Assembly (NCBI GenBank): GCA_965197585.1
Contig: OZ240215.1
Location: forward strand, 3,040,001 to 3,104,000
Length of the DNA stretch: 64,000 bases
Direction of reading: 5' to 3'
DNA from: Dehalococcoidia bacterium
Lineage (GTDB): Bacteria > Chloroflexota > Dehalococcoidia > Plut-88900
Shown piece after piece: positions 1 through 64,000 of the stretch. How positions within the stretch are numbered: the first letter of the stretch is position 1; every line of letters begins with the position of its first letter. A model generated the notes under the pieces. The model worked only from the letters and a program-made list of their open reading frames with translations, searched no databases and was not told where the DNA came from. Made by a program: the position numbers and the translations under genes.

Positions 1-2
1 AG

Positions 3-25
3 CCCTCTCCCATCGAGGGAGAGGG
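3..25. repeat. REP-like palindrome, family A (CCCTCTCCC-ATCGA-GGGAGAGGG)
   Basis: 9-bp perfect stem; related copies at 14910-14936, 27688-27745 and 37529-37567, each after a gene end. Confidence 0.8.
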
Positions 26-40
26 GACCGGCCACCGTGG

Positions 41-799
41 TCAGTTTTCTTCCCCGTACCTGTCCAGGGCCTCGGGGGGGAAGTCGGCGTTGCTGTAGAC
101 CCGTTGGATATCGTCCAGGGACTCCAGCTTGTCCATCAGCCGAAGGGCTTGAAGGGCGCCCTTTTCGTCCAACTCGACTACGTTCTTGGGAATCAGGGAC
201 AGTTCAGCGGAGTCGATTGTGACGTTGTGCCCCTCCAGCTCCTTGCGGACCGACTCCAGGTTCTCGGGCCTGGTATAGACCTCGAGCACTGAGTCCTCGA
301 TCTTCACGTCGTCCGCCCCCGCGTCGATGGCCGTAAGGGCCACCTCCTCGGGGTCTTCCGATCCCGGTGCGATCATGATCACGCCCTTGGAGTCGAAGTT
401 CCAGGCAACGGAGCCCGTCTCCCCCAGGTTGCCGCCGTTGCGGGTGAGGGTGCTGCGGACCTCCGCCACGGTGCGGTTCTTGTTGTCCGTGACGGCCTGG
501 AGCATCAGGGCAGCGCCGCCGGGGCCGTAACCTTCGTAGGTCACTTCCAGCAGGTCTTCGGCGTTGCCCCCGTCACCCGCGGCCTTCTTGATGGCCCGGT
601 CTATGTTGTCCAGGGGCATATTGCTGTCTCGTGCCCTCTGGACAGCTAGCCGCAGGCTGAAGTTGGTGTCTGCGTCGGGCCCCCCCCGACGCACCGCAAC
701 GGATATCTCCCGGCCCAATTTGGTGAAGAGTTGACCGCGGCGGGCGTCGTTAGCGCCCTTCTGCCTTTTGATGGTGGACCATTTGGAGTGTCCCGACAT
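41..799 (-). CDS. yebC: YebC/PmpR family protein
   Basis: MSGHSKWSTIKRQKGAND start and YEGYGPGG motif; start trimmed to ATG 799. Confidence 0.95.
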   Translation of the reverse strand: MSGHSKWSTIKRQKGANDARRGQLFTKLGREISVAVRRGGPDADTNFSLRLAVQRARDSNMPLDNIDRAIKKAAGDGGNAEDLLEVTYEGYGPGGAALMLQAVTDNKNRTVAEVRSTLTRNGGNLGETGSVAWNFDSKGVIMIAPGSEDPEEVALTAIDAGADDVKIEDSVLEVYTRPENLESVRKELEGHNVTIDSAELSLIPKNVVELDEKGALQALRLMDKLESLDDIQRVYSNADFPPEALDRYGEEN

Positions 800-878
800 G
801 GCGTTTAACTCCCTGAAGATTCCCGAAACCAACGACGCTTCGGAACTTTATTATAGCGGATGAGAGCGGCGTCGCGGC

Positions 879-1397
879 TCAGAGCAGTTCCGCATCCTCC
901 ACGACCATCCGACCGGCTTCCAGGTCGATCTTCGAGACGAACTGCGGCAGGGCAGGGACCAGGCGCTCGCCCCCCGACCCCTTTATAAGATAGACGTCGT
1001 TCCCGCCCGTTTCCAGCACGTCGGTCACCCGGCCCACCTCGTCGCCGTCCCTGGTGATGGCCAGCAGGCCGATTACCTGGAAACGGTAATACTCACCCTC
1101 GGGGAGTGGGTGGAGGTCGGACTCAGGGACGTGCAGGGCGCAGTCACGCAGGGCCTCGGCTTGCTCCGGGGTGTCGACACCTTTCAGCTTAAGCACCCAG
1201 CGGCCCTTGTGGGGCTGGCTTGCCGAGATTTCGAAGGACCGGGCCTCGATGAGGATGGCGCCGCCCGGCGCGAAACGTTCGGGGAAGTCCGTTAAGGGGT
1301 GGATGACGATCTGGCCCCTCAGTCCGAAGGGCTTAATTACACGCCCGACCGTAATGAGGCCGGGGGATTCTTGTTCAGGTTGGGACTCGGGTTCCAT
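879..1397 (-). CDS. rimM: Ribosome maturation factor RimM
   Basis: VGRVIKPFGLRG, LPEGEYY, ETGGNDVY; lies in rpsP-khpA-rimM cluster. Confidence 0.95.
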   Translation of the reverse strand: MEPESQPEQESPGLITVGRVIKPFGLRGQIVIHPLTDFPERFAPGGAILIEARSFEISASQPHKGRWVLKLKGVDTPEQAEALRDCALHVPESDLHPLPEGEYYRFQVIGLLAITRDGDEVGRVTDVLETGGNDVYLIKGSGGERLVPALPQFVSKIDLEAGRMVVEDAELL

Positions 1398-1424
1398 GGT
1401 GCAGGAAGCCCGTGAATAGAGCTG

Positions 1425-1652
1425 CTATACGATCTCGAGGACTGCCCTGACCCCGCGCTTGGCCGCGCCAACGCGAAGCAGAGTTCTCATCGCCTGGGCA
1501 ACCCGGCCTTCTCGACCGATAACCTTGCCCTTGTCGTCGGGGGCGACTTCCAGCCGGATGATTATCCGGTCGTCCTCTTCCTCCTCGGTCACCACCACGT
1601 CGTCCGGGGAGTCGGCGATGAACCGGGCGAGGTATTCGATCAGCTCTTTCAC
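1425..1652 (-). CDS. khpA: KH-domain RNA-binding protein KhpA
   Basis: [20 protein letters not shown]; between rpsP and rimM. Confidence 0.92.
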
Positions 1653-1906
1653 CCTTCCTTCACCTTTTCCAAGGTGCCCGCCCTCTTCAGGAGCTTGGCG
1701 ACGCTATCCGTGGGCTGCGCACCCTTCCTGAGCCAACCGATGGCCTTCTCTTCATCGATGGTGAGAGCAGGCGGGTCGGGGATGGGATCATAGTGGCCGA
1801 TGTTCTCGACGTACCGACCGTCCCTGGGGGAACGGGAATCGGCGACGACAACCCTGTACTTGGGGTTCTGCTTGGACCCGACACGACGGAGCCTGATTTT
1901 TAGCAT
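1649..1906 (-). CDS. rpsP: 30S ribosomal protein S16
   Basis: [10 protein letters not shown]...[15 protein letters not shown]...GAQPTD. Confidence 0.98.
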
Positions 1907-2149
1907 TTATTGCTTTTTCCAGTCGTAGACGGAGCGCGCCTACACGGTGGAGGCGGCCCGAACGCTTTGTTTGGTAGAATTGCAGCGAATTTTAGCTTTG
2001 CAAGGCTGTCATTGTCAAACTAAGGAATGGCAGCTTTCCACGGTCGCGCAGGAACTTTCCCCTTGTCAACAATGAGGGGGTTGAGTATCAGTGCTCCAGA
2101 TGCACCATGAAGAATAATGCATGTCCCCACAATCACAGTGCAAGAACAC

Positions 2150-2181
2150 TTGACTAATGGTGTCACCTCAGACACCATTAG
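2150..2181 (+). promoter_or_regulatory. hicAB promoter with operator palindrome
   Basis: TTGACT at 2150; 11-bp inverted repeat CTAATGGTGTC-N6-GACACCATTAG (2154-2181) ends 3 nt before the hicA ATG. Confidence 0.75.
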
Positions 2182-2184
2182 CGG

Positions 2185-2445
2185 ATGAGGAAAAGGCACC
2201 AGCGGACGCTTGAGCGCATCCTTGCAAGGCCGACACCGGCTGGCATTCACTGGGCCGAGATCGAGGCGCTATTGGTGGCGCTGGGGATAACAATACAGGA
2301 GCGGGCAGGGTCCAGGGTACATCTGGTCAAGGACGGGGAGTCAATGGTAGTCCACCGGCCACATCCCCGTCCTGAGACTAGCCGAGAAACGGTGCGCGAC
2401 ATCGCTGCGTTTCTTGAACGCGTTGGGGGGATTACTGATGCTTGA
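2185..2445 (+). CDS. hicA: HicA family toxin
   Basis: IxWAEIEALL, GSRV, HRPHP motifs; overlaps hicB start. Confidence 0.9.
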   Translation: MRKRHQRTLERILARPTPAGIHWAEIEALLVALGITIQERAGSRVHLVKDGESMVVHRPHPRPETSRETVRDIAAFLERVGGITDA

Positions 2446-2776
2446 ATACAAGGGCTACGTAGGAGAAGTCGTATACGATGACGATGCGGGGGTCCTACAT
2501 GCCAGGGTAATTAACAGCGGCTCCTATCCGATAGCCAATGCCGAGGCCCCCGATGCGGAGGGGATCAGGCGGGAGTTCAGAATCTCCATTGACGAGTACC
2601 TCGCTTCTTGCGAAGAGCTGGGTATTGAGGCGGTCAGACCCTTTTCAGGAGATCTTCGACTACGTCTGGGCTCTGAGCTCCACCGGCGGGCCTCTGTGGC
2701 AGCCATGGAAGCCGGTGTGAGCCTTAACGCCTGGATTAAACGGGCCGTCGAGACTGCAACCAAGGGAAGAAACTAG
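2438..2776 (+). CDS. hicB: HicB family antitoxin
   Basis: MLEYKGY...SIDEYL...RPFSGxLRLRL...ELH...SLNAWI. Confidence 0.9.
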   Translation: MLEYKGYVGEVVYDDDAGVLHARVINSGSYPIANAEAPDAEGIRREFRISIDEYLASCEELGIEAVRPFSGDLRLRLGSELHRRASVAAMEAGVSLNAWIKRAVETATKGRN

Positions 2777-2930
2777 CGAAGGACTGGATTCAGGATATGG
2801 AGGCCGAAGCTCGGGCTGGTCTTGGCCAGGCGCGCTCCCCTTGTCAACGTGGAAGGTGTTAGTTAGAGTAGCGAGACTCAAGGCCCGATTTGCATAGAGG
2901 CTCCAGCCCGGAGCCCGGGAGGTTGCTCAG

Positions 2931-3326
2931 TTGTCCATTACACTTTCAGAAGCCGAAACTGTCCTCGCCGCCGCGAAGGCGGAGGCCCGCAGCATGGGCG
3001 TTACCATCAGCGCGACCGTGGTGGACGCGAGGGGAGACTTCAAAGCCGGGTTCCGCATGGATGGCGTCGGGTGGTTTACCGCCGACGTCTGCAGGGGCAA
3101 GGCATTCGCCTCGGCCAACTTTGGCGTCCCCACCACCGACCTGGCGGAGCTGGCCGGTAATCCGGTATTTCAGAGCCTGGTAGCCATGCAGGGGGGCCGC
3201 ATGGTCCTTGGTAAGGGCGCAGTGCCCATCAAGAAGGGCGACGATGTGATCGGGGCCATAGGTGTGAGCGGCGGTACGGCCCAGGAAGACGAAGACATCG
3301 CCATTGTCGGGGCCCGGGCCATTTAG
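2931..3326 (+). CDS. GlcG/HbpS family heme-binding protein
   Basis: TVVDARG, RMDG, KAFASA, GAIGVSGG, EDEDIA; GGAGG RBS before TTG. Confidence 0.85.
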   Translation: MSITLSEAETVLAAAKAEARSMGVTISATVVDARGDFKAGFRMDGVGWFTADVCRGKAFASANFGVPTTDLAELAGNPVFQSLVAMQGGRMVLGKGAVPIKKGDDVIGAIGVSGGTAQEDEDIAIVGARAI

Positions 3327-3358
3327 CGCCCGCACATATATTTAGCGCCCGCACATAT
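3321..3358. repeat. 19-bp perfect tandem duplication
   Basis: ATTTAGCGCCCGCACATAT at 3321-3339 and 3340-3358. Confidence 0.9.
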
Positions 3359-3403
3359 TAAGAAGACCCGCGAATATCGACGCAAGAACGGGAGCATACA
3401 GAC

Positions 3404-4558
3404 ATGGACTACGGCAAGATGGCCGTCGACCTGCACAGGAAGACCCGCGGCAAGATAAGCATGCACTCCAAGGTCCCGCTGGAGTCGGTGCTGGACATGT
3501 CCCTCGCCTACACCCCGGGCGTCGCCCAGGTGAGCCTGGACGTGGCCGCAGACAGGGCCCAAGCCTACGAGCTGACCAACAAGGGCAACATGGTCGCAGT
3601 GGTCAGCGACGGCTCCGCCGTGCTCGGGCTTGGCAACATCGGGCCCGAGGGTGCGATGCCCGTCATGGAGGGCAAGGCGGTCCTGTTCCGCGAACTGGCG
3701 GGCATCGACGCCTGGCCCATCTGCCTCGCCACCCAGGACGCGGACGAGATCATCATGATCGTGCGGAACCTCGCCCCTACCTTCGGCGGCATCAACCTCG
3801 AGGACATCTCGGCGCCCCGCTGCTTCTATATCGAAGAGAACCTGATGGACATCGGAATCCCGGTGTTTCATGACGACCAGCACGGCACCGCCGTCGTCGT
3901 CCTGGCAGCGGTGATCAATGCGCTGCAGGTGGTCGGCAAGAGGTTTGAGGACGTGAAGGTGGTATTCAGCGGCGCCGGCGCAAGCGGCATCGCATGTGCC
4001 CAGATCCTGCAGGAGATGGGCACCACCGACATCGTGCTGGTCGACTCCCGCGGCGCCATCTACAAGGGCCGGGACAACCTCAACTCCATGAAAGAAAAGA
4101 TCGCCGATACCACGAACTTCGGCCAGGAAAAGGGGTCGGTGCACGACGTCATCAAGGGCGCCGACATGTTCATCGGCCTTTCCACCAAGGACCTGATTGA
4201 CGCTGACGACGTGCGGAACATGAACAGCGACGCCATCGTCCTGGCCATGGCCAACCCCGACCCCGAAATCATGCCCGACGAGGCCGAGCGCGGCGGCGCA
4301 AAGGTGATCGGCACCGGCCGGAGCGACCTGCAAAACCAGGTCAACAACGTGCTGGGATTCCCCGGCATCTTCCGCGGCGCCCTCGACGCCCGGGCCGAAC
4401 GGGTGACTATGGGCATGAAGATAGCCGCAGGTCATGCGATAGCCAGGGTCATAGAAGAGCCCACGCCGGAGGAGATCATCCCTTACGCGCTGAACACCGC
4501 GGTGGTGCCGGCAGTGGCGGAGGCGGTGGCGCAGGCCTGGCGGGCTGAGTCTTCCTAG
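3404..4558 (+). CDS. NAD(P)-dependent malic enzyme
   Basis: SLAYTPGVA, AVLGLGNIG, GGINLEDI, FHDDQHGTA, NNVLGFPGIFRGALD. Confidence 0.95.
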   Translation: MDYGKMAVDLHRKTRGKISMHSKVPLESVLDMSLAYTPGVAQVSLDVAADRAQAYELTNKGNMVAVVSDGSAVLGLGNIGPEGAMPVMEGKAVLFRELAGIDAWPICLATQDADEIIMIVRNLAPTFGGINLEDISAPRCFYIEENLMDIGIPVFHDDQHGTAVVVLAAVINALQVVGKRFEDVKVVFSGAGASGIACAQILQEMGTTDIVLVDSRGAIYKGRDNLNSMKEKIADTTNFGQEKGSVHDVIKGADMFIGLSTKDLIDADDVRNMNSDAIVLAMANPDPEIMPDEAERGGAKVIGTGRSDLQNQVNNVLGFPGIFRGALDARAERVTMGMKIAAGHAIARVIEEPTPEEIIPYALNTAVVPAVAEAVAQAWRAESS

Positions 4559-4581
4559 CCCACCAATTTAACATTCGCGAT

Positions 4582-4618
4582 AAGGCTCGGCCCTTGTATG
4601 GGCCGGGCCTTTCCTTTG
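4582..4618 (+). terminator. Intrinsic terminator
   Basis: AAGGCTCGGCCC-loop-GGGCCGGGCCTT followed by a T-rich tract, after the malic enzyme gene. Confidence 0.7.
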
Positions 4619-4746
4619 GTGGAAGCGTCACCCTGTTCCCACACTATCCGTAAATCCTGAAAGAGCAACTCGCGGGCTCTCGGAAGCGGACTTTCTCGGC
4701 GGGAGCCCCTCCCCAAATCTCCCCCAAAACCCGTCCCGCAACCCCC

Positions 4747-4817
4747 TTGACATGCTTTGTGAAAGATATTACAGTCTCATATGTACGTCATTATAAGACA
4801 TACATATGTCTTTATAA
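4747..4817 (+). promoter_or_regulatory. Sigma70-type promoter plus palindromic operator candidate
   Basis: TTGACA (4747)-17 bp-TACAGT (4770); AAGACATA-CA-TATGTCTT (4795-4812) in an AT-rich leader. Confidence 0.65.
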
Positions 4818-4890
4818 ATACGCAAGCATACAAATATACTAGTAGCGACGTAATACCAAGCTCGTATGTGGCGGATGGGATGATATAAAC

Positions 4891-5610
4891 TTGAGATCAT
4901 CGAATGGCGTTCAGGACCTGGAACGAGACCCCCTTACCGGGCTCTATACCCGAGCCTCGGCCAACCGCATCGTCAAGATCGGCATCGAGGAAGCGCAGGG
5001 CGACGAGGGTGTCATTTCGGTGGCCCTCCTCGACATCGACCGATTCGAGCACTTCGATGAAGAGCACGGCCTCTCTGCCGGGGACGCCCTCTTAAAGTCG
5101 GTCTCCGAAATCATTCTCGCCGCCGAGACCGGCGCCGACGCCATATCACGATACAGCAGGGACACCTTCCTGCTCGTCTTCCCCGGCAGGGGCCCCGAGG
5201 ACGCCCTTCTCGCAGCCGAGAAGGTCCGCTCCTTCTTCGACACCAACCCGCTTATTCTCGGGCACCAGGATGAACCCCTGGAGGTCAAGGTCTCCCTGAG
5301 CAGCGGCGTCGCATCCTACCCCAACCAGGCCCACGACGACAGGGACCTGCTCCGCAAGGCCCAGGGCGCGCTCGTCCGTGCCAAAGAGACGGGCCGGGGG
5401 CGCACCAATCTGTGGCAGCGCTCCAAGGAGACCCGCATGGCCCTCAAGACCAGCTATTACGCCCAGACCCAGCTCGACCAGCTTTCCGAACTGGCCGACG
5501 AGCTGTCCAGAAGTGAGGCGTCGCTGCTCCGGGAGGCCATGGACGACCTGCTCTGGAAGTTCTACAGCCTGCGAGTCCGGCCCCCCGAAGAACCCAGGGG
5601 CAAGAAGTAG
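4891..5610 (+). CDS. Degenerate GGDEF domain with C-terminal ribbon-helix-helix domain
   Basis: DPLTGLY, LDIDRF, GDALL, SSGVA, AKETGR; GGDEF replaced by SRDTF; C-terminal KTSYY..QLDQLSELADELSRSEASLLREAMDDLL. Confidence 0.8.
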   Translation: MRSSNGVQDLERDPLTGLYTRASANRIVKIGIEEAQGDEGVISVALLDIDRFEHFDEEHGLSAGDALLKSVSEIILAAETGADAISRYSRDTFLLVFPGRGPEDALLAAEKVRSFFDTNPLILGHQDEPLEVKVSLSSGVASYPNQAHDDRDLLRKAQGALVRAKETGRGRTNLWQRSKETRMALKTSYYAQTQLDQLSELADELSRSEASLLREAMDDLLWKFYSLRVRPPEEPRGKK

Positions 5611-5653
5611 GTTGTTCCAAACCTGAGATCGAACATTTTAGGAGGTTTCAAAA

Positions 5654-6637
5654 TTGGAAAAGTTCGTTAAAGCCATGCCTAAGCGGCGCCTTACCGCTGT
5701 GCTGCTGGCAGGCCTGTTGCTTGTTGCAGCGGCAGCAGCATGTGGTAGTAAAGACGCCACTTCGCCCAGCGGGGACGCCACGACGGAAGAGCTGAGCGGC
5801 ACAATCGAAATCGACGGATCAAGCACCGTCTTCCCAGTGACTGCTGCAGTAGCGGAAGAGTTCAGGAAAGAGCACGGCGGTGTGCAGGTCAACGTCGGAT
5901 TTTCGGGCACGGGCGGCGGGTTCAAGCGCTTCACCGCAGGTGAGACGGTGATAAGCGATGCGTCGAGGCCAATCCTTGAGGAAGAGGCGGAAGCCGCGGA
6001 AGCCAACGGAATTGAATACATAGAGCTCAGGGTCGGGACGGACGGCATATCCGTTGTGGTCAGCCCGCAAAACGACTTTGTGGAGTGCCTGTCGATCGAC
6101 CAACTCCACGAGATCTGGAAGCCTGAGAGCACGGTATCCAAGTGGAATGAAATCAACCCTGACTGGCCCGACAATGACTTCAACCTGTACGGCCCGGGCA
6201 CCGACTCCGGCACTTTCGACTACTTCACCGAAGAGGTGAACGGAGAGACCAAGGTTAGCAGGGCGGACTACACCGCCAGCGAGGACGACAACGTCCTGGT
6301 ACGCGGCATAGCGGGCGACCGCAACGCTCTCGGTTACTTCGGCTACGCTTACTATGCCGAGAACACCGACAAGCTGAAGGTCATCGGCGTCGACAACGGC
6401 GACGGCTGTGTCGTCCCCTCCACCGAGACAATCGAGGACGGCAGCTACAACCCGCTGTCCAGGCCGCTGTTCATCTACGTTTCGGTTGAAGAGTTGAAGA
6501 CCAGGCCCGAGGTTGCAGGATTTGTCGACTTCTTCCTGGACAACGCTCCGACCCTGGTAAGGGAAGTCGGCTACATCCCCGAAGCCCCCTCCGTCTACGA
6601 CGAGGGTCGGGCCCAGGTGGCAGCTGCCAAACAGTAA
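5654..6637 (+). CDS. pstS: Phosphate ABC transporter substrate-binding lipoprotein
   Basis: AAAC lipobox, IDGSSTVFP, SGTGGGFKRF, DSGTFDYF, YNPLSRPLFIYV. Confidence 0.95.
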   Translation: MEKFVKAMPKRRLTAVLLAGLLLVAAAAACGSKDATSPSGDATTEELSGTIEIDGSSTVFPVTAAVAEEFRKEHGGVQVNVGFSGTGGGFKRFTAGETVISDASRPILEEEAEAAEANGIEYIELRVGTDGISVVVSPQNDFVECLSIDQLHEIWKPESTVSKWNEINPDWPDNDFNLYGPGTDSGTFDYFTEEVNGETKVSRADYTASEDDNVLVRGIAGDRNALGYFGYAYYAENTDKLKVIGVDNGDGCVVPSTETIEDGSYNPLSRPLFIYVSVEELKTRPEVAGFVDFFLDNAPTLVREVGYIPEAPSVYDEGRAQVAAAKQ

Positions 6638-6712
6638 GCCATAAACAAGACAACTACCTAATTTCCCTCATTCCTCCCAAACAATTAGGGAAAGGCCCAC
6701 AAAGCTCTTATA

Positions 6713-7681
6713 ATGAAGAACTCGATCGTTGAGACAGGGGAGCCCACGATCCCTTCAAAGACAGAGACCCGAGCCCCTATGCGGGTCAAAGATAAGCGGC
6801 GCCGGTGGCGGGACCTGGAAGGCAACGCCGTCCGGTATATCTTCTTCCTCTGCGCCCTGGTATCGATTGTAACCACGGTCGGCATAGTCGTTAGTCTGCT
6901 GAGCCAGGCCGTGGGATTCTTCCAGGAAGTCCCATTCTGGGAGTTCTTCTTCGGCACCCGCTGGACTCCCATCCTGAAACCCAACTCTTACGGTGTCCTA
7001 CCCTTGGTCGGCGGCACGCTCTTGGTTGCCGGGTTGGCCCTTGCGGTGGCCATCCCGGTCGGGCTCGCCATAGCAATCTTCCTGGCCGAATACGCCCCCG
7101 ACAAATTGAGAAGGGCCATCAAACCCGCCCTAGAAATCCTCGCAGGGATCCCCACCGTCGTATACGGCTATTTTGCACTGACCTGGGTATCTCCCCAGCT
7201 ACAGAACATATTCCCCAACATGCTGATCTTCAACGCCCTGAGTGCGGGCGTGGTAATGGGCATAATGGTCATCCCCATGGTCTCGTCCCTGAGCGAAGAC
7301 GCCATGCTCGCCGTGCCCCGGTCCCTCCGGGAAGGGGCTTACGCCCTGGGGGCGACGAAGCTGGAAGTATCGCTCAAGGTGGTGGTTCCGGCGGCGTTGT
7401 CGGGGATCGTGGCGGCGTTTATCCTGGGGCTTTCGCGGGCTATCGGTGAGACGATGCTCGTGACCATTGCCGCAGGGGCCACTCCGAACCTGACGTGGAA
7501 CCCCACAGAGAGCATCCAGGCCATGACAGCCTACATCGTCCAGCTAGCCCTCGGGGAAGCGCCGCACGGCTCAATCGAATATCAGACCATCTTCGCCGTG
7601 GCGATACTGCTGTTCGTGCTTACGTTGTCGGCCAATATGCTGGGCCACTGGTTTGTCCGCAGGTGGCAGGAGAAGTATTGA
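6713..7681 (+). CDS. pstC: Phosphate ABC transporter permease
   Basis: [32 protein letters not shown]; start may be downstream. Confidence 0.95.
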
Positions 7682-8565
7682 TGCAGCGGACAACCGGCGG
7701 CTCCTTTGATCCACGTCTGGCCTTCCGCAAGGCCGTAGGCACCGGATTCCTTGGCCTCTTCATCCTGGCCCTGCTTGTCGGCCTGTCCGGCCTTGTTATC
7801 TTAATTATCCAGGTGCTCATCGAAGGCGTCCCCTGGCTCAGTTGGACTCTCCTGTCCAGCTACCAGTCCCGCTTCCCAGACCAAGCAGGTGTCCTGGCTC
7901 CCCTTATCGGCAGCCTGTGGCTTATGGCGCTCACGGCGGCGTTCACCGTCCCGGTGGGTGTCGGGGCGGCGGTCTACCTGGAGGAATACGCTCCCAAGAA
8001 CCGGTTGACACAACTCATTGAGATCAACATCTCCAACCTGGCTGGGGTCCCGTCAATCGTGTACGGACTTCTGGGCCTGGCCGTGTTCGTGCAGTGGATG
8101 GCGATGGGTCGGTCTCTGCTGGCGGGGGGGCTCACCCTCTCCCTTCTCGTGCTCCCCATTGTGATTCTCACGTCCAGGGAGGCCATAAGGTCCGTGCCCC
8201 AGAGCTACCGGCAGGGGGCCTACGCCCTGGGCTCGACCCAGTGGGAGGTCACCAAAAAGATCGTTCTGCCTTCCGCCTTCCCTGGAATACTCACCGGTGT
8301 CATACTGGCAATGTCCCGGGCCATTGGGGAGGCTGCGCCGATACTGGCGATAACCGCCCTGGTCTACGTGACCTTCGTACCGACAAATCCCCTGGACAGG
8401 TTCACCATCCTGCCCCTCCAGATCTTCGACTGGGTTGGCAGACCGCAGGAAGACTTCCAGTCCTTGGCCGCCGCCGGAATCATCATCCTACTGGCCATGC
8501 TCCTGTCCATGAATGCATTGGCTATCTTTCTTCGCAACAAGTATCAAAAGAGGTCGGAGGAATAG
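7681..8565 (+). CDS. pstA: Phosphate ABC transporter permease
   Basis: [23 protein letters not shown]; ATG overlaps the pstC TGA. Confidence 0.95.
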
Positions 8566-8566
8566 A

Positions 8567-9340
8567 ATGGCGGAGTCGGATGTCATCCTCGAAGCCCGGG
8601 ACCTGCACATTTGGTACGGGTCATTTCGGGCAGTCAAGGACGTGACTATGGGCATCGAACAGAACAAGGTCACCGCGCTCATCGGTCCCTCCGGCTGTGG
8701 GAAGAGCACCCTGCTTAGATGCTTCAACCGAATGAACGAACTTGTACCCGGAGCCCATATCGACGGTGAGGTCCTGTATCACGATGAGGATATTTACGCC
8801 GACTACATGGACGCCACCGAGATCCGGTCCAAGATCGGCATGGTATTCCAGAAGCCCAACCCCTTCCCCAAGTCCATCTACCAGAACGTTTCCTTCGGCC
8901 TGCGAATCAATGGGTACAAGGGAGACGAGTACGCCGCCGTCGAGCAGGCCCTTCGCAGAGCGGCCCTCTGGAACGAGGTGAAGGAGCGGCTAAACGAGGG
9001 CGCCTTGACCCTTTCCGGGGGCCAGCAGCAGCGTCTCTGCATCGCCAGGGCCCTCGCCGTAGAGCCCGAGGTCCTGCTCATGGACGAGCCATGCTCAGCC
9101 CTCGACCCCATAGCCACCCTCGCCATCGAAGACCTTATCCGGGAACTCTCCACCGAGATCACCATTGTCATAGTCACCCACAACATGCAGCAGGCGGCAC
9201 GGGTCTCCGACCAGACCGCCTTCCTGATGATGGGCGATGACCGTGCCGGCTACCTCGTCGAGCGCGGGGCCACCAACGATATCTTCACCAACCCCAAAGA
9301 AGAGAGAACCGAGGCCTACATAACCGGCAGATTCAGCTAG
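8567..9340 (+). CDS. pstB: Phosphate ABC transporter ATPase
   Basis: [42 protein letters not shown]. Confidence 0.97.
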
Positions 9341-9358
9341 CGTTACAGGCGGTACCCG

Positions 9359-10702
9359 ATGCCTAGAATCGATTTCAGAAACGACCTTAATATTCTGGAG
9401 GGAGGCCTCCTCATTATGGCCAATATGGTCGAAGAGGCCGTAGACCGGGCCCTTGAAGCCCTCGCCAAGCGGGACCTGGAAGCCTCAGCCCAGGTCGTCC
9501 GCGACGACGACCAGATCGATGACATGCAGATTGATATCGAGGAAAAATGTATTGAGCTCATTGCCACCCAGCAGCCAATGGCAGGCGACCTCAGGGCCCT
9601 GGTAACGGTTTTAAGCGTCGTCAGCGACCTCGAGCGTATGGGGGACTACGCCGAGGGGATCGGCAAGATCAGCCTCCTCATGGGCGACGAGCCTCCCATA
9701 AAACCTCTCATAGACATCCCCCTGATGGCCGAGAAGGCCAAGAAGATGCTTCGGGGCAGCCTCGAGGCCCTGGTGAACCGAGACGTGGAGCTCGCGGCCC
9801 AGGTCAGCGTTGATGATGATGAGGTCGACTCCCTCTACGATCAGGTGTACCGCGAGCTTCTCACCTACATGATCCAGGACCCCAAGAACGTACAGCGGGC
9901 CACCTACCTCCTGTGGGTCGCCCACGATCTGGAAAGGCTCGCCGACCGTGCAACCAACATCGCCGAGCGGGTCATCTACCTGGTAACCGGCAAGCAGGTT
10001 ACCGTAGAAGTCTCGCCTTCGACGGTCAGGGTCAGGGAGCAGCAAGGAAAAATCAGGAGGCAGACAATGGCCAGATCGCCGTCCGTCCCCGGCGCCTACG
10101 AAAAGTTCTACGAGCTGCTCCAGAGCGAGGCGGCCAACCTCAAGATCACCGCCCAGGCCCTCGCCGAGATGATGGACGACTTTACGTCCGTCGAAGAGAA
10201 GGCTCTGAAGATCCGTGACCTGGAGCACACCGGGGATGAGATCATCCACAGCATCATGCGCCTTCTGCACGGCACCTTCGTCACGCCCCTCGACAGGCAG
10301 GACATCCAGAACCTGGCCGAGCGGCTGGACGACGTGGTAGACCACATCGAAGAGGCCGCAAGGGACATGCAGGAGTTCAAGATCGACGCACCCACGCCCC
10401 AGGCCGCCGAGGTTGCCCACGTCCTCCAACAAGCGGGTATAGAGTTGGAGAAGGCCATCGGCTGGCTGCCCTCCATGAGAAGCCACAAGGATGACATCCT
10501 GGAGCTGTGCCGCAGCATCAGCACCCTCGAAGAGGAGGCCGACCGGGTCGGGCGGGAGGCCCTGATAGAGCTGTTCAACGATGGCCGGTCCTTCAACGAC
10601 GTGATGAAGTGGCGCGAGGTCTACCAACACCTGGAAGATGCGGCCGATAGCTGCCAGGGCGCGGCCATAGTCCTCGAAGGCATTGTCCTGGAGTACGCCT
10701 AG
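9359..10702 (+). CDS. phoU: PhoU fused in frame to a DUF47 (PhoU-like) domain
   Basis: N-terminal QQPMAGDLR, DLERMGD, LERLADRATNIAE; C-terminal LEHTGD, TFVTPLDRQDI, LEEEAD, KWREVY. Confidence 0.85.
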   Translation: MPRIDFRNDLNILEGGLLIMANMVEEAVDRALEALAKRDLEASAQVVRDDDQIDDMQIDIEEKCIELIATQQPMAGDLRALVTVLSVVSDLERMGDYAEGIGKISLLMGDEPPIKPLIDIPLMAEKAKKMLRGSLEALVNRDVELAAQVSVDDDEVDSLYDQVYRELLTYMIQDPKNVQRATYLLWVAHDLERLADRATNIAERVIYLVTGKQVTVEVSPSTVRVREQQGKIRRQTMARSPSVPGAYEKFYELLQSEAANLKITAQALAEMMDDFTSVEEKALKIRDLEHTGDEIIHSIMRLLHGTFVTPLDRQDIQNLAERLDDVVDHIEEAARDMQEFKIDAPTPQAAEVAHVLQQAGIELEKAIGWLPSMRSHKDDILELCRSISTLEEEADRVGREALIELFNDGRSFNDVMKWREVYQHLEDAADSCQGAAIVLEGIVLEYA

Positions 10703-10728
10703 GCAGCCCCGACCCTTAGGCGGTCTCC

Positions 10729-11406
10729 TTGCAAAGCTCTCTTCCCAAGCGCTGCCTCGCCGAGATCATCGGCACGTTCGGCTTGGTGTTCGCCACGGCC
10801 GGCGCAAACGTCGTCGACGAGCTATCCGATGGCCGTATCACGCACCTGGGGGTGGGTATAGTCTCGGGGCTGATCATCACCGTGATGATCTATGCCGTGG
10901 GGCATATTTCGGGAGCGCATTTCAACCCCGCCGTCACCCTGGGCTTTGCCGTGGGCCGGCACTTCCCCATAAAAGAAGTCCCCATCTACTGGGGGTCACA
11001 ACTGCTGGGGGCCGTCGGCGGCGCCTTCAGCCTCGGGGCACTGTTCGGCGAAGTTGGGATCATGGGCGGGACCGTGCCCCGAGGCTCGACCCTGGAGTCC
11101 TTCGGCTTCGAAATACCCCTTACCTTTATCCTCATGTTCGTCATCATGGCCGTCGCCACCGACTCTCGGGCCAAGGGGCCGCACGCTGCCCTCGCCATCG
11201 GCGCGGCGGTTGCCCTCAACTCGATATTCGGGGGCCCGATATCTGGTGCGTCGATGAACCCGGCCCGGTCCTTCGGGCCTGCGCTTGCGGCGTGGAACTG
11301 GGGAGACCACTGGATTTACTGGGTCGCGCCGCCGATAGGGGCTGCGATAGCGGCGTTGGCTTATGGCGTGGTGAGGGGGGATGGGGGAGAGGAGAGGAAG
11401 CTATAA
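10729..11406 (+). CDS. MIP family channel (NIP/AqpN-like aquaporin)
   Basis: SGAHFNPAVT and GASMNPARSFGP; six hydrophobic segments. Confidence 0.92.
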   Translation: MQSSLPKRCLAEIIGTFGLVFATAGANVVDELSDGRITHLGVGIVSGLIITVMIYAVGHISGAHFNPAVTLGFAVGRHFPIKEVPIYWGSQLLGAVGGAFSLGALFGEVGIMGGTVPRGSTLESFGFEIPLTFILMFVIMAVATDSRAKGPHAALAIGAAVALNSIFGGPISGASMNPARSFGPALAAWNWGDHWIYWVAPPIGAAIAALAYGVVRGDGGEERKL

Positions 11407-11413
11407 TGGCTTC

Positions 11414-11638
11414 ATGGGGGGACAGGCGACCAGTTCGAAAGAGTTAAGGGCGGAATTCGCAATGTTCCGCAGTGAGGTAAGGTCGGGCTTCGCCGATGTC
11501 GGAGCGGAGTTCGCTAAGACTCGTTGCGAAATGCACATGCTCTACGTGAGGACCGTCAAATGGTTTATTGGCACCGCGGTGGTAGGCACGGTTATAGGGG
11601 TGGGTGGCTTCACGGCTATATTAAGGTTTCTCGGGTGA
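11414..11638 (+). CDS. Small coiled-coil protein with C-terminal TM helix (DUF1640/CCDC90-like)
   Basis: ELRAEF..FRSEVR..RCEM..RTVKWFIGTAVV; TATAAT at 11402, 6 nt before ATG. Confidence 0.5.
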   Translation: MGGQATSSKELRAEFAMFRSEVRSGFADVGAEFAKTRCEMHMLYVRTVKWFIGTAVVGTVIGVGGFTAILRFLG

Positions 11639-11671
11639 CGCGGGAGGGTTAGCGAAGTATTTTCAGGGTCT

Positions 11672-11786
11672 ATGAACCCGGCCCGGTCCTTCGGCCCCGC
11701 GCTGGCCGCCTGGAACTGGTGAGATCACTGGATCTACTGGGTGGCGCCGCCGATCGGGGCTGCGTTGGCTTATGGCGTGGTGAGGG
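11672..11786 (+). pseudogene. Degenerate duplicate of the aquaporin 3' end
   Basis: Aligns with 11254-11377 (MNPARSFGPALAAWNW...), with GGA>TGA stop and a 9-nt deletion. Confidence 0.85.
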
Positions 11787-11829
11787 AGAGAGACGATCTC
11801 TCAACTCCGGCCGGTTCCTAAACTGAGCG

Positions 11830-13029
11830 TCAGAATGGCAGAGGACTATCCAAGACACATTCAAATTCTAATGCTCTGCCGAAATGATTAGCGATTGCCT
11901 TCTCGACTGCTTCCCTGCCACGAGGGTCCTCCGACACCTCCTGCATGCTATTGAGGTGAAAGGGGTGGCGAAAGGGTAGGATTAGTTTTTCGGGGTCTCG
12001 CTGAATCCAAACATCAATAGGCCGGCAGTCTTTGAGTAACGAACCCAGATTGAACTCATTGACCTTTACGGTTCTTAGCTCATCTAAAACCCCTAACCAC
12101 TTGTCGGCAATGCTGGCGTGAGGAGCCCCTTCCAAGGGCGATATCGGAGTTGACGAGTCTTGGCGAGCCGGCTGGGGAGGAACTGTTACGGGTGTTATAT
12201 AGGCGTCAGTGACACGAGCTTCCAACGCCCGGAACCCCTCAAGCAATTCAGCTATGGCTCCCATTATCTCTTCGGTGCTCTGTGGCGTCTCCTGCTGGCG
12301 CACATCTGGCTTGAGTGCATTGATTATCGTCTCGACACGACCAGCAACCTCCTCGGCAACCTGTCCTTGTGCAGAGGTTAGGATATCCATCACAGGCACC
12401 AACTCATTTGACAACAGTTGCCTGAAGACCTGCCCTAGTTTTTCCGTTAAGTCTTCGGTGGCTTGCACCCTAGGGGCTCCTTGTTCAACTCGTTGCGCAA
12501 CCGTCTCAGCGATTTGTTGCACTTCCTCTGGGCTGACGCCCGTAACCTGTACGCTAGGGATAGTCTGTAAGTCAGGTTTACCAACCATGATTGTCTCTAC
12601 TTCGGCTGCCTCTTTGCCATCTCCGACATACCGCAGAACATATACTATTCGGTCAAGCGCAGCGGTGGCCCGCTTGGGGTTGATGTCCCTTTTTGGTGGG
12701 TGCGCCACCAAGTTTCTAACCTCCGATATTGCATCAAGTTCATTGAGTATTTTGTTGTCAGCAAATGCGGAGGCGAATGCCTCATTCCAAGACCGTTCGA
12801 TGATCGACCTAAACCAAGTAATGTCAAAAGCAGTTTCTATGTCATCTCTTTCATACCGTGTCTTGTGGAATCTCTTTTGTGCTTCTTCCCTCAAAGATGC
12901 GGATATAGCGCTCTCGGCAGAAATCCCGTTTTCTTGAAACTGTCGCATAATAAACGCGCGCATGGTGTCCCGATAGATGTTAAGTGCTCTGTACACCTTG
13001 TCCTGGTACGGGCGGTTGATAATCGCCAT
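11830..13029 (-). CDS. Swt1-like HEPN domain protein with C-terminal DnaX-like domain
   Basis: ALNIYRDTMRAFI, FDITWF..II..W..F and RNLVAH (RxxxxH); C-terminal FNLGSLLKDC...LILPFRHPFH..MQE..EDPRGR; lower GC than flanks. Confidence 0.7.
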   Translation of the reverse strand: MAIINRPYQDKVYRALNIYRDTMRAFIMRQFQENGISAESAISASLREEAQKRFHKTRYERDDIETAFDITWFRSIIERSWNEAFASAFADNKILNELDAISEVRNLVAHPPKRDINPKRATAALDRIVYVLRYVGDGKEAAEVETIMVGKPDLQTIPSVQVTGVSPEEVQQIAETVAQRVEQGAPRVQATEDLTEKLGQVFRQLLSNELVPVMDILTSAQGQVAEEVAGRVETIINALKPDVRQQETPQSTEEIMGAIAELLEGFRALEARVTDAYITPVTVPPQPARQDSSTPISPLEGAPHASIADKWLGVLDELRTVKVNEFNLGSLLKDCRPIDVWIQRDPEKLILPFRHPFHLNSMQEVSEDPRGREAVEKAIANHFGRALEFECVLDSPLPF

Positions 13030-13166
13030 TTCGGACTCTCTCCAATAATCTGCTTCGCTTCATCCGAGTATAGCATCGCGTTGGGAAGCGCAGATCGCCA
13101 TTGGACACCGACCCCCGTGAAACCTAGAATAGAGGGCAATCCAACCAGGACACGGAGGCTGAAAAC

Positions 13167-13610
13167 ATGGCTAACGAACCTCAAGTCCACGCTATCAACG
13201 TTTCCAAGAGCCACTTTGGGGACATGGAGTCCCAGGCTATTGCCAAGGTCATCGAGGACCTGGGCATCGAGGGCGACCGCTACGCCATCAAGCGCGGCAT
13301 GAACAGAGCCAAGCGCCAGGTGCTCCTGATGGACAAGGAGACCCTCGAGATACTCGGGCTGACCCCCGGCACAGTGCGGGAGAACATCACCACCCGGGAT
13401 ATGGACATCTACTCGCTGACGCCGGGGCAGAAGGTCCGCATCGGGGCCGAGGTCGAGCTTGAGATCACCGAGCTCTGCAACCCCTGCGAGCGCATGGACG
13501 AGATCCGGCAGGGCCTCAGGGAAGAGCTGGAAGGGCGTCGGGGAATGCTCACCCGCGTCGCCAAGGGTGGGGATATAGCTGTTGGGGATACGATTTCGGT
13601 GGTTGGGTAA
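13167..13610 (+). CDS. MOSC domain protein
   Basis: GIEGDR, RQVLL, RENIT, CNPC, GxIAVGD. Confidence 0.9.
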   Translation: MANEPQVHAINVSKSHFGDMESQAIAKVIEDLGIEGDRYAIKRGMNRAKRQVLLMDKETLEILGLTPGTVRENITTRDMDIYSLTPGQKVRIGAEVELEITELCNPCERMDEIRQGLREELEGRRGMLTRVAKGGDIAVGDTISVVG

Positions 13611-13625
13611 TCTAATCACCCTCAC

Positions 13626-14902
13626 TGTACGACCGGGGACATGGGTAACAGTTAGACCGAGGACATAGGTAACACTTTGACTGGGGTTTTGTCGACCCTT
13701 CTGGTGGGGTCATCAAGGAGCCCGATGATGAGGGGCCCGAACTGTATGGACCAGGTTCGTTCGTCTATCTGGACCAGGCCGATGGGTTCGCCCCTGAGGG
13801 ACTCGCTCACGTAGAGCATATCTCCCTTCCACTTGATCTGTCCGTTGCTGCGGACACTACGTACGGTGACACCGGCGTGGTACTCGGGCGAGCTGATACG
13901 TGTGGGATAGGGTCTGATTGAGGGCGTGTACAGCCGGCTTGGTGGATGCCGACCCAGGGCCTCATGTGGCCTCTCGAAGTTGTAGGTGTGCCTGAAGCGT
14001 TCTAGGGCTCGCCGTTGTCGTCTCCAGTTGGCCTTTGGAGGCGAAGCGGCCTCGGCCTTGAGGGTTCGGTGAAGGCGCTCGATGCGTCCATTCTGTTCGG
14101 GGTGACCGGGCTCGATGCGTTCGGGTACGATCCCCAGCTTGACCCACCATGCGGATAGTGGCGAGAGGCTGCCCAGACCCACACCGGCGAAGGGTGGACC
14201 ATTGTCGGTGCGTATGGCCCGAGGGGTGCCGTACTCTCGGAAGGTTCTCTCCAGAGAGCGCTTGACTTCCGGGCCGGCAGGGCAGTCGAGAGGGTCGCAT
14301 ACCAGTAAGTAGCGGGACATGGCGTCCTGGGCTGTCAGGGGGTCTATCCGCATTCCGTCATCCGTGCGGAACCAGCCCTTCAGGTCGATGGCCCACAAGT
14401 CATTGGGGCGCCGGGCATGGGCGAAGGGCTCACCCCAGCGTGTAGCCCTGCGTCGCCGCTTGCGCCGCCTCACCAGACCCACACGGTCCAGTATGGCGCC
14501 TGCAGTGCTGGAGGACGGCCAGGGCACGTAGGGCTCGATGGAATGCAACCAGGCGACGATCTTCTTCGGGCCCCATGTGGGGTGGGTGCGCTTCGCCTCG
14601 ACGATACGCTCAGCCACCTTTGTGGGAGTGGCGTTGGGATGGCTGTGAGGAGCCCGGCTTAGGTCAAGTAGACCGTCATCACCATACGCCTCGTATCGGC
14701 CGATTATCTTGTAGCCGGTCTTGCGGCTGATCCCGGACTGGCGGCACAGCTCAGCGACAGTCTCCTCTCCCGCAGTGTGACGCTCGATAAACTGCAACCG
14801 CTCCGATTCTATGCTCGTGTCTTTCCAAGGCAACACATCTTCCTCCTCTGAGATTGCCTAATACAATCCCACGATGTGTTACCTTTCTGCCCGGTCTGTA
14901 CC
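13626..14902 (-). mobile_element. IS481 family insertion sequence
   Basis: Imperfect ~25-bp terminal IRs (TGTACGACCGGGGACATGGGTAACA at 13626 with an inner repeat; TGTTACCTTTCTGCCCGGTCTGTAC at 14877). Confidence 0.85.
13652..14836 (-). CDS. IS481 family DDE transposase
   Basis: LPWK start, HTH (ISRKTGYK), WAIDLKG, RTDNGPPF, QNGRIERLHRTLK, YNFERPHEAL. Confidence 0.93.
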   Translation of the reverse strand: MLPWKDTSIESERLQFIERHTAGEETVAELCRQSGISRKTGYKIIGRYEAYGDDGLLDLSRAPHSHPNATPTKVAERIVEAKRTHPTWGPKKIVAWLHSIEPYVPWPSSSTAGAILDRVGLVRRRKRRRRATRWGEPFAHARRPNDLWAIDLKGWFRTDDGMRIDPLTAQDAMSRYLLVCDPLDCPAGPEVKRSLERTFREYGTPRAIRTDNGPPFAGVGLGSLSPLSAWWVKLGIVPERIEPGHPEQNGRIERLHRTLKAEAASPPKANWRRQRRALERFRHTYNFERPHEALGRHPPSRLYTPSIRPYPTRISSPEYHAGVTVRSVRSNGQIKWKGDMLYVSESLRGEPIGLVQIDERTWSIQFGPLIIGLLDDPTRRVDKTPVKVLPMSSV

Positions 14903-14909
14903 CCCCCAG

Positions 14910-14989
14910 TCCCCTCTCCCATCGAGGGAGAGGGGATATGGCCATACCCCACCCATCTCTGGATTCCCGCTCGGAGGCGGGAATGACGG
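14910..14989. repeat. Composite REP-like repeats: family A hairpin plus family B (GGATTCCCGC-N-GCGGGAATGAC)
   Basis: Same A+B arrangement at 27688-27798; B-like copies also at 30733-30762 and 41973-42043. Confidence 0.75.
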
Positions 14990-14995
14990 TTTAGG

Positions 14996-17899
14996 CTAGG
15001 TGATTTTCTCCAGGGGTGCGTAGCTCTGGAGCAGTTTCTTGATGCCGTGGGTGCCTTTGAAGGCTACGGTGACCATCTGGTCGTCCCCCGACGCCGCACA
15101 CGAGACGACTATCCCTTCCCCAAACGTGCCGTGCCTGACCCGGTCTCCGGCTGAGAACTCACCCTCTTTGGCCACCCTGGGCTTCGGAGGTGACCACCAC
15201 AGGTCGTCGGCGCGGGTCTGGTAGCCCTGGGGAGTCTTCGAGAAGTTGGCAGTGAGACCCTTGGGAATGGCTTCCAGGAACCGGGAGGGGGGATTGACGT
15301 TGCTGGAGCCCATCATGTTCCTGCGAAAGGCCCTCAGCAGGTAGAGCCGCTGTTTGGCCCGAGTCATGCCCACGTAGCACAGCCGACGCTCCTCTTCCAT
15401 CTGGTCGGGGTCGTCGATGGAGCGGCGGTGGGGAAGCAGACCTTCCTCCATCCCGACCAGGAACACCACCGGATATTCGAGCCCCTTGGCCTGGTGGAGG
15501 GTGATCAGGGTCACGGCGTTGGCCTTGCCGTCAAGCTCGTCGGTGTCCGATACCAGGGCCACGCCATCCAGCAGGTCGGTCAGGCTCTCGCCGGGTTCCA
15601 GGCCACGGTACTCTGCGGCGACGGACCGCAGCTCCATGATGTTTTCCCAGCGGTCCTCTCCGCGGTCCTCGGAGTCGAGCAGGAAGTCCTTGTAGCCCGT
15701 CCTTTCCGCCACCATGCTGATGAGATGGACCACGTCGCCCCCCTTGCCCACTTCCAGCAGCTCGTCGAGCATTACCAGGAAGCTGGTCAGCGAGCGTCGG
15801 GTCCCGCTGCCGAAGGGTGGCTCGGGCACATTGCCATTCCCCTCCGAGTTGTGCGCCAGCAGTTGAAGCGCGGTGTAGGGCGGCATGCCCAGCTGCTGCG
15901 CCCACATCATCAACCCGTCCACCGTCTTCTGCCCGATGCCCCGTTTAGGCACGTTGATAACCCGGCGCAGGCTGACGGAGTCATAGGGGTTGTGAACCAA
16001 CCGCAGGTAGGCGACGATGTCTTTCACCTCCCGCCGTTGGTAGAAGCGGGTGCCGCCCACGAGCCGGTACGGGATGCCGTATCTCATGAAGGACTCCTCC
16101 AGCGACCGGGACTGGGCGTTGGTGCGGTACATCACCGCCATGTCTCCGAGGCCGTGATCGTTGTCCCTCATCAGGCGCTCGATCTCCTTGGCTACGGTCT
16201 GGGCCTCGTCCTGCTCGTTGTAGGCCTCCGACATGGTGATGGGGACGCCCTGCCCGTTGTCGGTCCAGAGGTTCTTCTCCTTACGCTGCTGGTTGGCGGC
16301 GATGACGTTGTGGGCAGACTCCAGGATGGTCTGCGTCGAGCGGTAATTTTGCTCCAGGTAGATCACCTTGGCCTTGGGGAAGTCCTTTTCGAAGCTGAGG
16401 ATGTTGCGGATGTCGGCGTGGCGCCATGAGTAGATCGACTGGTCCGGGTCGCCGACCACGCAGATGTTGCCGTGCTGGCTCGCTATCTGCTTTGCCAGCC
16501 TGTACTGCACGACGTTGGTGTCCTGGAACTCGTCGATCAGCAGGTAGCGGTAGCGGTTGGCGTACTTTTCAAGGGTGTCGGGGGAGCGATCGAAGAGCTG
16601 GACGGCCTTTAGGAGCAGGTCGTCGAAGTCTACGCCGTTGTTCTCTTCGAGGATGGCCTGGTAGCGCTGGAAGACCCGGCCCACGACCTCGTCGAAATAG
16701 CTGTGGACGTGGAGTCGGTGGTCCTGTGCATCGATCATCTGGCTCTTGGAAGCGGAGATGGCCGAGCTTATGCCCCGGGGCGGAAAGTTCCGGGAGTCGA
16801 TATTCAGGTCCTGCATGGCGTCCTTGATGATGGAGGCCTTGTCGTCCTCGTCGTAGATGACGAGGTTCCTGTCGAGCCCGATTGGCTCGCCGCTGGTTCG
16901 CAAAATCCGGACGCAGATGGCGTGGAAAGTGCCGAGGGTGAGCCGCTCGGTGTCCTCACCCACGAGATCGAACACCCGCTCCCGCATCTCTCTGGAGGCC
17001 TTGTTGGTGAAGGTCACGGCCATCATCCTGCTCGGGTACACGCCGACCACCCTCATCAAGTAGGCGATGCGGGTGGTGATGACTCGGGTCTTGCCGCTTC
17101 CCGGCCCGGCAAGGATGAGCAGAGGGCCGTCGATGGTCTCGACGGCTTCTCTCTGGGGCGGGTTGAGGCCTTCAAGGAGGGAGTCTTGTATTGTGGGGAT
17201 CGATGGGATGAAGGTAGGAAGGTTCGGAGTTGGCATCACCTTCTTGACCTGCTTCATTTTCTTCTGTCTAGCTGCCTGCGCTTTTTTATTGAGGTCATCT
17301 AGGTAGTCGTCATCGAAGCTGCAAACCGGAGGGTCGTCGCAATAAAATGGCTCAAAGGGCTCTAGCAGCCAATCCTTGAGACGACCTATTAGTTTGTCGA
17401 CAGTGACATTTGCGTCTTCGGGGCCGACTTGGATTTCAATGGAGGGGCAGCGTTCCCTCCGCATGTCTGCGACGTACTCCTCGTCCTTGCTATTGGCGTA
17501 GCGTATTTCGAGTGCTAGCCGCTGACCTTCAGTGTTCTGCCATAGCACATCCACGCGTCGAGACCCAACAAGTTGTTCAATCTTGCCGTCGGACACTTCC
17601 ATCGTGATCGAGGTGTCGCACCATTTAGGCAAATCCACGCACCCACGCACGCTTGCTAGCAGGTCTTTGGCGAGTGCGTGAATAGCAGTTTCTAAGCAAT
17701 TCTCCGCATTTGCCTTTGAGTTTGGTAAATGCGCGAAGTATGCACGCTTACGGCCATCCCTCGCCGCCCGCCGGTGTTCAAGACGCTCAGTGCATCCTAA
17801 GCATGTGACGTTGGCTCGTCGGCCTACGCCGTCCTGAGTATCGTCTGGCGTTAGCCGACCTCGTGTGGGATGATCTGCGTAGGGTATAGCTAAAGACAC
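14996..17899 (-). CDS. pcrA: PcrA/UvrD helicase with N-terminal CoiA-like (Zn + PD-(D/E)XK) extension
   Basis: AGPGSGKT, DEFQD, GDPDQSIY, QNYRS, TLHQAKGLE, EERRLCYV and C-terminal Tudor-like GDRVRHGTFGEG; N-terminal CLGC..YFAH..H..AK..RRVDV..LALEI. Confidence 0.9.
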   Translation of the reverse strand: MSLAIPYADHPTRGRLTPDDTQDGVGRRANVTCLGCTERLEHRRAARDGRKRAYFAHLPNSKANAENCLETAIHALAKDLLASVRGCVDLPKWCDTSITMEVSDGKIEQLVGSRRVDVLWQNTEGQRLALEIRYANSKDEEYVADMRRERCPSIEIQVGPEDANVTVDKLIGRLKDWLLEPFEPFYCDDPPVCSFDDDYLDDLNKKAQAARQKKMKQVKKVMPTPNLPTFIPSIPTIQDSLLEGLNPPQREAVETIDGPLLILAGPGSGKTRVITTRIAYLMRVVGVYPSRMMAVTFTNKASREMRERVFDLVGEDTERLTLGTFHAICVRILRTSGEPIGLDRNLVIYDEDDKASIIKDAMQDLNIDSRNFPPRGISSAISASKSQMIDAQDHRLHVHSYFDEVVGRVFQRYQAILEENNGVDFDDLLLKAVQLFDRSPDTLEKYANRYRYLLIDEFQDTNVVQYRLAKQIASQHGNICVVGDPDQSIYSWRHADIRNILSFEKDFPKAKVIYLEQNYRSTQTILESAHNVIAANQQRKEKNLWTDNGQGVPITMSEAYNEQDEAQTVAKEIERLMRDNDHGLGDMAVMYRTNAQSRSLEESFMRYGIPYRLVGGTRFYQRREVKDIVAYLRLVHNPYDSVSLRRVINVPKRGIGQKTVDGLMMWAQQLGMPPYTALQLLAHNSEGNGNVPEPPFGSGTRRSLTSFLVMLDELLEVGKGGDVVHLISMVAERTGYKDFLLDSEDRGEDRWENIMELRSVAAEYRGLEPGESLTDLLDGVALVSDTDELDGKANAVTLITLHQAKGLEYPVVFLVGMEEGLLPHRRSIDDPDQMEEERRLCYVGMTRAKQRLYLLRAFRRNMMGSSNVNPPSRFLEAIPKGLTANFSKTPQGYQTRADDLWWSPPKPRVAKEGEFSAGDRVRHGTFGEGIVVSCAASGDDQMVTVAFKGTHGIKKLLQSYAPLEKIT

Positions 17900-17986
17900 T
17901 AACTGTTCTCTGGTTCTTTTTCTTGTCTAGTCACGGGTTGATTATAGCAAGGGGGTCGGGGGGGATGGGTGTGGTAGGGTGGGGGG

Positions 17987-19219
17987 ATGAAGCACTTGTG
18001 GGTCTTTCTGCTGGTCGGGGTGGTGTTTGGCGTGCTCGCTTGTGAGGACGAGGTCCCGACGGCGACACCGGCGCCAACGCCTGCACCGACTGCTGCTCCT
18101 TTACCCACATCGCTCTCGACCACTACGCCCACCCCAAGCCCCGCGGTTACTCCGACTCCTGCGCCGACGGCGAGCCCGACACCTACACTATCGCGCGCAG
18201 CGCAGATCCTCCAATCTGCCATTGAGAATTTGCGGGCGCAGGCATCTTTTCGGGTGTCGGCAGTCATAGAAAACGCTGCTGTCACTACCACCATCAATGC
18301 CGAGATCGCGCCTCCCGACAAGGGGTACGTGCACGAGTCCTGGGCCACCGGGATAGGGACAAATGCAGACGAGTTTCTGTTCGTGGATGGCCTTCCCTAC
18401 TCCCGTCCCCCCGGCTTCCAAGTGTGGTTCGACTACAGCGGGACGACCTGGGCCCGCAGGACAGCCCAGGATTTCCCTTATGATCTGGAACTCCTGGCTG
18501 AAGGGACAGGTGACCTGGAGGTGCAAAGCGCGGACTCTATAGACGGGCCTGTCTATAGAGTCACGGGTACGGCGACGAGGCGGCTCGATGAAGCGATGGG
18601 CTTCGACGTCGGGGCCCGGTCTAGGGGTGAGGTAACTGAGATTGATATATGGATAAGCCGGGACGACCTGCTTCCCCTGCGCATTGAGGCGCGTTTCGAC
18701 AAGAATGGCGAGTATTTCAACGCAGAGTACTCGGGGTTCGGGTTGGCAGTGGACATCTCCGCGCCCGAGTCGGTCCTGGACCTGGACTACCTGCAGGGCT
18801 TGCTGGACGGGACCCTTAACCCAGAGGAGAAAGGCCTCGTGGTCCGGGCGTTTCCGGCAGAAGGGCAGAAATGCGTGGAGGATGAAATCGGCGGCGCCCC
18901 TTACCAGGAACTGGTCTCGGGGACCAGCGACCTCGACAGCGTTTTATTGTGGGTCCTAGATCATTGCGAGGAGCCGATTTTCTCCTATTCCGACTTATTT
19001 GCCAGGAGCGGCATTGCCGAAGCTCTGTATAGCCTAGATCTCACTATTCTCACGATTCCACGCGGGGACATGACAGGAGACCTGGCCGAGTGTGTGAGGG
19101 AGTCCGTAGGGCTGGAAGCCCTTTTCGAGGTCGGGTGGGGGGAACGGCCCCCTACTGCGGAGGAGGTGGCAGCCGGAGAAATGTGCAAGATGTTAGCTGG
19201 GGAGGGAGGTATCCCTTAG
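17987..19219 (+). CDS. Lipoprotein (LppX/LprAFG-like fold) with P/T-rich linker
   Basis: VLAC lipobox, PT repeats, IWISRDDLLPLRIE; paralog of next gene. Confidence 0.7.
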   Translation: MKHLWVFLLVGVVFGVLACEDEVPTATPAPTPAPTAAPLPTSLSTTTPTPSPAVTPTPAPTASPTPTLSRAAQILQSAIENLRAQASFRVSAVIENAAVTTTINAEIAPPDKGYVHESWATGIGTNADEFLFVDGLPYSRPPGFQVWFDYSGTTWARRTAQDFPYDLELLAEGTGDLEVQSADSIDGPVYRVTGTATRRLDEAMGFDVGARSRGEVTEIDIWISRDDLLPLRIEARFDKNGEYFNAEYSGFGLAVDISAPESVLDLDYLQGLLDGTLNPEEKGLVVRAFPAEGQKCVEDEIGGAPYQELVSGTSDLDSVLLWVLDHCEEPIFSYSDLFARSGIAEALYSLDLTILTIPRGDMTGDLAECVRESVGLEALFEVGWGERPPTAEEVAAGEMCKMLAGEGGIP

Positions 19220-19252
19220 CGCGGCAGTCGGGGGCGTGCTAGGGTGTCGTGG

Positions 19253-20149
19253 ATGAAACCGGCTTTGCTGTTCGCCTGGGTTGCGCTGGCCTTTGGTGCG
19301 CTTGCGTGCGAAGGACTCTTGCTCACCCCAACTTCTGTGCCTGGATCTACTCCGGAGGACGCGCGCTCGATATTCCGCGCGGCTGATGAGAACCTGAAGG
19401 CCACCTCTTCCTTCCACGTCACTTTCACCGCCGAGGGGTCCGGCGCCGGCACACGAGCCGAAACCGACATCTTTCCTCTAGAGGGAGGGCGCTTCGTCAT
19501 ACAGATTCTCCTCGATGCCGCCGACAACGTCGAGATTGAGGTCATTCAGATTGGAGAGTCCCGGTACGCGCTATATCCCGGTTTCCAGGCGTGGTTTGAC
19601 TTTGGAGGCGAGACTCTTCACCGCAATTCCAACTTCCAGGACTTCCCCTATGACCTTGGCGGAATCCGGGAAACGGCGGAGAGCTTCGAGCTGCTGGGAG
19701 AGGGCATTATCGATAATGAGGATGCATACCAGCTCATTGCAGGGGGGTCGGGAGACCTCAGACAGGCCGTCGGTTTCGCCCCCGGGGTGGGAGAGGCGGA
19801 GTTGGAGATATGGATAAGCAAGCCGGACCTGCTTCCGCTGCGCATCGAGGCACGGGTGGAAGACCCCGAGACGATGTTTACCTCGGTTTATTCCGACTTC
19901 GGCACCAGCGTGAACGTCTCCGTGCCTGGGAATGTCATTCATGTCGGCTTGATCGACGGGCTGCTGGAAGGGGCCCTGAGCGCCGAGCAGTTGGGAGAGG
20001 TCATGCGGGCCCTTCCGGTGGCGGGACAGAAGTGCATCGAGGCGGAGATTGGGACGGATGTGTACCGGGAGGTGATCGGCGGCGATAGTGAGGAGGACTT
20101 CCTGGTGTTGACTGCGTTCCATAAATGCGAGAGCCAGATATTCCCGTAA
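19253..20149 (+). CDS. Lipoprotein paralog
   Basis: ALAC lipobox; shares PGFQxWFD, QDFPYDL, IWIS..DLLPLRIEAR, GQKC.E.EIG with 17987..19219. Confidence 0.7.
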   Translation: MKPALLFAWVALAFGALACEGLLLTPTSVPGSTPEDARSIFRAADENLKATSSFHVTFTAEGSGAGTRAETDIFPLEGGRFVIQILLDAADNVEIEVIQIGESRYALYPGFQAWFDFGGETLHRNSNFQDFPYDLGGIRETAESFELLGEGIIDNEDAYQLIAGGSGDLRQAVGFAPGVGEAELEIWISKPDLLPLRIEARVEDPETMFTSVYSDFGTSVNVSVPGNVIHVGLIDGLLEGALSAEQLGEVMRALPVAGQKCIEAEIGTDVYREVIGGDSEEDFLVLTAFHKCESQIFP

Positions 20150-20184
20150 GTGTGTGGGGTGTGTGACAGGCGTGGGCCACCCCT

Positions 20185-20220
20185 CGCTCGACCCTTCGAC
20201 TCGCCGCTCAGGGTGAGCGG
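20185..20220. repeat. REP-like repeat family C (CGCTCGACCCTTCGAC...GCTCAGGGTGAGCGG)
   Basis: Second copy at 22122-22176 carries a 21-nt insertion. Confidence 0.7.
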
Positions 20221-20276
20221 CCCCTCCCCGAACAACTAGAATAGAGATTGGCAGACGAAACATCAGGAGGTGAAGC

Positions 20277-20675
20277 ATGTCGGAAAGGTCACAGGTAGAG
20301 AGTGGAAGGCCCCTGGAGACTAAGTTCGGGTTTTGCAGGGCCGTCAGGGTCGACAACCCGACCAGCCACATATTCATCGCCGGCAACGCTTCGACGTCGG
20401 CGGACGGGTCGGTGTTTGCACCCGGTGATTACTACGCTCAGACGAAGCACATCCTCGGGCTGATCGAGGGTTACCTGAAGCAGGCGGGCGGCTCGCTGGA
20501 GAATGTGGTCAGGACGAGGGTCTTCGTGGTCGACGTACAGAACCACGCCGAGGAGGTCGGGATTGCCCACGGAGAGGTCTTCGGCAACATCAAGCCGGTC
20601 TGCACGCTTCTCGGCACCGACGCCCTCGTCCATCCCGACATGGTCGTGGAGATAGACGCCGATGCCGTCATCTAA
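20277..20675 (+). CDS. RidA/YjgF family protein
   Basis: GFCRAVRV, LENVVRTRVFV, LVHPDMVVEIDADA; AGGAGG RBS. Confidence 0.9.
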   Translation: MSERSQVESGRPLETKFGFCRAVRVDNPTSHIFIAGNASTSADGSVFAPGDYYAQTKHILGLIEGYLKQAGGSLENVVRTRVFVVDVQNHAEEVGIAHGEVFGNIKPVCTLLGTDALVHPDMVVEIDADAVI

Positions 20676-20790
20676 CCCTGGGTAGACAGCCTAAAGAATG
20701 CTTGGCATTTCTTAGGGGCGATATACGCAGTTAGGCAACTTGGGAGCGGGTTGCGAGGGCTGTATCCTCGGCACATCCTTGGATTAAAAC

Positions 20791-20979
20791 TCACTTTTTT
20801 CTACGTTTGCGTTTCTTATCGGCCTTCCGTCGCAAAGCTGCCTCCAGGGGCGTTTCATTTGCATGGGGCAGGCCGAGCTTGTCTAGTCGCTTATTCGTGC
20901 ACTGCTGGCAGGAGCACGCATTGGGATGCCTTTTTTCGTTACGCTTGCCAGTCTGATAGGCATGGTCCCGGTCCAACAT
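20791..20979 (-). CDS. Small basic hypothetical protein with HxxxCxCxxC
   Basis: AGGAG upstream; Lys/Arg-rich tail; no family recognised. Confidence 0.35.
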   Translation of the reverse strand: MLDRDHAYQTGKRNEKRHPNACSCQQCTNKRLDKLGLPHANETPLEAALRRKADKKRKRRKK

Positions 20980-21020
20980 AACAGTCAAACTCCTAGTGTT
21001 GAGTGAGGGCCGTTCTGCGT

Positions 21021-21848
21021 TTAGCTCACGGCGTATTTGTCGCCGCGCTCCTCGACTCGGCCTTCGTTGACGAGTTTGATAAGGTGCACCTTGACCTGGC
21101 CCTCGGCCTCGGAGAGGAGATCCTTGTCGAGTTCAGGGTAGATGGCCTTGACGAGGCTTTCGATGGTGTCCCGGCCCTCGGAGAGGTAGGTGAGGACCTG
21201 TTTCTCCCGCTCCATCCGGTGGTCTAAAAGCTCCTTGATCTTTGCCTGGGGCTGGTTCACCGGAGACCCGTGGCCCGGGTATAGGGCGCTGATATCCAGT
21301 GGCTGAAGCTTGCGCAGGGAGTCGATGTACTTTGCCATGTCCCCGCGGTCTGGGCTGACGGCGGTGGTGCCGGTGCCGAGAATGTGGTCGCCGGTAAAGA
21401 GGGACCGGTTGCTGCGGTTGAGGACGCAGGTGTGGCCGTGGGTGTGGCCCGGGGTGTGAATCAGATCCAGCTCGACGCCCCCTAGGTTGATCACGTCACC
21501 GTCCTCAAAAGCCTCGTCGACGCGGGTGTCCTCAAAAGCCTCGTTGGCCGTGTCGGCGTCATCTCGGTGGATGATGATTTTGGCCCCGGACAGCTGTTTC
21601 AACCGCTCTGCGCCGCCAAGGTGGTCGGGGTGGGGGTGGGTAAGGATGATGTATCGGAAATCGGGGTTGCCGAGCTCTTTGAGCTGGTCGAGCCTGCTGT
21701 TAATGGAATTGTCGTCCCCGTTGCCCGTGTCGATGAGAACGCCTTCGCCCTCGGTGAGGAGGTAGGAGTTGGGCGGGTAGTGTTTGAAGAAGAATGATCC
21801 GTCCTCTATAGGGACGTGGAGGGAGTGAAGGCCGGGGGCTAGCTCCAT
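21021..21848 (-). CDS. MBL-fold metallo-hydrolase (LACTB2-like)
   Basis: THPHPDH, TPGHT, FTGDHILG, YPGHG, C-terminal winged-helix segment. Confidence 0.9.
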   Translation of the reverse strand: MELAPGLHSLHVPIEDGSFFFKHYPPNSYLLTEGEGVLIDTGNGDDNSINSRLDQLKELGNPDFRYIILTHPHPDHLGGAERLKQLSGAKIIIHRDDADTANEAFEDTRVDEAFEDGDVINLGGVELDLIHTPGHTHGHTCVLNRSNRSLFTGDHILGTGTTAVSPDRGDMAKYIDSLRKLQPLDISALYPGHGSPVNQPQAKIKELLDHRMEREKQVLTYLSEGRDTIESLVKAIYPELDKDLLSEAEGQVKVHLIKLVNEGRVEERGDKYAVS

Positions 21849-21953
21849 TTTGGGGCTCCTTGTATAGCGGTGTCAGGTTGAAAGGATATGGGGGGAGAGG
21901 GTGGGGACGCAAGGGGTTGGTGGCACAGTGGGGGAGGGAGGTCTCGGTGGGGG

Positions 21954-21976
21954 CTTTTGATTGACTCAATCAAAAG
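21954..21976. promoter_or_regulatory. Perfect 23-bp palindrome, candidate operator
   Basis: CTTTTGATTGA-C-TCAATCAAAAG, 11-bp arms. Confidence 0.55.
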
Positions 21977-22142
21977 TTCGTGCCTGTATGATTGTTCTCC
22001 GGGAAAATTGTTCGCCATCTTTCTGGGATGGGGGAGCCGGCGATGGCGATGGAGATTGGATGGGCATGGGAGATTGCGGTTCCTTTCGTGGGTGGTGGTG
22101 GCTTTTGTGGGCGCTTCGATGCGCTCGACCCTTCGACGCTGC

Positions 22143-22805
22143 TCACGCCACGGCGCATCTTCGACAGGGTGAGCGGGTGAATGGGGGGGCTGGGGAGGGG
22201 ATGGAAGGTCCCGGACGGTTGCGCAGAAAGACGGCGACGCCTGCACCGATGCCTGTGGTTCGCCACAGCGGATGTTCCACATCGGCGACGACTCTGCGAC
22301 AGCCCCGAGCTTCTGGGAGGATGTGGAGGAGACGCGAGGAAATCTCGGTGTGGGGCAGTCTCGACCACCAGAAGTGCCCGACCATTCGGAGATATGGGGG
22401 CGTGGACTCGATACCGTCGCTGGGTGGAATGAGCTCTCCGAGGGCTACGACGGCGGAGTCTCTGGGCACAATGGCCCTGTTGAGCAGCATGACACCGTGC
22501 TCGTGGGCGTCGCCTGAGGGGGCGAGGATGGTGCGCCGGGTAAGTGGGGCGCGCACTTGGCAGGGGCACTTGGAAAGGGCAAGCCAGTTTTTGTCCGGGA
22601 ACCTTCCATAGCCGGTCACTGGGACCGGGCGGAACGATGATTGATCGCTGCGGAGGCGGAGGCGTTCGGCCTTGGGGCAGCGCGTGTAGTGGGTGTTGAG
22701 ATGGGGACAGGGCGAATAGGGATTGGGGAGGAGGCGCGTGCCGGTTGCCGGGCGGTCCCATACCGCACGGGGACGACGGGGCCTATGTAGGCTTATGCAA
22801 CTCAT
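22143..22805 (-). pseudogene. Probable decayed terminase-large-subunit nuclease fragment
   Basis: RDSAVV...HFWW..LPH...CRRVVAD[7-aa insert]TGIGAGVAVFL; removing 21 nt restores DATGIG; N-terminal half looks non-coding. Confidence 0.45.
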
Positions 22806-22884
22806 GGGACTCCTTCCGCCAGAGGCGGATGTTCCATATTCCTTATCCTGATTAGGGCCGACATGGGTGTCGGGCCTGCGGGAG

Positions 22885-22914
22885 AATATAGTACAAAAGT
22901 TTTGATTGGGTCAA
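22885..22914 (-). promoter_or_regulatory. Promoter with LexA-type box
   Basis: TTGACC-18 bp-TATATT on minus strand; GTAC-N4-GTTT (22891-22902) abuts the -10. Confidence 0.5.
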
Positions 22915-22988
22915 GGGGGTGATGTCACAATGGGGAGGGCTGGTGGCACAGGGGAGAGGGATGGATAGGCCGTACTCCGGGGGTCGAC

Positions 22989-24809
22989 TTGTATAATGGA
23001 CGGACGGTCTATGGTCAGGCAAAGTTGGGGGTAACCAAATTGTCTAAAGCGACAAGACAGCTGAATCCCCTGCGTCTCTGCGTCCTTGGCCTGATTCTCC
23101 TGGCCTTCCTCGCCGCCTGCAGTTCCGACGCACCGTCGGCGACTCCTACCTCCGACAGACCTACGGCCACGATCTCACCCACGGCCACCGTCTTGCCTAC
23201 CGCCATCCTCTCGACCACTGCGGCGCCCACACCTCCCAGCACACCACCCGACCTGGACAGGGAAGCGCTGGTTGCCCTCTTCAATGCCACGGATGGTGAA
23301 AACTGGGAGAACAACGAAAACTGGCTGACCGACGCGCCACTCGGCGAATGGCGCGGCGTCACTACTAACGGCAAAGGCCGCGTTGTCGAACTGTATCTCA
23401 AAGGGAACAGGCTGAGTGGAGAGATACCGGCGGAGTTGGGCAACCTCACCAACCTGGAATCTCTGGACCTCGGCGGGAACGGGCTTAGCGGTGGGATACC
23501 GGCAGAGCTGGGCGACCTCACCAACCTGAAGTTCCTGAACCTCAACGGGAACGGGCTTAGCGGTGGGATACCGGCAGAGTTGGGCAGCCTCACCAACCTG
23601 GAAACGCTGAAACTCGGCGATAGCGGATTGAGCGGGGAGATACCGGTGGAGCTGGGCAACCTCGTCAACCTGTGGTGGCTGGACATCAGCGGGAACGGGT
23701 TGAATGGGGAGATACCGGTGGAGTTGGGCAACCTCGTCAACCTGTGGTGGCTGGACATCAGCGGGAACAGGTTGAATGGGGAGATACCGGTGGAGTTGGG
23801 CAACCTCGTCAACCTGGAAGAGTTGCACCTCAGCAATAACCGGTTAAGTGGGGAGATACCGGTAGAGTTAGGCACGCTAGTGCACCTGAGAATACTGTCC
23901 CTCGACGGAAACAATTTGAGCGGTGCAATCCCACCGGAGTTTGGCGACCTCACTAGCCTTGAATCCTTGTCCCTCGATGATAACAAGCTGACTGGAGAGG
24001 TCCCACCGGAGTGGGATAACCTTGCCAGTCTGGTACTACTGACCCTCAACTCGAGCCAGCTAAACGATTGTATATCGGACCTGGTGTACGAAGCGCTTCG
24101 TGATAGGGGCAGCGTCAGGCAATGCGTTGCCGTAGAGACAGGCGAGAACGAAGCGCTGGTCGCCTTGTACAATGCCACTGACGGTCCAAACTGGAATCGC
24201 AATGACAACTGGGGGAGCAGCGCTCCGATCAGCGATTGGTGGGGCGTATCTACTGACCGCGACGGCCGTGTGGCAAGATTAGACCTCTTCCGGAACGGGT
24301 TGAGCGGGGAGTTGCCGCCGGAATTAGGTAGCCTTTCCAACATGAGATCGCTGAGGCTCGTCAGAAATAAATTGAGTGGAGAGATTCCACCCGAGTTGGG
24401 CAATCTGGCTAAGCTGAGAATTTTGCAACTGGAGGGGAACGGGTTGAGCGGAGAGGTACCGCCGGAGTTGGGTGACCTCGCCAACCTTAGAGTGCTGAAA
24501 CTGTCACTGAACGGGTTGAGCGGGAAGATACCGATGGAGTTGGGTGACCTAACCAGTCTGCAGGTAATGCAACTAGGCTATAACCAGTTGAGTGGGGAGA
24601 TTCCGCCGGAGATTGAGAACCTCACCGATCTGCGCTGGCTGCATTTCAGCCGAAATGAGTTAATCGGGGAAGTGCCGGCGGAGTTGGGCAACCTCACCAA
24701 CCTGAGCAGGTTAAACATCAGCCAGAACCAATTGCGCGGGTGCATACCACCCAGTCTGCAATACAAGTTGGATTCAGTCAGTAAGCTAGGTGGTCTGCCT
24801 TACTGCTAA
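22989..24809 (+). CDS. Leucine-rich-repeat lipoprotein (plant-type 24-aa LRR)
   Basis: LAAC lipobox, P/T linker, two EALVAL(F/Y)NATDG..W..W.GV caps, many LxLxxNxLSGEIPxELGNL repeats; start probably near 23040. Confidence 0.9.
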   Translation: MYNGRTVYGQAKLGVTKLSKATRQLNPLRLCVLGLILLAFLAACSSDAPSATPTSDRPTATISPTATVLPTAILSTTAAPTPPSTPPDLDREALVALFNATDGENWENNENWLTDAPLGEWRGVTTNGKGRVVELYLKGNRLSGEIPAELGNLTNLESLDLGGNGLSGGIPAELGDLTNLKFLNLNGNGLSGGIPAELGSLTNLETLKLGDSGLSGEIPVELGNLVNLWWLDISGNGLNGEIPVELGNLVNLWWLDISGNRLNGEIPVELGNLVNLEELHLSNNRLSGEIPVELGTLVHLRILSLDGNNLSGAIPPEFGDLTSLESLSLDDNKLTGEVPPEWDNLASLVLLTLNSSQLNDCISDLVYEALRDRGSVRQCVAVETGENEALVALYNATDGPNWNRNDNWGSSAPISDWWGVSTDRDGRVARLDLFRNGLSGELPPELGSLSNMRSLRLVRNKLSGEIPPELGNLAKLRILQLEGNGLSGEVPPELGDLANLRVLKLSLNGLSGKIPMELGDLTSLQVMQLGYNQLSGEIPPEIENLTDLRWLHFSRNELIGEVPAELGNLTNLSRLNISQNQLRGCIPPSLQYKLDSVSKLGGLPYC

Positions 24810-25104
24810 GTGCCCGATACCCCTATATGGCGCTAGCCCCCACCCCCTGTGACACGACCCCCTTGCTCTCCCTACCCCACCCCTTGTATCGTTGGTTCAT
24901 ATTAACTGTGGCTACATCTGGCTGTCCCCGCATGCAGCAACAATCGGGGCGCCGCACCATTTTCCGCTACCTTTCCCCTTTAAGTCGGCCCACACTCGCC
25001 ACCCGACGAACAATCAACCACATAGCTAGTTTCCTTGATTGCCCGCGTCGGCTTTGATAGTCATATGTCAACTTTGTCGGTTGCGCCGCACGGCCACGCT
25101 ACAT

Positions 25105-25134
25105 TTGACCCCCCTTCGCGTACGTCCATATAAT
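25105..25134 (+). promoter_or_regulatory. pheS promoter
   Basis: TTGACC-18 bp-TATAAT. Confidence 0.6.
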
Positions 25135-25173
25135 TGCCCCGTAATTTCGTAGCCCCTTTTTCGTAGATTCACC

Positions 25174-26211
25174 ATGATGCAGCAGGTTGAAGAGCTTACT
25201 TCCAGGGCCCTTTCGGAGCTTGAGCCGTTGGCCGAGCCCGAGGCGCTGGAGCAGTGGCGCGTCTCGTATCTCGGGAGGAAGGGGTCGCTGACGCAACTGC
25301 TGAGGGGGGTGAGCTCGTTGCCGGTGGAGGAGAGACGGGATGCGGGGTCGGCGGCGAATAGGGCAAAGAACCGGCTAGAGGGGGCCCTTTCCGACAAGGA
25401 GGAGGTGCTCAAGCAGCAGGAGCTTTCCAAGAGGCTCGGGGAGGCCATCGACGTCACGCTGCCGGGCCATCCCGTCGAGCTGGGACGCCTGCACCCGACC
25501 ACTCAGATGCTCCGGGAGATATGCGAGGCCTTCAACAGCATGGGGTTCCAGGTGGTCGAGGGACCGGAGGTCGAGTGGGACTACTACAACTTCGAGGCGC
25601 TGAACATCCCCCAGGGCCACCCGGCCCGAGACATGTGGGACACCCTCTGGATAGACTACGAGACCGACGACGGCCAGCGGCCGATGCTGCTCCGTACACA
25701 TACCTCGCCGATGCAGATACGGGTGATGGAGAGCCGGGAGCCGCCCATCCGGGTGATAGTCCCCGGCCGCGTGTACCGCTACGAGGCCACCGACGCCACC
25801 CACGAAAGCATCTTCTTCCAGGTTGAGGGCCTCGCTGTCGACAAGGGGATAACCTTCGCCGACCTGAAGGGCACTCTGTTTCAGTTCGCCAGGATGCTCT
25901 TCGGCGCCGAGCGGAAGGTCAGGTTCCGCTGCGACTACTTCCCCTTCGTCGAGCCGGGCGTCGACATGTCCATCGACTGCTTCCTCTGCGAGGGCCGAGG
26001 GTGCCGGGTGTGTAGCGGGACAGGGTGGATAGAGATAATGGGAGCGGGCATGGTGCACCCCAAGGTACTTGAGCGCGTGGGCTATGATCCCAGCGTGTAC
26101 ACGGGGTTCGCGTTCGGGCTCGGGCCTGAGCGGATTGCCATGCTCAAGTACGGCATAGACGACATCAGGCTTTTCTATTCGAACGACATACGGTTCCTTA
26201 GACAGTTTTAG
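25174..26211 (+). CDS. pheS: Phenylalanine-tRNA ligase alpha subunit
   Basis: [42 protein letters not shown]. Confidence 0.98.
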
Positions 26212-26221
26212 GAGGCCCGTC

Positions 26222-27679
26222 ATGGTAAGCACTATGCCGTCCCGTTCCCAGGAGATAAGGAGCAAGCTGCGCCACCCGATAATCGACTCGGACGGGCACA
26301 ACCTGGAGCTGAACCCCGCCCTGCTGGACTACGTGCAGGACATCGGCGGTCGGGACGTCAGGGACCGTTTCGGGGAGATGCTGAAGTTCAGCGAGAAGCA
26401 AGAGTGGGTCGAGATGTCCGACGAGGCCCGGCGCTACAACTGGCTCACCGCCCCGGCGTGGTGGGGGATGCCGGCCAAGAACACCTATGACCGGGCCACT
26501 GCGTCGCTGCCTAACCTGTTGCACCGTAGAATGGACGAGCTTGGCATCGACTACGCGGTGATTTACCCGACTTGGCGCCCGGGCCTGATGCGCTTCCAGG
26601 ACGAGAGTGACGACGATATAAGGCGCATCTCCTGCCGGGCCTTGAACGCCTACCACGCCGACATCTACGGCGAGTATTCGGACCGCATGACCCCCGCGGC
26701 CATGATCCCCATGTACACGCCTGAGGAAGCCATCGACGAGCTGGAGTATTCGATTAAGACGCTTAAGCTGAAGGTCCCGGTGATCGCGAGCCTCGTGCGC
26801 CGGACTATACCGAAGCTGGAGGCCGAGGCCCCGGGCATAGCCCATCACGTGCATCGGCTGGACCCCCTGGGCCTGGACAGCGACTACGACTACGATCCGT
26901 TCTGGGCCAAGTGCATGGACCTTGGGACTGCTCCGGCGTGCCACGCCAGCGCGTTCGAATGGGAGGCGCAGGGCTCGATATCCAGCTACGTGTACAACCA
27001 CATCGGCGCGTTCGCAAAGGCCAGCGAGGCGTTCTGCAAGGCCATGTTCATGGGCGGCGTGACCAGGCGGTTCCCCGATCTGAACGTAGCCTTCCTGGAG
27101 GGTGGGGTGGGGTGGGCCTGTTCGTTGTACGCGGGGATCATCTCTCACTGGGAGAAGCGGAACAGCCGCGAGATCTGGAAGCTCGACCCCAACACCGTCG
27201 ACAAGGACATGATGCTCGGTCTGATCGACAAACATGGGCACAAGTCGATGCAGTCTAGGCGGGATGACATCGGGCGGATGATCGACGCAGGAGACGCGAC
27301 TCCCCGCCAGGTCGACGACTGGCACCGCGTGCAGATGGAATCGAAAGAGGAGATGCACGACCTGTTCGTCAAGCCGTTCTACTTCGGGTGCGAAGCTGAT
27401 GACCCGATGAACTCCTGGGCCTTCAACTCGAAGGTGAATCCGATGGGTGCGAAGTTGAAAGCCGTGTTCAGCTCGGATATCGGGCACTGGGACGTGCCGG
27501 ACATGCGGGAGGTGGTGGAGGAGGCCTACGAGATGGTCGAGCACGAATTGATGACCGACTCGGACTTTGAGGACTTCGTATTCACCAACGCCGTCCACCT
27601 GTACGCAGACATGAACCCGGACTTCTTCAAGGGCACGGCGGTGGAGTCGGATGCAGCCAAGGTATTGAATGGGGTGTGA
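26222..27679 (+). CDS. Amidohydrolase_2 family protein (copy A)
   Basis: IIDSDGH, YDYDPFW, AFLEGGVGW, FGCEADDP, FSSDIGHWDVPD. Confidence 0.9.
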   Translation: MVSTMPSRSQEIRSKLRHPIIDSDGHNLELNPALLDYVQDIGGRDVRDRFGEMLKFSEKQEWVEMSDEARRYNWLTAPAWWGMPAKNTYDRATASLPNLLHRRMDELGIDYAVIYPTWRPGLMRFQDESDDDIRRISCRALNAYHADIYGEYSDRMTPAAMIPMYTPEEAIDELEYSIKTLKLKVPVIASLVRRTIPKLEAEAPGIAHHVHRLDPLGLDSDYDYDPFWAKCMDLGTAPACHASAFEWEAQGSISSYVYNHIGAFAKASEAFCKAMFMGGVTRRFPDLNVAFLEGGVGWACSLYAGIISHWEKRNSREIWKLDPNTVDKDMMLGLIDKHGHKSMQSRRDDIGRMIDAGDATPRQVDDWHRVQMESKEEMHDLFVKPFYFGCEADDPMNSWAFNSKVNPMGAKLKAVFSSDIGHWDVPDMREVVEEAYEMVEHELMTDSDFEDFVFTNAVHLYADMNPDFFKGTAVESDAAKVLNGV

Positions 27680-27687
27680 GATGGAAT

Positions 27688-27798
27688 ACCCTCACCCTAG
27701 CCCTCTCAAGCCTCGGCGCACCTGCGACCCATCGAGGGAGAGGGGATTGGACCCCTCTCCGCCCTGCCTCTGGGTTCCTGCCTCTGTAGTAATGACGG
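27688..27798. repeat. Family A repeat with 21-nt insertion, plus degenerate family B repeat
   Basis: ACCCTCACCCTAGCCCTCTC[21 nt]CCATCGAGGGAGAGGGG then CTCTGGGTTCCTGC...AATGACGG. Confidence 0.7.
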
Positions 27799-27814
27799 GA
27801 GAAGAGATCGGAGA

Positions 27815-29284
27815 ATGGTAGGCACGAAGGGCTCACGGAGCCAGCAGATACGGAGCAGCCTGAAGCATCCGATAGTCGATGCTGATGGGCATATGCTGGA
27901 ACTTACCCCCGTGCTCTCGGACTACGTGTGCCAGGTGGGCGGCGCCGACGCCCGCGACCTGTTCGATAAGTCGATGGAAGGGGCTGCGGAGACGGGCAAT
28001 GCCGCTCTCGAAAATGGGAAGACGTGGTTCGAGATGACCCTGGAGGAGAAGAAGGAGGAGTGGGCGTCGGCACTGCCATGGTGGGCCATGCCTACCCGCA
28101 GCGCGCTGGACCGGGCCACGGCCACGGTGCCCAGGGTCCTCAACGACCGGATGGACGAGCTGGGTCTCGACTATGCGGTGCTTTACACCACCACGGGGCT
28201 TGCGTTCGACCGGATAGAGCCGCAGGAGCAGAGGCTCATCGTGTGCCGGGCCATAAACGCTTACGCAGCGGACCTTTACGGGCCGTACTCGCGCCGGATG
28301 ACGCCCGCCGCCATCGTGCCCATGGACACGCCGGAGATAGCCATCCGGGAGATGGAATACGCGGTCAACGAGCTAGGGTTGAAGGTGATCATGCTGCCGG
28401 GCCGCGTGGAGCGGCCAATTGCCAAGTACCGGGATGAGTACCCGGGCGCCGAGCGGTACATCCGGAAGATGGACGTGATCGGGTTGGACAGCGACTATGA
28501 CTACGATCCGTTCTGGAAGCGGTGCCAGGAGTTGAAGATGGTGCCCGCGTCCCACGGCAGCGATGCCGGATGGGGCGCCGTGAGCGTATCCAACTACGTT
28601 TTTAGTCACCTTAGCTCGTTTGCATACGCCCACGAGACGTTCTGCAAGGCGCTGTTCCTTGGCGGGGTGACGAAGCGGTTCCCGGGTCTGAACTTCATGT
28701 TCCTGGAAGGTGGTGTGGCCTGGGCATGCAACCTGTACTCGGACCTGATAGGACACTGGGAGAAGCGGAACGGGAAAGAGATTGGGAGGCTGGACCCCCG
28801 GAACTTGGACATCGAACTGGCTATGGAGCTGGCTCGGGAGTACGGCGAGGGCCGAATATTGGCCCACCTGGACGAGGTGCGGGCCAATTTCGCAGCGCCC
28901 CGCCCCACCCCTCCCAACACCGATGATTGGTCTCACGTTCCCATGGAAAGTGTCGAGGACATGCTGGACCTGTTCGTCGAGCCCTTCTACTTCGGATGCG
29001 AAGCCGACGACCCAATGAACGCGTGGGCCTTTGACTCGAAGGTTAATCCGATGGGGGCCAAGTTGAAGGCGGTGTTCAGCTCGGATATCGGGCACTGGGA
29101 CGTGCCGGACATGCTGGGGGTGGTGGAGGAGGCCTACGAGATGCTGGAGCACGACCTTATGACCGAGGAGGACTTCAGGGCCTTCGTGTTCGAAAACGTG
29201 GTGAAGATGTATGGGGAGGTGAACCCGGACTTTTTCAAGGGCACGGTGGTGGAGTCGGAGGCTGCGAGGGTTTTGCATGGTTAG
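27815..29284 (+). CDS. Amidohydrolase_2 family protein (copy B)
   Basis: IVDADGH and the same conserved motifs as copy A. Confidence 0.9.
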   Translation: MVGTKGSRSQQIRSSLKHPIVDADGHMLELTPVLSDYVCQVGGADARDLFDKSMEGAAETGNAALENGKTWFEMTLEEKKEEWASALPWWAMPTRSALDRATATVPRVLNDRMDELGLDYAVLYTTTGLAFDRIEPQEQRLIVCRAINAYAADLYGPYSRRMTPAAIVPMDTPEIAIREMEYAVNELGLKVIMLPGRVERPIAKYRDEYPGAERYIRKMDVIGLDSDYDYDPFWKRCQELKMVPASHGSDAGWGAVSVSNYVFSHLSSFAYAHETFCKALFLGGVTKRFPGLNFMFLEGGVAWACNLYSDLIGHWEKRNGKEIGRLDPRNLDIELAMELAREYGEGRILAHLDEVRANFAAPRPTPPNTDDWSHVPMESVEDMLDLFVEPFYFGCEADDPMNAWAFDSKVNPMGAKLKAVFSSDIGHWDVPDMLGVVEEAYEMLEHDLMTEEDFRAFVFENVVKMYGEVNPDFFKGTVVESEAARVLHG

Positions 29285-30782
29285 CACGAAGCCGTCCCGG
29301 AGCCAGGAGATACGGAGCCGGGTGGGGCACCCGATCATCGACTCCGACGGGCATACGCTGGAGGTCATGCCCCTGGTTGTGGAGTTCGTGGGGGAGGTCG
29401 GTGGAGCGAAGATGAAGAAGCGGTATGAGGAAGGGCTGGCCCAGGCGGTCGGTGTCCACTGGCACGAGATGTCGCAGGAGCAGCGTAACTATGAGTTCGT
29501 TACGGCGCCCGGATGGTGGTTCGAATCGCCCAAGACGCTAGACAGGGTAACTGCGACGATTCCGAAGCTGCTGCACTCCAGGATGGACGAGATCGGGATA
29601 GACTACGCAGTGCTGTACCCAACGCAGGGGCTCTTCTTCGATCGGATACCGGACCCCGAGGTGCGGCAGGCCGGGTGTCGGGGGCTCAACGCTTACCTGG
29701 CCGAGATATACCGACCCTACGCCGACAGGATGACACCGGCGGCTGCTATTCCAATGCAGACACCGGAGATGGCGATAGAGGAGCTGGAGTATGCCGTCGA
29801 CGTGCTTGGGCTGAAGGTTGCGATGATCGAGGGCCGGGCGATGAGGCCGCTGATCAAGGTGGAGAGGGAGTTCCCGGAGCTTGGCAACGTGGGCCGGAGG
29901 ATGGACCTCCTGACCATAGACAGCGACTATGACTACGACCCGTTCTGGGCCAAGTGTGTCGAACTGAACGTGGCCCCTGCTTCCCACGCCGCGAACATGG
30001 GCTGGGGCACCCGCTCAACCTCCAACTACATGTACAACCACCTTAACACCTTCTCCGTGGCCCACGAGTCGCTGGCGAAGGCGCTGTTCCTGGGTGGGGT
30101 GACCAAGCGGTTCCCGGAGCTCAGAGTGGCGTTCCTGGAGGGGGGAGTCGGGTGGGCGTGCAGGCTGTTCTCTGACATCATCGGGCACTGGGAGAAGCGG
30201 GGCGCAGTCGGAATAAGGCAACTCGACCCCCGGCACCTCGACGTTGAAGCGGTGATGGGATTCATTGCGGAGAAGGGTGAGCCGTCCCAAAAGGCTCGGA
30301 TGGAAGAGATACGGAAATTGTACGTAGTCGGTGAGCCGGCGCCGGAAGAAATCGACGACTTTTCCCGGGTCCCGATGGAGCGGCCCGAGGAGATGCTCGA
30401 CCTGTTCGTGGATCGGTTCTTCTTCGGCTGCGAGGCGGATGACCCGATGAACGCGCATGCGTTCAACACGAAGGTCAACCCGATGGGAGCGAAGCTAAGG
30501 GCGATATTCAGCTCGGACATCGGGCACTGGGACGTGTCGGACGTCCGGGAGGTCGTCGAGGAGGCCTACGAGCTGGTGGAGCATGAGTTGATGACCGACC
30601 AGGACTTCCGGGACTTCACCTTCACCAATGCGGCACACTTCTACGGGGACATGAACCCGGACTTTTTCAAGGGGACGGTTGTGGAGGAGGAGGTGGGGAG
30701 GGAGTTGGGGGGTGGGGGGATGTCCCCACCACCTCTGGATTCCTGCGAAAATAGGAATGATGCTAGTAGAGAATTATGTTGA
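29277..30782 (+). CDS. Amidohydrolase_2 family protein (copy C)
   Basis: Same motifs; overlaps copy B stop; C-terminus reads through a G tract into a family B repeat. Confidence 0.9.
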   Translation: MVSTKPSRSQEIRSRVGHPIIDSDGHTLEVMPLVVEFVGEVGGAKMKKRYEEGLAQAVGVHWHEMSQEQRNYEFVTAPGWWFESPKTLDRVTATIPKLLHSRMDEIGIDYAVLYPTQGLFFDRIPDPEVRQAGCRGLNAYLAEIYRPYADRMTPAAAIPMQTPEMAIEELEYAVDVLGLKVAMIEGRAMRPLIKVEREFPELGNVGRRMDLLTIDSDYDYDPFWAKCVELNVAPASHAANMGWGTRSTSNYMYNHLNTFSVAHESLAKALFLGGVTKRFPELRVAFLEGGVGWACRLFSDIIGHWEKRGAVGIRQLDPRHLDVEAVMGFIAEKGEPSQKARMEEIRKLYVVGEPAPEEIDDFSRVPMERPEEMLDLFVDRFFFGCEADDPMNAHAFNTKVNPMGAKLRAIFSSDIGHWDVSDVREVVEEAYELVEHELMTDQDFRDFTFTNAAHFYGDMNPDFFKGTVVEEEVGRELGGGGMSPPPLDSCENRNDASRELC

Positions 30783-31005
30783 TCGTAATGGTGGCGGTGC
30801 TCACGCGCATGTCATCTGAGGGCACTTGGGTAAGCCTCGGCTTTCCGCACTGGTCGGCTTTCCATGGATGCGTTTATACCGATCTGCCCCCCACAGTCCT
30901 AGGCGGTTAATGCCAAGTTGTGACCTCACTAGTGTGTTGCTATGATGTGGCCTGTATTTCCTGCCAACTCGGTGAGGACTAGAAAAGAGAGTGAAGGAGC
31001 GAGTT

Positions 31006-31281
31006 ATGGTGGCAGAGATTCGTTATCTCACCTTGGACGAGAAGATGAATGGGATATTGGAGGAGCGCATCTTTAAGTATGAAGATCGCTACGAAATGTC
31101 CTCCTGTGAGATGGCTAAGGCTCTGTCAAACGGCACTGAGAGAGAGACGGCGGAGAAGTTGAGGTGGATGTTCGACTATCACGCTCTGGAATACATCCGA
31201 AAACAGATCCACACGAGCGGAACAATTGGGATAACTACAAGTTCATCCATGAGAAGCGGCTTGCCGAACACCCATTTGTAG
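31006..31281 (+). CDS. Putative antitoxin (TumA-like)
   Basis: IFKYEDRYEMSSxEM...G..E....W pattern; GAAGGAG RBS; lower GC. Confidence 0.5.
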   Translation: MVAEIRYLTLDEKMNGILEERIFKYEDRYEMSSCEMAKALSNGTERETAEKLRWMFDYHALEYIRKQIHTSGTIGITTSSSMRSGLPNTHL

Positions 31282-31697
31282 ACCCGTGCAAGCCCCATAC
31301 TCTCCAGTACTACGAGAGTAGCCACAACACTACCGTTGTCGAAGGGTACGTGTTCTGTAAACAGGGTGTCGTCCTCGAAGTAGAGAAAAGGCTTGAAAAG
31401 ACAATTGTGGCGGGCAGGGCACAAGTCCGCGGATTGCAATATCGTTACGTAGCGTGGATTCCGCGGGACTCGTCACCCAGAGGGACACCAATTTTACGCT
31501 ATCACAACATTCACGAACGTGACGATGACTATCATCACCGGGTGTTTAATCCCCAAACGGGCGAGCAAATTCTCTACGAGAAGCTGGAACGGTCCCAGTT
31601 CCCCGTGATGAGTGACATCCTCAATGAAATAGCAGTCATTCTAGAATGCTATCCGGTAGAGCATGTTCTATGCTCCGATAGTGTGCCCGATCATTAA
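31164..31697 (+). CDS. Putative toxin (DUF6516/TumE-like)
   Basis: YRY...ILRYHNIH....YHHR...P.MSDILNEI; overlaps the upstream gene; start uncertain. Confidence 0.5.
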   Translation: MDVRLSRSGIHPKTDPHERNNWDNYKFIHEKRLAEHPFVDPCKPHTLQYYESSHNTTVVEGYVFCKQGVVLEVEKRLEKTIVAGRAQVRGLQYRYVAWIPRDSSPRGTPILRYHNIHERDDDYHHRVFNPQTGEQILYEKLERSQFPVMSDILNEIAVILECYPVEHVLCSDSVPDH

Positions 31698-31860
31698 AGA
31701 AATCCGCTCCTCAAAGTCTCTCCCCTGCCCCCTTGCCACAGCCTCACTTTGAACCGATATTAGTCGATTTAGATCCATGCTTTATAATGCAAAATAACCT
31801 TTAGCAGGATTGGATTCGCCCCTACGCGGAACGGGGACAAAAGGCCAGGAGGAACGGACA

Positions 31861-33318
31861 ATGGTAACTACTAGATCTTCCCGGAGCCAGGAGATACGGA
31901 GCAAGGTGGGCCACCCGATAATCGACTCGGATGGGCACACCCTGGAGCTGTCGCCCGTGCTCTCGGACTACGTATATGAGCAGGGCGGCGCCGACGCCCG
32001 GGACCTGTTCGAAGAGATGATGAAGGGCTCGACGGAGACGGGGGCGGCCGGAAAGACCTGGTTCACCATGACGCCGGAAGAGCGTAAGGAGAACTGGCAT
32101 CCGGCGACGCCCTGGTGGTTTGCACCCACGTCCAACGTTCTGGACCGGGCCACGGCCACCGTGCCGAAAATCCTGAACGAGCGCATGGACGAACTGGGAA
32201 TGGACTATGCGGTCCTGTATACCACGCTGGGTCTCGGGTTTGACCGTATCCAGGGTTTCGAGCAGAGGCTTATCGTGTGCCGGGCTATGAACGCCTGCGC
32301 GGCGGACCTTTACCAGCCCTATTCGCACCGCATGACGCCCGCGGCGGTGATACCGATGGACACGCCGGAGATCGCCATCCGGGAGATGGAGTACGCGGTA
32401 AACGATCTTGGGCTGAAGACGATAATGCTGCCTGGGCGCGTGAATCGGCCCATCCCCAAACACCTGCAGGAGCACCCGGAAGCCGAGGACGTAGCCCGCT
32501 ACATCGACGTGATCGGCTTAGACAGCGAGTACGACTACGATCCCTTCTGGGCCAGGTGCCAGGAGATGGGCATAACGCCCGCCTCCCACGGCAGCGACTT
32601 CTTCTGGGGAGCGGTTTCCACTTCCAAGTACATGTTCAATCACCTGAGCGCCTTCGCCCACGGCCACGACACCTTTGCCAAGGCCCTGTTCATGGGTGGG
32701 GTGACCAAGCGGTTCCCGGGCCTGAACTTCATCTTCCTTGAGGGAGGAGTCGCCTGGGCGTGCAACCTGTACTCGGACATAATAGGTCACTGGGAGAAGC
32801 GCAATGCCCGGGTCATAGGCAGGCTCGACCCCCGACATCTCGACCAGGAGATGATACTGGACCTCGTGCGGGAATACGGCGAGGAAATCATACAGTCGAA
32901 GATCGATGAGATCCGGGAGATGTACGCCACCCCCGACCCTCACCCCGCAGAGCTGGACGACTGGTCTAACGTACCCATGGAGAACATCGAGGAGATGATG
33001 GACCTGTTCGTGGAGCCGTTCTACTTCGGGTGCGAGGCGGATGACCCGATGAACGCCTGGGCCTTCAACTCCAAGGTGAACCCGCTGGGCGCAAGACTGA
33101 AGGCAGTCTTTAGCTCGGATATCGGGCACTGGGACGTGCCGGACATGCGTGAGGTCGTGGAGGAGGCGTACGAGCTGGTGGAGCATGAGCTTATCAACGA
33201 AGACGACTTCCGGGACTTCATGTTTACCAACACTGTCAACCTCTACGGCAAGGTCAACCCCCAGTTCTTCGACGGCACGGCTGTGGAAGCAGAGGCCAGG
33301 GAGCTGCTGGGCCGGTAA
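31861..33318 (+). CDS. Amidohydrolase_2 family protein (copy B')
   Basis: AGGAGG RBS; shares PVLSDYV..GGADARDLF, MDTPEIAIREMEYAVN, MLPGRV, ASHGSD with copy B. Confidence 0.9.
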   Translation: MVTTRSSRSQEIRSKVGHPIIDSDGHTLELSPVLSDYVYEQGGADARDLFEEMMKGSTETGAAGKTWFTMTPEERKENWHPATPWWFAPTSNVLDRATATVPKILNERMDELGMDYAVLYTTLGLGFDRIQGFEQRLIVCRAMNACAADLYQPYSHRMTPAAVIPMDTPEIAIREMEYAVNDLGLKTIMLPGRVNRPIPKHLQEHPEAEDVARYIDVIGLDSEYDYDPFWARCQEMGITPASHGSDFFWGAVSTSKYMFNHLSAFAHGHDTFAKALFMGGVTKRFPGLNFIFLEGGVAWACNLYSDIIGHWEKRNARVIGRLDPRHLDQEMILDLVREYGEEIIQSKIDEIREMYATPDPHPAELDDWSNVPMENIEEMMDLFVEPFYFGCEADDPMNAWAFNSKVNPLGARLKAVFSSDIGHWDVPDMREVVEEAYELVEHELINEDDFRDFMFTNTVNLYGKVNPQFFDGTAVEAEARELLGR

Positions 33319-33345
33319 GCACACGATTCCCGATTGGAGAGAGAA

Positions 33346-34788
33346 ATGATCAGCGCAACGCCATCCAGGTCCCAGGAAATCAGGCGCAAGCTCGGGCACC
33401 CGATTATCGATTCGGACGGGCACACCCTTGAGCTAAGCCCCATCCTGCTCGACTTTGTCGAGAAGATAGGCGGAGGTGATATCAAGAAGCGCTACGAGGA
33501 GGCGTTCCGAGAGGCGTTTAACCGGCGATGGTTCACCATGTCGGCTGAGCAACGGCGCAACGAGTTCGCCACGGCCCCCGCCTGGTGGGTCATGCCCACC
33601 GAGAACAGCCTGGACCGGGCCACTGCCTCCCTGCCTCGACTACTCAACGGGCGGCTCGACGAGCTTGGCATCGACTACGCTGTTCTGTATCCCACACGCA
33701 GCCTTCTGCTCGACCGGATTCGCGATCCCGAGGTGAGGCGGGTCGGGAGCCGAGCTGTGAACGCCTACCACGCCGAGCTATACGGCAGCTACTCCAAGAG
33801 GATGACCACGGCGGCGGCCATTCCCATGCACACGCCGGAAGTCGCCATAGAAGAGCTGGAATACGCCGTCAACGAGCTGGGTATGAAGGTGGCCATGATC
33901 GAGGGCCGGTCCCTGCGTCCCCTCGCCAAGGCCGCCGACGCCCCGGAGCACCTGGCTTACGTCAACGCCCGCATGGACCTGATCGGCATGGACAGCGACT
34001 ACGACTACGACCCGTTCTGGGCCAAGTGCCTGGAGCTTAACGTAGCGCCCGCCTCCCATGCGGCCAACTTGGGCTGGGGCACCCGCTCCACGTCCAACTA
34101 CATGTACAACCACATGGCCACCTTCGCCCTCGCACACGAGCCCGTCGCGAAGGCGCTGTTCATGGGCGGCGTCACCAAGCGGTTCCCGGGCCTGAACATC
34201 GCCTTCCTGGAGGGGGGCGTCGGGTGGGCGTGCCGTCTCTATGCGGACATGGTGGGGCACTGGGTAAAGCGCAACGGCGTCGACATCCACAAGCTCGACC
34301 CCCGGCACCTGGACGTCGACTCGCTGATGAGCATGATTGAGGAGAGCGGCGAGCCCTCGCAGAAGGCTCGGCTCAAGGAGATACGGGACCACTACCTGGC
34401 CGGAGAAACTGCCCCCGAGGAGCTGGACGACTGGTCGGACGTGCCGATGGAGCGGGCCGAGGAGATGCTGGACCTGTTCATAAAGCCCTTCTACTACGGC
34501 TGCGAGGCGGATGATCCCATGAACGCCCACGCCTTCAACTCGAAGGTGAACCCGATGGGAGCGAGGCTGAAGGCGGTGTTTAGCTCGGACATCGGGCACT
34601 GGGACGTGCCGGACATGCGGGAAGTGGTGGAGGAAGCCTACGAGATGGTCGAAGACGAGCTGATAACGGCAGAGGACTTCCGGGACTTCACCTTCACCAA
34701 TGCCGTCCACCTCTACGCGGACATGAACCCGAACTTCTTCAAAGGCACGGTGGTGGAGTCGGCGGCGGGGGAGGAGCTGGGGGGCTAG
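33346..34788 (+). CDS. Amidohydrolase_2 family protein (copy C')
   Basis: Shares KVAMIEGR, NVAPASHAANxGWGTRSTSNYMYNH, GEPSQKAR with copy C. Confidence 0.9.
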   Translation: MISATPSRSQEIRRKLGHPIIDSDGHTLELSPILLDFVEKIGGGDIKKRYEEAFREAFNRRWFTMSAEQRRNEFATAPAWWVMPTENSLDRATASLPRLLNGRLDELGIDYAVLYPTRSLLLDRIRDPEVRRVGSRAVNAYHAELYGSYSKRMTTAAAIPMHTPEVAIEELEYAVNELGMKVAMIEGRSLRPLAKAADAPEHLAYVNARMDLIGMDSDYDYDPFWAKCLELNVAPASHAANLGWGTRSTSNYMYNHMATFALAHEPVAKALFMGGVTKRFPGLNIAFLEGGVGWACRLYADMVGHWVKRNGVDIHKLDPRHLDVDSLMSMIEESGEPSQKARLKEIRDHYLAGETAPEELDDWSDVPMERAEEMLDLFIKPFYYGCEADDPMNAHAFNSKVNPMGARLKAVFSSDIGHWDVPDMREVVEEAYEMVEDELITAEDFRDFTFTNAVHLYADMNPNFFKGTVVESAAGEELGG

Positions 34789-34879
34789 GGCAAGGGCGAC
34801 CTCTGATGAGCCTGGCGCACCTTTATCGCGCCGCGCCCTGTCACGCTATAATGTGACGTCGTTACGCTAGGAGGAGTTC

Positions 34880-35085
34880 TTGAACAAAATTGAGGCACAC
34901 AAACTGGACGAAAAGGTACAATTAAACGGAAAACTTGGTACCGCGCTACATGAATTGTTCAAGCCACTCGGGGGAGTGGATCTGGAAATTCCGCCTAGGG
35001 AGCCGATGCCCGAGCCGCCGAAGTTTGACTAACCCTACGGATGTTGATCCTAATACAAATGCAATTGCCGATTCGAGGCGAGTCA
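34880..35085 (+). pseudogene. FitA-like antitoxin remnant (50 aa) followed by frameshifted VapC/FitB start
   Basis: 34880-35032 encodes ...LGTALHELFKPLGGVDLEIPPREPMPEPPKFD; 35041 reads MLIL/(D)TNAIADSRR; TATAAT at 34847 flanked by GTCAC/GTGAC; AGGAGG RBS. Confidence 0.55.
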
Positions 35086-35139
35086 CGCCGCATATCGGAA
35101 AAGATTGCAGAATTCCGGTGTCGCCTCGGTAGCTAACCC

Positions 35140-37521
35140 ATGAAAGTATCTCTCAAATGGCTCAGGGACTATGTGCCCGTGTCCCTTGAGCCGAAGGAAT
35201 TGGCCCATAAGCTGACGATGGCAGGTCTGGAGGTTGGAGACGTGGAGGAGGTGGGGCAGGCGTGGGAAGGGGTGTCCGTCGGGAGGGTGAGCGAGGTTAA
35301 CAAGCACCCGAACGCCGACCGGCTGAGCCTGTGTATTGTCGACATCCCCGGCGAGACCCATGAGGTGGTCTGCGGTGCCCCGAACGTTGCCGCGGGACAG
35401 AACATCGCCTTTGCCAAGGTCGGGGCGCAGTTGTTCGACGGCCATTCGGGGAAATCGGTCAAGCTGAAGGCGGCGAAGATCCGGGGCGTGGTTTCCAACG
35501 GCATGATCTGTTCCGAGAAAGAGCTAGGGATGTCCGAAGAGCACGAGGGTATCCTGGTATTGCCGGAGGATGCACCGCCAGGAATGCCGCTCTTCGAATA
35601 TCTCGGTGACAGCATCCTGGAACTGGAACTCACGCCTAACCGCCCCGACTGCCTGTCGATGCTCGGGGTTGCGCAGGAGGTTGCGGCCCTTACCGGCGAG
35701 CAGATTACGACCCCGAATGTGGCCTATGAGGAAGAGGCGAGGGCGGCGGTTGACCTGGCGTCGGTGGAGATAGCGGACCCGGACCTGTGCTCCCGGTACA
35801 CGGCCAGCATTGTTACAGGTTTGAAGGTCGGGCCTTCGCCGGTGTGGATGCAGGAACGGCTGAAGGCATGTGGCATGAGGCCCATCAACAACGTGGTCGA
35901 CATCACGAACTACGTGATGATGGAGTACGGCCAACCCCTCCACGCCTTCGACTACGACAAGATCAAAGATCACAAGATAATCGTGAGGCGGGCGAGGGCC
36001 GGGGAGCGGCTGCTTACCCTGGACGGTGAGCTTCGTACCCTGGACCCGGAAATGCAGGTCATTTCTGACCCGGACGGCCCCATCGGCTTGGCCGGGGTGA
36101 TGGGTGGGGGAGACAGCGAGGTTACGGAAGGCACGACGGAGCTGCTCTTGGAGTCGGCCAACTTCGATAACGTAAATATCAGGAGAACGTCGACGCGGCT
36201 GAGACTGCGGAGCGAGGCGTCGTTGCGGTTCGACAAGGGCCTGAGCCCCGAGCTGCCTCCAAGGGGCTTGCGCCGGGCAACGCAATTGCTGGCCGAGCTG
36301 GCTGGGGGCACGGTCGCCAAAGGCATCATCGACGTCTACCCCGGGGCGAAGGAGAGTGCCCCACTTCACATCACCGAGGCGCGGATTAAGCAGGTCCTCG
36401 GCATCCCGATTGGGCTAGAGACGGTTCGGGGGGTGCTGGAGTCGCTGGGGTTCGGGTGTGAGGATGCGGGAGAGGGGACGTTGAAGGTCGACGCGCCGTA
36501 CTGGCGCACCGACATTGGCATCGAGGACGACCTGGTGGAAGAGGTAGCCCGAATCCGGGGCTACGACGACATTCCCACAACGCCGCTATCGGGCCGGATA
36601 CCGCCCAACGAACCCGACGATGCCCGGAGCCTAAGGGATAGGGTGAAGGATGTGTTGGTCGGGTCCGGGATGCAAGAGGTGGTGAATTACTCGCTGTCGG
36701 ACGTGAAGGGGTTGGAGAACGCTGGCCTTTCGCACCTGGCGCAGATGAAGCCGTTGAAGGTGGCGAACCCGCTCCGTGTCGAGCAGGAGTACCTGCGCCT
36801 CAGCTTGAGGCCGGGGCTGCTGGCCAACGTGGAGCACAACAAGAAGTATCATCACGGGCCCCTGCTCATGTTCGAGGCGGGCAAGGTGTACATCCCAAGG
36901 GATAGGGAACTGCCGGAAGAGCAGGAGGTATTGGCGGGAGTCGTGACCGGAGACCCAGACGACCCGATGGATGGATTCCTCCGAGCAAAGGGAGTGCTGG
37001 AGATGATGCTCGGCAGGCTGGGGGTGGAGACGCAGTTCGAAAGGGGCGAGGGAGAAGGGTTGCATCCGGGACGCGTCGTGCAGGTCTCGGCGCGGGGGGA
37101 GCGGTTGGCGGTGTTGGGGGAGGTGCATCCACAGGTGGTAGAGGCGTTCGACATAGATGGGGCGTCGGTGCACGTGTTTGAAGTCGACATGGACCGGCTC
37201 CTGGCACATCTCCCTGCAACCAAGAGATACAGGCCCGTGTCCCGCTACCCGGGTGCGCTTAGAGACCTGGCCCTGATCGTGGACGCGGATACACCTTCGA
37301 CAGCGGTGCAGGAAGTGATCGAGTCGTTCCCGCTGGTAACCTCGGTGGAGCTGTTCGACGTGTACACGGGGGACCAGGTAGCGGAGGACAAGAAATCGCT
37401 GGCATTCCGGGTGCTGTACCAGTCGCCGAGCAGGACGTTGGGGGAGCATGAAGTGAACATGGTGCAGGCGCAGTTACTGGAGAAGCTGGGTCGGGAGACC
37501 GGGGCGGCATTAAGAGGGTAG
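35140..37521 (+). CDS. pheT: Phenylalanine-tRNA ligase beta subunit
   Basis: MKVSLKWL, KHPNADRL, VVCGAPN, TPNRPDCLS, INNVVDITNY, DLVEEVARIRGY, FDX-ACB tail. Confidence 0.98.
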   Translation: MKVSLKWLRDYVPVSLEPKELAHKLTMAGLEVGDVEEVGQAWEGVSVGRVSEVNKHPNADRLSLCIVDIPGETHEVVCGAPNVAAGQNIAFAKVGAQLFDGHSGKSVKLKAAKIRGVVSNGMICSEKELGMSEEHEGILVLPEDAPPGMPLFEYLGDSILELELTPNRPDCLSMLGVAQEVAALTGEQITTPNVAYEEEARAAVDLASVEIADPDLCSRYTASIVTGLKVGPSPVWMQERLKACGMRPINNVVDITNYVMMEYGQPLHAFDYDKIKDHKIIVRRARAGERLLTLDGELRTLDPEMQVISDPDGPIGLAGVMGGGDSEVTEGTTELLLESANFDNVNIRRTSTRLRLRSEASLRFDKGLSPELPPRGLRRATQLLAELAGGTVAKGIIDVYPGAKESAPLHITEARIKQVLGIPIGLETVRGVLESLGFGCEDAGEGTLKVDAPYWRTDIGIEDDLVEEVARIRGYDDIPTTPLSGRIPPNEPDDARSLRDRVKDVLVGSGMQEVVNYSLSDVKGLENAGLSHLAQMKPLKVANPLRVEQEYLRLSLRPGLLANVEHNKKYHHGPLLMFEAGKVYIPRDRELPEEQEVLAGVVTGDPDDPMDGFLRAKGVLEMMLGRLGVETQFERGEGEGLHPGRVVQVSARGERLAVLGEVHPQVVEAFDIDGASVHVFEVDMDRLLAHLPATKRYRPVSRYPGALRDLALIVDADTPSTAVQEVIESFPLVTSVELFDVYTGDQVAEDKKSLAFRVLYQSPSRTLGEHEVNMVQAQLLEKLGRETGAALRG

Positions 37522-37528
37522 GGGAAAT

Positions 37529-37567
37529 TCACCCTCACCCTAGCTCCCTCCCATCAAGGGAGAGGGA
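37529..37567. repeat. Family A REP-like repeat
   Basis: TCACCCTCACCCTAGCTCCCTCCCATCAAGGGAGAGGGA after pheT. Confidence 0.7.
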
Positions 37568-37587
37568 ATAGAAGGCGAGATATTGGC

Positions 37588-38673
37588 ATGAAATTCGGCT
37601 ATTTCAATCAGCTTCAGATGCCCAAACCGTGGCCCGAGAACGCCGAGGTCCAACTGTACAAGGACGCTATGGCAGAGGCGGTGCTGGCTGAGGAGGTGGG
37701 GTTCGAGTACTACTGGCAGACGGAGCACCACTTCTACCCGGAGATAGGCCACAGCTCGGCGCCCGAGTTGTTCTTGGCGGCCCTGGCGCAGCACACGTCG
37801 AAGATTCGGCTGGGGCTTGGGGTGGTGGTGCTGCCGTGCAATCACCCGTTCCGAGTAGTGGAGTACGTATCGACGCTGGATATCCTATCGGGAGGACGCG
37901 TCGAGATGGGCACGGGGAGAGGGGCGTCGGTCTACCACTCCGAGGCCTTCGGCTACGACGCAGAGGGCGCAAAGGAGCTTTGGGACGAGTCGATACAGAT
38001 CATAGCCTCTATGTTCGTCGACGACCCGTTCCCCGGTTGGAAGGGTGTGCACTACGATCTGCCCCAACGTGACCTGGTCCCCAAGCCCGTGCAGAAGCCC
38101 CACCCTCCAATGTGGCTGGCGGCGACTCAGCCTGCGACATTCGCCAAGGCGGCGCGGATGGGTCTCGGGATCCTGGGGTTCAGCGCCATAGAGCCGGAGA
38201 AGATGATACCGGCAATCAGGGCCTACCAGGACGCGATGCCCGAGTGTAAGCCCGTCGGAGGGTTTGCCAACCACAAGATCGCAGCCTTTGCCATCAGTAA
38301 CGTGGACGGAGACTACGCGGTTGGCCGGGACAAGGCGTGTGCTGCGGCCCGGTGGTACTTCGGCGACAACGACGTACCGCTCCAGAAACTCCGCTTCGGC
38401 AGTCACGGGGGCAAGTACTACAAAGAGGCCGCGGGCGGCAAAAGGCAGGGCGTACTGGAGTCGGTGCTGAACCGGAGCAACGACCAGCTAATCGAGGACG
38501 GGATCGTGATAGGCGGGGACTTGGACTCGACGTGCCGGGGAGTCGAGAAGTGGATGGGGCTCGGGGTTGATCAGCTACTGCTAATGGTGCAGGCGGGTGA
38601 GACGAGCCACGAGGACACGATGCGCGCCCTGGACATGTTCGGCAATAAGGTTCTGCCGAGGTTTCGGGACTAA
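37588..38673 (+). CDS. LLM-class flavin-dependent oxidoreductase
   Basis: WQTEHHF, SAPELFLAA, LDILSGGRVEMGTGRG, PKPVQKPHPPMW. Confidence 0.93.
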   Translation: MKFGYFNQLQMPKPWPENAEVQLYKDAMAEAVLAEEVGFEYYWQTEHHFYPEIGHSSAPELFLAALAQHTSKIRLGLGVVVLPCNHPFRVVEYVSTLDILSGGRVEMGTGRGASVYHSEAFGYDAEGAKELWDESIQIIASMFVDDPFPGWKGVHYDLPQRDLVPKPVQKPHPPMWLAATQPATFAKAARMGLGILGFSAIEPEKMIPAIRAYQDAMPECKPVGGFANHKIAAFAISNVDGDYAVGRDKACAAARWYFGDNDVPLQKLRFGSHGGKYYKEAAGGKRQGVLESVLNRSNDQLIEDGIVIGGDLDSTCRGVEKWMGLGVDQLLLMVQAGETSHEDTMRALDMFGNKVLPRFRD

Positions 38674-38697
38674 GCTATTACCGCCTGATAATTTGCT

Positions 38698-40071
38698 CTA
38701 GGACGCCACCGCCGCCAGCAGAGTCTCCGCCGCCTTCTGGGCCCGCTGGTAGACCACCTCTTCGTCGATCATGGTGTGGCGGCCGTTCTTTATCACTATG
38801 CGGCCGTCGACCAATACCGTGTCTACGTTTCGGGTGAGGCTGTACAGGGTGATGTCGCGCTCGACGTGGTGGACGGGGAAGTTCCAGGGATCGGAGAGAG
38901 AGCGGATGACGATGTCGGCCTTCTTGCCGGGCTCGATGCTGCCGACCATGGTGTCGGCCTTCAGGGCACGGGCCCCGTTTATTGTCTGTATCTTCAGGAG
39001 GTCGTCCGGGTAGAGGACTTGTCGCTCTTCACGGGCGATGTTGTAGGCGAGCAGGGTGTTCTGCCCGAATACCCAGGTCTTGTTCACATCCATCCCGAAC
39101 CCTACGTTGAGGCTCCGGTGGTAGAGCTCCGGGATGCGGTTGGGAATGCCCTTGCGTACACCGTAATAGAAGGAGTTGCCCGGGACCCAGGCGATGGTCA
39201 GCCCCGAGTCCAGGATGGGTTGCATTTCGGGGTCACGGATGACGTTGCTGTGGACGAACAGGCACTTGGAGTCCAGGATGCCCTTCTCGGCCCAGTGGAG
39301 GTAGGCGTGCCGACCATCCCGTTCGGAGTCTCCCTCCGACATGGACTGATGGGAGTTGAAGGTGACGTCGTTTTCGTCGGCGCAGGCTTTGCCGGCCTCC
39401 ATTAGCTCATCGGTCTGGGTGCCGCTGCCGTAGACGGCTACGTGGCCCCTGACCAGGGTGTCGGGGTCGCTATTGCGCTTGAGCTCTCCCCCGAGGAGCG
39501 ACAGCGACCTCTTGGTGTCGAAAGGGGCGCGGTTTATGGCCATGTGCCCCTCGCCGCCGACGTCCCAGAGCCACGGGTCCCCGACCCAGGCCCTGATGCC
39601 GAGGGCGTTGCAGGCCTCGGCGACGGCGTCGGTGCTGTGGACGGTTCCGGGCTCAACGAAAGAGGTGAACCCGTTGCGCAGCATATCCAGGCCGCTGAGC
39701 ATGGCGCTGGCGTATTCTTCCTCGTCCCCAAGGGCGTTGAAGAAGCGCTGATAGCGGCTGGCAATCCACTGTCCGGCTCCCGCGGAGGAGGCGACGCCGT
39801 CCTCCAGCAGCTTGCTGGGCAGGTGGCCCGAGACGTGGTAGTGGAGGTCTATGTAGCCGGGATGTACCGCCCCGCCCCGGGCGTCGAGGGTGCGCAAGGG
39901 TCTGTATTTGGAGACGACTTCGGCCTCGGGGCCCACGGCGACGATCTCGCGGCCCCGGATGGCTATTGCGCTGTCGGGGAACTTGGAGTTGTCGGCGTCC
40001 ATGGTGATGACATAGCCGCCGCGGATGAGCAGGTCACATCTCTCGGGGGTGTTTTCGTTGAGGCCTGGCAT
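38698..40071 (-). CDS. Amidohydrolase (Atz/Trz/MtaD-like)
   Basis: PGYIDLHYH, TINGARAL, GSIEPGKKADIV. Confidence 0.85.
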   Translation of the reverse strand: MPGLNENTPERCDLLIRGGYVITMDADNSKFPDSAIAIRGREIVAVGPEAEVVSKYRPLRTLDARGGAVHPGYIDLHYHVSGHLPSKLLEDGVASSAGAGQWIASRYQRFFNALGDEEEYASAMLSGLDMLRNGFTSFVEPGTVHSTDAVAEACNALGIRAWVGDPWLWDVGGEGHMAINRAPFDTKRSLSLLGGELKRNSDPDTLVRGHVAVYGSGTQTDELMEAGKACADENDVTFNSHQSMSEGDSERDGRHAYLHWAEKGILDSKCLFVHSNVIRDPEMQPILDSGLTIAWVPGNSFYYGVRKGIPNRIPELYHRSLNVGFGMDVNKTWVFGQNTLLAYNIAREERQVLYPDDLLKIQTINGARALKADTMVGSIEPGKKADIVIRSLSDPWNFPVHHVERDITLYSLTRNVDTVLVDGRIVIKNGRHTMIDEEVVYQRAQKAAETLLAAVAS

Positions 40072-40075
40072 GGTT

Positions 40076-40540
40076 TCAGCCGTCCTTAGCTAAGTTGTTT
40101 CTCTCCACGGCAAGGAGCTTGTTAAGCCGACGCTGGTGCCGCTCCTCTCCCGAGAATTGCGCCCCGAGAAAGGCCGTCACCACTTCCCGCGCCAGCTCTC
40201 CACCTATGATCCTCGCGCCAAGACACAGCACGTTCATGTCGTCGTGCTCCACGCCCTGGTGCGCCGAGTAGGTGTCGTGGCACATGCAGGCCCGCACGCC
40301 CCGAACCTTGTTGGAGGTGACGCACGCTCCGACGCCGCTTCCGCAGACCATGATCCCTCTCGTGACCTCTCCCTCCGCTACGGCGCGGGCCACGGCTTCC
40401 GCGTAGTCCGGGTAGTCGTCTCCCGGGTGGAAGTCATGGGCGCCTAAGTCGAGCAACTCGTGGCCCTGAGCCTCGAGCCAGGGCTTTAACTCTTCCTTCA
40501 GGGGCAAGCCGGCGTGGTCGGCGCCTATGGATATTCGCAC
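40076..40540 (-). CDS. rpiB: Ribose 5-phosphate isomerase B
   Basis: GADHAG, DDYPD, CGSGVG, EHDDMNVLCLG, ERHQRRL. Confidence 0.95.
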   Translation of the reverse strand: MRISIGADHAGLPLKEELKPWLEAQGHELLDLGAHDFHPGDDYPDYAEAVARAVAEGEVTRGIMVCGSGVGACVTSNKVRGVRACMCHDTYSAHQGVEHDDMNVLCLGARIIGGELAREVVTAFLGAQFSGEERHQRRLNKLLAVERNNLAKDG

Positions 40541-40610
40541 AGTCTCGATTCCTTGTTGTAGTGGTTCGCCTCTTGTCTGGGAAAGTATATCGAGACTGGG
40601 AGATGCGGGT

Positions 40611-41591
40611 CTACACCGCGGTCAGCTCGAACCCGGCGGCGTGCATTTGGCACATGTTACCGTGCTCCGACACGTACCTGTACGCCGAGGTCGCCGCAAT
40701 GACCCCCTGGGCCGTCGAGGTGATGGTCTGCTTCAGTTCCCCGGTGGCGTCGGTCACGTCACCCGCGGCGAACACGCCCGACACCGTGGTCTCCATCATC
40801 TTGGAGACCATGATCTCGCCCTGGGAGTTGGTCATCACTCCCAAGTGTCTGGCTAGCTGGTTTCTCGGGTCTGCGCCGATCTCGATGAACAGGCCGTCTA
40901 CGTCTATCTCCTCTGCGCCGTCATAGGGCTGGTCCAAGGCCAGCCGCTCCAGTTTCTCGTCACCCAGCAGCCCCGTGACGTTGGTGCCGGCCAGCTGGAC
41001 TACGTTCTCGGCTCTCTCCAGCATCGCAAGGTTCACGGGCTCGGGGCGGGTGAGCTTGTCCTTGCGGTATATCAGGTACACCCGAGAAGCGTACTTGTCC
41101 AGCAGCACCGTTCCTTTGATCGCCGCGTCTCCTGCCCCGACCACCGCCACGGCCTGGTCTCGGTATAGGGGTGCGTCGCAGGTCGAGCAGTAGGAGACGC
41201 CCTTCCCCAGCAGGTCCGACTCGTTGGAAAGGCCCAGCTTGCGGCGCTCTCGGCCCACTGCAAGGATGACCGCCGTGCTCTGGTATTGGCCCTCGTAGGC
41301 GGTGGAGATAAAGCAGTTGCCGTCGTTTTGAATCTCCTTGACCTCGTCGGTAACTATCTCGACTTCGAGGTTCTCGACCTGCTTCTTCATCGCCAGCATC
41401 AGGTCGAACCCGTCAATGTGCGAGTAGCCGGGGTAATTTTCGATGATGCTGCCCGTGGCGGTCTCTCCTCCGAACTCGTCACCGATGACGAGGGTCTTCA
41501 TCTGGTATCGCGCCGAGTACAGCGCTGCCCCAAAAGCCGAGGCTCCCTGCCCGATAATCACTACGTCGTAAAGGTTTTTGTTATTGACCAT
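40611..41591 (-). CDS. trxB: Thioredoxin-disulfide reductase-like flavoprotein
   Basis: IENYPG, GKGVSYCSTCDAP, GVFAAGDVT; FAD loop reads GQGAS. Confidence 0.8.
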   Translation of the reverse strand: MVNNKNLYDVVIIGQGASAFGAALYSARYQMKTLVIGDEFGGETATGSIIENYPGYSHIDGFDLMLAMKKQVENLEVEIVTDEVKEIQNDGNCFISTAYEGQYQSTAVILAVGRERRKLGLSNESDLLGKGVSYCSTCDAPLYRDQAVAVVGAGDAAIKGTVLLDKYASRVYLIYRKDKLTRPEPVNLAMLERAENVVQLAGTNVTGLLGDEKLERLALDQPYDGAEEIDVDGLFIEIGADPRNQLARHLGVMTNSQGEIMVSKMMETTVSGVFAAGDVTDATGELKQTITSTAQGVIAATSAYRYVSEHGNMCQMHAAGFELTAV

Positions 41592-41686
41592 GATTTTTGC
41601 TCCCGGATGTGAGTCTTTGCTTAAGAAGGGACCGGATAGCCCTTAATACAAATGATAACTCACCGGGTGTCGGAGGGAGGGGGCAT

Positions 41687-41799
41687 TGATTGGGAAAGAT
41701 TAATAGATGAATGTTAATTGATTGAAGAATGATTGGAAGTTGATTAAAGATGATTGAAGGTTGATTGAACAATGATTGGACTCATAGCTAGTTTGATTG
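41687..41799. repeat. Helically phased TGATT(G/A) array
   Basis: Starts at 41687, 41719, 41730, 41741, 41751, 41762, 41773, 41794. Confidence 0.8.
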
Positions 41800-41922
41800 A
41801 ATGACGCCTGCAAGGGGCACGGAAGTTTTCGCGTGGTGCAGGTGGGCAAGGCGAATGGGGTTGAAAGTGGGTGGCCATAGGAGATTGACAGATTTGACGT
41901 GGCGGGTCGAGGGCTTGGAGAT

Positions 41923-41952
41923 AGTATAGAACTAATGTTTGTGTCGCGTCAA
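41923..41952 (-). promoter_or_regulatory. Promoter with LexA-type box
   Basis: TTGACG-18 bp-TATACT on minus strand; GAAC-TAAT-GTTT (41929-41940) abuts the -10. Confidence 0.55.
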
Positions 41953-42063
41953 GGGGGTTGGCCCAGGGGGGATGGATTCACGCTCCGCCAAAGGCGGACT
42001 TTCAGCACTGCGCACCTACAGCCCGACTACTCGGGAATGACGGAGAGGGTGGGGTGGAAGGGA

Positions 42064-42618
42064 TCAGGCGGGTGGGAAGATGGGTGCCAAGTCGAGGGCG
42101 AGGCTGGGGAGGGTGGGGGAGGATAGGGAGTCGGTGGCGCGATAGTTGCCGACTTCCCGGAAGTCCTTATCCTGTAATGACATCACGGATACGGCACGGG
42201 CATCGGGGTCAACCAGCCAATACTCGCCAACGCTGTGTTCTGCGTAGATGCGCCGCTTCAATTCCCGGTCCATGTTGGCCGAGGATGGGGATATTATTTC
42301 TATCACGAGTGCGGGCGCGCCCTGAATGTTGCTGGCGGTGATTATGGACTTTTGCCTGTTAGAGACGAATAGGAGATCGGGTTGCAGGACGTTGGTGGAG
42401 GACAGGACTACGTCGAATGGAGAGTATATGACATCTCCAAGGCGTCTCTCCTCCACAAATGTGTTTAAGAAAGAGAACAAGCGTCCCGAGATCTTTTGGT
42501 GGGCAAAGTTGGGGCTAGGTACCATTATCAGTTCTCCGCGGAGGAGTTCCCACCGCTCGTCGTCGGGGGTTTTGAGGTAGTCGTCGTAGGTTAGGGTTGT
42601 GGGTCGGGTTTCAACCAT
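42064..42618 (-). CDS. Uma2 family endonuclease
   Basis: ELLRGEL, PSP..HQ, LQPDLLFV, PALVIEIISPS, EYWLVDP. Confidence 0.92.
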   Translation of the reverse strand: MVETRPTTLTYDDYLKTPDDERWELLRGELIMVPSPNFAHQKISGRLFSFLNTFVEERRLGDVIYSPFDVVLSSTNVLQPDLLFVSNRQKSIITASNIQGAPALVIEIISPSSANMDRELKRRIYAEHSVGEYWLVDPDARAVSVMSLQDKDFREVGNYRATDSLSSPTLPSLALDLAPIFPPA

Positions 42619-42639
42619 TGGAGAGGGAGCCTGTCGGGG

Positions 42640-43719
42640 CTAGGCGGTTTCGATTTGGAGGTCGTCAGGTGAGTAGCCGAATTTGGCTAATAGTTCATGG
42701 CACACCTTGATGCAACGATTAGCTTTCATTTTAGTTTCTACATAGTAGCCTGAGCTGCCCACGAGTTTCGGTGTTCTCATGCCTTGTGGATTATGGCTAA
42801 AATAAGTGAGCCAGCGTAACTTGACTTCATGCGCCTTGTGAAATTCAGTGGGATGAAGCTGATAAATCTGTTCGGCTAAAGTTGGTAAGAGGGTATTCCA
42901 CTTCCTATCTTTGATCTGGTGAGTCTGTCCTCTGAAAGTAAAACGCAAAGGCCTTGTGCTTGTGTAGTCTACATTGCTCTTGAATCGTTCCGGTGACATT
43001 TGAGACCGAGAGGCAATTGGAACGGGTGAAGGCGTCAATGGAGCTAATCCGGGCTTAGGTAATCGGCCTAAGAAACGCTTTATCTGGTCTTGATCAGCTG
43101 GCCAGCCATACAACTCCTCAACCTTTTTGCCCAACAAATCGACAAGACGCTCATCAGGGTAGGTAAGCATGTCAGCCCATGCTTTAGGTAGGGCTTCTTC
43201 TGTTTTCTTCTCTATCTGCGAGATGTTGAGATAGGCTTCCGCATATCTGACTGCCTCTCCAGAGCTAACGTTGTCTCGGGACAGGCAACGTGTCAGCAGG
43301 ACCACTGCTGGTACCATATCGTGAATCCGTAGGTTGATGGTGCGGAACCGTCTTTCCTCCCAGCCGCCTTCCCGCAAGGGCAGATAAAACCACCAGTCCA
43401 GCCCGTTGGTGAGAACTGCCAAAGACACTCCCTGTCTGAATGAATAATTAAGAAGTTGTTCCTGGTGCATGCTCAGGTCTTCGCTGGGCCGTTTTGCCTC
43501 TAGGAACACTTTATCTTTCCCATCAAGACGAAGGGAATAATCAACTTTGCCGCCTCCCACTGAATGTTCGGGCTTAACCGCTTTAATATCAAACGTGTTC
43601 CAATCCAAGATATTAAGGATACGCAGTATGATGCCTTGCTTGACAGAGGCTTCGTCCAGAGTCGGAATTGACTTGTCGGAGCGCACACGTTCTATTTCGG
43701 CTGTGAGGCGATCCAGCAT
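42640..43719 (-). CDS. HsdR-N-like PD-(D/E)XK nuclease with C-terminal SeqA-like domain
   Basis: EAxVKQ..I..IL..LxW, VDY..L..VFLEAKR, QLLNY, LTNG..W; C-terminal YFS...RTPK....YYVETKM.A; lower GC. Confidence 0.7.
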   Translation of the reverse strand: MLDRLTAEIERVRSDKSIPTLDEASVKQGIILRILNILDWNTFDIKAVKPEHSVGGGKVDYSLRLDGKDKVFLEAKRPSEDLSMHQEQLLNYSFRQGVSLAVLTNGLDWWFYLPLREGGWEERRFRTINLRIHDMVPAVVLLTRCLSRDNVSSGEAVRYAEAYLNISQIEKKTEEALPKAWADMLTYPDERLVDLLGKKVEELYGWPADQDQIKRFLGRLPKPGLAPLTPSPVPIASRSQMSPERFKSNVDYTSTRPLRFTFRGQTHQIKDRKWNTLLPTLAEQIYQLHPTEFHKAHEVKLRWLTYFSHNPQGMRTPKLVGSSGYYVETKMKANRCIKVCHELLAKFGYSPDDLQIETA

Positions 43720-43893
43720 AATGGCCCCTCTAAAACGTCATGGCAAATACAGACTGGGATGGGGCAAGTATACCCTATGCCTGAGGGATGAATTCTGGTA
43801 AGCGTTTACGCGCCGCTACGTTATGTTCTTGCGTGTAAGCATCCAAATTACCTCCTAATGCTATACTCACCCTGCCACAGAGAGTAATCAACC

Positions 43894-44106
43894 GTGACCC
43901 ACCTCGCAGACGAAAAGGGCCAAGAGCCCATGAATGCAGACAATGCTGGTGCTCTGGCCGCGCTGCGCAGGGCATCTATAAAGGCCCGGCGACGCGCGCT
44001 GGAGGTTAGTGGATCCGTCTTGATTCGTAAGAATGGGAAAATTGTATACGAATCGGACCCGGCCGTACTTTTCCCGGATGGAATGGACGACGAGCCAACT
44101 TCCTAG
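43894..44106 (+). CDS. Small hypothetical protein resembling partners of zeta-toxin/AAA genes
   Basis: AALRRASIKARRRA...VLIRKNGKIV; no partner toxin adjacent. Confidence 0.45.
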   Translation: MTHLADEKGQEPMNADNAGALAALRRASIKARRRALEVSGSVLIRKNGKIVYESDPAVLFPDGMDDEPTS

Positions 44107-44135
44107 GACTAGGGCCCGCCTACAAGGAGCTTACC

Positions 44136-45341
44136 ATGAGCCTGGTACTCAAAAACGTAAACATAATCGACGCCACCACCCCCGAGATTCGAACCGAGCG
44201 AAACGTCCTGGTGGTGGATGGGGTTATCCAGCAGGTGACCGCCGGCCCGGCTCCCGACGCCGACCAGGTTGTCGATCTCGATGGGGCGTACCTGCTGCCG
44301 GGCCTGTGGGACGTACACACCCACCTGAACAAGGGCACCTATGGCCACGAAGCCGTCGAGGAAGATGCACTCGACCTCATTCCCCGGGTCTTGGCATATG
44401 CCCGGAACAGTATGGATGCCCTAAACATGGGTGTCACCTCCCTGCGGACCGTCGGGGTGCAGGAGTGGGCCGACGTCGCGCTCAGGAATGCTTTCTCCGC
44501 CGGACAGTTCAAGGGGCCTCGGCTCTTCTGCGGCGGTCACGCCCTGAATACCACGGCCGGGCACATGGCTGACGTGGACACGCCTATCGACGGGCCGGTC
44601 GCTTTCATTCACGCTGTGCGTAACGAGATCATGCACTACGTGAACCACATTAAGCTGGTTACTACAGGCGGGATCATGGGCTCGGGGCACGACGTGATGA
44701 CGAACATAATGATGCTCCGTGGTGAGATGGAGGCTGCGCTCGCCATAGCCAAGCAGCGGGGCATCCCCGCCGCCGTCCACGCCACCGTCCCCGAGGCCAT
44801 AAAGTGGGCCGTTAACGCCAGGTGCCGATCCATTGAGCACGGCTACGTCATGGACGAGGAAGCGGCCAAAATGATGGCCGACACCGGTACCTACTACGTT
44901 CCCACCCTTGCCCTGAGCCACCTGACCCCCGAGCAGGCCGGTTCCGATGCCGCCGCTGCATACTGCCAGCACCATCCCCTTCCCGACGAGTTCCGGGAGC
45001 GGGCCAACTTCTTTGCCCCCACACACGACGAGTCTTTCCGAATGGCGCTGGATGCGGGGGTGAAGATAGCCAGCGGCTCGGACCAGGGGCCTCCGGGCGA
45101 GGCTGCCCTTATGGAGCTGGAAATGCTATCGAAGGTGGGACTCGGGCCTTACGGTGCGATAGTGGCGGCCACCCAGACCTCGGCGGAAGTCTGTGGAGTG
45201 GGTGACAAGTTAGGCACCATCGAGCCCGGGAAATTCGCCGACTTCATAGCCATCGAGACCAATCCCCTGGAAAATATCGAGAACCTCCGCCGGCTCCAGC
45301 TTGTGGTCGCTCGCGGCGAGGTGGCGGTAGACAAACGGTAA
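44136..45341 (+). CDS. Metal-dependent amidohydrolase (Xaa-Pro dipeptidase-like)
   Basis: LPGLWDVHTH, IKLVTTGG, AVHA, SIEHG, SGSD, GTIEPGKFADF. Confidence 0.9.
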   Translation: MSLVLKNVNIIDATTPEIRTERNVLVVDGVIQQVTAGPAPDADQVVDLDGAYLLPGLWDVHTHLNKGTYGHEAVEEDALDLIPRVLAYARNSMDALNMGVTSLRTVGVQEWADVALRNAFSAGQFKGPRLFCGGHALNTTAGHMADVDTPIDGPVAFIHAVRNEIMHYVNHIKLVTTGGIMGSGHDVMTNIMMLRGEMEAALAIAKQRGIPAAVHATVPEAIKWAVNARCRSIEHGYVMDEEAAKMMADTGTYYVPTLALSHLTPEQAGSDAAAAYCQHHPLPDEFRERANFFAPTHDESFRMALDAGVKIASGSDQGPPGEAALMELEMLSKVGLGPYGAIVAATQTSAEVCGVGDKLGTIEPGKFADFIAIETNPLENIENLRRLQLVVARGEVAVDKR

Positions 45342-45392
45342 ACTCCAACCCGCGCACACCCACTCTTCACGAGGCCGGGTCTATGGTGGCCC

Positions 45393-45575
45393 TTAGCCCA
45401 GTTCGTTTTTGACCTGTTCCAGGGAGGTAAAACGTCCTGCGCGCACATCCTTTATGCTTTGACGGAGTGCGGTCATCAAGTCGGGGTCACCCATGATGTC
45501 CATGGTCTCCGTTATGGACTCGAAGAGGTCCCAGGACATCATGGCCATCCAGTGATCAAAGTGTGGGGTAGTCAT
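45393..45575 (-). pseudogene. Truncated Phd/YefM-type antitoxin
   Basis: MAMMSWDLFESITETMDIMGDPDLMTALRQSIKDVRAGR..SLEQVKNELG; lacks the N-terminal DNA-binding part and a toxin. Confidence 0.6.
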
Positions 45576-45625
45576 TTATCTCGTTCTCCGACGGTATTGT
45601 AAAGCATATGATGCTTTCCTAACCA

Positions 45626-47137
45626 TCACTGGCGAGTCCTCACCAAGGATTTGTTCCCAATAGCAACTCCCCTGCGGGCCGAGCCGTGGAGGGCGGACAG
45701 GACAATCGATACCAGGAGCAGACTGCCAGCGATGAGGTAGGTCAGGTTGAGGCCCGAGACGAAGGCGCTGTTGATTGCCGGTGACGCTTCGCCGGTAGTG
45801 AGCGGGAGCTTCGGTTCGTGGCCGTGGGAAGCCATTATGATAGTCACTATGGTCGTGCCTACAGCGATGCCGGTGATGTTGGCGGAAGTGCGGATGACGT
45901 TGAGCAGGGCCGCCACTATTCCGAACTTGGACGGGTCCTGATAGCTCATGATGGCCGTGCCGTTCGAGGCATTGAAGAACCCTGCGCCTATGCCGGCCAG
46001 CACAAGGCACATGAGCACGTAGCCCGGGGAGGAGTCGGGGGAAAGCTGAGACAGGGAGAAAAGGGCGGAGGCTTCGAAGCTCTGTCCAATGGTGGCGGTT
46101 ATACGGCTGCCAAAGCGGTCCGACAGGTAGCCGCTGAAAGGACCTATTACCCCCATGCATAGGGCGCCGGGGGCCAGCAGCAGCCCGACCCGGTCCGGCG
46201 AGTAGCCCATGACGTTGATGATGTAGAAGGGCATGAGGAATGCCACGGAGGAGGTTGCCAGGAAATTGAGCGTCCGGGCCGAGACCGCCATGGCCATGAC
46301 CTTGCTTCTGAAGAGACTGAGGTCGAGCATCGGGTAGGCGGCCTTCAACTGCCACCAGATAAAGGCCGCGAACAGCACACCCGCCGCCGCAAAGCTGATA
46401 AGGATGGGAGTCGAGCTCCAACCGAATCGGTGCCCGTTGCTCATGGCCATTAGGAAGCCGACAAATGCCCCTGCGGACAGGGCTGCGCCTCGCCAGTCAA
46501 AGGTGCGCAACCCGGACGCGCCCCCGGCTCCGGAGACCATCGGCTTGAAGGTCAGGAGGGCAAGGCCAATGGCAAGCAATCCCACCGGAACGTTAGCCAG
46601 GAATACGGCCCTCCAACTCAACCAGTGGACGAGGAAGCCGCCGATTATGGGCCCCGACGTGAGCCCCGATCCTATGATGGCTGTGTAGAGACCTATGGAC
46701 TTGCCGCGCTCGCTATCCGGGAAATTGGAAGCGATGATGGCCATTCCGTTGCCCTGGATGCCGGCGACGCCAATTCCCTGTATCACTTTGCCCAGTACTA
46801 TTATCGGGAAGATAGTCGCCGTGCCTGCAATGGCCGCACCGATGATGTTGATGCTCAAGCCAACCAGAAAAACGTTCTTGCGCCCGATGATGTCGGCGAG
46901 GCGGCCGACGGGCATGAACATGATCGCTGTGGTTAGGACGTAGGCGAGGAGGGTCCACTGGACGGTTGGTATGTCGAGGCCAAACTGGTCGGAGATGAAG
47001 GGCAGGGCGATGTTAATGCCGGTCTGGTCCACCACGGTGAAGTAGGTGCCTAGGGCAACCGCAGCGTATACCCACCACTTGTAATGAGGACTTTCGACTA
47101 CGGCTCGAGCCGGGCCGGGGAGGGCTAGCGAGGGCAT
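45626..47137 (-). CDS. MFS transporter (DHA2-type)
   Basis: GRLADIIGRK, WRAVFLANVPVG, many TM segments. Confidence 0.9.
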   Translation of the reverse strand: MPSLALPGPARAVVESPHYKWWVYAAVALGTYFTVVDQTGINIALPFISDQFGLDIPTVQWTLLAYVLTTAIMFMPVGRLADIIGRKNVFLVGLSINIIGAAIAGTATIFPIIVLGKVIQGIGVAGIQGNGMAIIASNFPDSERGKSIGLYTAIIGSGLTSGPIIGGFLVHWLSWRAVFLANVPVGLLAIGLALLTFKPMVSGAGGASGLRTFDWRGAALSAGAFVGFLMAMSNGHRFGWSSTPILISFAAAGVLFAAFIWWQLKAAYPMLDLSLFRSKVMAMAVSARTLNFLATSSVAFLMPFYIINVMGYSPDRVGLLLAPGALCMGVIGPFSGYLSDRFGSRITATIGQSFEASALFSLSQLSPDSSPGYVLMCLVLAGIGAGFFNASNGTAIMSYQDPSKFGIVAALLNVIRTSANITGIAVGTTIVTIIMASHGHEPKLPLTTGEASPAINSAFVSGLNLTYLIAGSLLLVSIVLSALHGSARRGVAIGNKSLVRTRQ

Positions 47138-47149
47138 GCCGGGTGCGGG

Positions 47150-47383
47150 CTAGGCATTGCCAGGTTGGGGCCCGCTTTCCTCGGGTTCAGGAGGGTCAGT
47201 GTTGGGTTCCGGGGCCAGGGGCATCATCACGGCGAGGAACAGGTAGAGAATGACAGAGAATCCCGCCATCAGCAGGAAGACCAGGAATATGGTTCGAACG
47301 GTGTCTGGATTGGTGCCGAAATACTCGCCGAGCCCCCCGGCGACACCCCAGATTTTGTGGTTTGTTCGGCTTCTGTAGAGCAT
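47150..47383 (-). CDS. PspC domain protein
   Basis: LYRSRTNHKIWGVAGGLGEYF...VR...YL....MP. Confidence 0.85.
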   Translation of the reverse strand: MLYRSRTNHKIWGVAGGLGEYFGTNPDTVRTIFLVFLLMAGFSVILYLFLAVMMPLAPEPNTDPPEPEESGPQPGNA

Positions 47384-47399
47384 ATTCCCTACGGTCTGC

Positions 47400-48149
47400 T
47401 CAAGAGTGAGGGATTTCTTCGCTCTGCCGGGGCTCGATCTTGGATGCGCCGGAGGTCTGGATGTCTCCCAGCCCCGGGTCTCCATCGTATATGAGCACGG
47501 AAGCGCCGCTGAGCTCGGCGTTCTCTATGGAGCCCCGCACGTTTACGGCGGCTTGGCTTGCGCCATTGAGTACCACCGAGGCGCGGTCGATAGAGAAGTG
47601 CCGGAGTTCCAGGACACTGGCGCCCGATGCGCGGACCAATAGGTTGTCAGCAGAACCGGCGAGTGTGAGCTTGCTCGCGCCGTTGATGCGGAGGTCGGCC
47701 TCCCGGGCCTCGACGTACCCTTCCAGGACGCTGGCTCCCGACAGGCTGATGCTGAGATTGTTGGCGGATGCGAAACCTTCCAGGGTGGCGCGGCTTGCAC
47801 CTGTGAGCATGACGCCCAGCAACTCGGGCATGGTGATTCGGGCTCTGAGGGTCACGTCGCTGTAATCGCCGGCCTCAAGACCGATGCGGAGGGTATCTCC
47901 CTCCTTCTCAACCTCGACCAAGTTGATCACGTTGTCGTCTGCGGAGAGAGAAACGCTGAACTGGGGCGACTCCTTGATCTCGACGTGAAATGCGTTGCCG
48001 ATGTTGACTCTCGCGAATCCTTCCAGGGGCTTGATTTGCGAAATGACATTGCCTGAGCCCGGCACCGCGGGCCTGCCTGCCTGCTTCCGCGACACCAGGA
48101 CGATCATGACTACAAGGATAATAATGACCGCGATTATTACGAGTCCCAA
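47400..48149 (-). CDS. DUF2807 (head GIN) domain membrane protein
   Basis: N-terminal TM, ADDN motif, repeated (S/N)GAS turns. Confidence 0.8.
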   Translation of the reverse strand: MGLVIIAVIIILVVMIVLVSRKQAGRPAVPGSGNVISQIKPLEGFARVNIGNAFHVEIKESPQFSVSLSADDNVINLVEVEKEGDTLRIGLEAGDYSDVTLRARITMPELLGVMLTGASRATLEGFASANNLSISLSGASVLEGYVEAREADLRINGASKLTLAGSADNLLVRASGASVLELRHFSIDRASVVLNGASQAAVNVRGSIENAELSGASVLIYDGDPGLGDIQTSGASKIEPRQSEEIPHS

Positions 48150-48203
48150 GTCGTTCTCTCTTCCTTGAGGAGGGTGGGGAGTGCGGGAGCGTGGAGGTCC
48201 ATG

Positions 48204-49169
48204 CTAGCCGGCCTCCGGCCCTGACTGCCTGACCAACTTTTGCAGGCTGCGCATCTCCCTGGGGTTTTCAGAGTGCCTGGCGACCATTGTCCAGGATACC
48301 TCTGCGACATAAACGTCCCCGCGGGAGTCGACGGTGATGCCGTGGGCAGCGAGGAACTGTCCGGGGCCCTCTCCCTGTGTGGGCATTCCCAGGCGGGCCA
48401 AAAGCTTGCCATCGACGGTGTAGACGCTGACCCGGTTGCCGACGTTCGGTGCATCGGCGAAATAGGAGTCTCCGCAGAGCTCGGCAATGTAAAGGTTGCC
48501 GTCGGGGCCGAGGGCCATGCCCGCGGGTTTCCAGATGTTCTGCCAGATGTGCTGCAGCTTGCCCTTTGTATCGAAAATCTGGACGCGGTTGCACTCCCGG
48601 TCGCCGACTATAACGTTGTCGTTGTTGTCTACGAGGATAGTGTGGGGGATGACGAACTCACCGGGGTCGATGCCCGGGCCTCCCCATGAGAATAGGTGGC
48701 GTCCATCGGGGCTGTATTTGTGGACGCGGGAGTTGCCGTAGCCGTCGGAGATGAACAGGTCTCCGTTCTTGGGCGAAACGGCCACTTTGGTGGGTTCGTT
48801 AAAGGCGTGGCCGCTCCAGCGGGTGGAAGGCTCGTGGGGTACGCCGATGGTGGATACGACGCGTCCGTCGAGGGTGCAGCGGCGTACGCTGTGGTCCTTC
48901 TGGTCGGCCAGGTACATGGTGTCGTTGGGGGCGTAGGTGATGCCGTGGGCGGTGGTGAATACGCCCTCTCCCCAAGACCCGACAAAAGAGCCGTCGGCTT
49001 CGAAAACTATAACGGGGTGTTCCCCGCGGTTGAAGACGTAGACGCGGTCGTTGGAGTCTACGGCGACGTCGGCGCATTCCTTGAAAGACCAGCCGTCGGG
49101 AAGCTGCGCCCAGCCCTCTTGGGGCGCATACGTGAACTCTCCGCTGCCTAGGGAAACCGATGTGGACAT
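48204..49169 (-). CDS. NHL-repeat protein (peptidyl-alpha-hydroxyglycine lyase-like)
   Basis: VAVDSNDRVYVFNRGEHPV, SDGYGNSRVHKY, HGITVDSRGDVYVAEVS. Confidence 0.88.
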   Translation of the reverse strand: MSTSVSLGSGEFTYAPQEGWAQLPDGWSFKECADVAVDSNDRVYVFNRGEHPVIVFEADGSFVGSWGEGVFTTAHGITYAPNDTMYLADQKDHSVRRCTLDGRVVSTIGVPHEPSTRWSGHAFNEPTKVAVSPKNGDLFISDGYGNSRVHKYSPDGRHLFSWGGPGIDPGEFVIPHTILVDNNDNVIVGDRECNRVQIFDTKGKLQHIWQNIWKPAGMALGPDGNLYIAELCGDSYFADAPNVGNRVSVYTVDGKLLARLGMPTQGEGPGQFLAAHGITVDSRGDVYVAEVSWTMVARHSENPREMRSLQKLVRQSGPEAG

Positions 49170-49214
49170 TTAGCACCCCCTGCCCCTGGGTCGGGGCGTA
49201 ATTACCGGCTCATC

Positions 49215-50459
49215 CTAAGGAGGGTCAGGGTGTAAGTCAATCGGGGTGCGCTTTCCGAAGGCTGAAAGAAGGAGCGCCGAGATGCTGAGACTCAGGCTCC
49301 CGAAGGAGATTATGAACAGGGCGTACCGGAGATCCTGGGTGGCATCGGCGATGACGCCGACCACCAGGGGCCCGAGAAAACCGCCAACCCACAAGAGGGT
49401 AAACATCACCGACACGGCGACGGTGAGCTCCCGGGGGCGGATGTTCGGGAGCTCGTAAAGCTCGGTCACCATCAGTGGGAAGTAGCAGAAGCCGATGCCG
49501 TTGATGAAGCCGAGGAGAAGGAGCAAGGCGGGGGAGTCGGTATACAACAAGCCGACAAAGGACCCCCAAGTGAGAAAGCCGCACACGAAGAGCACCATTG
49601 AAGGATGTTTGACCAGGGACGGGATGATGGAGACGGCGAGCTTGCCGGGGGTGCTGGCAATGGAGACCATGCCAATCACGATACCGCTGAAGGTGAGAGA
49701 GATGGCAAAGACGTCCTGCGTGAATGTGGGCCAGAAGGTGGTGAACCCGATCCGAGCGGCGATGGCGCCACCGGTGCCGAACCCCATTAACCAGGGCTCC
49801 CTGTACTTGAACAGGGCCGTCAGCGGAGTCCCGACCTGGGACTGGATGCCGGCCCGATACTCGGGCGTGTAGCGGTCCTTGCCAAGGACCAGCCAGACAA
49901 GGGCTGCGGCGAAGATGATGGCGGCCCAGACATAGAGGGTTAGCCGCCAATCCGCCAGGATGCCCAGGACGATGGGGATTACGATGAACCCGACCCCGCT
50001 CATGCTATCGATAACGCTGAAGACTATCCCGTTGGCCAGGGGAATACGTCGGCGGGAAACCCACTGAAGCAGTACTAGGGTCCTGGGCACTTTGCAGACG
50101 ACGTAGGCAAAGCCAAGGAGGAGCCGCATGGCCAGAAAGATGATGAAGTTCGGGGACCAGCCGTTGAGGACGGTAAAGAGGGCTGAAGCGATAAAGGCGA
50201 TGCTGGCCACGCGCCAGGGCCGGTAGCGAGAGAGCCACGCGTTGGCAGGAATTTCGAAGACGAGGTTGCCGACTACCACCGCGGAAGAGAGGAGACCCTG
50301 CTGAGTACCGCTCAGGTCCATCTCGTCCGATATGGAGGGGAGGAGAAGACCGATAGTCAGGGCAGCAATGTCGACGAGAGAATAGTTGGCGAGGAACGTG
50401 CCGATGACCACCCAGGCGTAGGTGGGAGAGTCGGTGGGCCTGCGGAGGAGACGCATCAT
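49215..50459 (-). CDS. MFS transporter
   Basis: About 12 TM segments; paralog of next gene (RYRPWR, YREPW); start uncertain (50459 or 50504). Confidence 0.8.
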   Translation of the reverse strand: MMRLLRRPTDSPTYAWVVIGTFLANYSLVDIAALTIGLLLPSISDEMDLSGTQQGLLSSAVVVGNLVFEIPANAWLSRYRPWRVASIAFIASALFTVLNGWSPNFIIFLAMRLLLGFAYVVCKVPRTLVLLQWVSRRRIPLANGIVFSVIDSMSGVGFIVIPIVLGILADWRLTLYVWAAIIFAAALVWLVLGKDRYTPEYRAGIQSQVGTPLTALFKYREPWLMGFGTGGAIAARIGFTTFWPTFTQDVFAISLTFSGIVIGMVSIASTPGKLAVSIIPSLVKHPSMVLFVCGFLTWGSFVGLLYTDSPALLLLLGFINGIGFCYFPLMVTELYELPNIRPRELTVAVSVMFTLLWVGGFLGPLVVGVIADATQDLRYALFIISFGSLSLSISALLLSAFGKRTPIDLHPDPP

Positions 50460-50478
50460 GGGCAAAACCTTGATGCAC

Positions 50479-51708
50479 TCACGGGACCACAGGTGTGAGC
50501 TCATCGTCCGGACGCCGCCCGATTAAAGCCAGGATCACGCCGGAGGTGGAGAGGGTCAAAGGGCCGAAGGCGGCGACCAGCAGCCCCGTGCCGAGATCGT
50601 CGAATATGTCTCCTATAGTTCCTGTGATCAACGGGCCTAGAGCCGAACCGGCCCACAGGCAGCTGAAGTAGACGGCCACCGCTACCGCCACTTCCCGCTC
50701 CTTGATGCCGGGGAGCCGGTAGATCACGGTAAGCATCGCGGGGATGAAGCACATCGCCATTCCGTTGATGATGCCCGAAAGAAACTGAAGGGGCGCGGTC
50801 CCGCTAAACAGCATGCCGAAAGAGCTGGCGGACATTACCAGGCCGCACGCCACGAGAAGGTAAGGTGTGCGGGCGGCGATGGCGGAGGAGAGGGTCACTC
50901 CCAGGATCATCGGGCCCTTGATCATGCTGGCGATGCCCAGGATGAGGCCTACGGTGACAAGGGCCGTCCCGTATGTATCGTCCAGGTAGGTAGGCCAGAA
51001 AGTGGCGTAGGCGGACCGAGCCCCGGTGATGCCCGCCACCCCGGCCCCGAGTATCCAAGGCTCCTTGTAGCGAAATATGACCATCAGGGGGGTGCCGGCT
51101 GCCACGCTGGTGGGCTGGGGCAGCTCGGCGCTCGAGCGGTCCCGGCCCCATAAGAACCATAGGGCTGCGCCGACACCACAGACTATTGCCCAGATGTAGA
51201 GAGTTTCTCGCCAATCCCCGACCAGCCAGAGTATGGCGGGAACCACGATGAATCCGACGCCGATGACCGTTTCCAGGATGCTGAATAGGACGCCGTTGGC
51301 CATACCGATTTGGCGGCTCGGAATCCAGTGGATGACGAGTATGGTGCGGGATGCCTGGGTGCTTAGGTAGGTCATTCCTAGGCTCACCCGGGCTATGAAG
51401 AGAATGGCAAGGGTCGGGGCAATCCCGTTGAAGCCGACAAAGATGGCCGCGGCGGAAAAGGACACGACGGAGGAGCGCCAGGGGCGGAAGCGGGAGAAGA
51501 GCCAGTTGGAGGGCACCTCGAAGATGAGGTTGCTGAACATGACAGAGGCACTGAGCCAGCCCTGCTCGGTGAGGGAGAGGTCGAGTTCGTCGGACATCTG
51601 CGGAAGCAGGAAGCCTATAGTCTCGATGGCGATGACGACCATGGAGTAGTTAAAGGCGAACATGCCCAGTAGGGTCCAGCCGTAATGTTGACCCCTTGGC
51701 GAAAACAT
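50479..51708 (-). CDS. MFS transporter
   Basis: About 12 TM segments; RFRPWR, YKEPW. Confidence 0.8.
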   Translation of the reverse strand: MFSPRGQHYGWTLLGMFAFNYSMVVIAIETIGFLLPQMSDELDLSLTEQGWLSASVMFSNLIFEVPSNWLFSRFRPWRSSVVSFSAAAIFVGFNGIAPTLAILFIARVSLGMTYLSTQASRTILVIHWIPSRQIGMANGVLFSILETVIGVGFIVVPAILWLVGDWRETLYIWAIVCGVGAALWFLWGRDRSSAELPQPTSVAAGTPLMVIFRYKEPWILGAGVAGITGARSAYATFWPTYLDDTYGTALVTVGLILGIASMIKGPMILGVTLSSAIAARTPYLLVACGLVMSASSFGMLFSGTAPLQFLSGIINGMAMCFIPAMLTVIYRLPGIKEREVAVAVAVYFSCLWAGSALGPLITGTIGDIFDDLGTGLLVAAFGPLTLSTSGVILALIGRRPDDELTPVVP

Positions 51709-51782
51709 GGCGCCTAGCTTAACACGGTAGGTTGAAACTAGGGATGTAGTAGAATGGCGGGGAAACGCTGGAGGGGGTGGGC

Positions 51783-52898
51783 ATGTCTAAGAACGGCTTC
51801 CGCATAATCGACTCCGATATGCACGTCATGGAGCCGACCGACCTTTGGGAGCGCTACATCGACCCCGCGTACTCCGACCGATCTCCCAAGTCAGTCCCTC
51901 GCCACCGCGGTGACCTCGTGATGCGGGTCGAGGGTCGAGAGATGGCCGCCGAGGCCCAGTGGGAGATAGAGTTGGCGGACGACCCAAACTGGCTCGCCAG
52001 CTACGCCGACGGTCTTGCCAATGGCTGGGACGGCCCTTCCCAGCGAAGAGCAATGGACAGCGAGGGCCTGGATTTGGCCATCCTCTATCCAAGCCGCGGG
52101 CTCTACGCCCTGGCCGTTGACGGGATGGACCCGGCGCTGGCATCGGCCATTGCCGTGGCCTACAACGATTGGCTATTCGACTTCTGCGCCGCGGACCGCG
52201 CCCGGATGCTCGGGGCGGGGATGGTCTCTCCCTTCGACGTGGGAAGTGCAGTTGAAGAAGCTCGGCGCTCGGTCATGGAGATGGGCTTCAAGGCCGTGTT
52301 CATGCGGCCGAACGTGGTCAACGGGCGCAACTGGTACGACACCTGCTACGATCCCCTTTGGGCCGAGATCGAAGACCTGAACGTCCCCTTAGGCTTCCAT
52401 GAAGGGTCGGATGCCGGTGTCCCACAGACAGGCGATCAATTCCTCGCCGATAGCTGGTTGATGCACCACACTTGCACCCACCCGATGGAGATGATGCTGG
52501 CCCTCGTGAGCATGGTGGGGGGCGGGGTTTTGGCACGGTTCCCTAAACTGCGAGTCGGGTTCCTTGAGGGCAACTGCTCGTGGACGCCCTGGATGCTGTG
52601 GCGTCTGGATGAGCACTACGAGCTTGTCGGCAGGCACGAGTCCCCGGAACTCACGCTGGAACCGACGGAGTACTTCCTGCGGCAGTGCTGGGTCTCGGTG
52701 GAGGCGGACGAAGAGCCGGCCCGCTTCATCGAAGGGTCGGGGCTGGAGGGGAACGTGGTATTCTCAACCGACTATCCACACAAGGATTCCAAGTATCCCA
52801 AGGCCGTGGAAGCGTTTCTCGGGACTGGCTTTTCTGAGGAGACCAAGTGCCGGATATTGTGGGACAATTGTGTGCGGATGTACGGGTTGGGGATCTAG
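51783..52898 (+). CDS. Amidohydrolase_2 family protein
   Basis: IIDSDMHVMEP, YDPLW, GFLEG, FSTDYPH. Confidence 0.9.
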   Translation: MSKNGFRIIDSDMHVMEPTDLWERYIDPAYSDRSPKSVPRHRGDLVMRVEGREMAAEAQWEIELADDPNWLASYADGLANGWDGPSQRRAMDSEGLDLAILYPSRGLYALAVDGMDPALASAIAVAYNDWLFDFCAADRARMLGAGMVSPFDVGSAVEEARRSVMEMGFKAVFMRPNVVNGRNWYDTCYDPLWAEIEDLNVPLGFHEGSDAGVPQTGDQFLADSWLMHHTCTHPMEMMLALVSMVGGGVLARFPKLRVGFLEGNCSWTPWMLWRLDEHYELVGRHESPELTLEPTEYFLRQCWVSVEADEEPARFIEGSGLEGNVVFSTDYPHKDSKYPKAVEAFLGTGFSEETKCRILWDNCVRMYGLGI

Positions 52899-52937
52899 AC
52901 GGGGATTGGCACAGGCAGGTAACGGAAGGAGCGCACC

Positions 52938-53750
52938 GTGGGTGAGCTTGATGGCAAAGTAGCGATAGTTACCGGCGCGGGCAGGTTGCGGGGTATAGGC
53001 AGAGCGGCCGCGGTGGCCCTGGCAGAGTTGGGCGCCGACGTAGTGCCCACCGGCACGGGCCGAGACCCCTCCCGCTACCCCGAAGCCGAGAAGGCCGTGG
53101 GGTGGAAGGATATCGAGAGCACGGCGGAGCAGGTACGCGCCCTAGGGCGTCGGGCCCTCCCGCTGGTTGTGGACGTGGCCAATGCCGACGACGTGGCGGA
53201 GATGGTCGAGAAAACCGTCAAGGAGCTGGGCCGCGTCGACATCCTGATTAACAACGCTGCCTTCGCCCGCGGCCCGGACCGTGTCCCGACCATCGAACTG
53301 GACGACGATATCTTCCAGAAGGTTGTCGATATTAAGATCCGAGGCACCTATCTCTGTACCAAGGCCGTTGCCAAAGTGCTGATTGCTCAGGGACAGGGAG
53401 GTAAGGTCGTCAACGTGGCATCGGTGGCGGGGAAGTCGGGTTCGGAGGACACGCTAGCCTACTGCGCGGCCAACTTCGCCCAGGTAGGGATGACCCAGAC
53501 CCTCGCCAGGGAGCTGGGTCAATTCAATGTCAACGTCAACTGCGTCTGTCCCGGCTGGGTGGACACCTCACGGCTGGACCACCTGAAGGTCGGGGACTGG
53601 TTGGACAGGATGGCAATGGAAACCCCTATCCGCAGGAACGGCTCCGACGAAGAGGTGGGAGAGTTCGTGGCCTACCTGTGCACGAAAGCCTCCTCCTGGA
53701 TTCACGGTCAGTCCATAAACATGGACGGCGGCGGATTTATGATGCACTAG
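52938..53750 (+). CDS. SDR family oxidoreductase
   Basis: TGAGRLRGIG, INNAA, YCAAN (Lys of YxxxK replaced by Asn). Confidence 0.88.
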   Translation: MGELDGKVAIVTGAGRLRGIGRAAAVALAELGADVVPTGTGRDPSRYPEAEKAVGWKDIESTAEQVRALGRRALPLVVDVANADDVAEMVEKTVKELGRVDILINNAAFARGPDRVPTIELDDDIFQKVVDIKIRGTYLCTKAVAKVLIAQGQGGKVVNVASVAGKSGSEDTLAYCAANFAQVGMTQTLARELGQFNVNVNCVCPGWVDTSRLDHLKVGDWLDRMAMETPIRRNGSDEEVGEFVAYLCTKASSWIHGQSINMDGGGFMMH

Positions 53751-55765
53751 GAGCCGGCAGGCTCCATCTCCAGAAGCACAGCGCCCTTAGTCACCTGCAT
53801 TCCGGCCTCGCAGGAGATTTTGGCTACGACGCCGTCGTAGGGAGCGGTGATCAGGTGCTCCATCTTCATGGCCTCAAGAACAATGAGAGTCTGGCGCGCC
53901 GTGACCTCATCACCTTCCTGCACCCGGACCTTTGCAACGACGCCGGGAAGCGGCGCTTTTATCCCGGTCTCGGATCCGGGACCCGCGGCCAGACCCCCGG
54001 CCTGTCCCGTGTAGACTTGGCCTGATCTGCTCAGCAGGTAGTCGGAGTTGGCGTAGTGGACCAGGAGGCCACCCTCAGTGGGGGCGACTTCTACGGCCCA
54101 GGTTTCGTCTTCGATATTGGCTTGCGTGCCGCCCCCGGGGGAGGGAGATAGAGCCAGTTCGAAGTCGTGGTCGGGGGTATGAACGGCCCAGGCCGTCGAG
54201 CCGGGCTTATTGGTAACCGTCGCAGAGACACCGTTTCCAGCATGGGTGAAGGTATAGGACATGTCGAGCCGCCCCATCCGCCAGGGCCCGGGCCTTCTCC
54301 AAATGTCACCGGCTTCCGGTACCTCTTCCCCCGACTCATAACCGGCCAGCCCTGAGGAGACAAGCTCGTGGGCTATGGCGGAAGCGAGGGCCTGGACGGG
54401 AAGCTCATCTGAAGGGATAAGAACGGGTTCGATCTGCCGGCCGACGTACTCAGTGTCTATGGCCCCCGCATTGAAGTCAGGGTCTCCAGCGATGACGCGA
54501 AGCATCTGCAGGTTGGTCGGGACACCGGAGACGACATAGGCGTCGAGGGTCTCGCTTAGGCGGCGTATGGCCTGGCCCCGGTCCTCTCCGTATACGGCGA
54601 TCTTGGCAAGTAGGGAGTCGTAGAAAACGGGCACCTCAAAACCCTGGTACACACCGACATCGTGGCGTACCCAGGGCAGAGATGGCGGCGAGAAGCGGAG
54701 CAAGGGGCCCGCGCCGGGCAGGTAGCCCGCTCCGGGATCTTCGGCGTAAACCCGGGCCTCGATGGCGTGTCCCCGCGAATGAACGGCGGACTTGTCGATG
54801 GGCAAGTGCTCTCCCGCGGCGGCGAGCAGCTGCAGCCGAACGAGGTCCAAGCCCGTGACCCACTCAGTAACCGGGTGCTCGACCTGGAGCCGGGGGTTTA
54901 CCTCAAGGAAGTAGAAATTGCCGTCGGCATCAAGCAGGAACTCGACGGTGCCGGCGTTGGTGTAGTTCACGGCGGAAGCCAGGGCGAGCGCGGAGCTTTC
55001 CAGACCTTCTCGGATCTCGGGGGTGACGGCAACCGAAGGAGTCTCTTCGATAACCTTCTGGAAGCGTCGCTGGACGGAGCACTCCCGCTCCCCGAGACTC
55101 AGCAGATTGCCGTGGGAATCGCCGATGATCTGCACCTCGATGTGCCGAGGCCGGACGATATGCTTTTCGAGGATTACGGTGTCGTTCCCGAAAGAGGAGA
55201 TGGCCTCCCGTCGGGCGCCCTCCATGGCCTCCGTAAGCTCGCCGGCCTCCGAGACGGTGCGCATTCCCCGCCCCCCACCCCCGAAAGCGGCCTTAATGAG
55301 GACGGGATAGCCGATCTCCCCGGCCTTTTGCTCTATGGCTTCGAGGTCGAGCCCCTCCATGTAGAAGCCGGGCACCACTGGTACACCGGCTTGCTGGGCA
55401 CGCTTCTTGGCCTCCGATTTGTCTCCCAGGAGGCGCAGGATATGTGGTGAAGGGCCGATGAACACTATACCGGCGGCGGCGCAGGCCTCGGCGAAATTGG
55501 CGTTTTCGGAGAGGAAGCCGTAGCCGGGATGAATGGCCTGCGCCCCGACGCTGAGTGCCGCGGAGACCACGGCATCGATATTCAGGTAGCTGGCGGTGGC
55601 GGGCCCGGGGCCGACGCGCACGGCCTCGTCGGCGAAGCGGACATGCAGGGCGTCCTTGTCGGCATCGGAGTAGATGGCGACTGTGGATATTCCCATGTCG
55701 CGGCAGGTGCGCATCACCCGAACGGCGATCTCGCCCCGGTTGGCTATGAGGACTTTGTCAAACAT
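53747..55765 (-). CDS. Biotin carboxylase with biotin carrier (methylcrotonyl-CoA carboxylase alpha-like)
   Basis: IANRGEIA, HPGYGFLSEN, RECSVQRR, RLQVEHPVTE, EAMKM. Confidence 0.93.
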   Translation of the reverse strand: MFDKVLIANRGEIAVRVMRTCRDMGISTVAIYSDADKDALHVRFADEAVRVGPGPATASYLNIDAVVSAALSVGAQAIHPGYGFLSENANFAEACAAAGIVFIGPSPHILRLLGDKSEAKKRAQQAGVPVVPGFYMEGLDLEAIEQKAGEIGYPVLIKAAFGGGGRGMRTVSEAGELTEAMEGARREAISSFGNDTVILEKHIVRPRHIEVQIIGDSHGNLLSLGERECSVQRRFQKVIEETPSVAVTPEIREGLESSALALASAVNYTNAGTVEFLLDADGNFYFLEVNPRLQVEHPVTEWVTGLDLVRLQLLAAAGEHLPIDKSAVHSRGHAIEARVYAEDPGAGYLPGAGPLLRFSPPSLPWVRHDVGVYQGFEVPVFYDSLLAKIAVYGEDRGQAIRRLSETLDAYVVSGVPTNLQMLRVIAGDPDFNAGAIDTEYVGRQIEPVLIPSDELPVQALASAIAHELVSSGLAGYESGEEVPEAGDIWRRPGPWRMGRLDMSYTFTHAGNGVSATVTNKPGSTAWAVHTPDHDFELALSPSPGGGTQANIEDETWAVEVAPTEGGLLVHYANSDYLLSRSGQVYTGQAGGLAAGPGSETGIKAPLPGVVAKVRVQEGDEVTARQTLIVLEAMKMEHLITAPYDGVVAKISCEAGMQVTKGAVLLEMEPAGS

Positions 55766-55787
55766 GAGAGTTACTTTCGGGTTGGGG

Positions 55788-57422
55788 TCACATTCTGAAG
55801 ACGCCGAAGCGCGTTTCGGGAACGGGAGCGTTGAGAGCGGCTGAGATGCCGAGGGCCAGGACCATGCGGGTGTCGACGGGGTCTATGATGCCGTCGTCCC
55901 AGAGGCGGGCGGTGGAGTAGTAGGGGCTGCCCTCAGCCTCGTAGCGTTCCAGGATGGGAGCCTTGAACTCGTCCTGCGCCTGCTGGGTCATGGACTCGCC
56001 CTTGACCTTCAGGTTGTCGACGCGAAGGGTAAGAAGGACGTTGGCCGCCTCCCGACCCCCCATCACGGAGATGCGGGCGTTGGGCCACATCCATAGCTGC
56101 CGGGAGTTGTAGGCCCGGCCGCACATGCCGAAGTTTCCCGCCCCAAAGGACCCCCCGAATATCAGGGTGAACTTGGGGACCTGGGCATTGGATACGGCCA
56201 TGACCAGCTTCGCCCCGTCTTTTGCCAGGCCCCGGTTTTCGTACTCCTTGCCTACCATGAAACCAGTGATGTTTTGCATGAACAGCAGAGGCACCTTGCG
56301 CTGGCAGCAGAGCTCCACGAAGTGAGCGCCCTTCAGAGATGACTCGGAGAAGAGGATGCCGTTGTTGGCGACTATGCCTATGGGGTAGCCCATGACTCGC
56401 CCAAAGCCGCAGACAAGGGATTCGCCGTAGAGAGCCTTGAACTCCTGGAACTCGGAGCCATCGACCAGGCGGGCGATGATCTCACGGGTGTCGATGAAGG
56501 TCCGGAGGTCCTTGGGGAGAAGGCCGTAAAGCTCCTGGGGATCGTAGGCGGGTGGGCGGGGTGGGGTGAGCTCCCAGGGAAGCTCCTTCTTAACGGGGAT
56601 GCCGGATACGATTTCCCGGGTGATGGCGATGGCCTCTTCGTCGTTGGCGGCGTAGTGGTCGGAGACGCCCGAGATCCGGGTGTGGACGTCGGCCCCGCCA
56701 AGTTCCTCGACGGTGACTTCTTCGCCCGTGGCAGCCTTCACGAGGGCCGGCCCGCCGATAAATATGGATCCCGTGCCCTTCACGATAATCGACTCGTCGG
56801 CGATTGCGGGAACGTAGGCGCCGCCGGCTGTGCAGAAGCCCATAACCACGGCAATCTGCGCGATGCCCTGGGAGGACATTACCGATTCGTTGTAGAAGAC
56901 ACGGCCAAAGTGTTCCTTGTCGGGGAACACATCGGCCTGCAGGGGAAGAAATGCGCCTGCGGAATCGACCATGTAGATACAGGGGAGCCGGTTTTGCTGG
57001 GCTATCTCCTGGGCCCTAAGGTGCTTTTTGACGGTGAGGGGATAGTAGGCGCCGGCCTTAACGGTGGCGTCGTTGGCCATGATCATGCACTCGCGGCCAC
57101 TGACCATGCCGATGCCCGTGACTATGCCCGCGGAATGGGCCTGTCCGTCGTACATCTCCCAGGCGGCCAGGGGGCTGAACTCGAGGAAGGGACTGTCGTG
57201 ATCGACAAGCTTTTCGATGCGCTCGCGGGCGGTCATCTTGCCTCGGGCCCTATGGCGGGCGACGGAGGCCGCGGGACCGCCCTTCTTTACGACCTCCAGC
57301 CGTTCCCTCAGCTGCTCCAGCAGGCCGATCTGGTGGGCCCGGTTCTCCTGGAATGCCGGATCCTTGGTGTCGACGTAGCTGCGGATGACGTTGAATTTTC
57401 TTTCGCCTGCTGCAATAACCAA
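55788..57422 (-). CDS. Carboxyltransferase (methylcrotonyl-CoA carboxylase beta-like)
   Basis: [35 protein letters not shown] end. Confidence 0.93.
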
Positions 57423-57580
57423 GATATTTCTCCTTTTACAAAGCAGACCCTCGGAGCGTTAAACCCAAGGCCTGCCGGGGAAATGTTAAGGATGTGCCGG
57501 ATGAAGTGTCAAGCCGGGGGTAGGCAGTGGAGCATGTGCTATCCTGTTTTCAGCTTGTCAGTGCGGTGAGGAGGCAGCCC

Positions 57581-59107
57581 ATGACTTCATCCTTAGTCCA
57601 CGGAAGATATCTCATTACCCGTGCCTCGGGGCACGAGACCGGGGTGTTGCAAGGCGGTGCGATATATCAACGGGATGGAGTGATTGAGGAGGTCGGGGCC
57701 TTTCAGGAACTTAGCCAAACGCACCCGGACGCCCAGGTCTTGGGCGGGGATGATTTCCTGGTGATGCCCGGCCTGATCAATGCGCACCATCACGGCAAGG
57801 GGGTCAGCCCCCTGATGAAGGGCAGCCTGGACGACCATCTGGAATACTGGATGGCCGACTCCTGGGGCCGCAAGTCTGTCGACATGTACCTGGACACGCT
57901 GTACGCATGTATGAAGATGCTGCGGTCCGGCGTGACGACGGTTATGTTCAACCTGAGCCCTGGGGCTGTGGCGGAGACACCGGAGGACTGCGAAAAGGCT
58001 CTCACCGCCTTCGCCGACGCTGGGATGAGGGTCAACTTCTCGGTGTACGTGGAGAGCCAATACCGCATCATCGCCGAGGACGAGTCGGTGTTTCTGAGCC
58101 GTTTGCCAGCCGACCTCGCTGCTCGGGCCAAGGAGGTCCTGGACGACGAGCACATCAGTGACGACGACTACATAGCCCTCTCCGAGTCCCTCCACGCCAG
58201 ACACCACGACGGGGAGTTCGTGCGGGTCATGCTCTCGCCGGCGAACGCTCATTGGTGCTCGGATGCGCTTCTGGAGAGGATGAGAGCGACGGCCACGGGA
58301 CTGGGCACGGGGCTGCACATTCACCTGGTTGAAAGCGTCTACGAGAAGCTCATCGGGCTGAAGTTATATGGAAAGACGGCACTGGCGCACCTGGACGACC
58401 TGGGATTCCTCGGGCCCGACGTGTCGTTGGCCCACGCAGTCTGGTTGACCGGGGAGGATTTGGACCTCGTCAAGGAGCGGGGCGTGCACGTCTGCACAAA
58501 CCCGAGCTCCAACCTGAGATTAAGGACGGGCATCGCGCCGGTGGCGGAGATGGCGGCCCGTGGCCTTAACCTGGCACTCGGCACGGACAGCACATCTATA
58601 AACGAGGATGAGGACTTCATCCAGGAGATGCGTCTGGCTCACCGTTTGCACCGGAACCCCGGAGTTAACTCCCCAACCCTAACCGCCGAGAAGATCGTCA
58701 GTATGGCCACGGTTGGCGGGGCCCGGGCCACAATGTTCGATGATATCGGCGCCTTGGAGCCTGGCAAGAAGGCCGACTTGATAACGATAAACCTGAACAA
58801 TGTCACCGAGCCCTACCTTGACCCGGAGGCCCCGATAGTCGACGCCCTGATCTACAGAGCGAAGGGGTCGGACGTGGACACGGTGATGATCGACGGCCGG
58901 GTGATGGTGGAGGGGGCCCGGATCATCAGCGTCGACGAGCAGCGCATGATGCAGAGCCTGAAGGGTGAACTGGCCAGGCCCTTATCGGAAGAGGCCCGTT
59001 CTCGGCGCCGCACCGCCGAGGAGCTGAAGCCCTATATCAAACACTTCTACGAGGCTTGGGAACCGGGGCAGGACAAACCGTTCTATGTTTATAACAATGC
59101 GGAATAG
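57581..59107 (+). CDS. Amidohydrolase (deaminase/chlorohydrolase-like)
   Basis: PGLINAHHH, HIHLVES, LAHAVW, SSNLRL, LGTD; GAGGAGG RBS. Confidence 0.88.
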   Translation: MTSSLVHGRYLITRASGHETGVLQGGAIYQRDGVIEEVGAFQELSQTHPDAQVLGGDDFLVMPGLINAHHHGKGVSPLMKGSLDDHLEYWMADSWGRKSVDMYLDTLYACMKMLRSGVTTVMFNLSPGAVAETPEDCEKALTAFADAGMRVNFSVYVESQYRIIAEDESVFLSRLPADLAARAKEVLDDEHISDDDYIALSESLHARHHDGEFVRVMLSPANAHWCSDALLERMRATATGLGTGLHIHLVESVYEKLIGLKLYGKTALAHLDDLGFLGPDVSLAHAVWLTGEDLDLVKERGVHVCTNPSSNLRLRTGIAPVAEMAARGLNLALGTDSTSINEDEDFIQEMRLAHRLHRNPGVNSPTLTAEKIVSMATVGGARATMFDDIGALEPGKKADLITINLNNVTEPYLDPEAPIVDALIYRAKGSDVDTVMIDGRVMVEGARIISVDEQRMMQSLKGELARPLSEEARSRRRTAEELKPYIKHFYEAWEPGQDKPFYVYNNAE

Positions 59108-59130
59108 GAGCTCGGCTTAGGGAAAACACC

Positions 59131-60345
59131 ATGCCAGGCGTCCTTGAAGGAATAAAAGTACTGGACATTGCGTCCATGTGGGCGGTGCCGCTCATCGGGG
59201 CGTACCTGGCCGACCAGGGCGCGTATGTCATCAAGGTCGAGCCCCCGTGGGGCGACCAGGCCCGATTCACCTTCAGCAGTCCTCCCCTCCCCAATGGCGA
59301 GAGCCGGTCATGGCCGGTGGTGGGCCGCGGGAAGAAGGGCATAGCCGTCGACATCTCCAAGCCGGAGGGTAAAGAGATTGTATATGCTCTCGTCGAACGG
59401 TCGGATGTCCTTATAACGAACTTCCGCCCTCCCGTGGCCCGACGCCTGGGCTACGACTACGAGAACCTGCGGGCGGTTAACAAGAGGCTGGTGTACGCGA
59501 GGGTCGGAGCATACGGCGAACGTGGCCCCTATGCTGAGAAACGGGGCTATGACCGGATTTTCCAGGCGCTTTCGGGGATGATGCGGCGGTCGGGGCCGGA
59601 GGGAATACCGAGGAATGCGGGCATTTGGGCGGCGGACATGTCGGCGCCCTGGGCGATGTGCTACGGCATAGCGTTGGCGCTGATGCACCGGGAGAAGACG
59701 GGGGAAGGACAGGAAGTCAGCACGTCGTTACTCCACATGTCGATGGCGATGCAGGCAATGGATTTAATGAGAGCCGACTCGGAGGTGGAGTTGGGTGGCG
59801 AGTCGGGGGAGGACTACGCCAACCAGCCCCTCTATCTACCATACGAGTGCTCCGACGGGGAATGGGTGAACATAGTGGTCATCAGCGACAAGGAGTTCCG
59901 CGGCCTCTGCAAAGCATTGGAGATAACGCACGTTCTGGATGACTCCCGGTTCTCGACACCCCTTGGCCGGATAAAGAACGGCGGCGTACTGTTCCAAGTG
60001 CTGGCCGGTGTGTTCTCGACACGCCCGATGAAGGAGTGGCTACAAGTGCTAGAGGCGCACGATGTTCCGTGCGCCCCGGTTCTCGGCGCGAGTGATGTCT
60101 TCGACAGCCCGCAGGTCGAGGCCAACGGGTTTATGGCGGAAGTGGAGTATCCGGGAGTAGGTGGGACGCAGATGATCGACACCCCCGTCCGACTGAGTGG
60201 GAAGCCGGGCAGTGTGGGGGACAGAGCCCCGATGCTGGGAGAGCATACAGAGCAGGTGCTAAGAAGCCTGGGCTATTCGGAGGAGAGGATTGGGGAGCTG
60301 AAGGGGGGTGGTGTGGTGTCTCGAGGGAAGAGTCCGAATGTGTAG
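59131..60345 (+). CDS. CaiB/BaiF CoA-transferase
   Basis: LADQGAYVIKVEPPWGD, NFRP, GYD, APMLGEHT. Confidence 0.93.
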   Translation: MPGVLEGIKVLDIASMWAVPLIGAYLADQGAYVIKVEPPWGDQARFTFSSPPLPNGESRSWPVVGRGKKGIAVDISKPEGKEIVYALVERSDVLITNFRPPVARRLGYDYENLRAVNKRLVYARVGAYGERGPYAEKRGYDRIFQALSGMMRRSGPEGIPRNAGIWAADMSAPWAMCYGIALALMHREKTGEGQEVSTSLLHMSMAMQAMDLMRADSEVELGGESGEDYANQPLYLPYECSDGEWVNIVVISDKEFRGLCKALEITHVLDDSRFSTPLGRIKNGGVLFQVLAGVFSTRPMKEWLQVLEAHDVPCAPVLGASDVFDSPQVEANGFMAEVEYPGVGGTQMIDTPVRLSGKPGSVGDRAPMLGEHTEQVLRSLGYSEERIGELKGGGVVSRGKSPNV

Positions 60346-60351
60346 TTGAAT

Positions 60352-60374
60352 AGACTAGTCTGACCAGTTATAAT
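60352..60374 (+). promoter_or_regulatory. TA operator and -10 box
   Basis: AGACTAGTCT palindrome, then TATAAT 7 nt before ATG (leaderless-type). Confidence 0.55.
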
Positions 60375-60381
60375 TACAACT

Positions 60382-60654
60382 ATGGGTATCATATACACAA
60401 CTTACGAAGCCAAGGCCCGGTTTTCTGAAGTAATGCGCCAGGTGCGGGAAGGAAAGACGGTAACAGTGTCGTACCGCGGTGAGCCGGTGGCCGAAATCCG
60501 GCCTCTAGAGACGCGTAAACAAACCCAAGAGGAGAGAGACCGGGAGCTGGAGCGTCGCGGAGTACTGGTGGGCCCACGCCAGAAAAGGGTTCCGTTCAAG
60601 GGCGGAGAATACATCCCGGGGGCATTGGAGCGGTTCCTAGCTGAAAGGGACTGA
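60382..60654 (+). CDS. Phd/YefM family antitoxin
   Basis: YEAKARFSE..RQV..G..V...RGEPVAEIRP. Confidence 0.9.
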   Translation: MGIIYTTYEAKARFSEVMRQVREGKTVTVSYRGEPVAEIRPLETRKQTQEERDRELERRGVLVGPRQKRVPFKGGEYIPGALERFLAERD

Positions 60655-61034
60655 TGACTACTGCCTATGTAGACTCTTCGGTTATTGTTGCGGTCGCATT
60701 TGGGGAAGCTGGTCAGGCTGACTCTGAGCGACACATGGAGCAGTTCTCCGATCTTCGGTCATCTAATCTACTCGAGGCCGAGGTCCGCGCGGCGTATCTT
60801 AGAACGGGAAGAAGATATGATGCCCAGATCCTGTCAGGCATCAGATGGGTTATACCTGACCGTCCTCTAACCCTCGAAATTTCAAAGGTATTGGAAGCGG
60901 GTTACGTTCGGGGTGCAGACTTGTGGCATCTGGCCACAGCGCTTCACATAGCGGCGGACCCCCAAGTAGTGACGTTCATCACGTTGGACGCGCAACAGAG
61001 ACGGGTAGCTAGGGCTCTCAGGTTCCGTGCGTAG
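60654..61034 (+). CDS. vapC: PIN-domain (VapC) toxin
   Basis: YVDSS, E, GADLWHLATA, FITLD; TGATG coupling to the antitoxin. Confidence 0.88.
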   Translation: MTTAYVDSSVIVAVAFGEAGQADSERHMEQFSDLRSSNLLEAEVRAAYLRTGRRYDAQILSGIRWVIPDRPLTLEISKVLEAGYVRGADLWHLATALHIAADPQVVTFITLDAQQRRVARALRFRA

Positions 61035-61037
61035 GGG

Positions 61038-61697
61038 TCAGCAAGTCTGGCCCTTCACCGTCCGCGCAATATACGCACACCCGAGCATGTAGTCCTGACG
61101 CTCCAGCCGAGGCACGACCTTTTCCATCTCGTCATAGGGTTGGCCCTTAGCGAAGACCCTTTTCATCGATCCCCTCACCCCGACCCATCGCCACGTCCTG
61201 AACCGCACCTGGAAATAGAGGTTGAATAGTGGGCCCAAGAGCCCCTTGGCGTGCTTCACTCCACCGTTGACAAGCCGACCTCCGGGCGCCAATGCGTCGA
61301 TAACACGGGTGATGGCGGGTGGGGAGATGAGGATCTCCGGGACGAAGAAAGCGAGTACAGCGTCCAAAGAACCAGGTACTTTGACTGTCTGTGCGTCGCC
61401 CTGGATGAGGGTCACGTTCTCCCAGCCATTCCGCTCGACCTTCTCCTGTGCTATCTCAAGCATTTCAGGGCTGAGCTCCACCCCGATAATCCTTCCCTGG
61501 GGCCCGACACCCTGCTGAAGCATATCGAAGCTGAGGCCTGTGCCGCAGCCGAGATCGAGAACGGACTCGCCGGGCTTGAGGTCCAGGCGTCGGATGGCGT
61601 GGTGGCGGATGCGATCCGAAAAACGCTTCCCCTTGTCGTATTCGGCGGCGTGGCGTCTGTAGCGGTCTTTCTGGGCTTGGGCGTCGTAGGTGTGCAT
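61038..61697 (-). CDS. Class I SAM-dependent methyltransferase
   Basis: VLDLGCGTG, GVELSPEML, GDA; TATAAT 7 nt before ATG. Confidence 0.88.
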   Translation of the reverse strand: MHTYDAQAQKDRYRRHAAEYDKGKRFSDRIRHHAIRRLDLKPGESVLDLGCGTGLSFDMLQQGVGPQGRIIGVELSPEMLEIAQEKVERNGWENVTLIQGDAQTVKVPGSLDAVLAFFVPEILISPPAITRVIDALAPGGRLVNGGVKHAKGLLGPLFNLYFQVRFRTWRWVGVRGSMKRVFAKGQPYDEMEKVVPRLERQDYMLGCAYIARTVKGQTC

Positions 61698-61745
61698 ATG
61701 GGAGATTATACGTTGCCCCAAAGGCGGGACGCTGGGGGGGTCCGG

Positions 61746-62435
61746 CTATGCGCTCGACTGGGGCGGTGCGTGGTGAGGAGGTTGGTTCTCCCTAGTTGCC
61801 CGTGCCACGTAGGCGCAGCCAAACATATAGTCCCAGCGCTCAAGGTTGGGGGCGGCGGCTTCCAGGACGGCATACGGCTGGCCTCTGCCGAGCATCCTGT
61901 GGATGACGCGCCTTACGCCCACCCAGCGCCAAGTCCTGAACCTCGCCTGGAAATAGAAATTGAACAGCGGACCCAGGGGGCCGCGGGCGTGCCTCACGCC
62001 GGATGCTATGAGTCTGCCGCCGGGAGAAAGCGAGCCCAGGGCTCGGCGAACGGCGGCGGGCGAATTGAGGATCTCGGGAACGAAGAAGGCCAGTGCCGCA
62101 TCGAGGGGGCCGGGGATGTCAACGGCGTTGGCATCGCCCTCGATGAGGGTCACGTTGCTCCAGCCGTTGAGCTCGACCCTCCGGCGGGCCATCTCGAGCA
62201 TCTCGGGGCTGAATTCCACGCCGATGATGCGTCCCTGCGGGCCCACGTCCCGATGAAGCCGTTCAAAGCTGATGCCGGTGCCGCAGCCGAGATCGAGCAC
62301 TGATTCGCCGGGCTTCAGATCCAGGTGTTCGAAGGAGGCGGCGCGGACCCGGTCGAGGAAACTCATGGCGTTATCGTAGTCGGCGGCGAGGCGTCGGTAG
62401 CGGTCCTTGACCGTCTCGGTGTCTCGGGTGTTCAT
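61746..62435 (-). CDS. Class I SAM-dependent methyltransferase (tandem paralog)
   Basis: Same motifs; shares FFVPEIL and RFRTWRWVGVR; TATAAT 7 nt before ATG. Confidence 0.88.
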   Translation of the reverse strand: MNTRDTETVKDRYRRLAADYDNAMSFLDRVRAASFEHLDLKPGESVLDLGCGTGISFERLHRDVGPQGRIIGVEFSPEMLEMARRRVELNGWSNVTLIEGDANAVDIPGPLDAALAFFVPEILNSPAAVRRALGSLSPGGRLIASGVRHARGPLGPLFNFYFQARFRTWRWVGVRRVIHRMLGRGQPYAVLEAAAPNLERWDYMFGCAYVARATRENQPPHHAPPQSSA

Positions 62436-62504
62436 GGGGGGGATTATACGCTGATAGGCTATACCGATATCGACATACAAAAGGGTTTGTGCTAGAGTCC
62501 GCCT

Positions 62505-62705
62505 TGCGACAGACACCGAGCGCTGCCAGTGCTTAGGTGCATGCATGGGCTTCTCCCATGCCCCCTTGTGACCCTAGTGTTGGCAACGGTGTCTGTCGCA
62601 GGAGCCCTGCCCGTTGCAAGGGGGCACCTTGTTGGAATTCTGCGTTTCTGACAGGCCACTCCCTTTAGCGGGCCAGACAATAATCTGTCGTGTAAAGGCG
62701 GCCTG
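62505..62705 (+). ncRNA. Candidate structured RNA or 5' leader, unclassified
   Basis: Promoter TCGACA-17-TAGAGT directly upstream; perfect 14-bp stem 62505-18/62587-600, G.U-rich inner stem, second hairpin 62652-62705. Confidence 0.45.
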
Positions 62706-62707
62706 CC

Positions 62708-63526
62708 ATGCACCGTTCCAGAACCTCCCTACGTTTTGCTGTTAAGCTTCTGCTTGGAGCCACACTTCTTATTGCCATTCTGGCACTGGTTATCGGGTGT
62801 ACTTCCTCAGCCCCTGAGATGGCAGAGACTGACCCCATCCCTCCCCAGATCGAGGTCACCACGCAACCAACGGACACCTCTCGGCCTACTCCTACACCAC
62901 GTCCTACATCGACACCGCGTCCCACACCAACCCCCGTCCCTACGCCTACACCACGCGCATGGCCGTTCGCGGATTCGGATGGAGAATGGGTAATTGACAC
63001 TGAAATCGATGCACTAACTGGCGAGGAGAAAATACTTGCTTGGCTCCGACCAAGGGGCCACACAACATCAAGCAATGGGGCCTTGATCGTTCGATGCGGC
63101 TATGATGAAGGAGAGGACGCTGAAGCGATAGTCGGATTCGACGATGAATTGGAGGGGAGTGTTTTTCTAGAAGTTCAATATCGTTTCGATGATGGCGACA
63201 TTGAAACCGAGAGGTGGGTTATCTCCACTAATAATCGCGGGCTTTTTGCCCGATCTCCGGTCGAATTCATTTGGCGCGTGATGCACGCACAAGAACTAGC
63301 AATAAGGGAAGAGACTGGTCAAACGCTGGTCTTTGATGTTAGCGGTTTGGCCAATGTTCTTTACCCGCATCGTGAGAAGTGCAATTGGATTGACCCGTGG
63401 TCACGCCCCACATCCAGATCTGTCCCTACGCCTACATCGGAGAACCGAGTAGCAACAAGTGGAGCGTGCTCTCCAGTTGATTTCTCCGAGATTAACGAAC
63501 TTCTGAGGTTCTATGCGAGAGGGTAG
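62708..63526 (+). CDS. Exported lipoprotein-like protein with PT linker and VasI-like domain
   Basis: VIGC lipobox candidate, PT repeats, W....D.LTG...LIVRC...YRFDD...W...FDVSGL. Confidence 0.6.
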   Translation: MHRSRTSLRFAVKLLLGATLLIAILALVIGCTSSAPEMAETDPIPPQIEVTTQPTDTSRPTPTPRPTSTPRPTPTPVPTPTPRAWPFADSDGEWVIDTEIDALTGEEKILAWLRPRGHTTSSNGALIVRCGYDEGEDAEAIVGFDDELEGSVFLEVQYRFDDGDIETERWVISTNNRGLFARSPVEFIWRVMHAQELAIREETGQTLVFDVSGLANVLYPHREKCNWIDPWSRPTSRSVPTPTSENRVATSGACSPVDFSEINELLRFYARG

Positions 63527-64000
63527 CGTGTATAGAGGCGGATGGAAGGCAGGGCTCTGGATTTGTAGTTAGGAACACCGATTCAGGCGAGGGCTTCTTA
63601 TTGACTAATGCCCATGTGGTGGGAGTTGACCCCACTAACGTGTCGGTGCATTTGGAAAATGTCGTTTACAGTGGGGAGGTGCTAAGAACCAGTGAAGAGC
63701 GAGACTTGGCGATGTTGCGTATCTGCTGTGGCAACTTCGTTGTGTTAAAGCGGGAAAATAGAGGTGTGCAATTTGGTGAGTGGGTAGGGGCTTTAGGATT
63801 TCCAAATGGGAAGTTTGCATATTCTTCAGGGCAAGCAAGGACAATAGTTTATGGTTCATTTAACACGTATTTGGAGCATACTGCCGACGTACAGCCGGGA
63901 GGAAGTGGTGGGCCGCTGTTGGCATACCCGTTGGAGGCTATATCGAGAGCCAGGGAAGGCGAAGATTTGAGTTTAGAAGAAGGGGAGATTTTGGCCGTGT
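63523..64000 (+). pseudogene. Trypsin-like (S1) serine protease domain, out of frame with upstream ORF and running off the window
   Basis: GSGFVV, LTNAHVV, RDLA, QPGGSGGPL; no start codon between the stop at 63493 and the domain. Confidence 0.7.

Follow-up and report, generated by a model that had tools for sequence, protein, structure and literature searches.

To our knowledge, mobile DNA of this size has one described precedent, the small dispersed repeats (SDRs) of Nostoc, from 2008. Elhai et al. (2008) reportedly found SDR4–6 in Nostoc punctiforme and other Nostocaceae as sequences of 21–27 nt in many dispersed copies, which are said to nest and to have hairpin potential; we know of no solution to their mechanism. 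The mobile GC clusters, or double-hairpin elements, of fungal mitochondria are tens of nucleotides long, GC-rich and hairpin-forming, and are inserted in other sequence by an unknown mechanism. SDR5 inserts between the third and fourth nucleotide of HIP1 (PMC4390886), and N. punctiforme is among the genomes named as containing RAYT (PMC3116915). According to a passage in PMC5861425, SDRs are reported not to occur outside Nostocaceae, and our literature search found no description of such elements outside cyanobacteria. REP and REPIN sequences are 20–40 bp long (PMC3733652, PMC3337134), and IS200/IS605 elements pass through single-strand circular intermediates, carry subterminal structures and target the lagging-strand template (PMC6006769).

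We examined a 64,000-nt stretch (the window) of the genome of an uncultured Dehalococcoidia bacterium of the Chloroflexota (G000), in which three inserts of about 21 nt had been defined against empty sites from the letters alone. All three are real: the empty counterparts are the type-c host copy around 20184–20220 for the insert at 22145, the type-b copy at 1–27 for that at 27708, and the paralogue c3034 for that at 22260 (Table 1). The identities given between them (17/21 and 16/21) are correct on a count of letters, and the inserts at 22145 and 27708 are both preceded by CTC. Among the related copies proposed, the one at 22815 and the nested pair stand, whereas the one near 34808 is unconvincing. 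The family proved far larger than these few sequences.

Table 1. Units, host repeats and the larger element in the window (a slash marks an insertion point).
Feature	Positions	Strand	Structure and occurrence
Host repeat b, empty	1..27	+	From sequence reading
Host repeat c, empty	20184..20220	+	Insertion point would fall between 20209 and 20210; conserved, also empty in G005
Host repeat c, filled (REP-like hairpin)	22122..22176	+	CGCTCGACCCTTCGA..GCTC/AGGGTGAGCGG
21-nt unit	22145..22165	+	Hairpin ACGCC-AC-GGCGC, A, tail TCTTCGA, then C; after GCTC in type-c host hairpin repeat; identical copies at three other genome places, same host type
~750-nt multicopy non-coding element	22186..22937	-	15 or more copies or fragments genome-wide; copies in 9/9 genus genomes
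21-nt unit, tail TGTTCCA	22260..22280	+	Inside ~750-nt element; missing from 1/9 aligned paralogues (c3034), doubled in another (c63)
22-nt unit	22815..22836	+	TCCGCC-AGA-GGCGGA + tail TGTTCCA; close to end of ~750-nt element; predicted DNA hairpin -6.1 kcal/mol, z = -3.5
Host repeat b + unit, ~75-nt block	27685..27760	+	From orthologue comparison; in this genome only, absent from the orthologous site in G005, G002, G003, G008 and G006
21-nt unit	27708..27728	+	AAGCC-TC-GGCGC, A, CCTGCGA, then C; in type-b host hairpin; insertion context CCTAGCCCTCTC/CCATCGAGGGAGAGGGG
Nested pair in host repeat a	41979..42022	+	Outer unit CACGC..ACTGCGCACCTACAGC interrupted by inner unit
Inner 22-nt unit	41984..42005	+	TCCGCC-AAA-GGCGGA + CTTTCAG; sits in outer unit's hairpin; its 21-mer found likewise at five other places

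The ~750-nt element that surrounds two of these units had been read as a coding remnant, with the insert at 22260 in frame. Because substitution rates are equal across its three codon positions (7.03, 7.02 and 6.41 differences per column), the element is non-coding, and with no codon periodicity around the insert the notion of a frame has no meaning there. Its long minus-strand ORF matched no Pfam family, and Rfam searches of the window and of 21800–23100 gave no meaningful match. Public Logan contigs over 21001–41000, all of them short, list no 21–22-nt difference at the four units, which is evidence in neither direction.

In each unit a GC-rich hairpin of 4–6 bp with a loop of 2–4 nt is followed by a single A and then by a tail of 7 nt with the form XY-T-N-C-Y'X', giving a total of 21–22 nt; the units start with ACGCC, CCGCC or TCC(G/T)CC. 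A regular-expression census recovered 173 units of 20–22 nt in the source genome, against 5 in a reversed-genome control, and the insert at 22145 has 25 copies at two or fewer mismatches where about 0.003 would be expected by chance (calculated). We sampled nine genomes of the genus (six of them single-contig), including a species of about 90% identity (G005), and 12 genomes of the family. The load is about 150–200 copies per genome in this bacterium and its nearest relatives, and 7 of the 9 genus genomes have 12–70 and 21–112 matches to two unit patterns (0–2 for reversed-pattern controls); two sister members of the genus, G006 and G008, are unit-poor. The family is thus lineage-restricted and present in high copy. 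Of 159 unit clusters in the source genome, 147 are single, 11 are pairs and one is a group of four; no master locus or unit array was found among them. Orientation showed no correspondence to neighbouring genes, as judged roughly from crude ORF-based gene calls. Forms of 29 nt also exist, with one hairpin and two tails.

Complementarity holds for both outer pairs of the tail in 153 of the 173 G000 units and in 132 of the 147 G005 units, with five tail types (TC/GA, CT/AG, TG/CA, CG/CG and CC/GG). Among 60 distinct units of G005, pairing in the tail helix reaches 95.8%, and both pairs vary on both sides. The tail covariation score, drawn from five subfamilies that share descent, is 0.304, compared with 0.110 ± 0.014 after shuffling (0 of 500 shuffles reached 0.304) and at most 0.114 in slid controls. 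The free tail position in the two genomes is T in 172 cases, A in 66, G in 56 and C in 26. The covariation of the outer pairs points to the tail as a putative second mini-hairpin. The 6-bp unit hairpins are predicted to be stable, with energies of -6.1 to -6.4 kcal/mol and z values between -2.9 and -3.8; hairpins of the form ACGCC-NN-GGCGC fold no better than their shuffles (z ~0), and nearest-neighbour folding gives no 2-bp tail helix.

Distances between anchors in the host repeats of G000 are multimodal, with steps of about 21 nt. Among 71 anchored copies of host b, 63 are empty and 7 filled; host d has 59 empty and 19 filled. The 108 anchored copies of host c comprise 78 that are empty, 23 with a gap longer by about 21 nt (22 of these are units and one is not), 6 with two units and 1 composite, and host a has 25 empty copies, 11 with one insert-sized gap (10 being units), 3 with two units and 1 with three.

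An unbiased comparison of G000 with G005, in which 1,300 of 1,400 2-kb chunks were aligned (2.51 Mb) and clean indels of at least 5 nt were counted, gave the same step. A peak at 21–22 nt holds 33 of the 185 clean indels, 18 being 21 nt long and 15 being 22 nt, and the lengths beside it are scarce (3 at 19 nt, 2 at 20 and 1 at 23). The unit core test recognizes 26 of the 33, a figure that inspection by eye raises to at least 29; the additional sequence is in G000 in 20 cases and in G005 in 13. The two lengths are about equally common, so no fixed length of 21 holds; nearly all units lie in non-coding repeats, and the original prediction of a frame-preserving element is unsupported. Taking units one by one, 107 of 173 in G000 could be mapped to G005, with 52 filled in both and 20 precisely empty in G005; 102 of the 147 in G005 mapped to G000, with 47 filled in both and 13 precisely empty in G000. 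Comparison with outgroups reveals gains. The site G000:1509537 is filled in G000 only (empty in G005, G002 and G003), as is G000:114641 (empty in G005, G002 and G001), and at G005:189348 a unit is shared by G005, G002 and G003, with G000 and G007 empty. The many further copies, together with precise empty sites in paralogues and relatives, are the evidence by which the earlier proposal was to be judged, and they support a very small element moved in trans.

Units are inserted base-precisely and in one orientation, and without target-site duplication, because junction microhomology is 0–2 nt in 27 of the 33 indels. Their targets form a limited set, mostly set points in REP-like host hairpins or the hairpin–tail joint of an older unit. 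As units enter that joint, nests reach three deep, and a single orthologous site has no unit in G002, one in G005, two in G000 and three in G001. A test for a target motif had been suggested; our search yielded neither a simple motif nor a rule of pairing between tail and target. TC precedes the insertion point in 82 of 128 units with TC/GA tails, and the other subfamilies occupy other sites. The strand bias of the units says nothing about the units themselves, because empty host repeats share it.

A search for reverse transcriptase, HUH or recombinase genes co-occurring with the units had also been suggested; in the families searched, none was found to go with them. The Y1/RAYT transposase (PF01797) was found in 0 of 12 family genomes by a search whose control matched 6 of 14 reference genomes, and TnpB had no match in the source genome. 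An IS110-type recombinase, tried as a candidate mover, is present in G000, G003, G004 and G005 and missing from the unit-rich G001, G002 and G007, and so shows no link to unit load. Separately, an IS481-like element of about 21 copies was assigned from motifs alone.

We hypothesize, with a probability of about 0.6, that the units are mobile DNA elements of very small size, a non-autonomous family moved in trans by an enzyme as a folded single strand. The unit would travel as folded single-stranded DNA, which a structure-specific enzyme acting in trans would cut and rejoin in the ‘peel and paste’ style of HUH enzymes; this enzyme would lie outside all of the families searched. Secondary spread would follow when host repeats themselves move or recombine with one another. 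It is conceivable, if doubtful, that this constitutes a new mode of DNA mobility in which two stacked hairpins are the whole transposon. The unit would leave and enter DNA as a single strand, possibly by way of a dumbbell-like minicircle, and the enzyme responsible would belong to no known transposase family or be a housekeeping nuclease or ligase. The joint between the hairpins would then serve at once as the end that is recognised and as the favoured target, accounting for the nesting.

Spread could instead have been mostly passive, with a few ancient insertions followed by amplification of filled mobile host repeats and short-patch gene conversion, so that filled and empty orthologues would record conversions and not transpositions. 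Host repeats are indeed gained as blocks, as at 27685–27760, and unit variants often track the host type (host d nearly always carries CCGCCTCGGCGGATCT.CGAC), a pattern that amplification together with the host would produce. Multicopy sequence flanks 145 of the 173 units, so gene conversion from a filled paralogue could account for any one orthologous gain, and for the gain at G000:1509537 there are donors carrying the identical insert; that site nevertheless retains a locus-specific host variant directly adjoining the insert. Nor can passive spread make the first copy in each of the many unrelated contexts (at least 12 by eye), or nests of different subfamilies. Identical 20–21-mers also occur in non-homologous hosts, such as ACGCCTCGGCGCATCTTCGA in hosts a, b and c, and the tail covariation points to selection on the unit itself. 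We consider this account unlikely as the main explanation, while giving it real weight.

The other alternatives are far less probable. That the units are scars, a left end joined to a right end after excision of a larger element, would suit their position close to the ends of larger multicopy non-coding elements (as at 22815–22836) and the entry of new units between hairpin and tail, as if into a cargo bay. Host-anchored gaps of up to 120 nt, however, contain either a whole number of units or other small repeats, never a hairpin and tail separated by cargo, and orthologous states are empty or filled, never a large element, which makes such footprints very improbable. If a reverse transcriptase had retro-inserted a small structured RNA, the size, structure and copy-and-paste-like spread of the units would fit; RVT_1 (PF00078) is nonetheless absent from six of the seven unit-rich genomes (G000, G001, G002, G004, G005 and G007) and present in the unit-poor G006 and G008, and we give this idea even less credence. 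Least credible of all is a local origin, in which an extra hairpin and tail would arise in place through tandem duplication or replication slippage. The nests do read hairpin–hairpin–tail–tail, and the 29-nt derivatives may have arisen in this way, but gains come as single steps of 21–22 nt, inner and outer units of a nest are set apart by their loops and by compensatory changes in the tail, and most inserts have no similarity to their flanks.

Beyond the genus, the same unit type lies inside hairpin repeats of unrelated metagenome contigs, some of them AT-rich, which on the more speculative reading of a new mode of mobility would suggest spread across phyla. In viral contigs, 16 pattern matches included none with a host-type flank, and their location in inverted repeats (1 of 16, against 2 of 64 shifted controls) is compatible with chance.

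These units bring SDR-like behaviour to a second, unrelated lineage, with much cleaner evidence in the form of 33 indels, dated gains and a 0–1–2–3 nesting series. They form a distinct peak in the between-species indel spectrum, and remodel both REP-like hairpins and larger non-coding RNA-like elements. How about 21 nt can hold all of the information for being moved becomes a testable question, for which the nearly unit-free sister species offer a natural contrast in the hunt for the enzyme.

Among known systems, the fungal mitochondrial GC clusters differ from the units in residing in an organelle amid AT-rich surroundings, in being larger and in their target duplications, which are reportedly produced. 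The units lack the terminal inverted repeats, target-site duplication and 50–500-bp length of MITEs. They resemble IS200/IS605 elements in having no target duplication, precise empty sites, hairpin dependence, one orientation and a replication-linked strand bias, but they are accompanied by no TnpA or TnpB match, total 21–22 nt, and have neither separate left and right ends nor a fixed tetranucleotide target. Like REP and REPIN sequences, they are short GC-rich extragenic hairpins, high in copy, non-autonomous and probably handled as single strands. REPs are moved by RAYT, a Y1 HUH enzyme absent from all 12 family genomes, and here REP-like repeats are the targets. The GTAG/CGTC tag of REPs is not conserved (GTAG appears on the other strand only in units with A at the free tail position), and whereas a REPIN is an inverted doublet, the units are mostly single and their pairs nested and co-oriented. 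The closest analogue, judged by size and behaviour, appears to be the Nostoc SDRs, and the comparison made in the original prediction is apt. The two differ in host phylum and in target (HIP1 for the SDRs; REP-like hairpins and other units, with no HIP1, here), N. punctiforme has a RAYT, and the units add a GC-rich hairpin with a covarying tail. They share a size class, many dispersed copies, nesting, hairpin potential and an insertion that falls precisely at set places within other repeats.

The source genome (G000) is a single contig of 3,429,519 bp (59.3% G+C), of which the window covers positions 3040001–3104000, and its repeats contain small inserts, here called units: 21–22 nt long, with a short GC hairpin, one A and a 7-nt tail of the form XY-T-N-C-Y'X', the outer pairs of which name the tail types. 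Four REP-like hairpin repeats, hosts a–d, occur with units (filled) or without them (empty). The three 21-nt inserts originally predicted at window positions 22145, 22260 and 27708 are present as described when the letters are read directly, and a related copy placed inside 41984–42022 turned out to be a nested pair; a further copy placed at about 34808 did not convince on inspection.

Units, uninterrupted hosts and neighbouring features (window positions)
Feature	Position	Context
Host b, uninterrupted copy	1–27	
Host c, uninterrupted copy	about 20184–20220	
Stretch holding the leucine-rich-repeat gene	~21862–25100	Not conserved in the closest relatives
Unit ACGCCACGGCGCATCTTCGAC	22145–22165	Inside the host c hairpin repeat, between CGCTCGACCCTTCGA..GCTC and AGGGTGAGCGG
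Third insert	22260–22280	Within or at the end of the ~750-nt sequence 22186–22937
Unit copy	22815–22836	Within or at the end of the ~750-nt sequence 22186–22937
Leucine-rich-repeat gene	22989–24809	606-aa protein made of 72-nt repeats (12 copies)
Five tandem paralogous genes	26222–34700	About 485 aa, Amidohydro_2 domain, 65–80% identical (DNA); same array in relatives
Unit AAGCCTCGGCGCACCTGCGAC	27708–27728	Interrupts host b between CCTAGCCCTCTC and CCATCGAGGGAGAGGGG
Nested unit pair	41979–42022	

The insert at 22145 has 25 copies in G000 within two mismatches and 61 within four. Four kinds of hairpin are found (ACGCC-NN-GGCGC, CCGCC-NN-GGCGG, TCCGCC-NNN-GGCGGA and TCCTCC-NNN-GGCGGA), each followed by one A and a tail of the form TCTNCGA, CTTNCAG, TGTNCCA, CGTNCCG or CCTNCGG. 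A regular-expression census, using a hand-made pattern and covering 2.8 of the 3.15 Mb of the congener G005, counted 173 units in G000 and 147 in G005, compared with 5 and 1 in the reversed genomes; the expectation of further copies thus holds. The true number is higher, since outer units that are interrupted escape the pattern, as does at least one other subfamily (CTC(T/G)CC-TC-(A/G)GCGAG plus CCTACGG).

Both outer tail pairs are complementary in 153 of the 173 units of G000 and 132 of the 147 of G005; the complementary tails fall into five types (TC/GA, CT/AG, TG/CA, CG/CG and CC/GG), and no non-complementary type exceeds four copies. In an alignment of 60 distinct 22-nt G005 units the tail helix is 95.8% paired (one pair CG 31, UA 24, UG 3; the other UA 21, GC 20, CG 16). 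The covariation score of the whole structure, to be read with subfamilies related by descent and letters restricted by the pattern, is 0.304, compared with 0.110 ± 0.014 for shuffles (0 of 500 reach 0.304) and at most 0.114 for slid partners. Nearest-neighbour energies predict stable 6-bp hairpins on either strand (−6.1 to −6.4 kcal/mol, z −2.9 to −3.8); they predict neither folding of the 2-bp tail helix nor a stable 4-bp ACGCC-type hairpin (z about 0). Read on the complementary strand, the tail is XY-G-N-A-Y'X', and TCCTCC/GGCGGA stems have G·A in place of their frequent T·C mismatch. GNA triloops closed by a C–G pair are unusually stable in DNA, and together these features hint that the complementary strand is the one that folds. 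Hairpin and tail types are found in many combinations, which indicates that the two modules recombine. At 890025, 1047080 and other positions of the G000 contig, a single hairpin is followed by two tails (TGTTCCA, then TCTTCGA), 29 nt in all, and the whole block is missing in G005; slippage between the near-identical hairpins of a nested pair, with loss of one of them, may have produced these forms.

We measured the stretch between the two halves of each host in G000, using hosts a–d only as anchors, and the spacings are multimodal. Host b (71 anchored copies) is empty in 63 (7–8 nt), with one insert-sized gap in 7 (28–29 nt) and 1 composite. Host c (108 copies) is empty in 78, with one insert-sized gap in 23 (28–31 nt), two units in 6 (49–51 nt) and 1 composite, and host d (78 copies) is empty in 59, with one insert-sized gap in 19. 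Host a (43 copies) is empty in 25; 11 have one insert-sized gap (30–34 nt), 3 two units (52–54 nt) and 1 three nested units (76 nt), and 3 are composites of two repeats. Insert-sized gaps lack a unit in 1 of 11 cases in host a and 1 of 23 in host c, and all inserts in hosts a–d have the same orientation relative to the host. Host c has two insertion points with one tail type each: 13 CTTNCAG units follow CCCTTCGA and 9 TCTNCGAC units follow GCTC.

An unbiased indel comparison was made between G000 and G005, which are about 90% identical: 1,300 of the first 1,400 2-kb chunks of G005 (2.51 Mb) were aligned to G000 with an affine-gap aligner, and indels of at least 5 nt were kept where the 25-nt flanks matched at 20 or more of 25 positions. 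The lengths of the 185 indels that passed peak sharply at 21 nt (18) and 22 nt (15), with 3 at 19 nt, 2 at 20 nt, 1 at 23 nt and 7 at 24 nt, a split that does away with the fixed length of 21 first proposed. Of these 33, a unit core test accepts 26, and inspection by eye recognizes at least 29 as units, the four non-unit indels being tandem duplications or unrelated sequence; the extra sequence is in G000 in 20 cases and in G005 in 13. Longer indels, of 29, 36 and 42–44 nt, consist of unit derivatives or of two units together. Mapped unit by unit, 107 of the 173 G000 units have an orthologous region in G005 (52 filled in both, 20 precisely empty in G005, 11 absent with poor flanks, 24 ambiguous), and 102 of the 147 G005 units map to G000 (47 filled in both, 13 precisely empty in G000, 11 with poor flanks, 31 ambiguous). 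Precise empty sites in relatives, as anticipated, therefore exist in both directions.

Polarity at four sites was read directly from the presence or absence of the unit in further members of the genus. The units at G000:1509537 (host c; G005, G002 and G003 have an uninterrupted hairpin without a unit) and G000:114641 (empty in G005, G002 and G001) are found only in G000 and are gains under any tree, barring two or three independent base-precise losses. At G005:189348 (host a), G005, G002 and G003 carry the unit, and G000 and the more distant G007 are empty. The site of G000:115160 has no unit in G002, one in G005, two nested in G000 and three nested in G001, and every inner unit differs in tail type from the unit around it. 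Units are thus gained on the time scale of species divergence, and they nest.

The gap position can be shifted by 0 nt in 8 of the 33 indels, by 1 nt in 14 and by 2 nt in 5, so any target-site duplication is limited to perhaps a single base, usually C. The 21–22-nt unit is inserted base-precisely, in a set orientation and free of duplication, at structured sites. Of 128 units with TC/GA tails, 82 are directly preceded by TC and 14 by GGCGC, which belongs to an older unit's hairpin. TG/CA and CG/CG units lie mostly at a hairpin/tail joint, where a GGCG(G/C)(A) arm is followed by a tail-like CTT/TCT..C motif, and CT/AG units follow CCTTCGA or interrupt another unit in its left arm, loop or tail. 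Across the 33 indel junctions and the unit flanks we found no single target rule; in place of the one motif once envisaged, the site differs by tail subfamily.

The cumulative GC skew of G000 is lowest near 2.64 Mb and peaks near 1.04 Mb. Between 1.04 and 2.64 Mb units lie 97 on the minus and 13 on the plus strand, and at 2.6–3.0 Mb 19 on the plus and 4 on the minus; in the rest of the genome there is little bias and a flat skew. With origin and terminus placed from skew alone, the presumed leading-strand sequence carries 129 of the 173 units in the hairpin-to-tail direction, and crude gene calls in G000 gave no link between unit orientation and the direction of neighbouring ORFs. Hosts a–d, filled or empty, are strongly co-oriented with the presumed replichores (mostly minus strand at 1.04–2.64 Mb, plus strand at 2.64–3.0 Mb). 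Because empty hosts share this bias, the strand bias cannot be credited to the units.

The hosts also bear on unit numbers. At an intergenic site, 27685–27760, the entire host b hairpin with its unit is found only in G000, and five relatives have only the neighbouring a-type repeat; REP-like hosts are therefore themselves gained and lost, and part of the unit copy number is hitch-hiking. A flanking 12-mer present at least three times accompanies 145 of the 173 units, and the 12 units with both flanks unique are mostly in diverged host repeats. Host-repeat amplification and gene conversion could then account for most copies and most orthologous differences, with true insertion rare; this is the main rival account, which we consider less likely. 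Identical 20–21-mers occur in unrelated contexts: ACGCCTCGGCGCATCTTCGA in hosts a, b and c, CCGCCTCGGCGGACTTTCAG in host c and a different repeat, and CCGCCAAAGGCGGACTTTCAG within the hairpins of two different kinds of older units. The same unit thus sits in unrelated hosts and is not solely co-copied with them, in keeping with the movement in trans of the original prediction. Structure-guided mobility and host amplification with conversion are not mutually exclusive.

The ~750-nt sequence at 22186–22937 has at least 15 copies or fragments in G000 and copies in all nine genomes of the genus; among nine aligned copies, one lacks the third insert (21 nt) and one has two such inserts. Read on the minus strand, the sequence contains a varying number of modular internal repeats, each about 87 nt long. 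Its long minus-strand ORF has no Pfam family, and the sequence has no Rfam match. Substitutions across the nine copies show no codon periodicity (equal rates, 7.03, 7.02 and 6.41 per column, for the three positions), and multiple frames are open simultaneously on the C-rich strand. It is a non-coding multicopy element, not the coding remnant it was taken for. With 21- and 22-nt inserts equally frequent and the surrounding element non-coding, the idea of frame-preserving insertion falls as well.

Six of the eight other genus genomes have 12–70 matches each to the TCTNCGAC pattern; G006 and G008 have none. Outside the genus this pattern is missing from three further genera of the family and turns up once across 19 further families of the class (reversed controls 0). 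A second pattern, with three-base loops and other tails, has 21–112 matches in the seven unit-rich genomes (G000–G005 and G007), 1–2 in G006 and G008 and 0–3 in the other genera. Matches occur in five of 400 other Chloroflexota genomes. Three of the five belong to one other genus, where the unit family has a minor second focus in the phylum: one genome (G284) holds five identical copies of CGCCTTGGCGCATCTCCGAC, and two congeners one copy each. A metagenome scan gave at least 118 loci with matches; the 80 examined hold 82 matches, many of which sit in apparent genes and may be due to chance. Of the 81 matches that could be tested, 17 are enclosed by inverted repeats of at least 6 bp, compared with 13 of 316 at shifted control positions. 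CCGCC-NN-GGCGG-ATCTTCGAC units stand mid-hairpin repeat at loci L286, L289, L308, L314, L341, L346, L350 and others, on unrelated contigs, some AT-rich, a lead, judged by sequence, to putative similar units inside hairpin repeats of other organisms.

Searches for co-occurring RT, HUH or recombinase genes gave no candidate. Marker-based completeness of the family genomes is about 92%, though several are single contigs, and absences are accordingly to be read as 'not found' rather than as proof: Y1/RAYT (PF01797) in 0 of the 12 family genomes, TnpB (PF07282) in G000, and RVT_1 in G000, G001, G002, G004, G005 and G007. RVT_1 is present in G003, G006 (6 matches), G008 (1), G010 and G011; missing from six of the seven unit-rich genomes and present in the unit-poor G006 and G008, it is anti-correlated with units. 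An IS110-type recombinase occurs only in G000, G003, G004, G005, G009 and G011, a distribution uncorrelated with units. G000 also contains about 21 copies of a ~1.1-kb insertion sequence (for example, 1512686–1513672, 3333415–3334707 and 2784648–2785937), the 329-aa ORF of which looks by its motifs like an IS481/rve-type transposase; several copies adjoin half of a unit-bearing b-type hairpin, as if the element targeted such hairpins.

We put at about 60% the probability that the units are truly mobile and structure-guided, moved by an enzyme that is none of those searched for; within this reading a single-strand route has perhaps half the weight. The unit would be recognized by shape, as two adjacent small hairpins, and the joint between hairpins would look like the one that the ends of the unit form. 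If an enzyme cut and rejoined DNA at this joint shape, it would mobilize the unit and also make older units favoured sites of insertion. HUH single-strand transposition (PMC6006769) follows the same logic, although no such enzyme was found here.

The units lack a tested defining feature of each of three known kinds, REP/REPIN–RAYT, IS200/IS605 derivatives and MITEs. The literature searched, which left out most subscription journals, described such elements from cyanobacteria only, and the occurrence in Chloroflexota is to that extent without earlier description. The nearest known system is the small dispersed repeats of Nostoc, as first proposed; very small mobile repeats of this sort are a known but barely explored kind.
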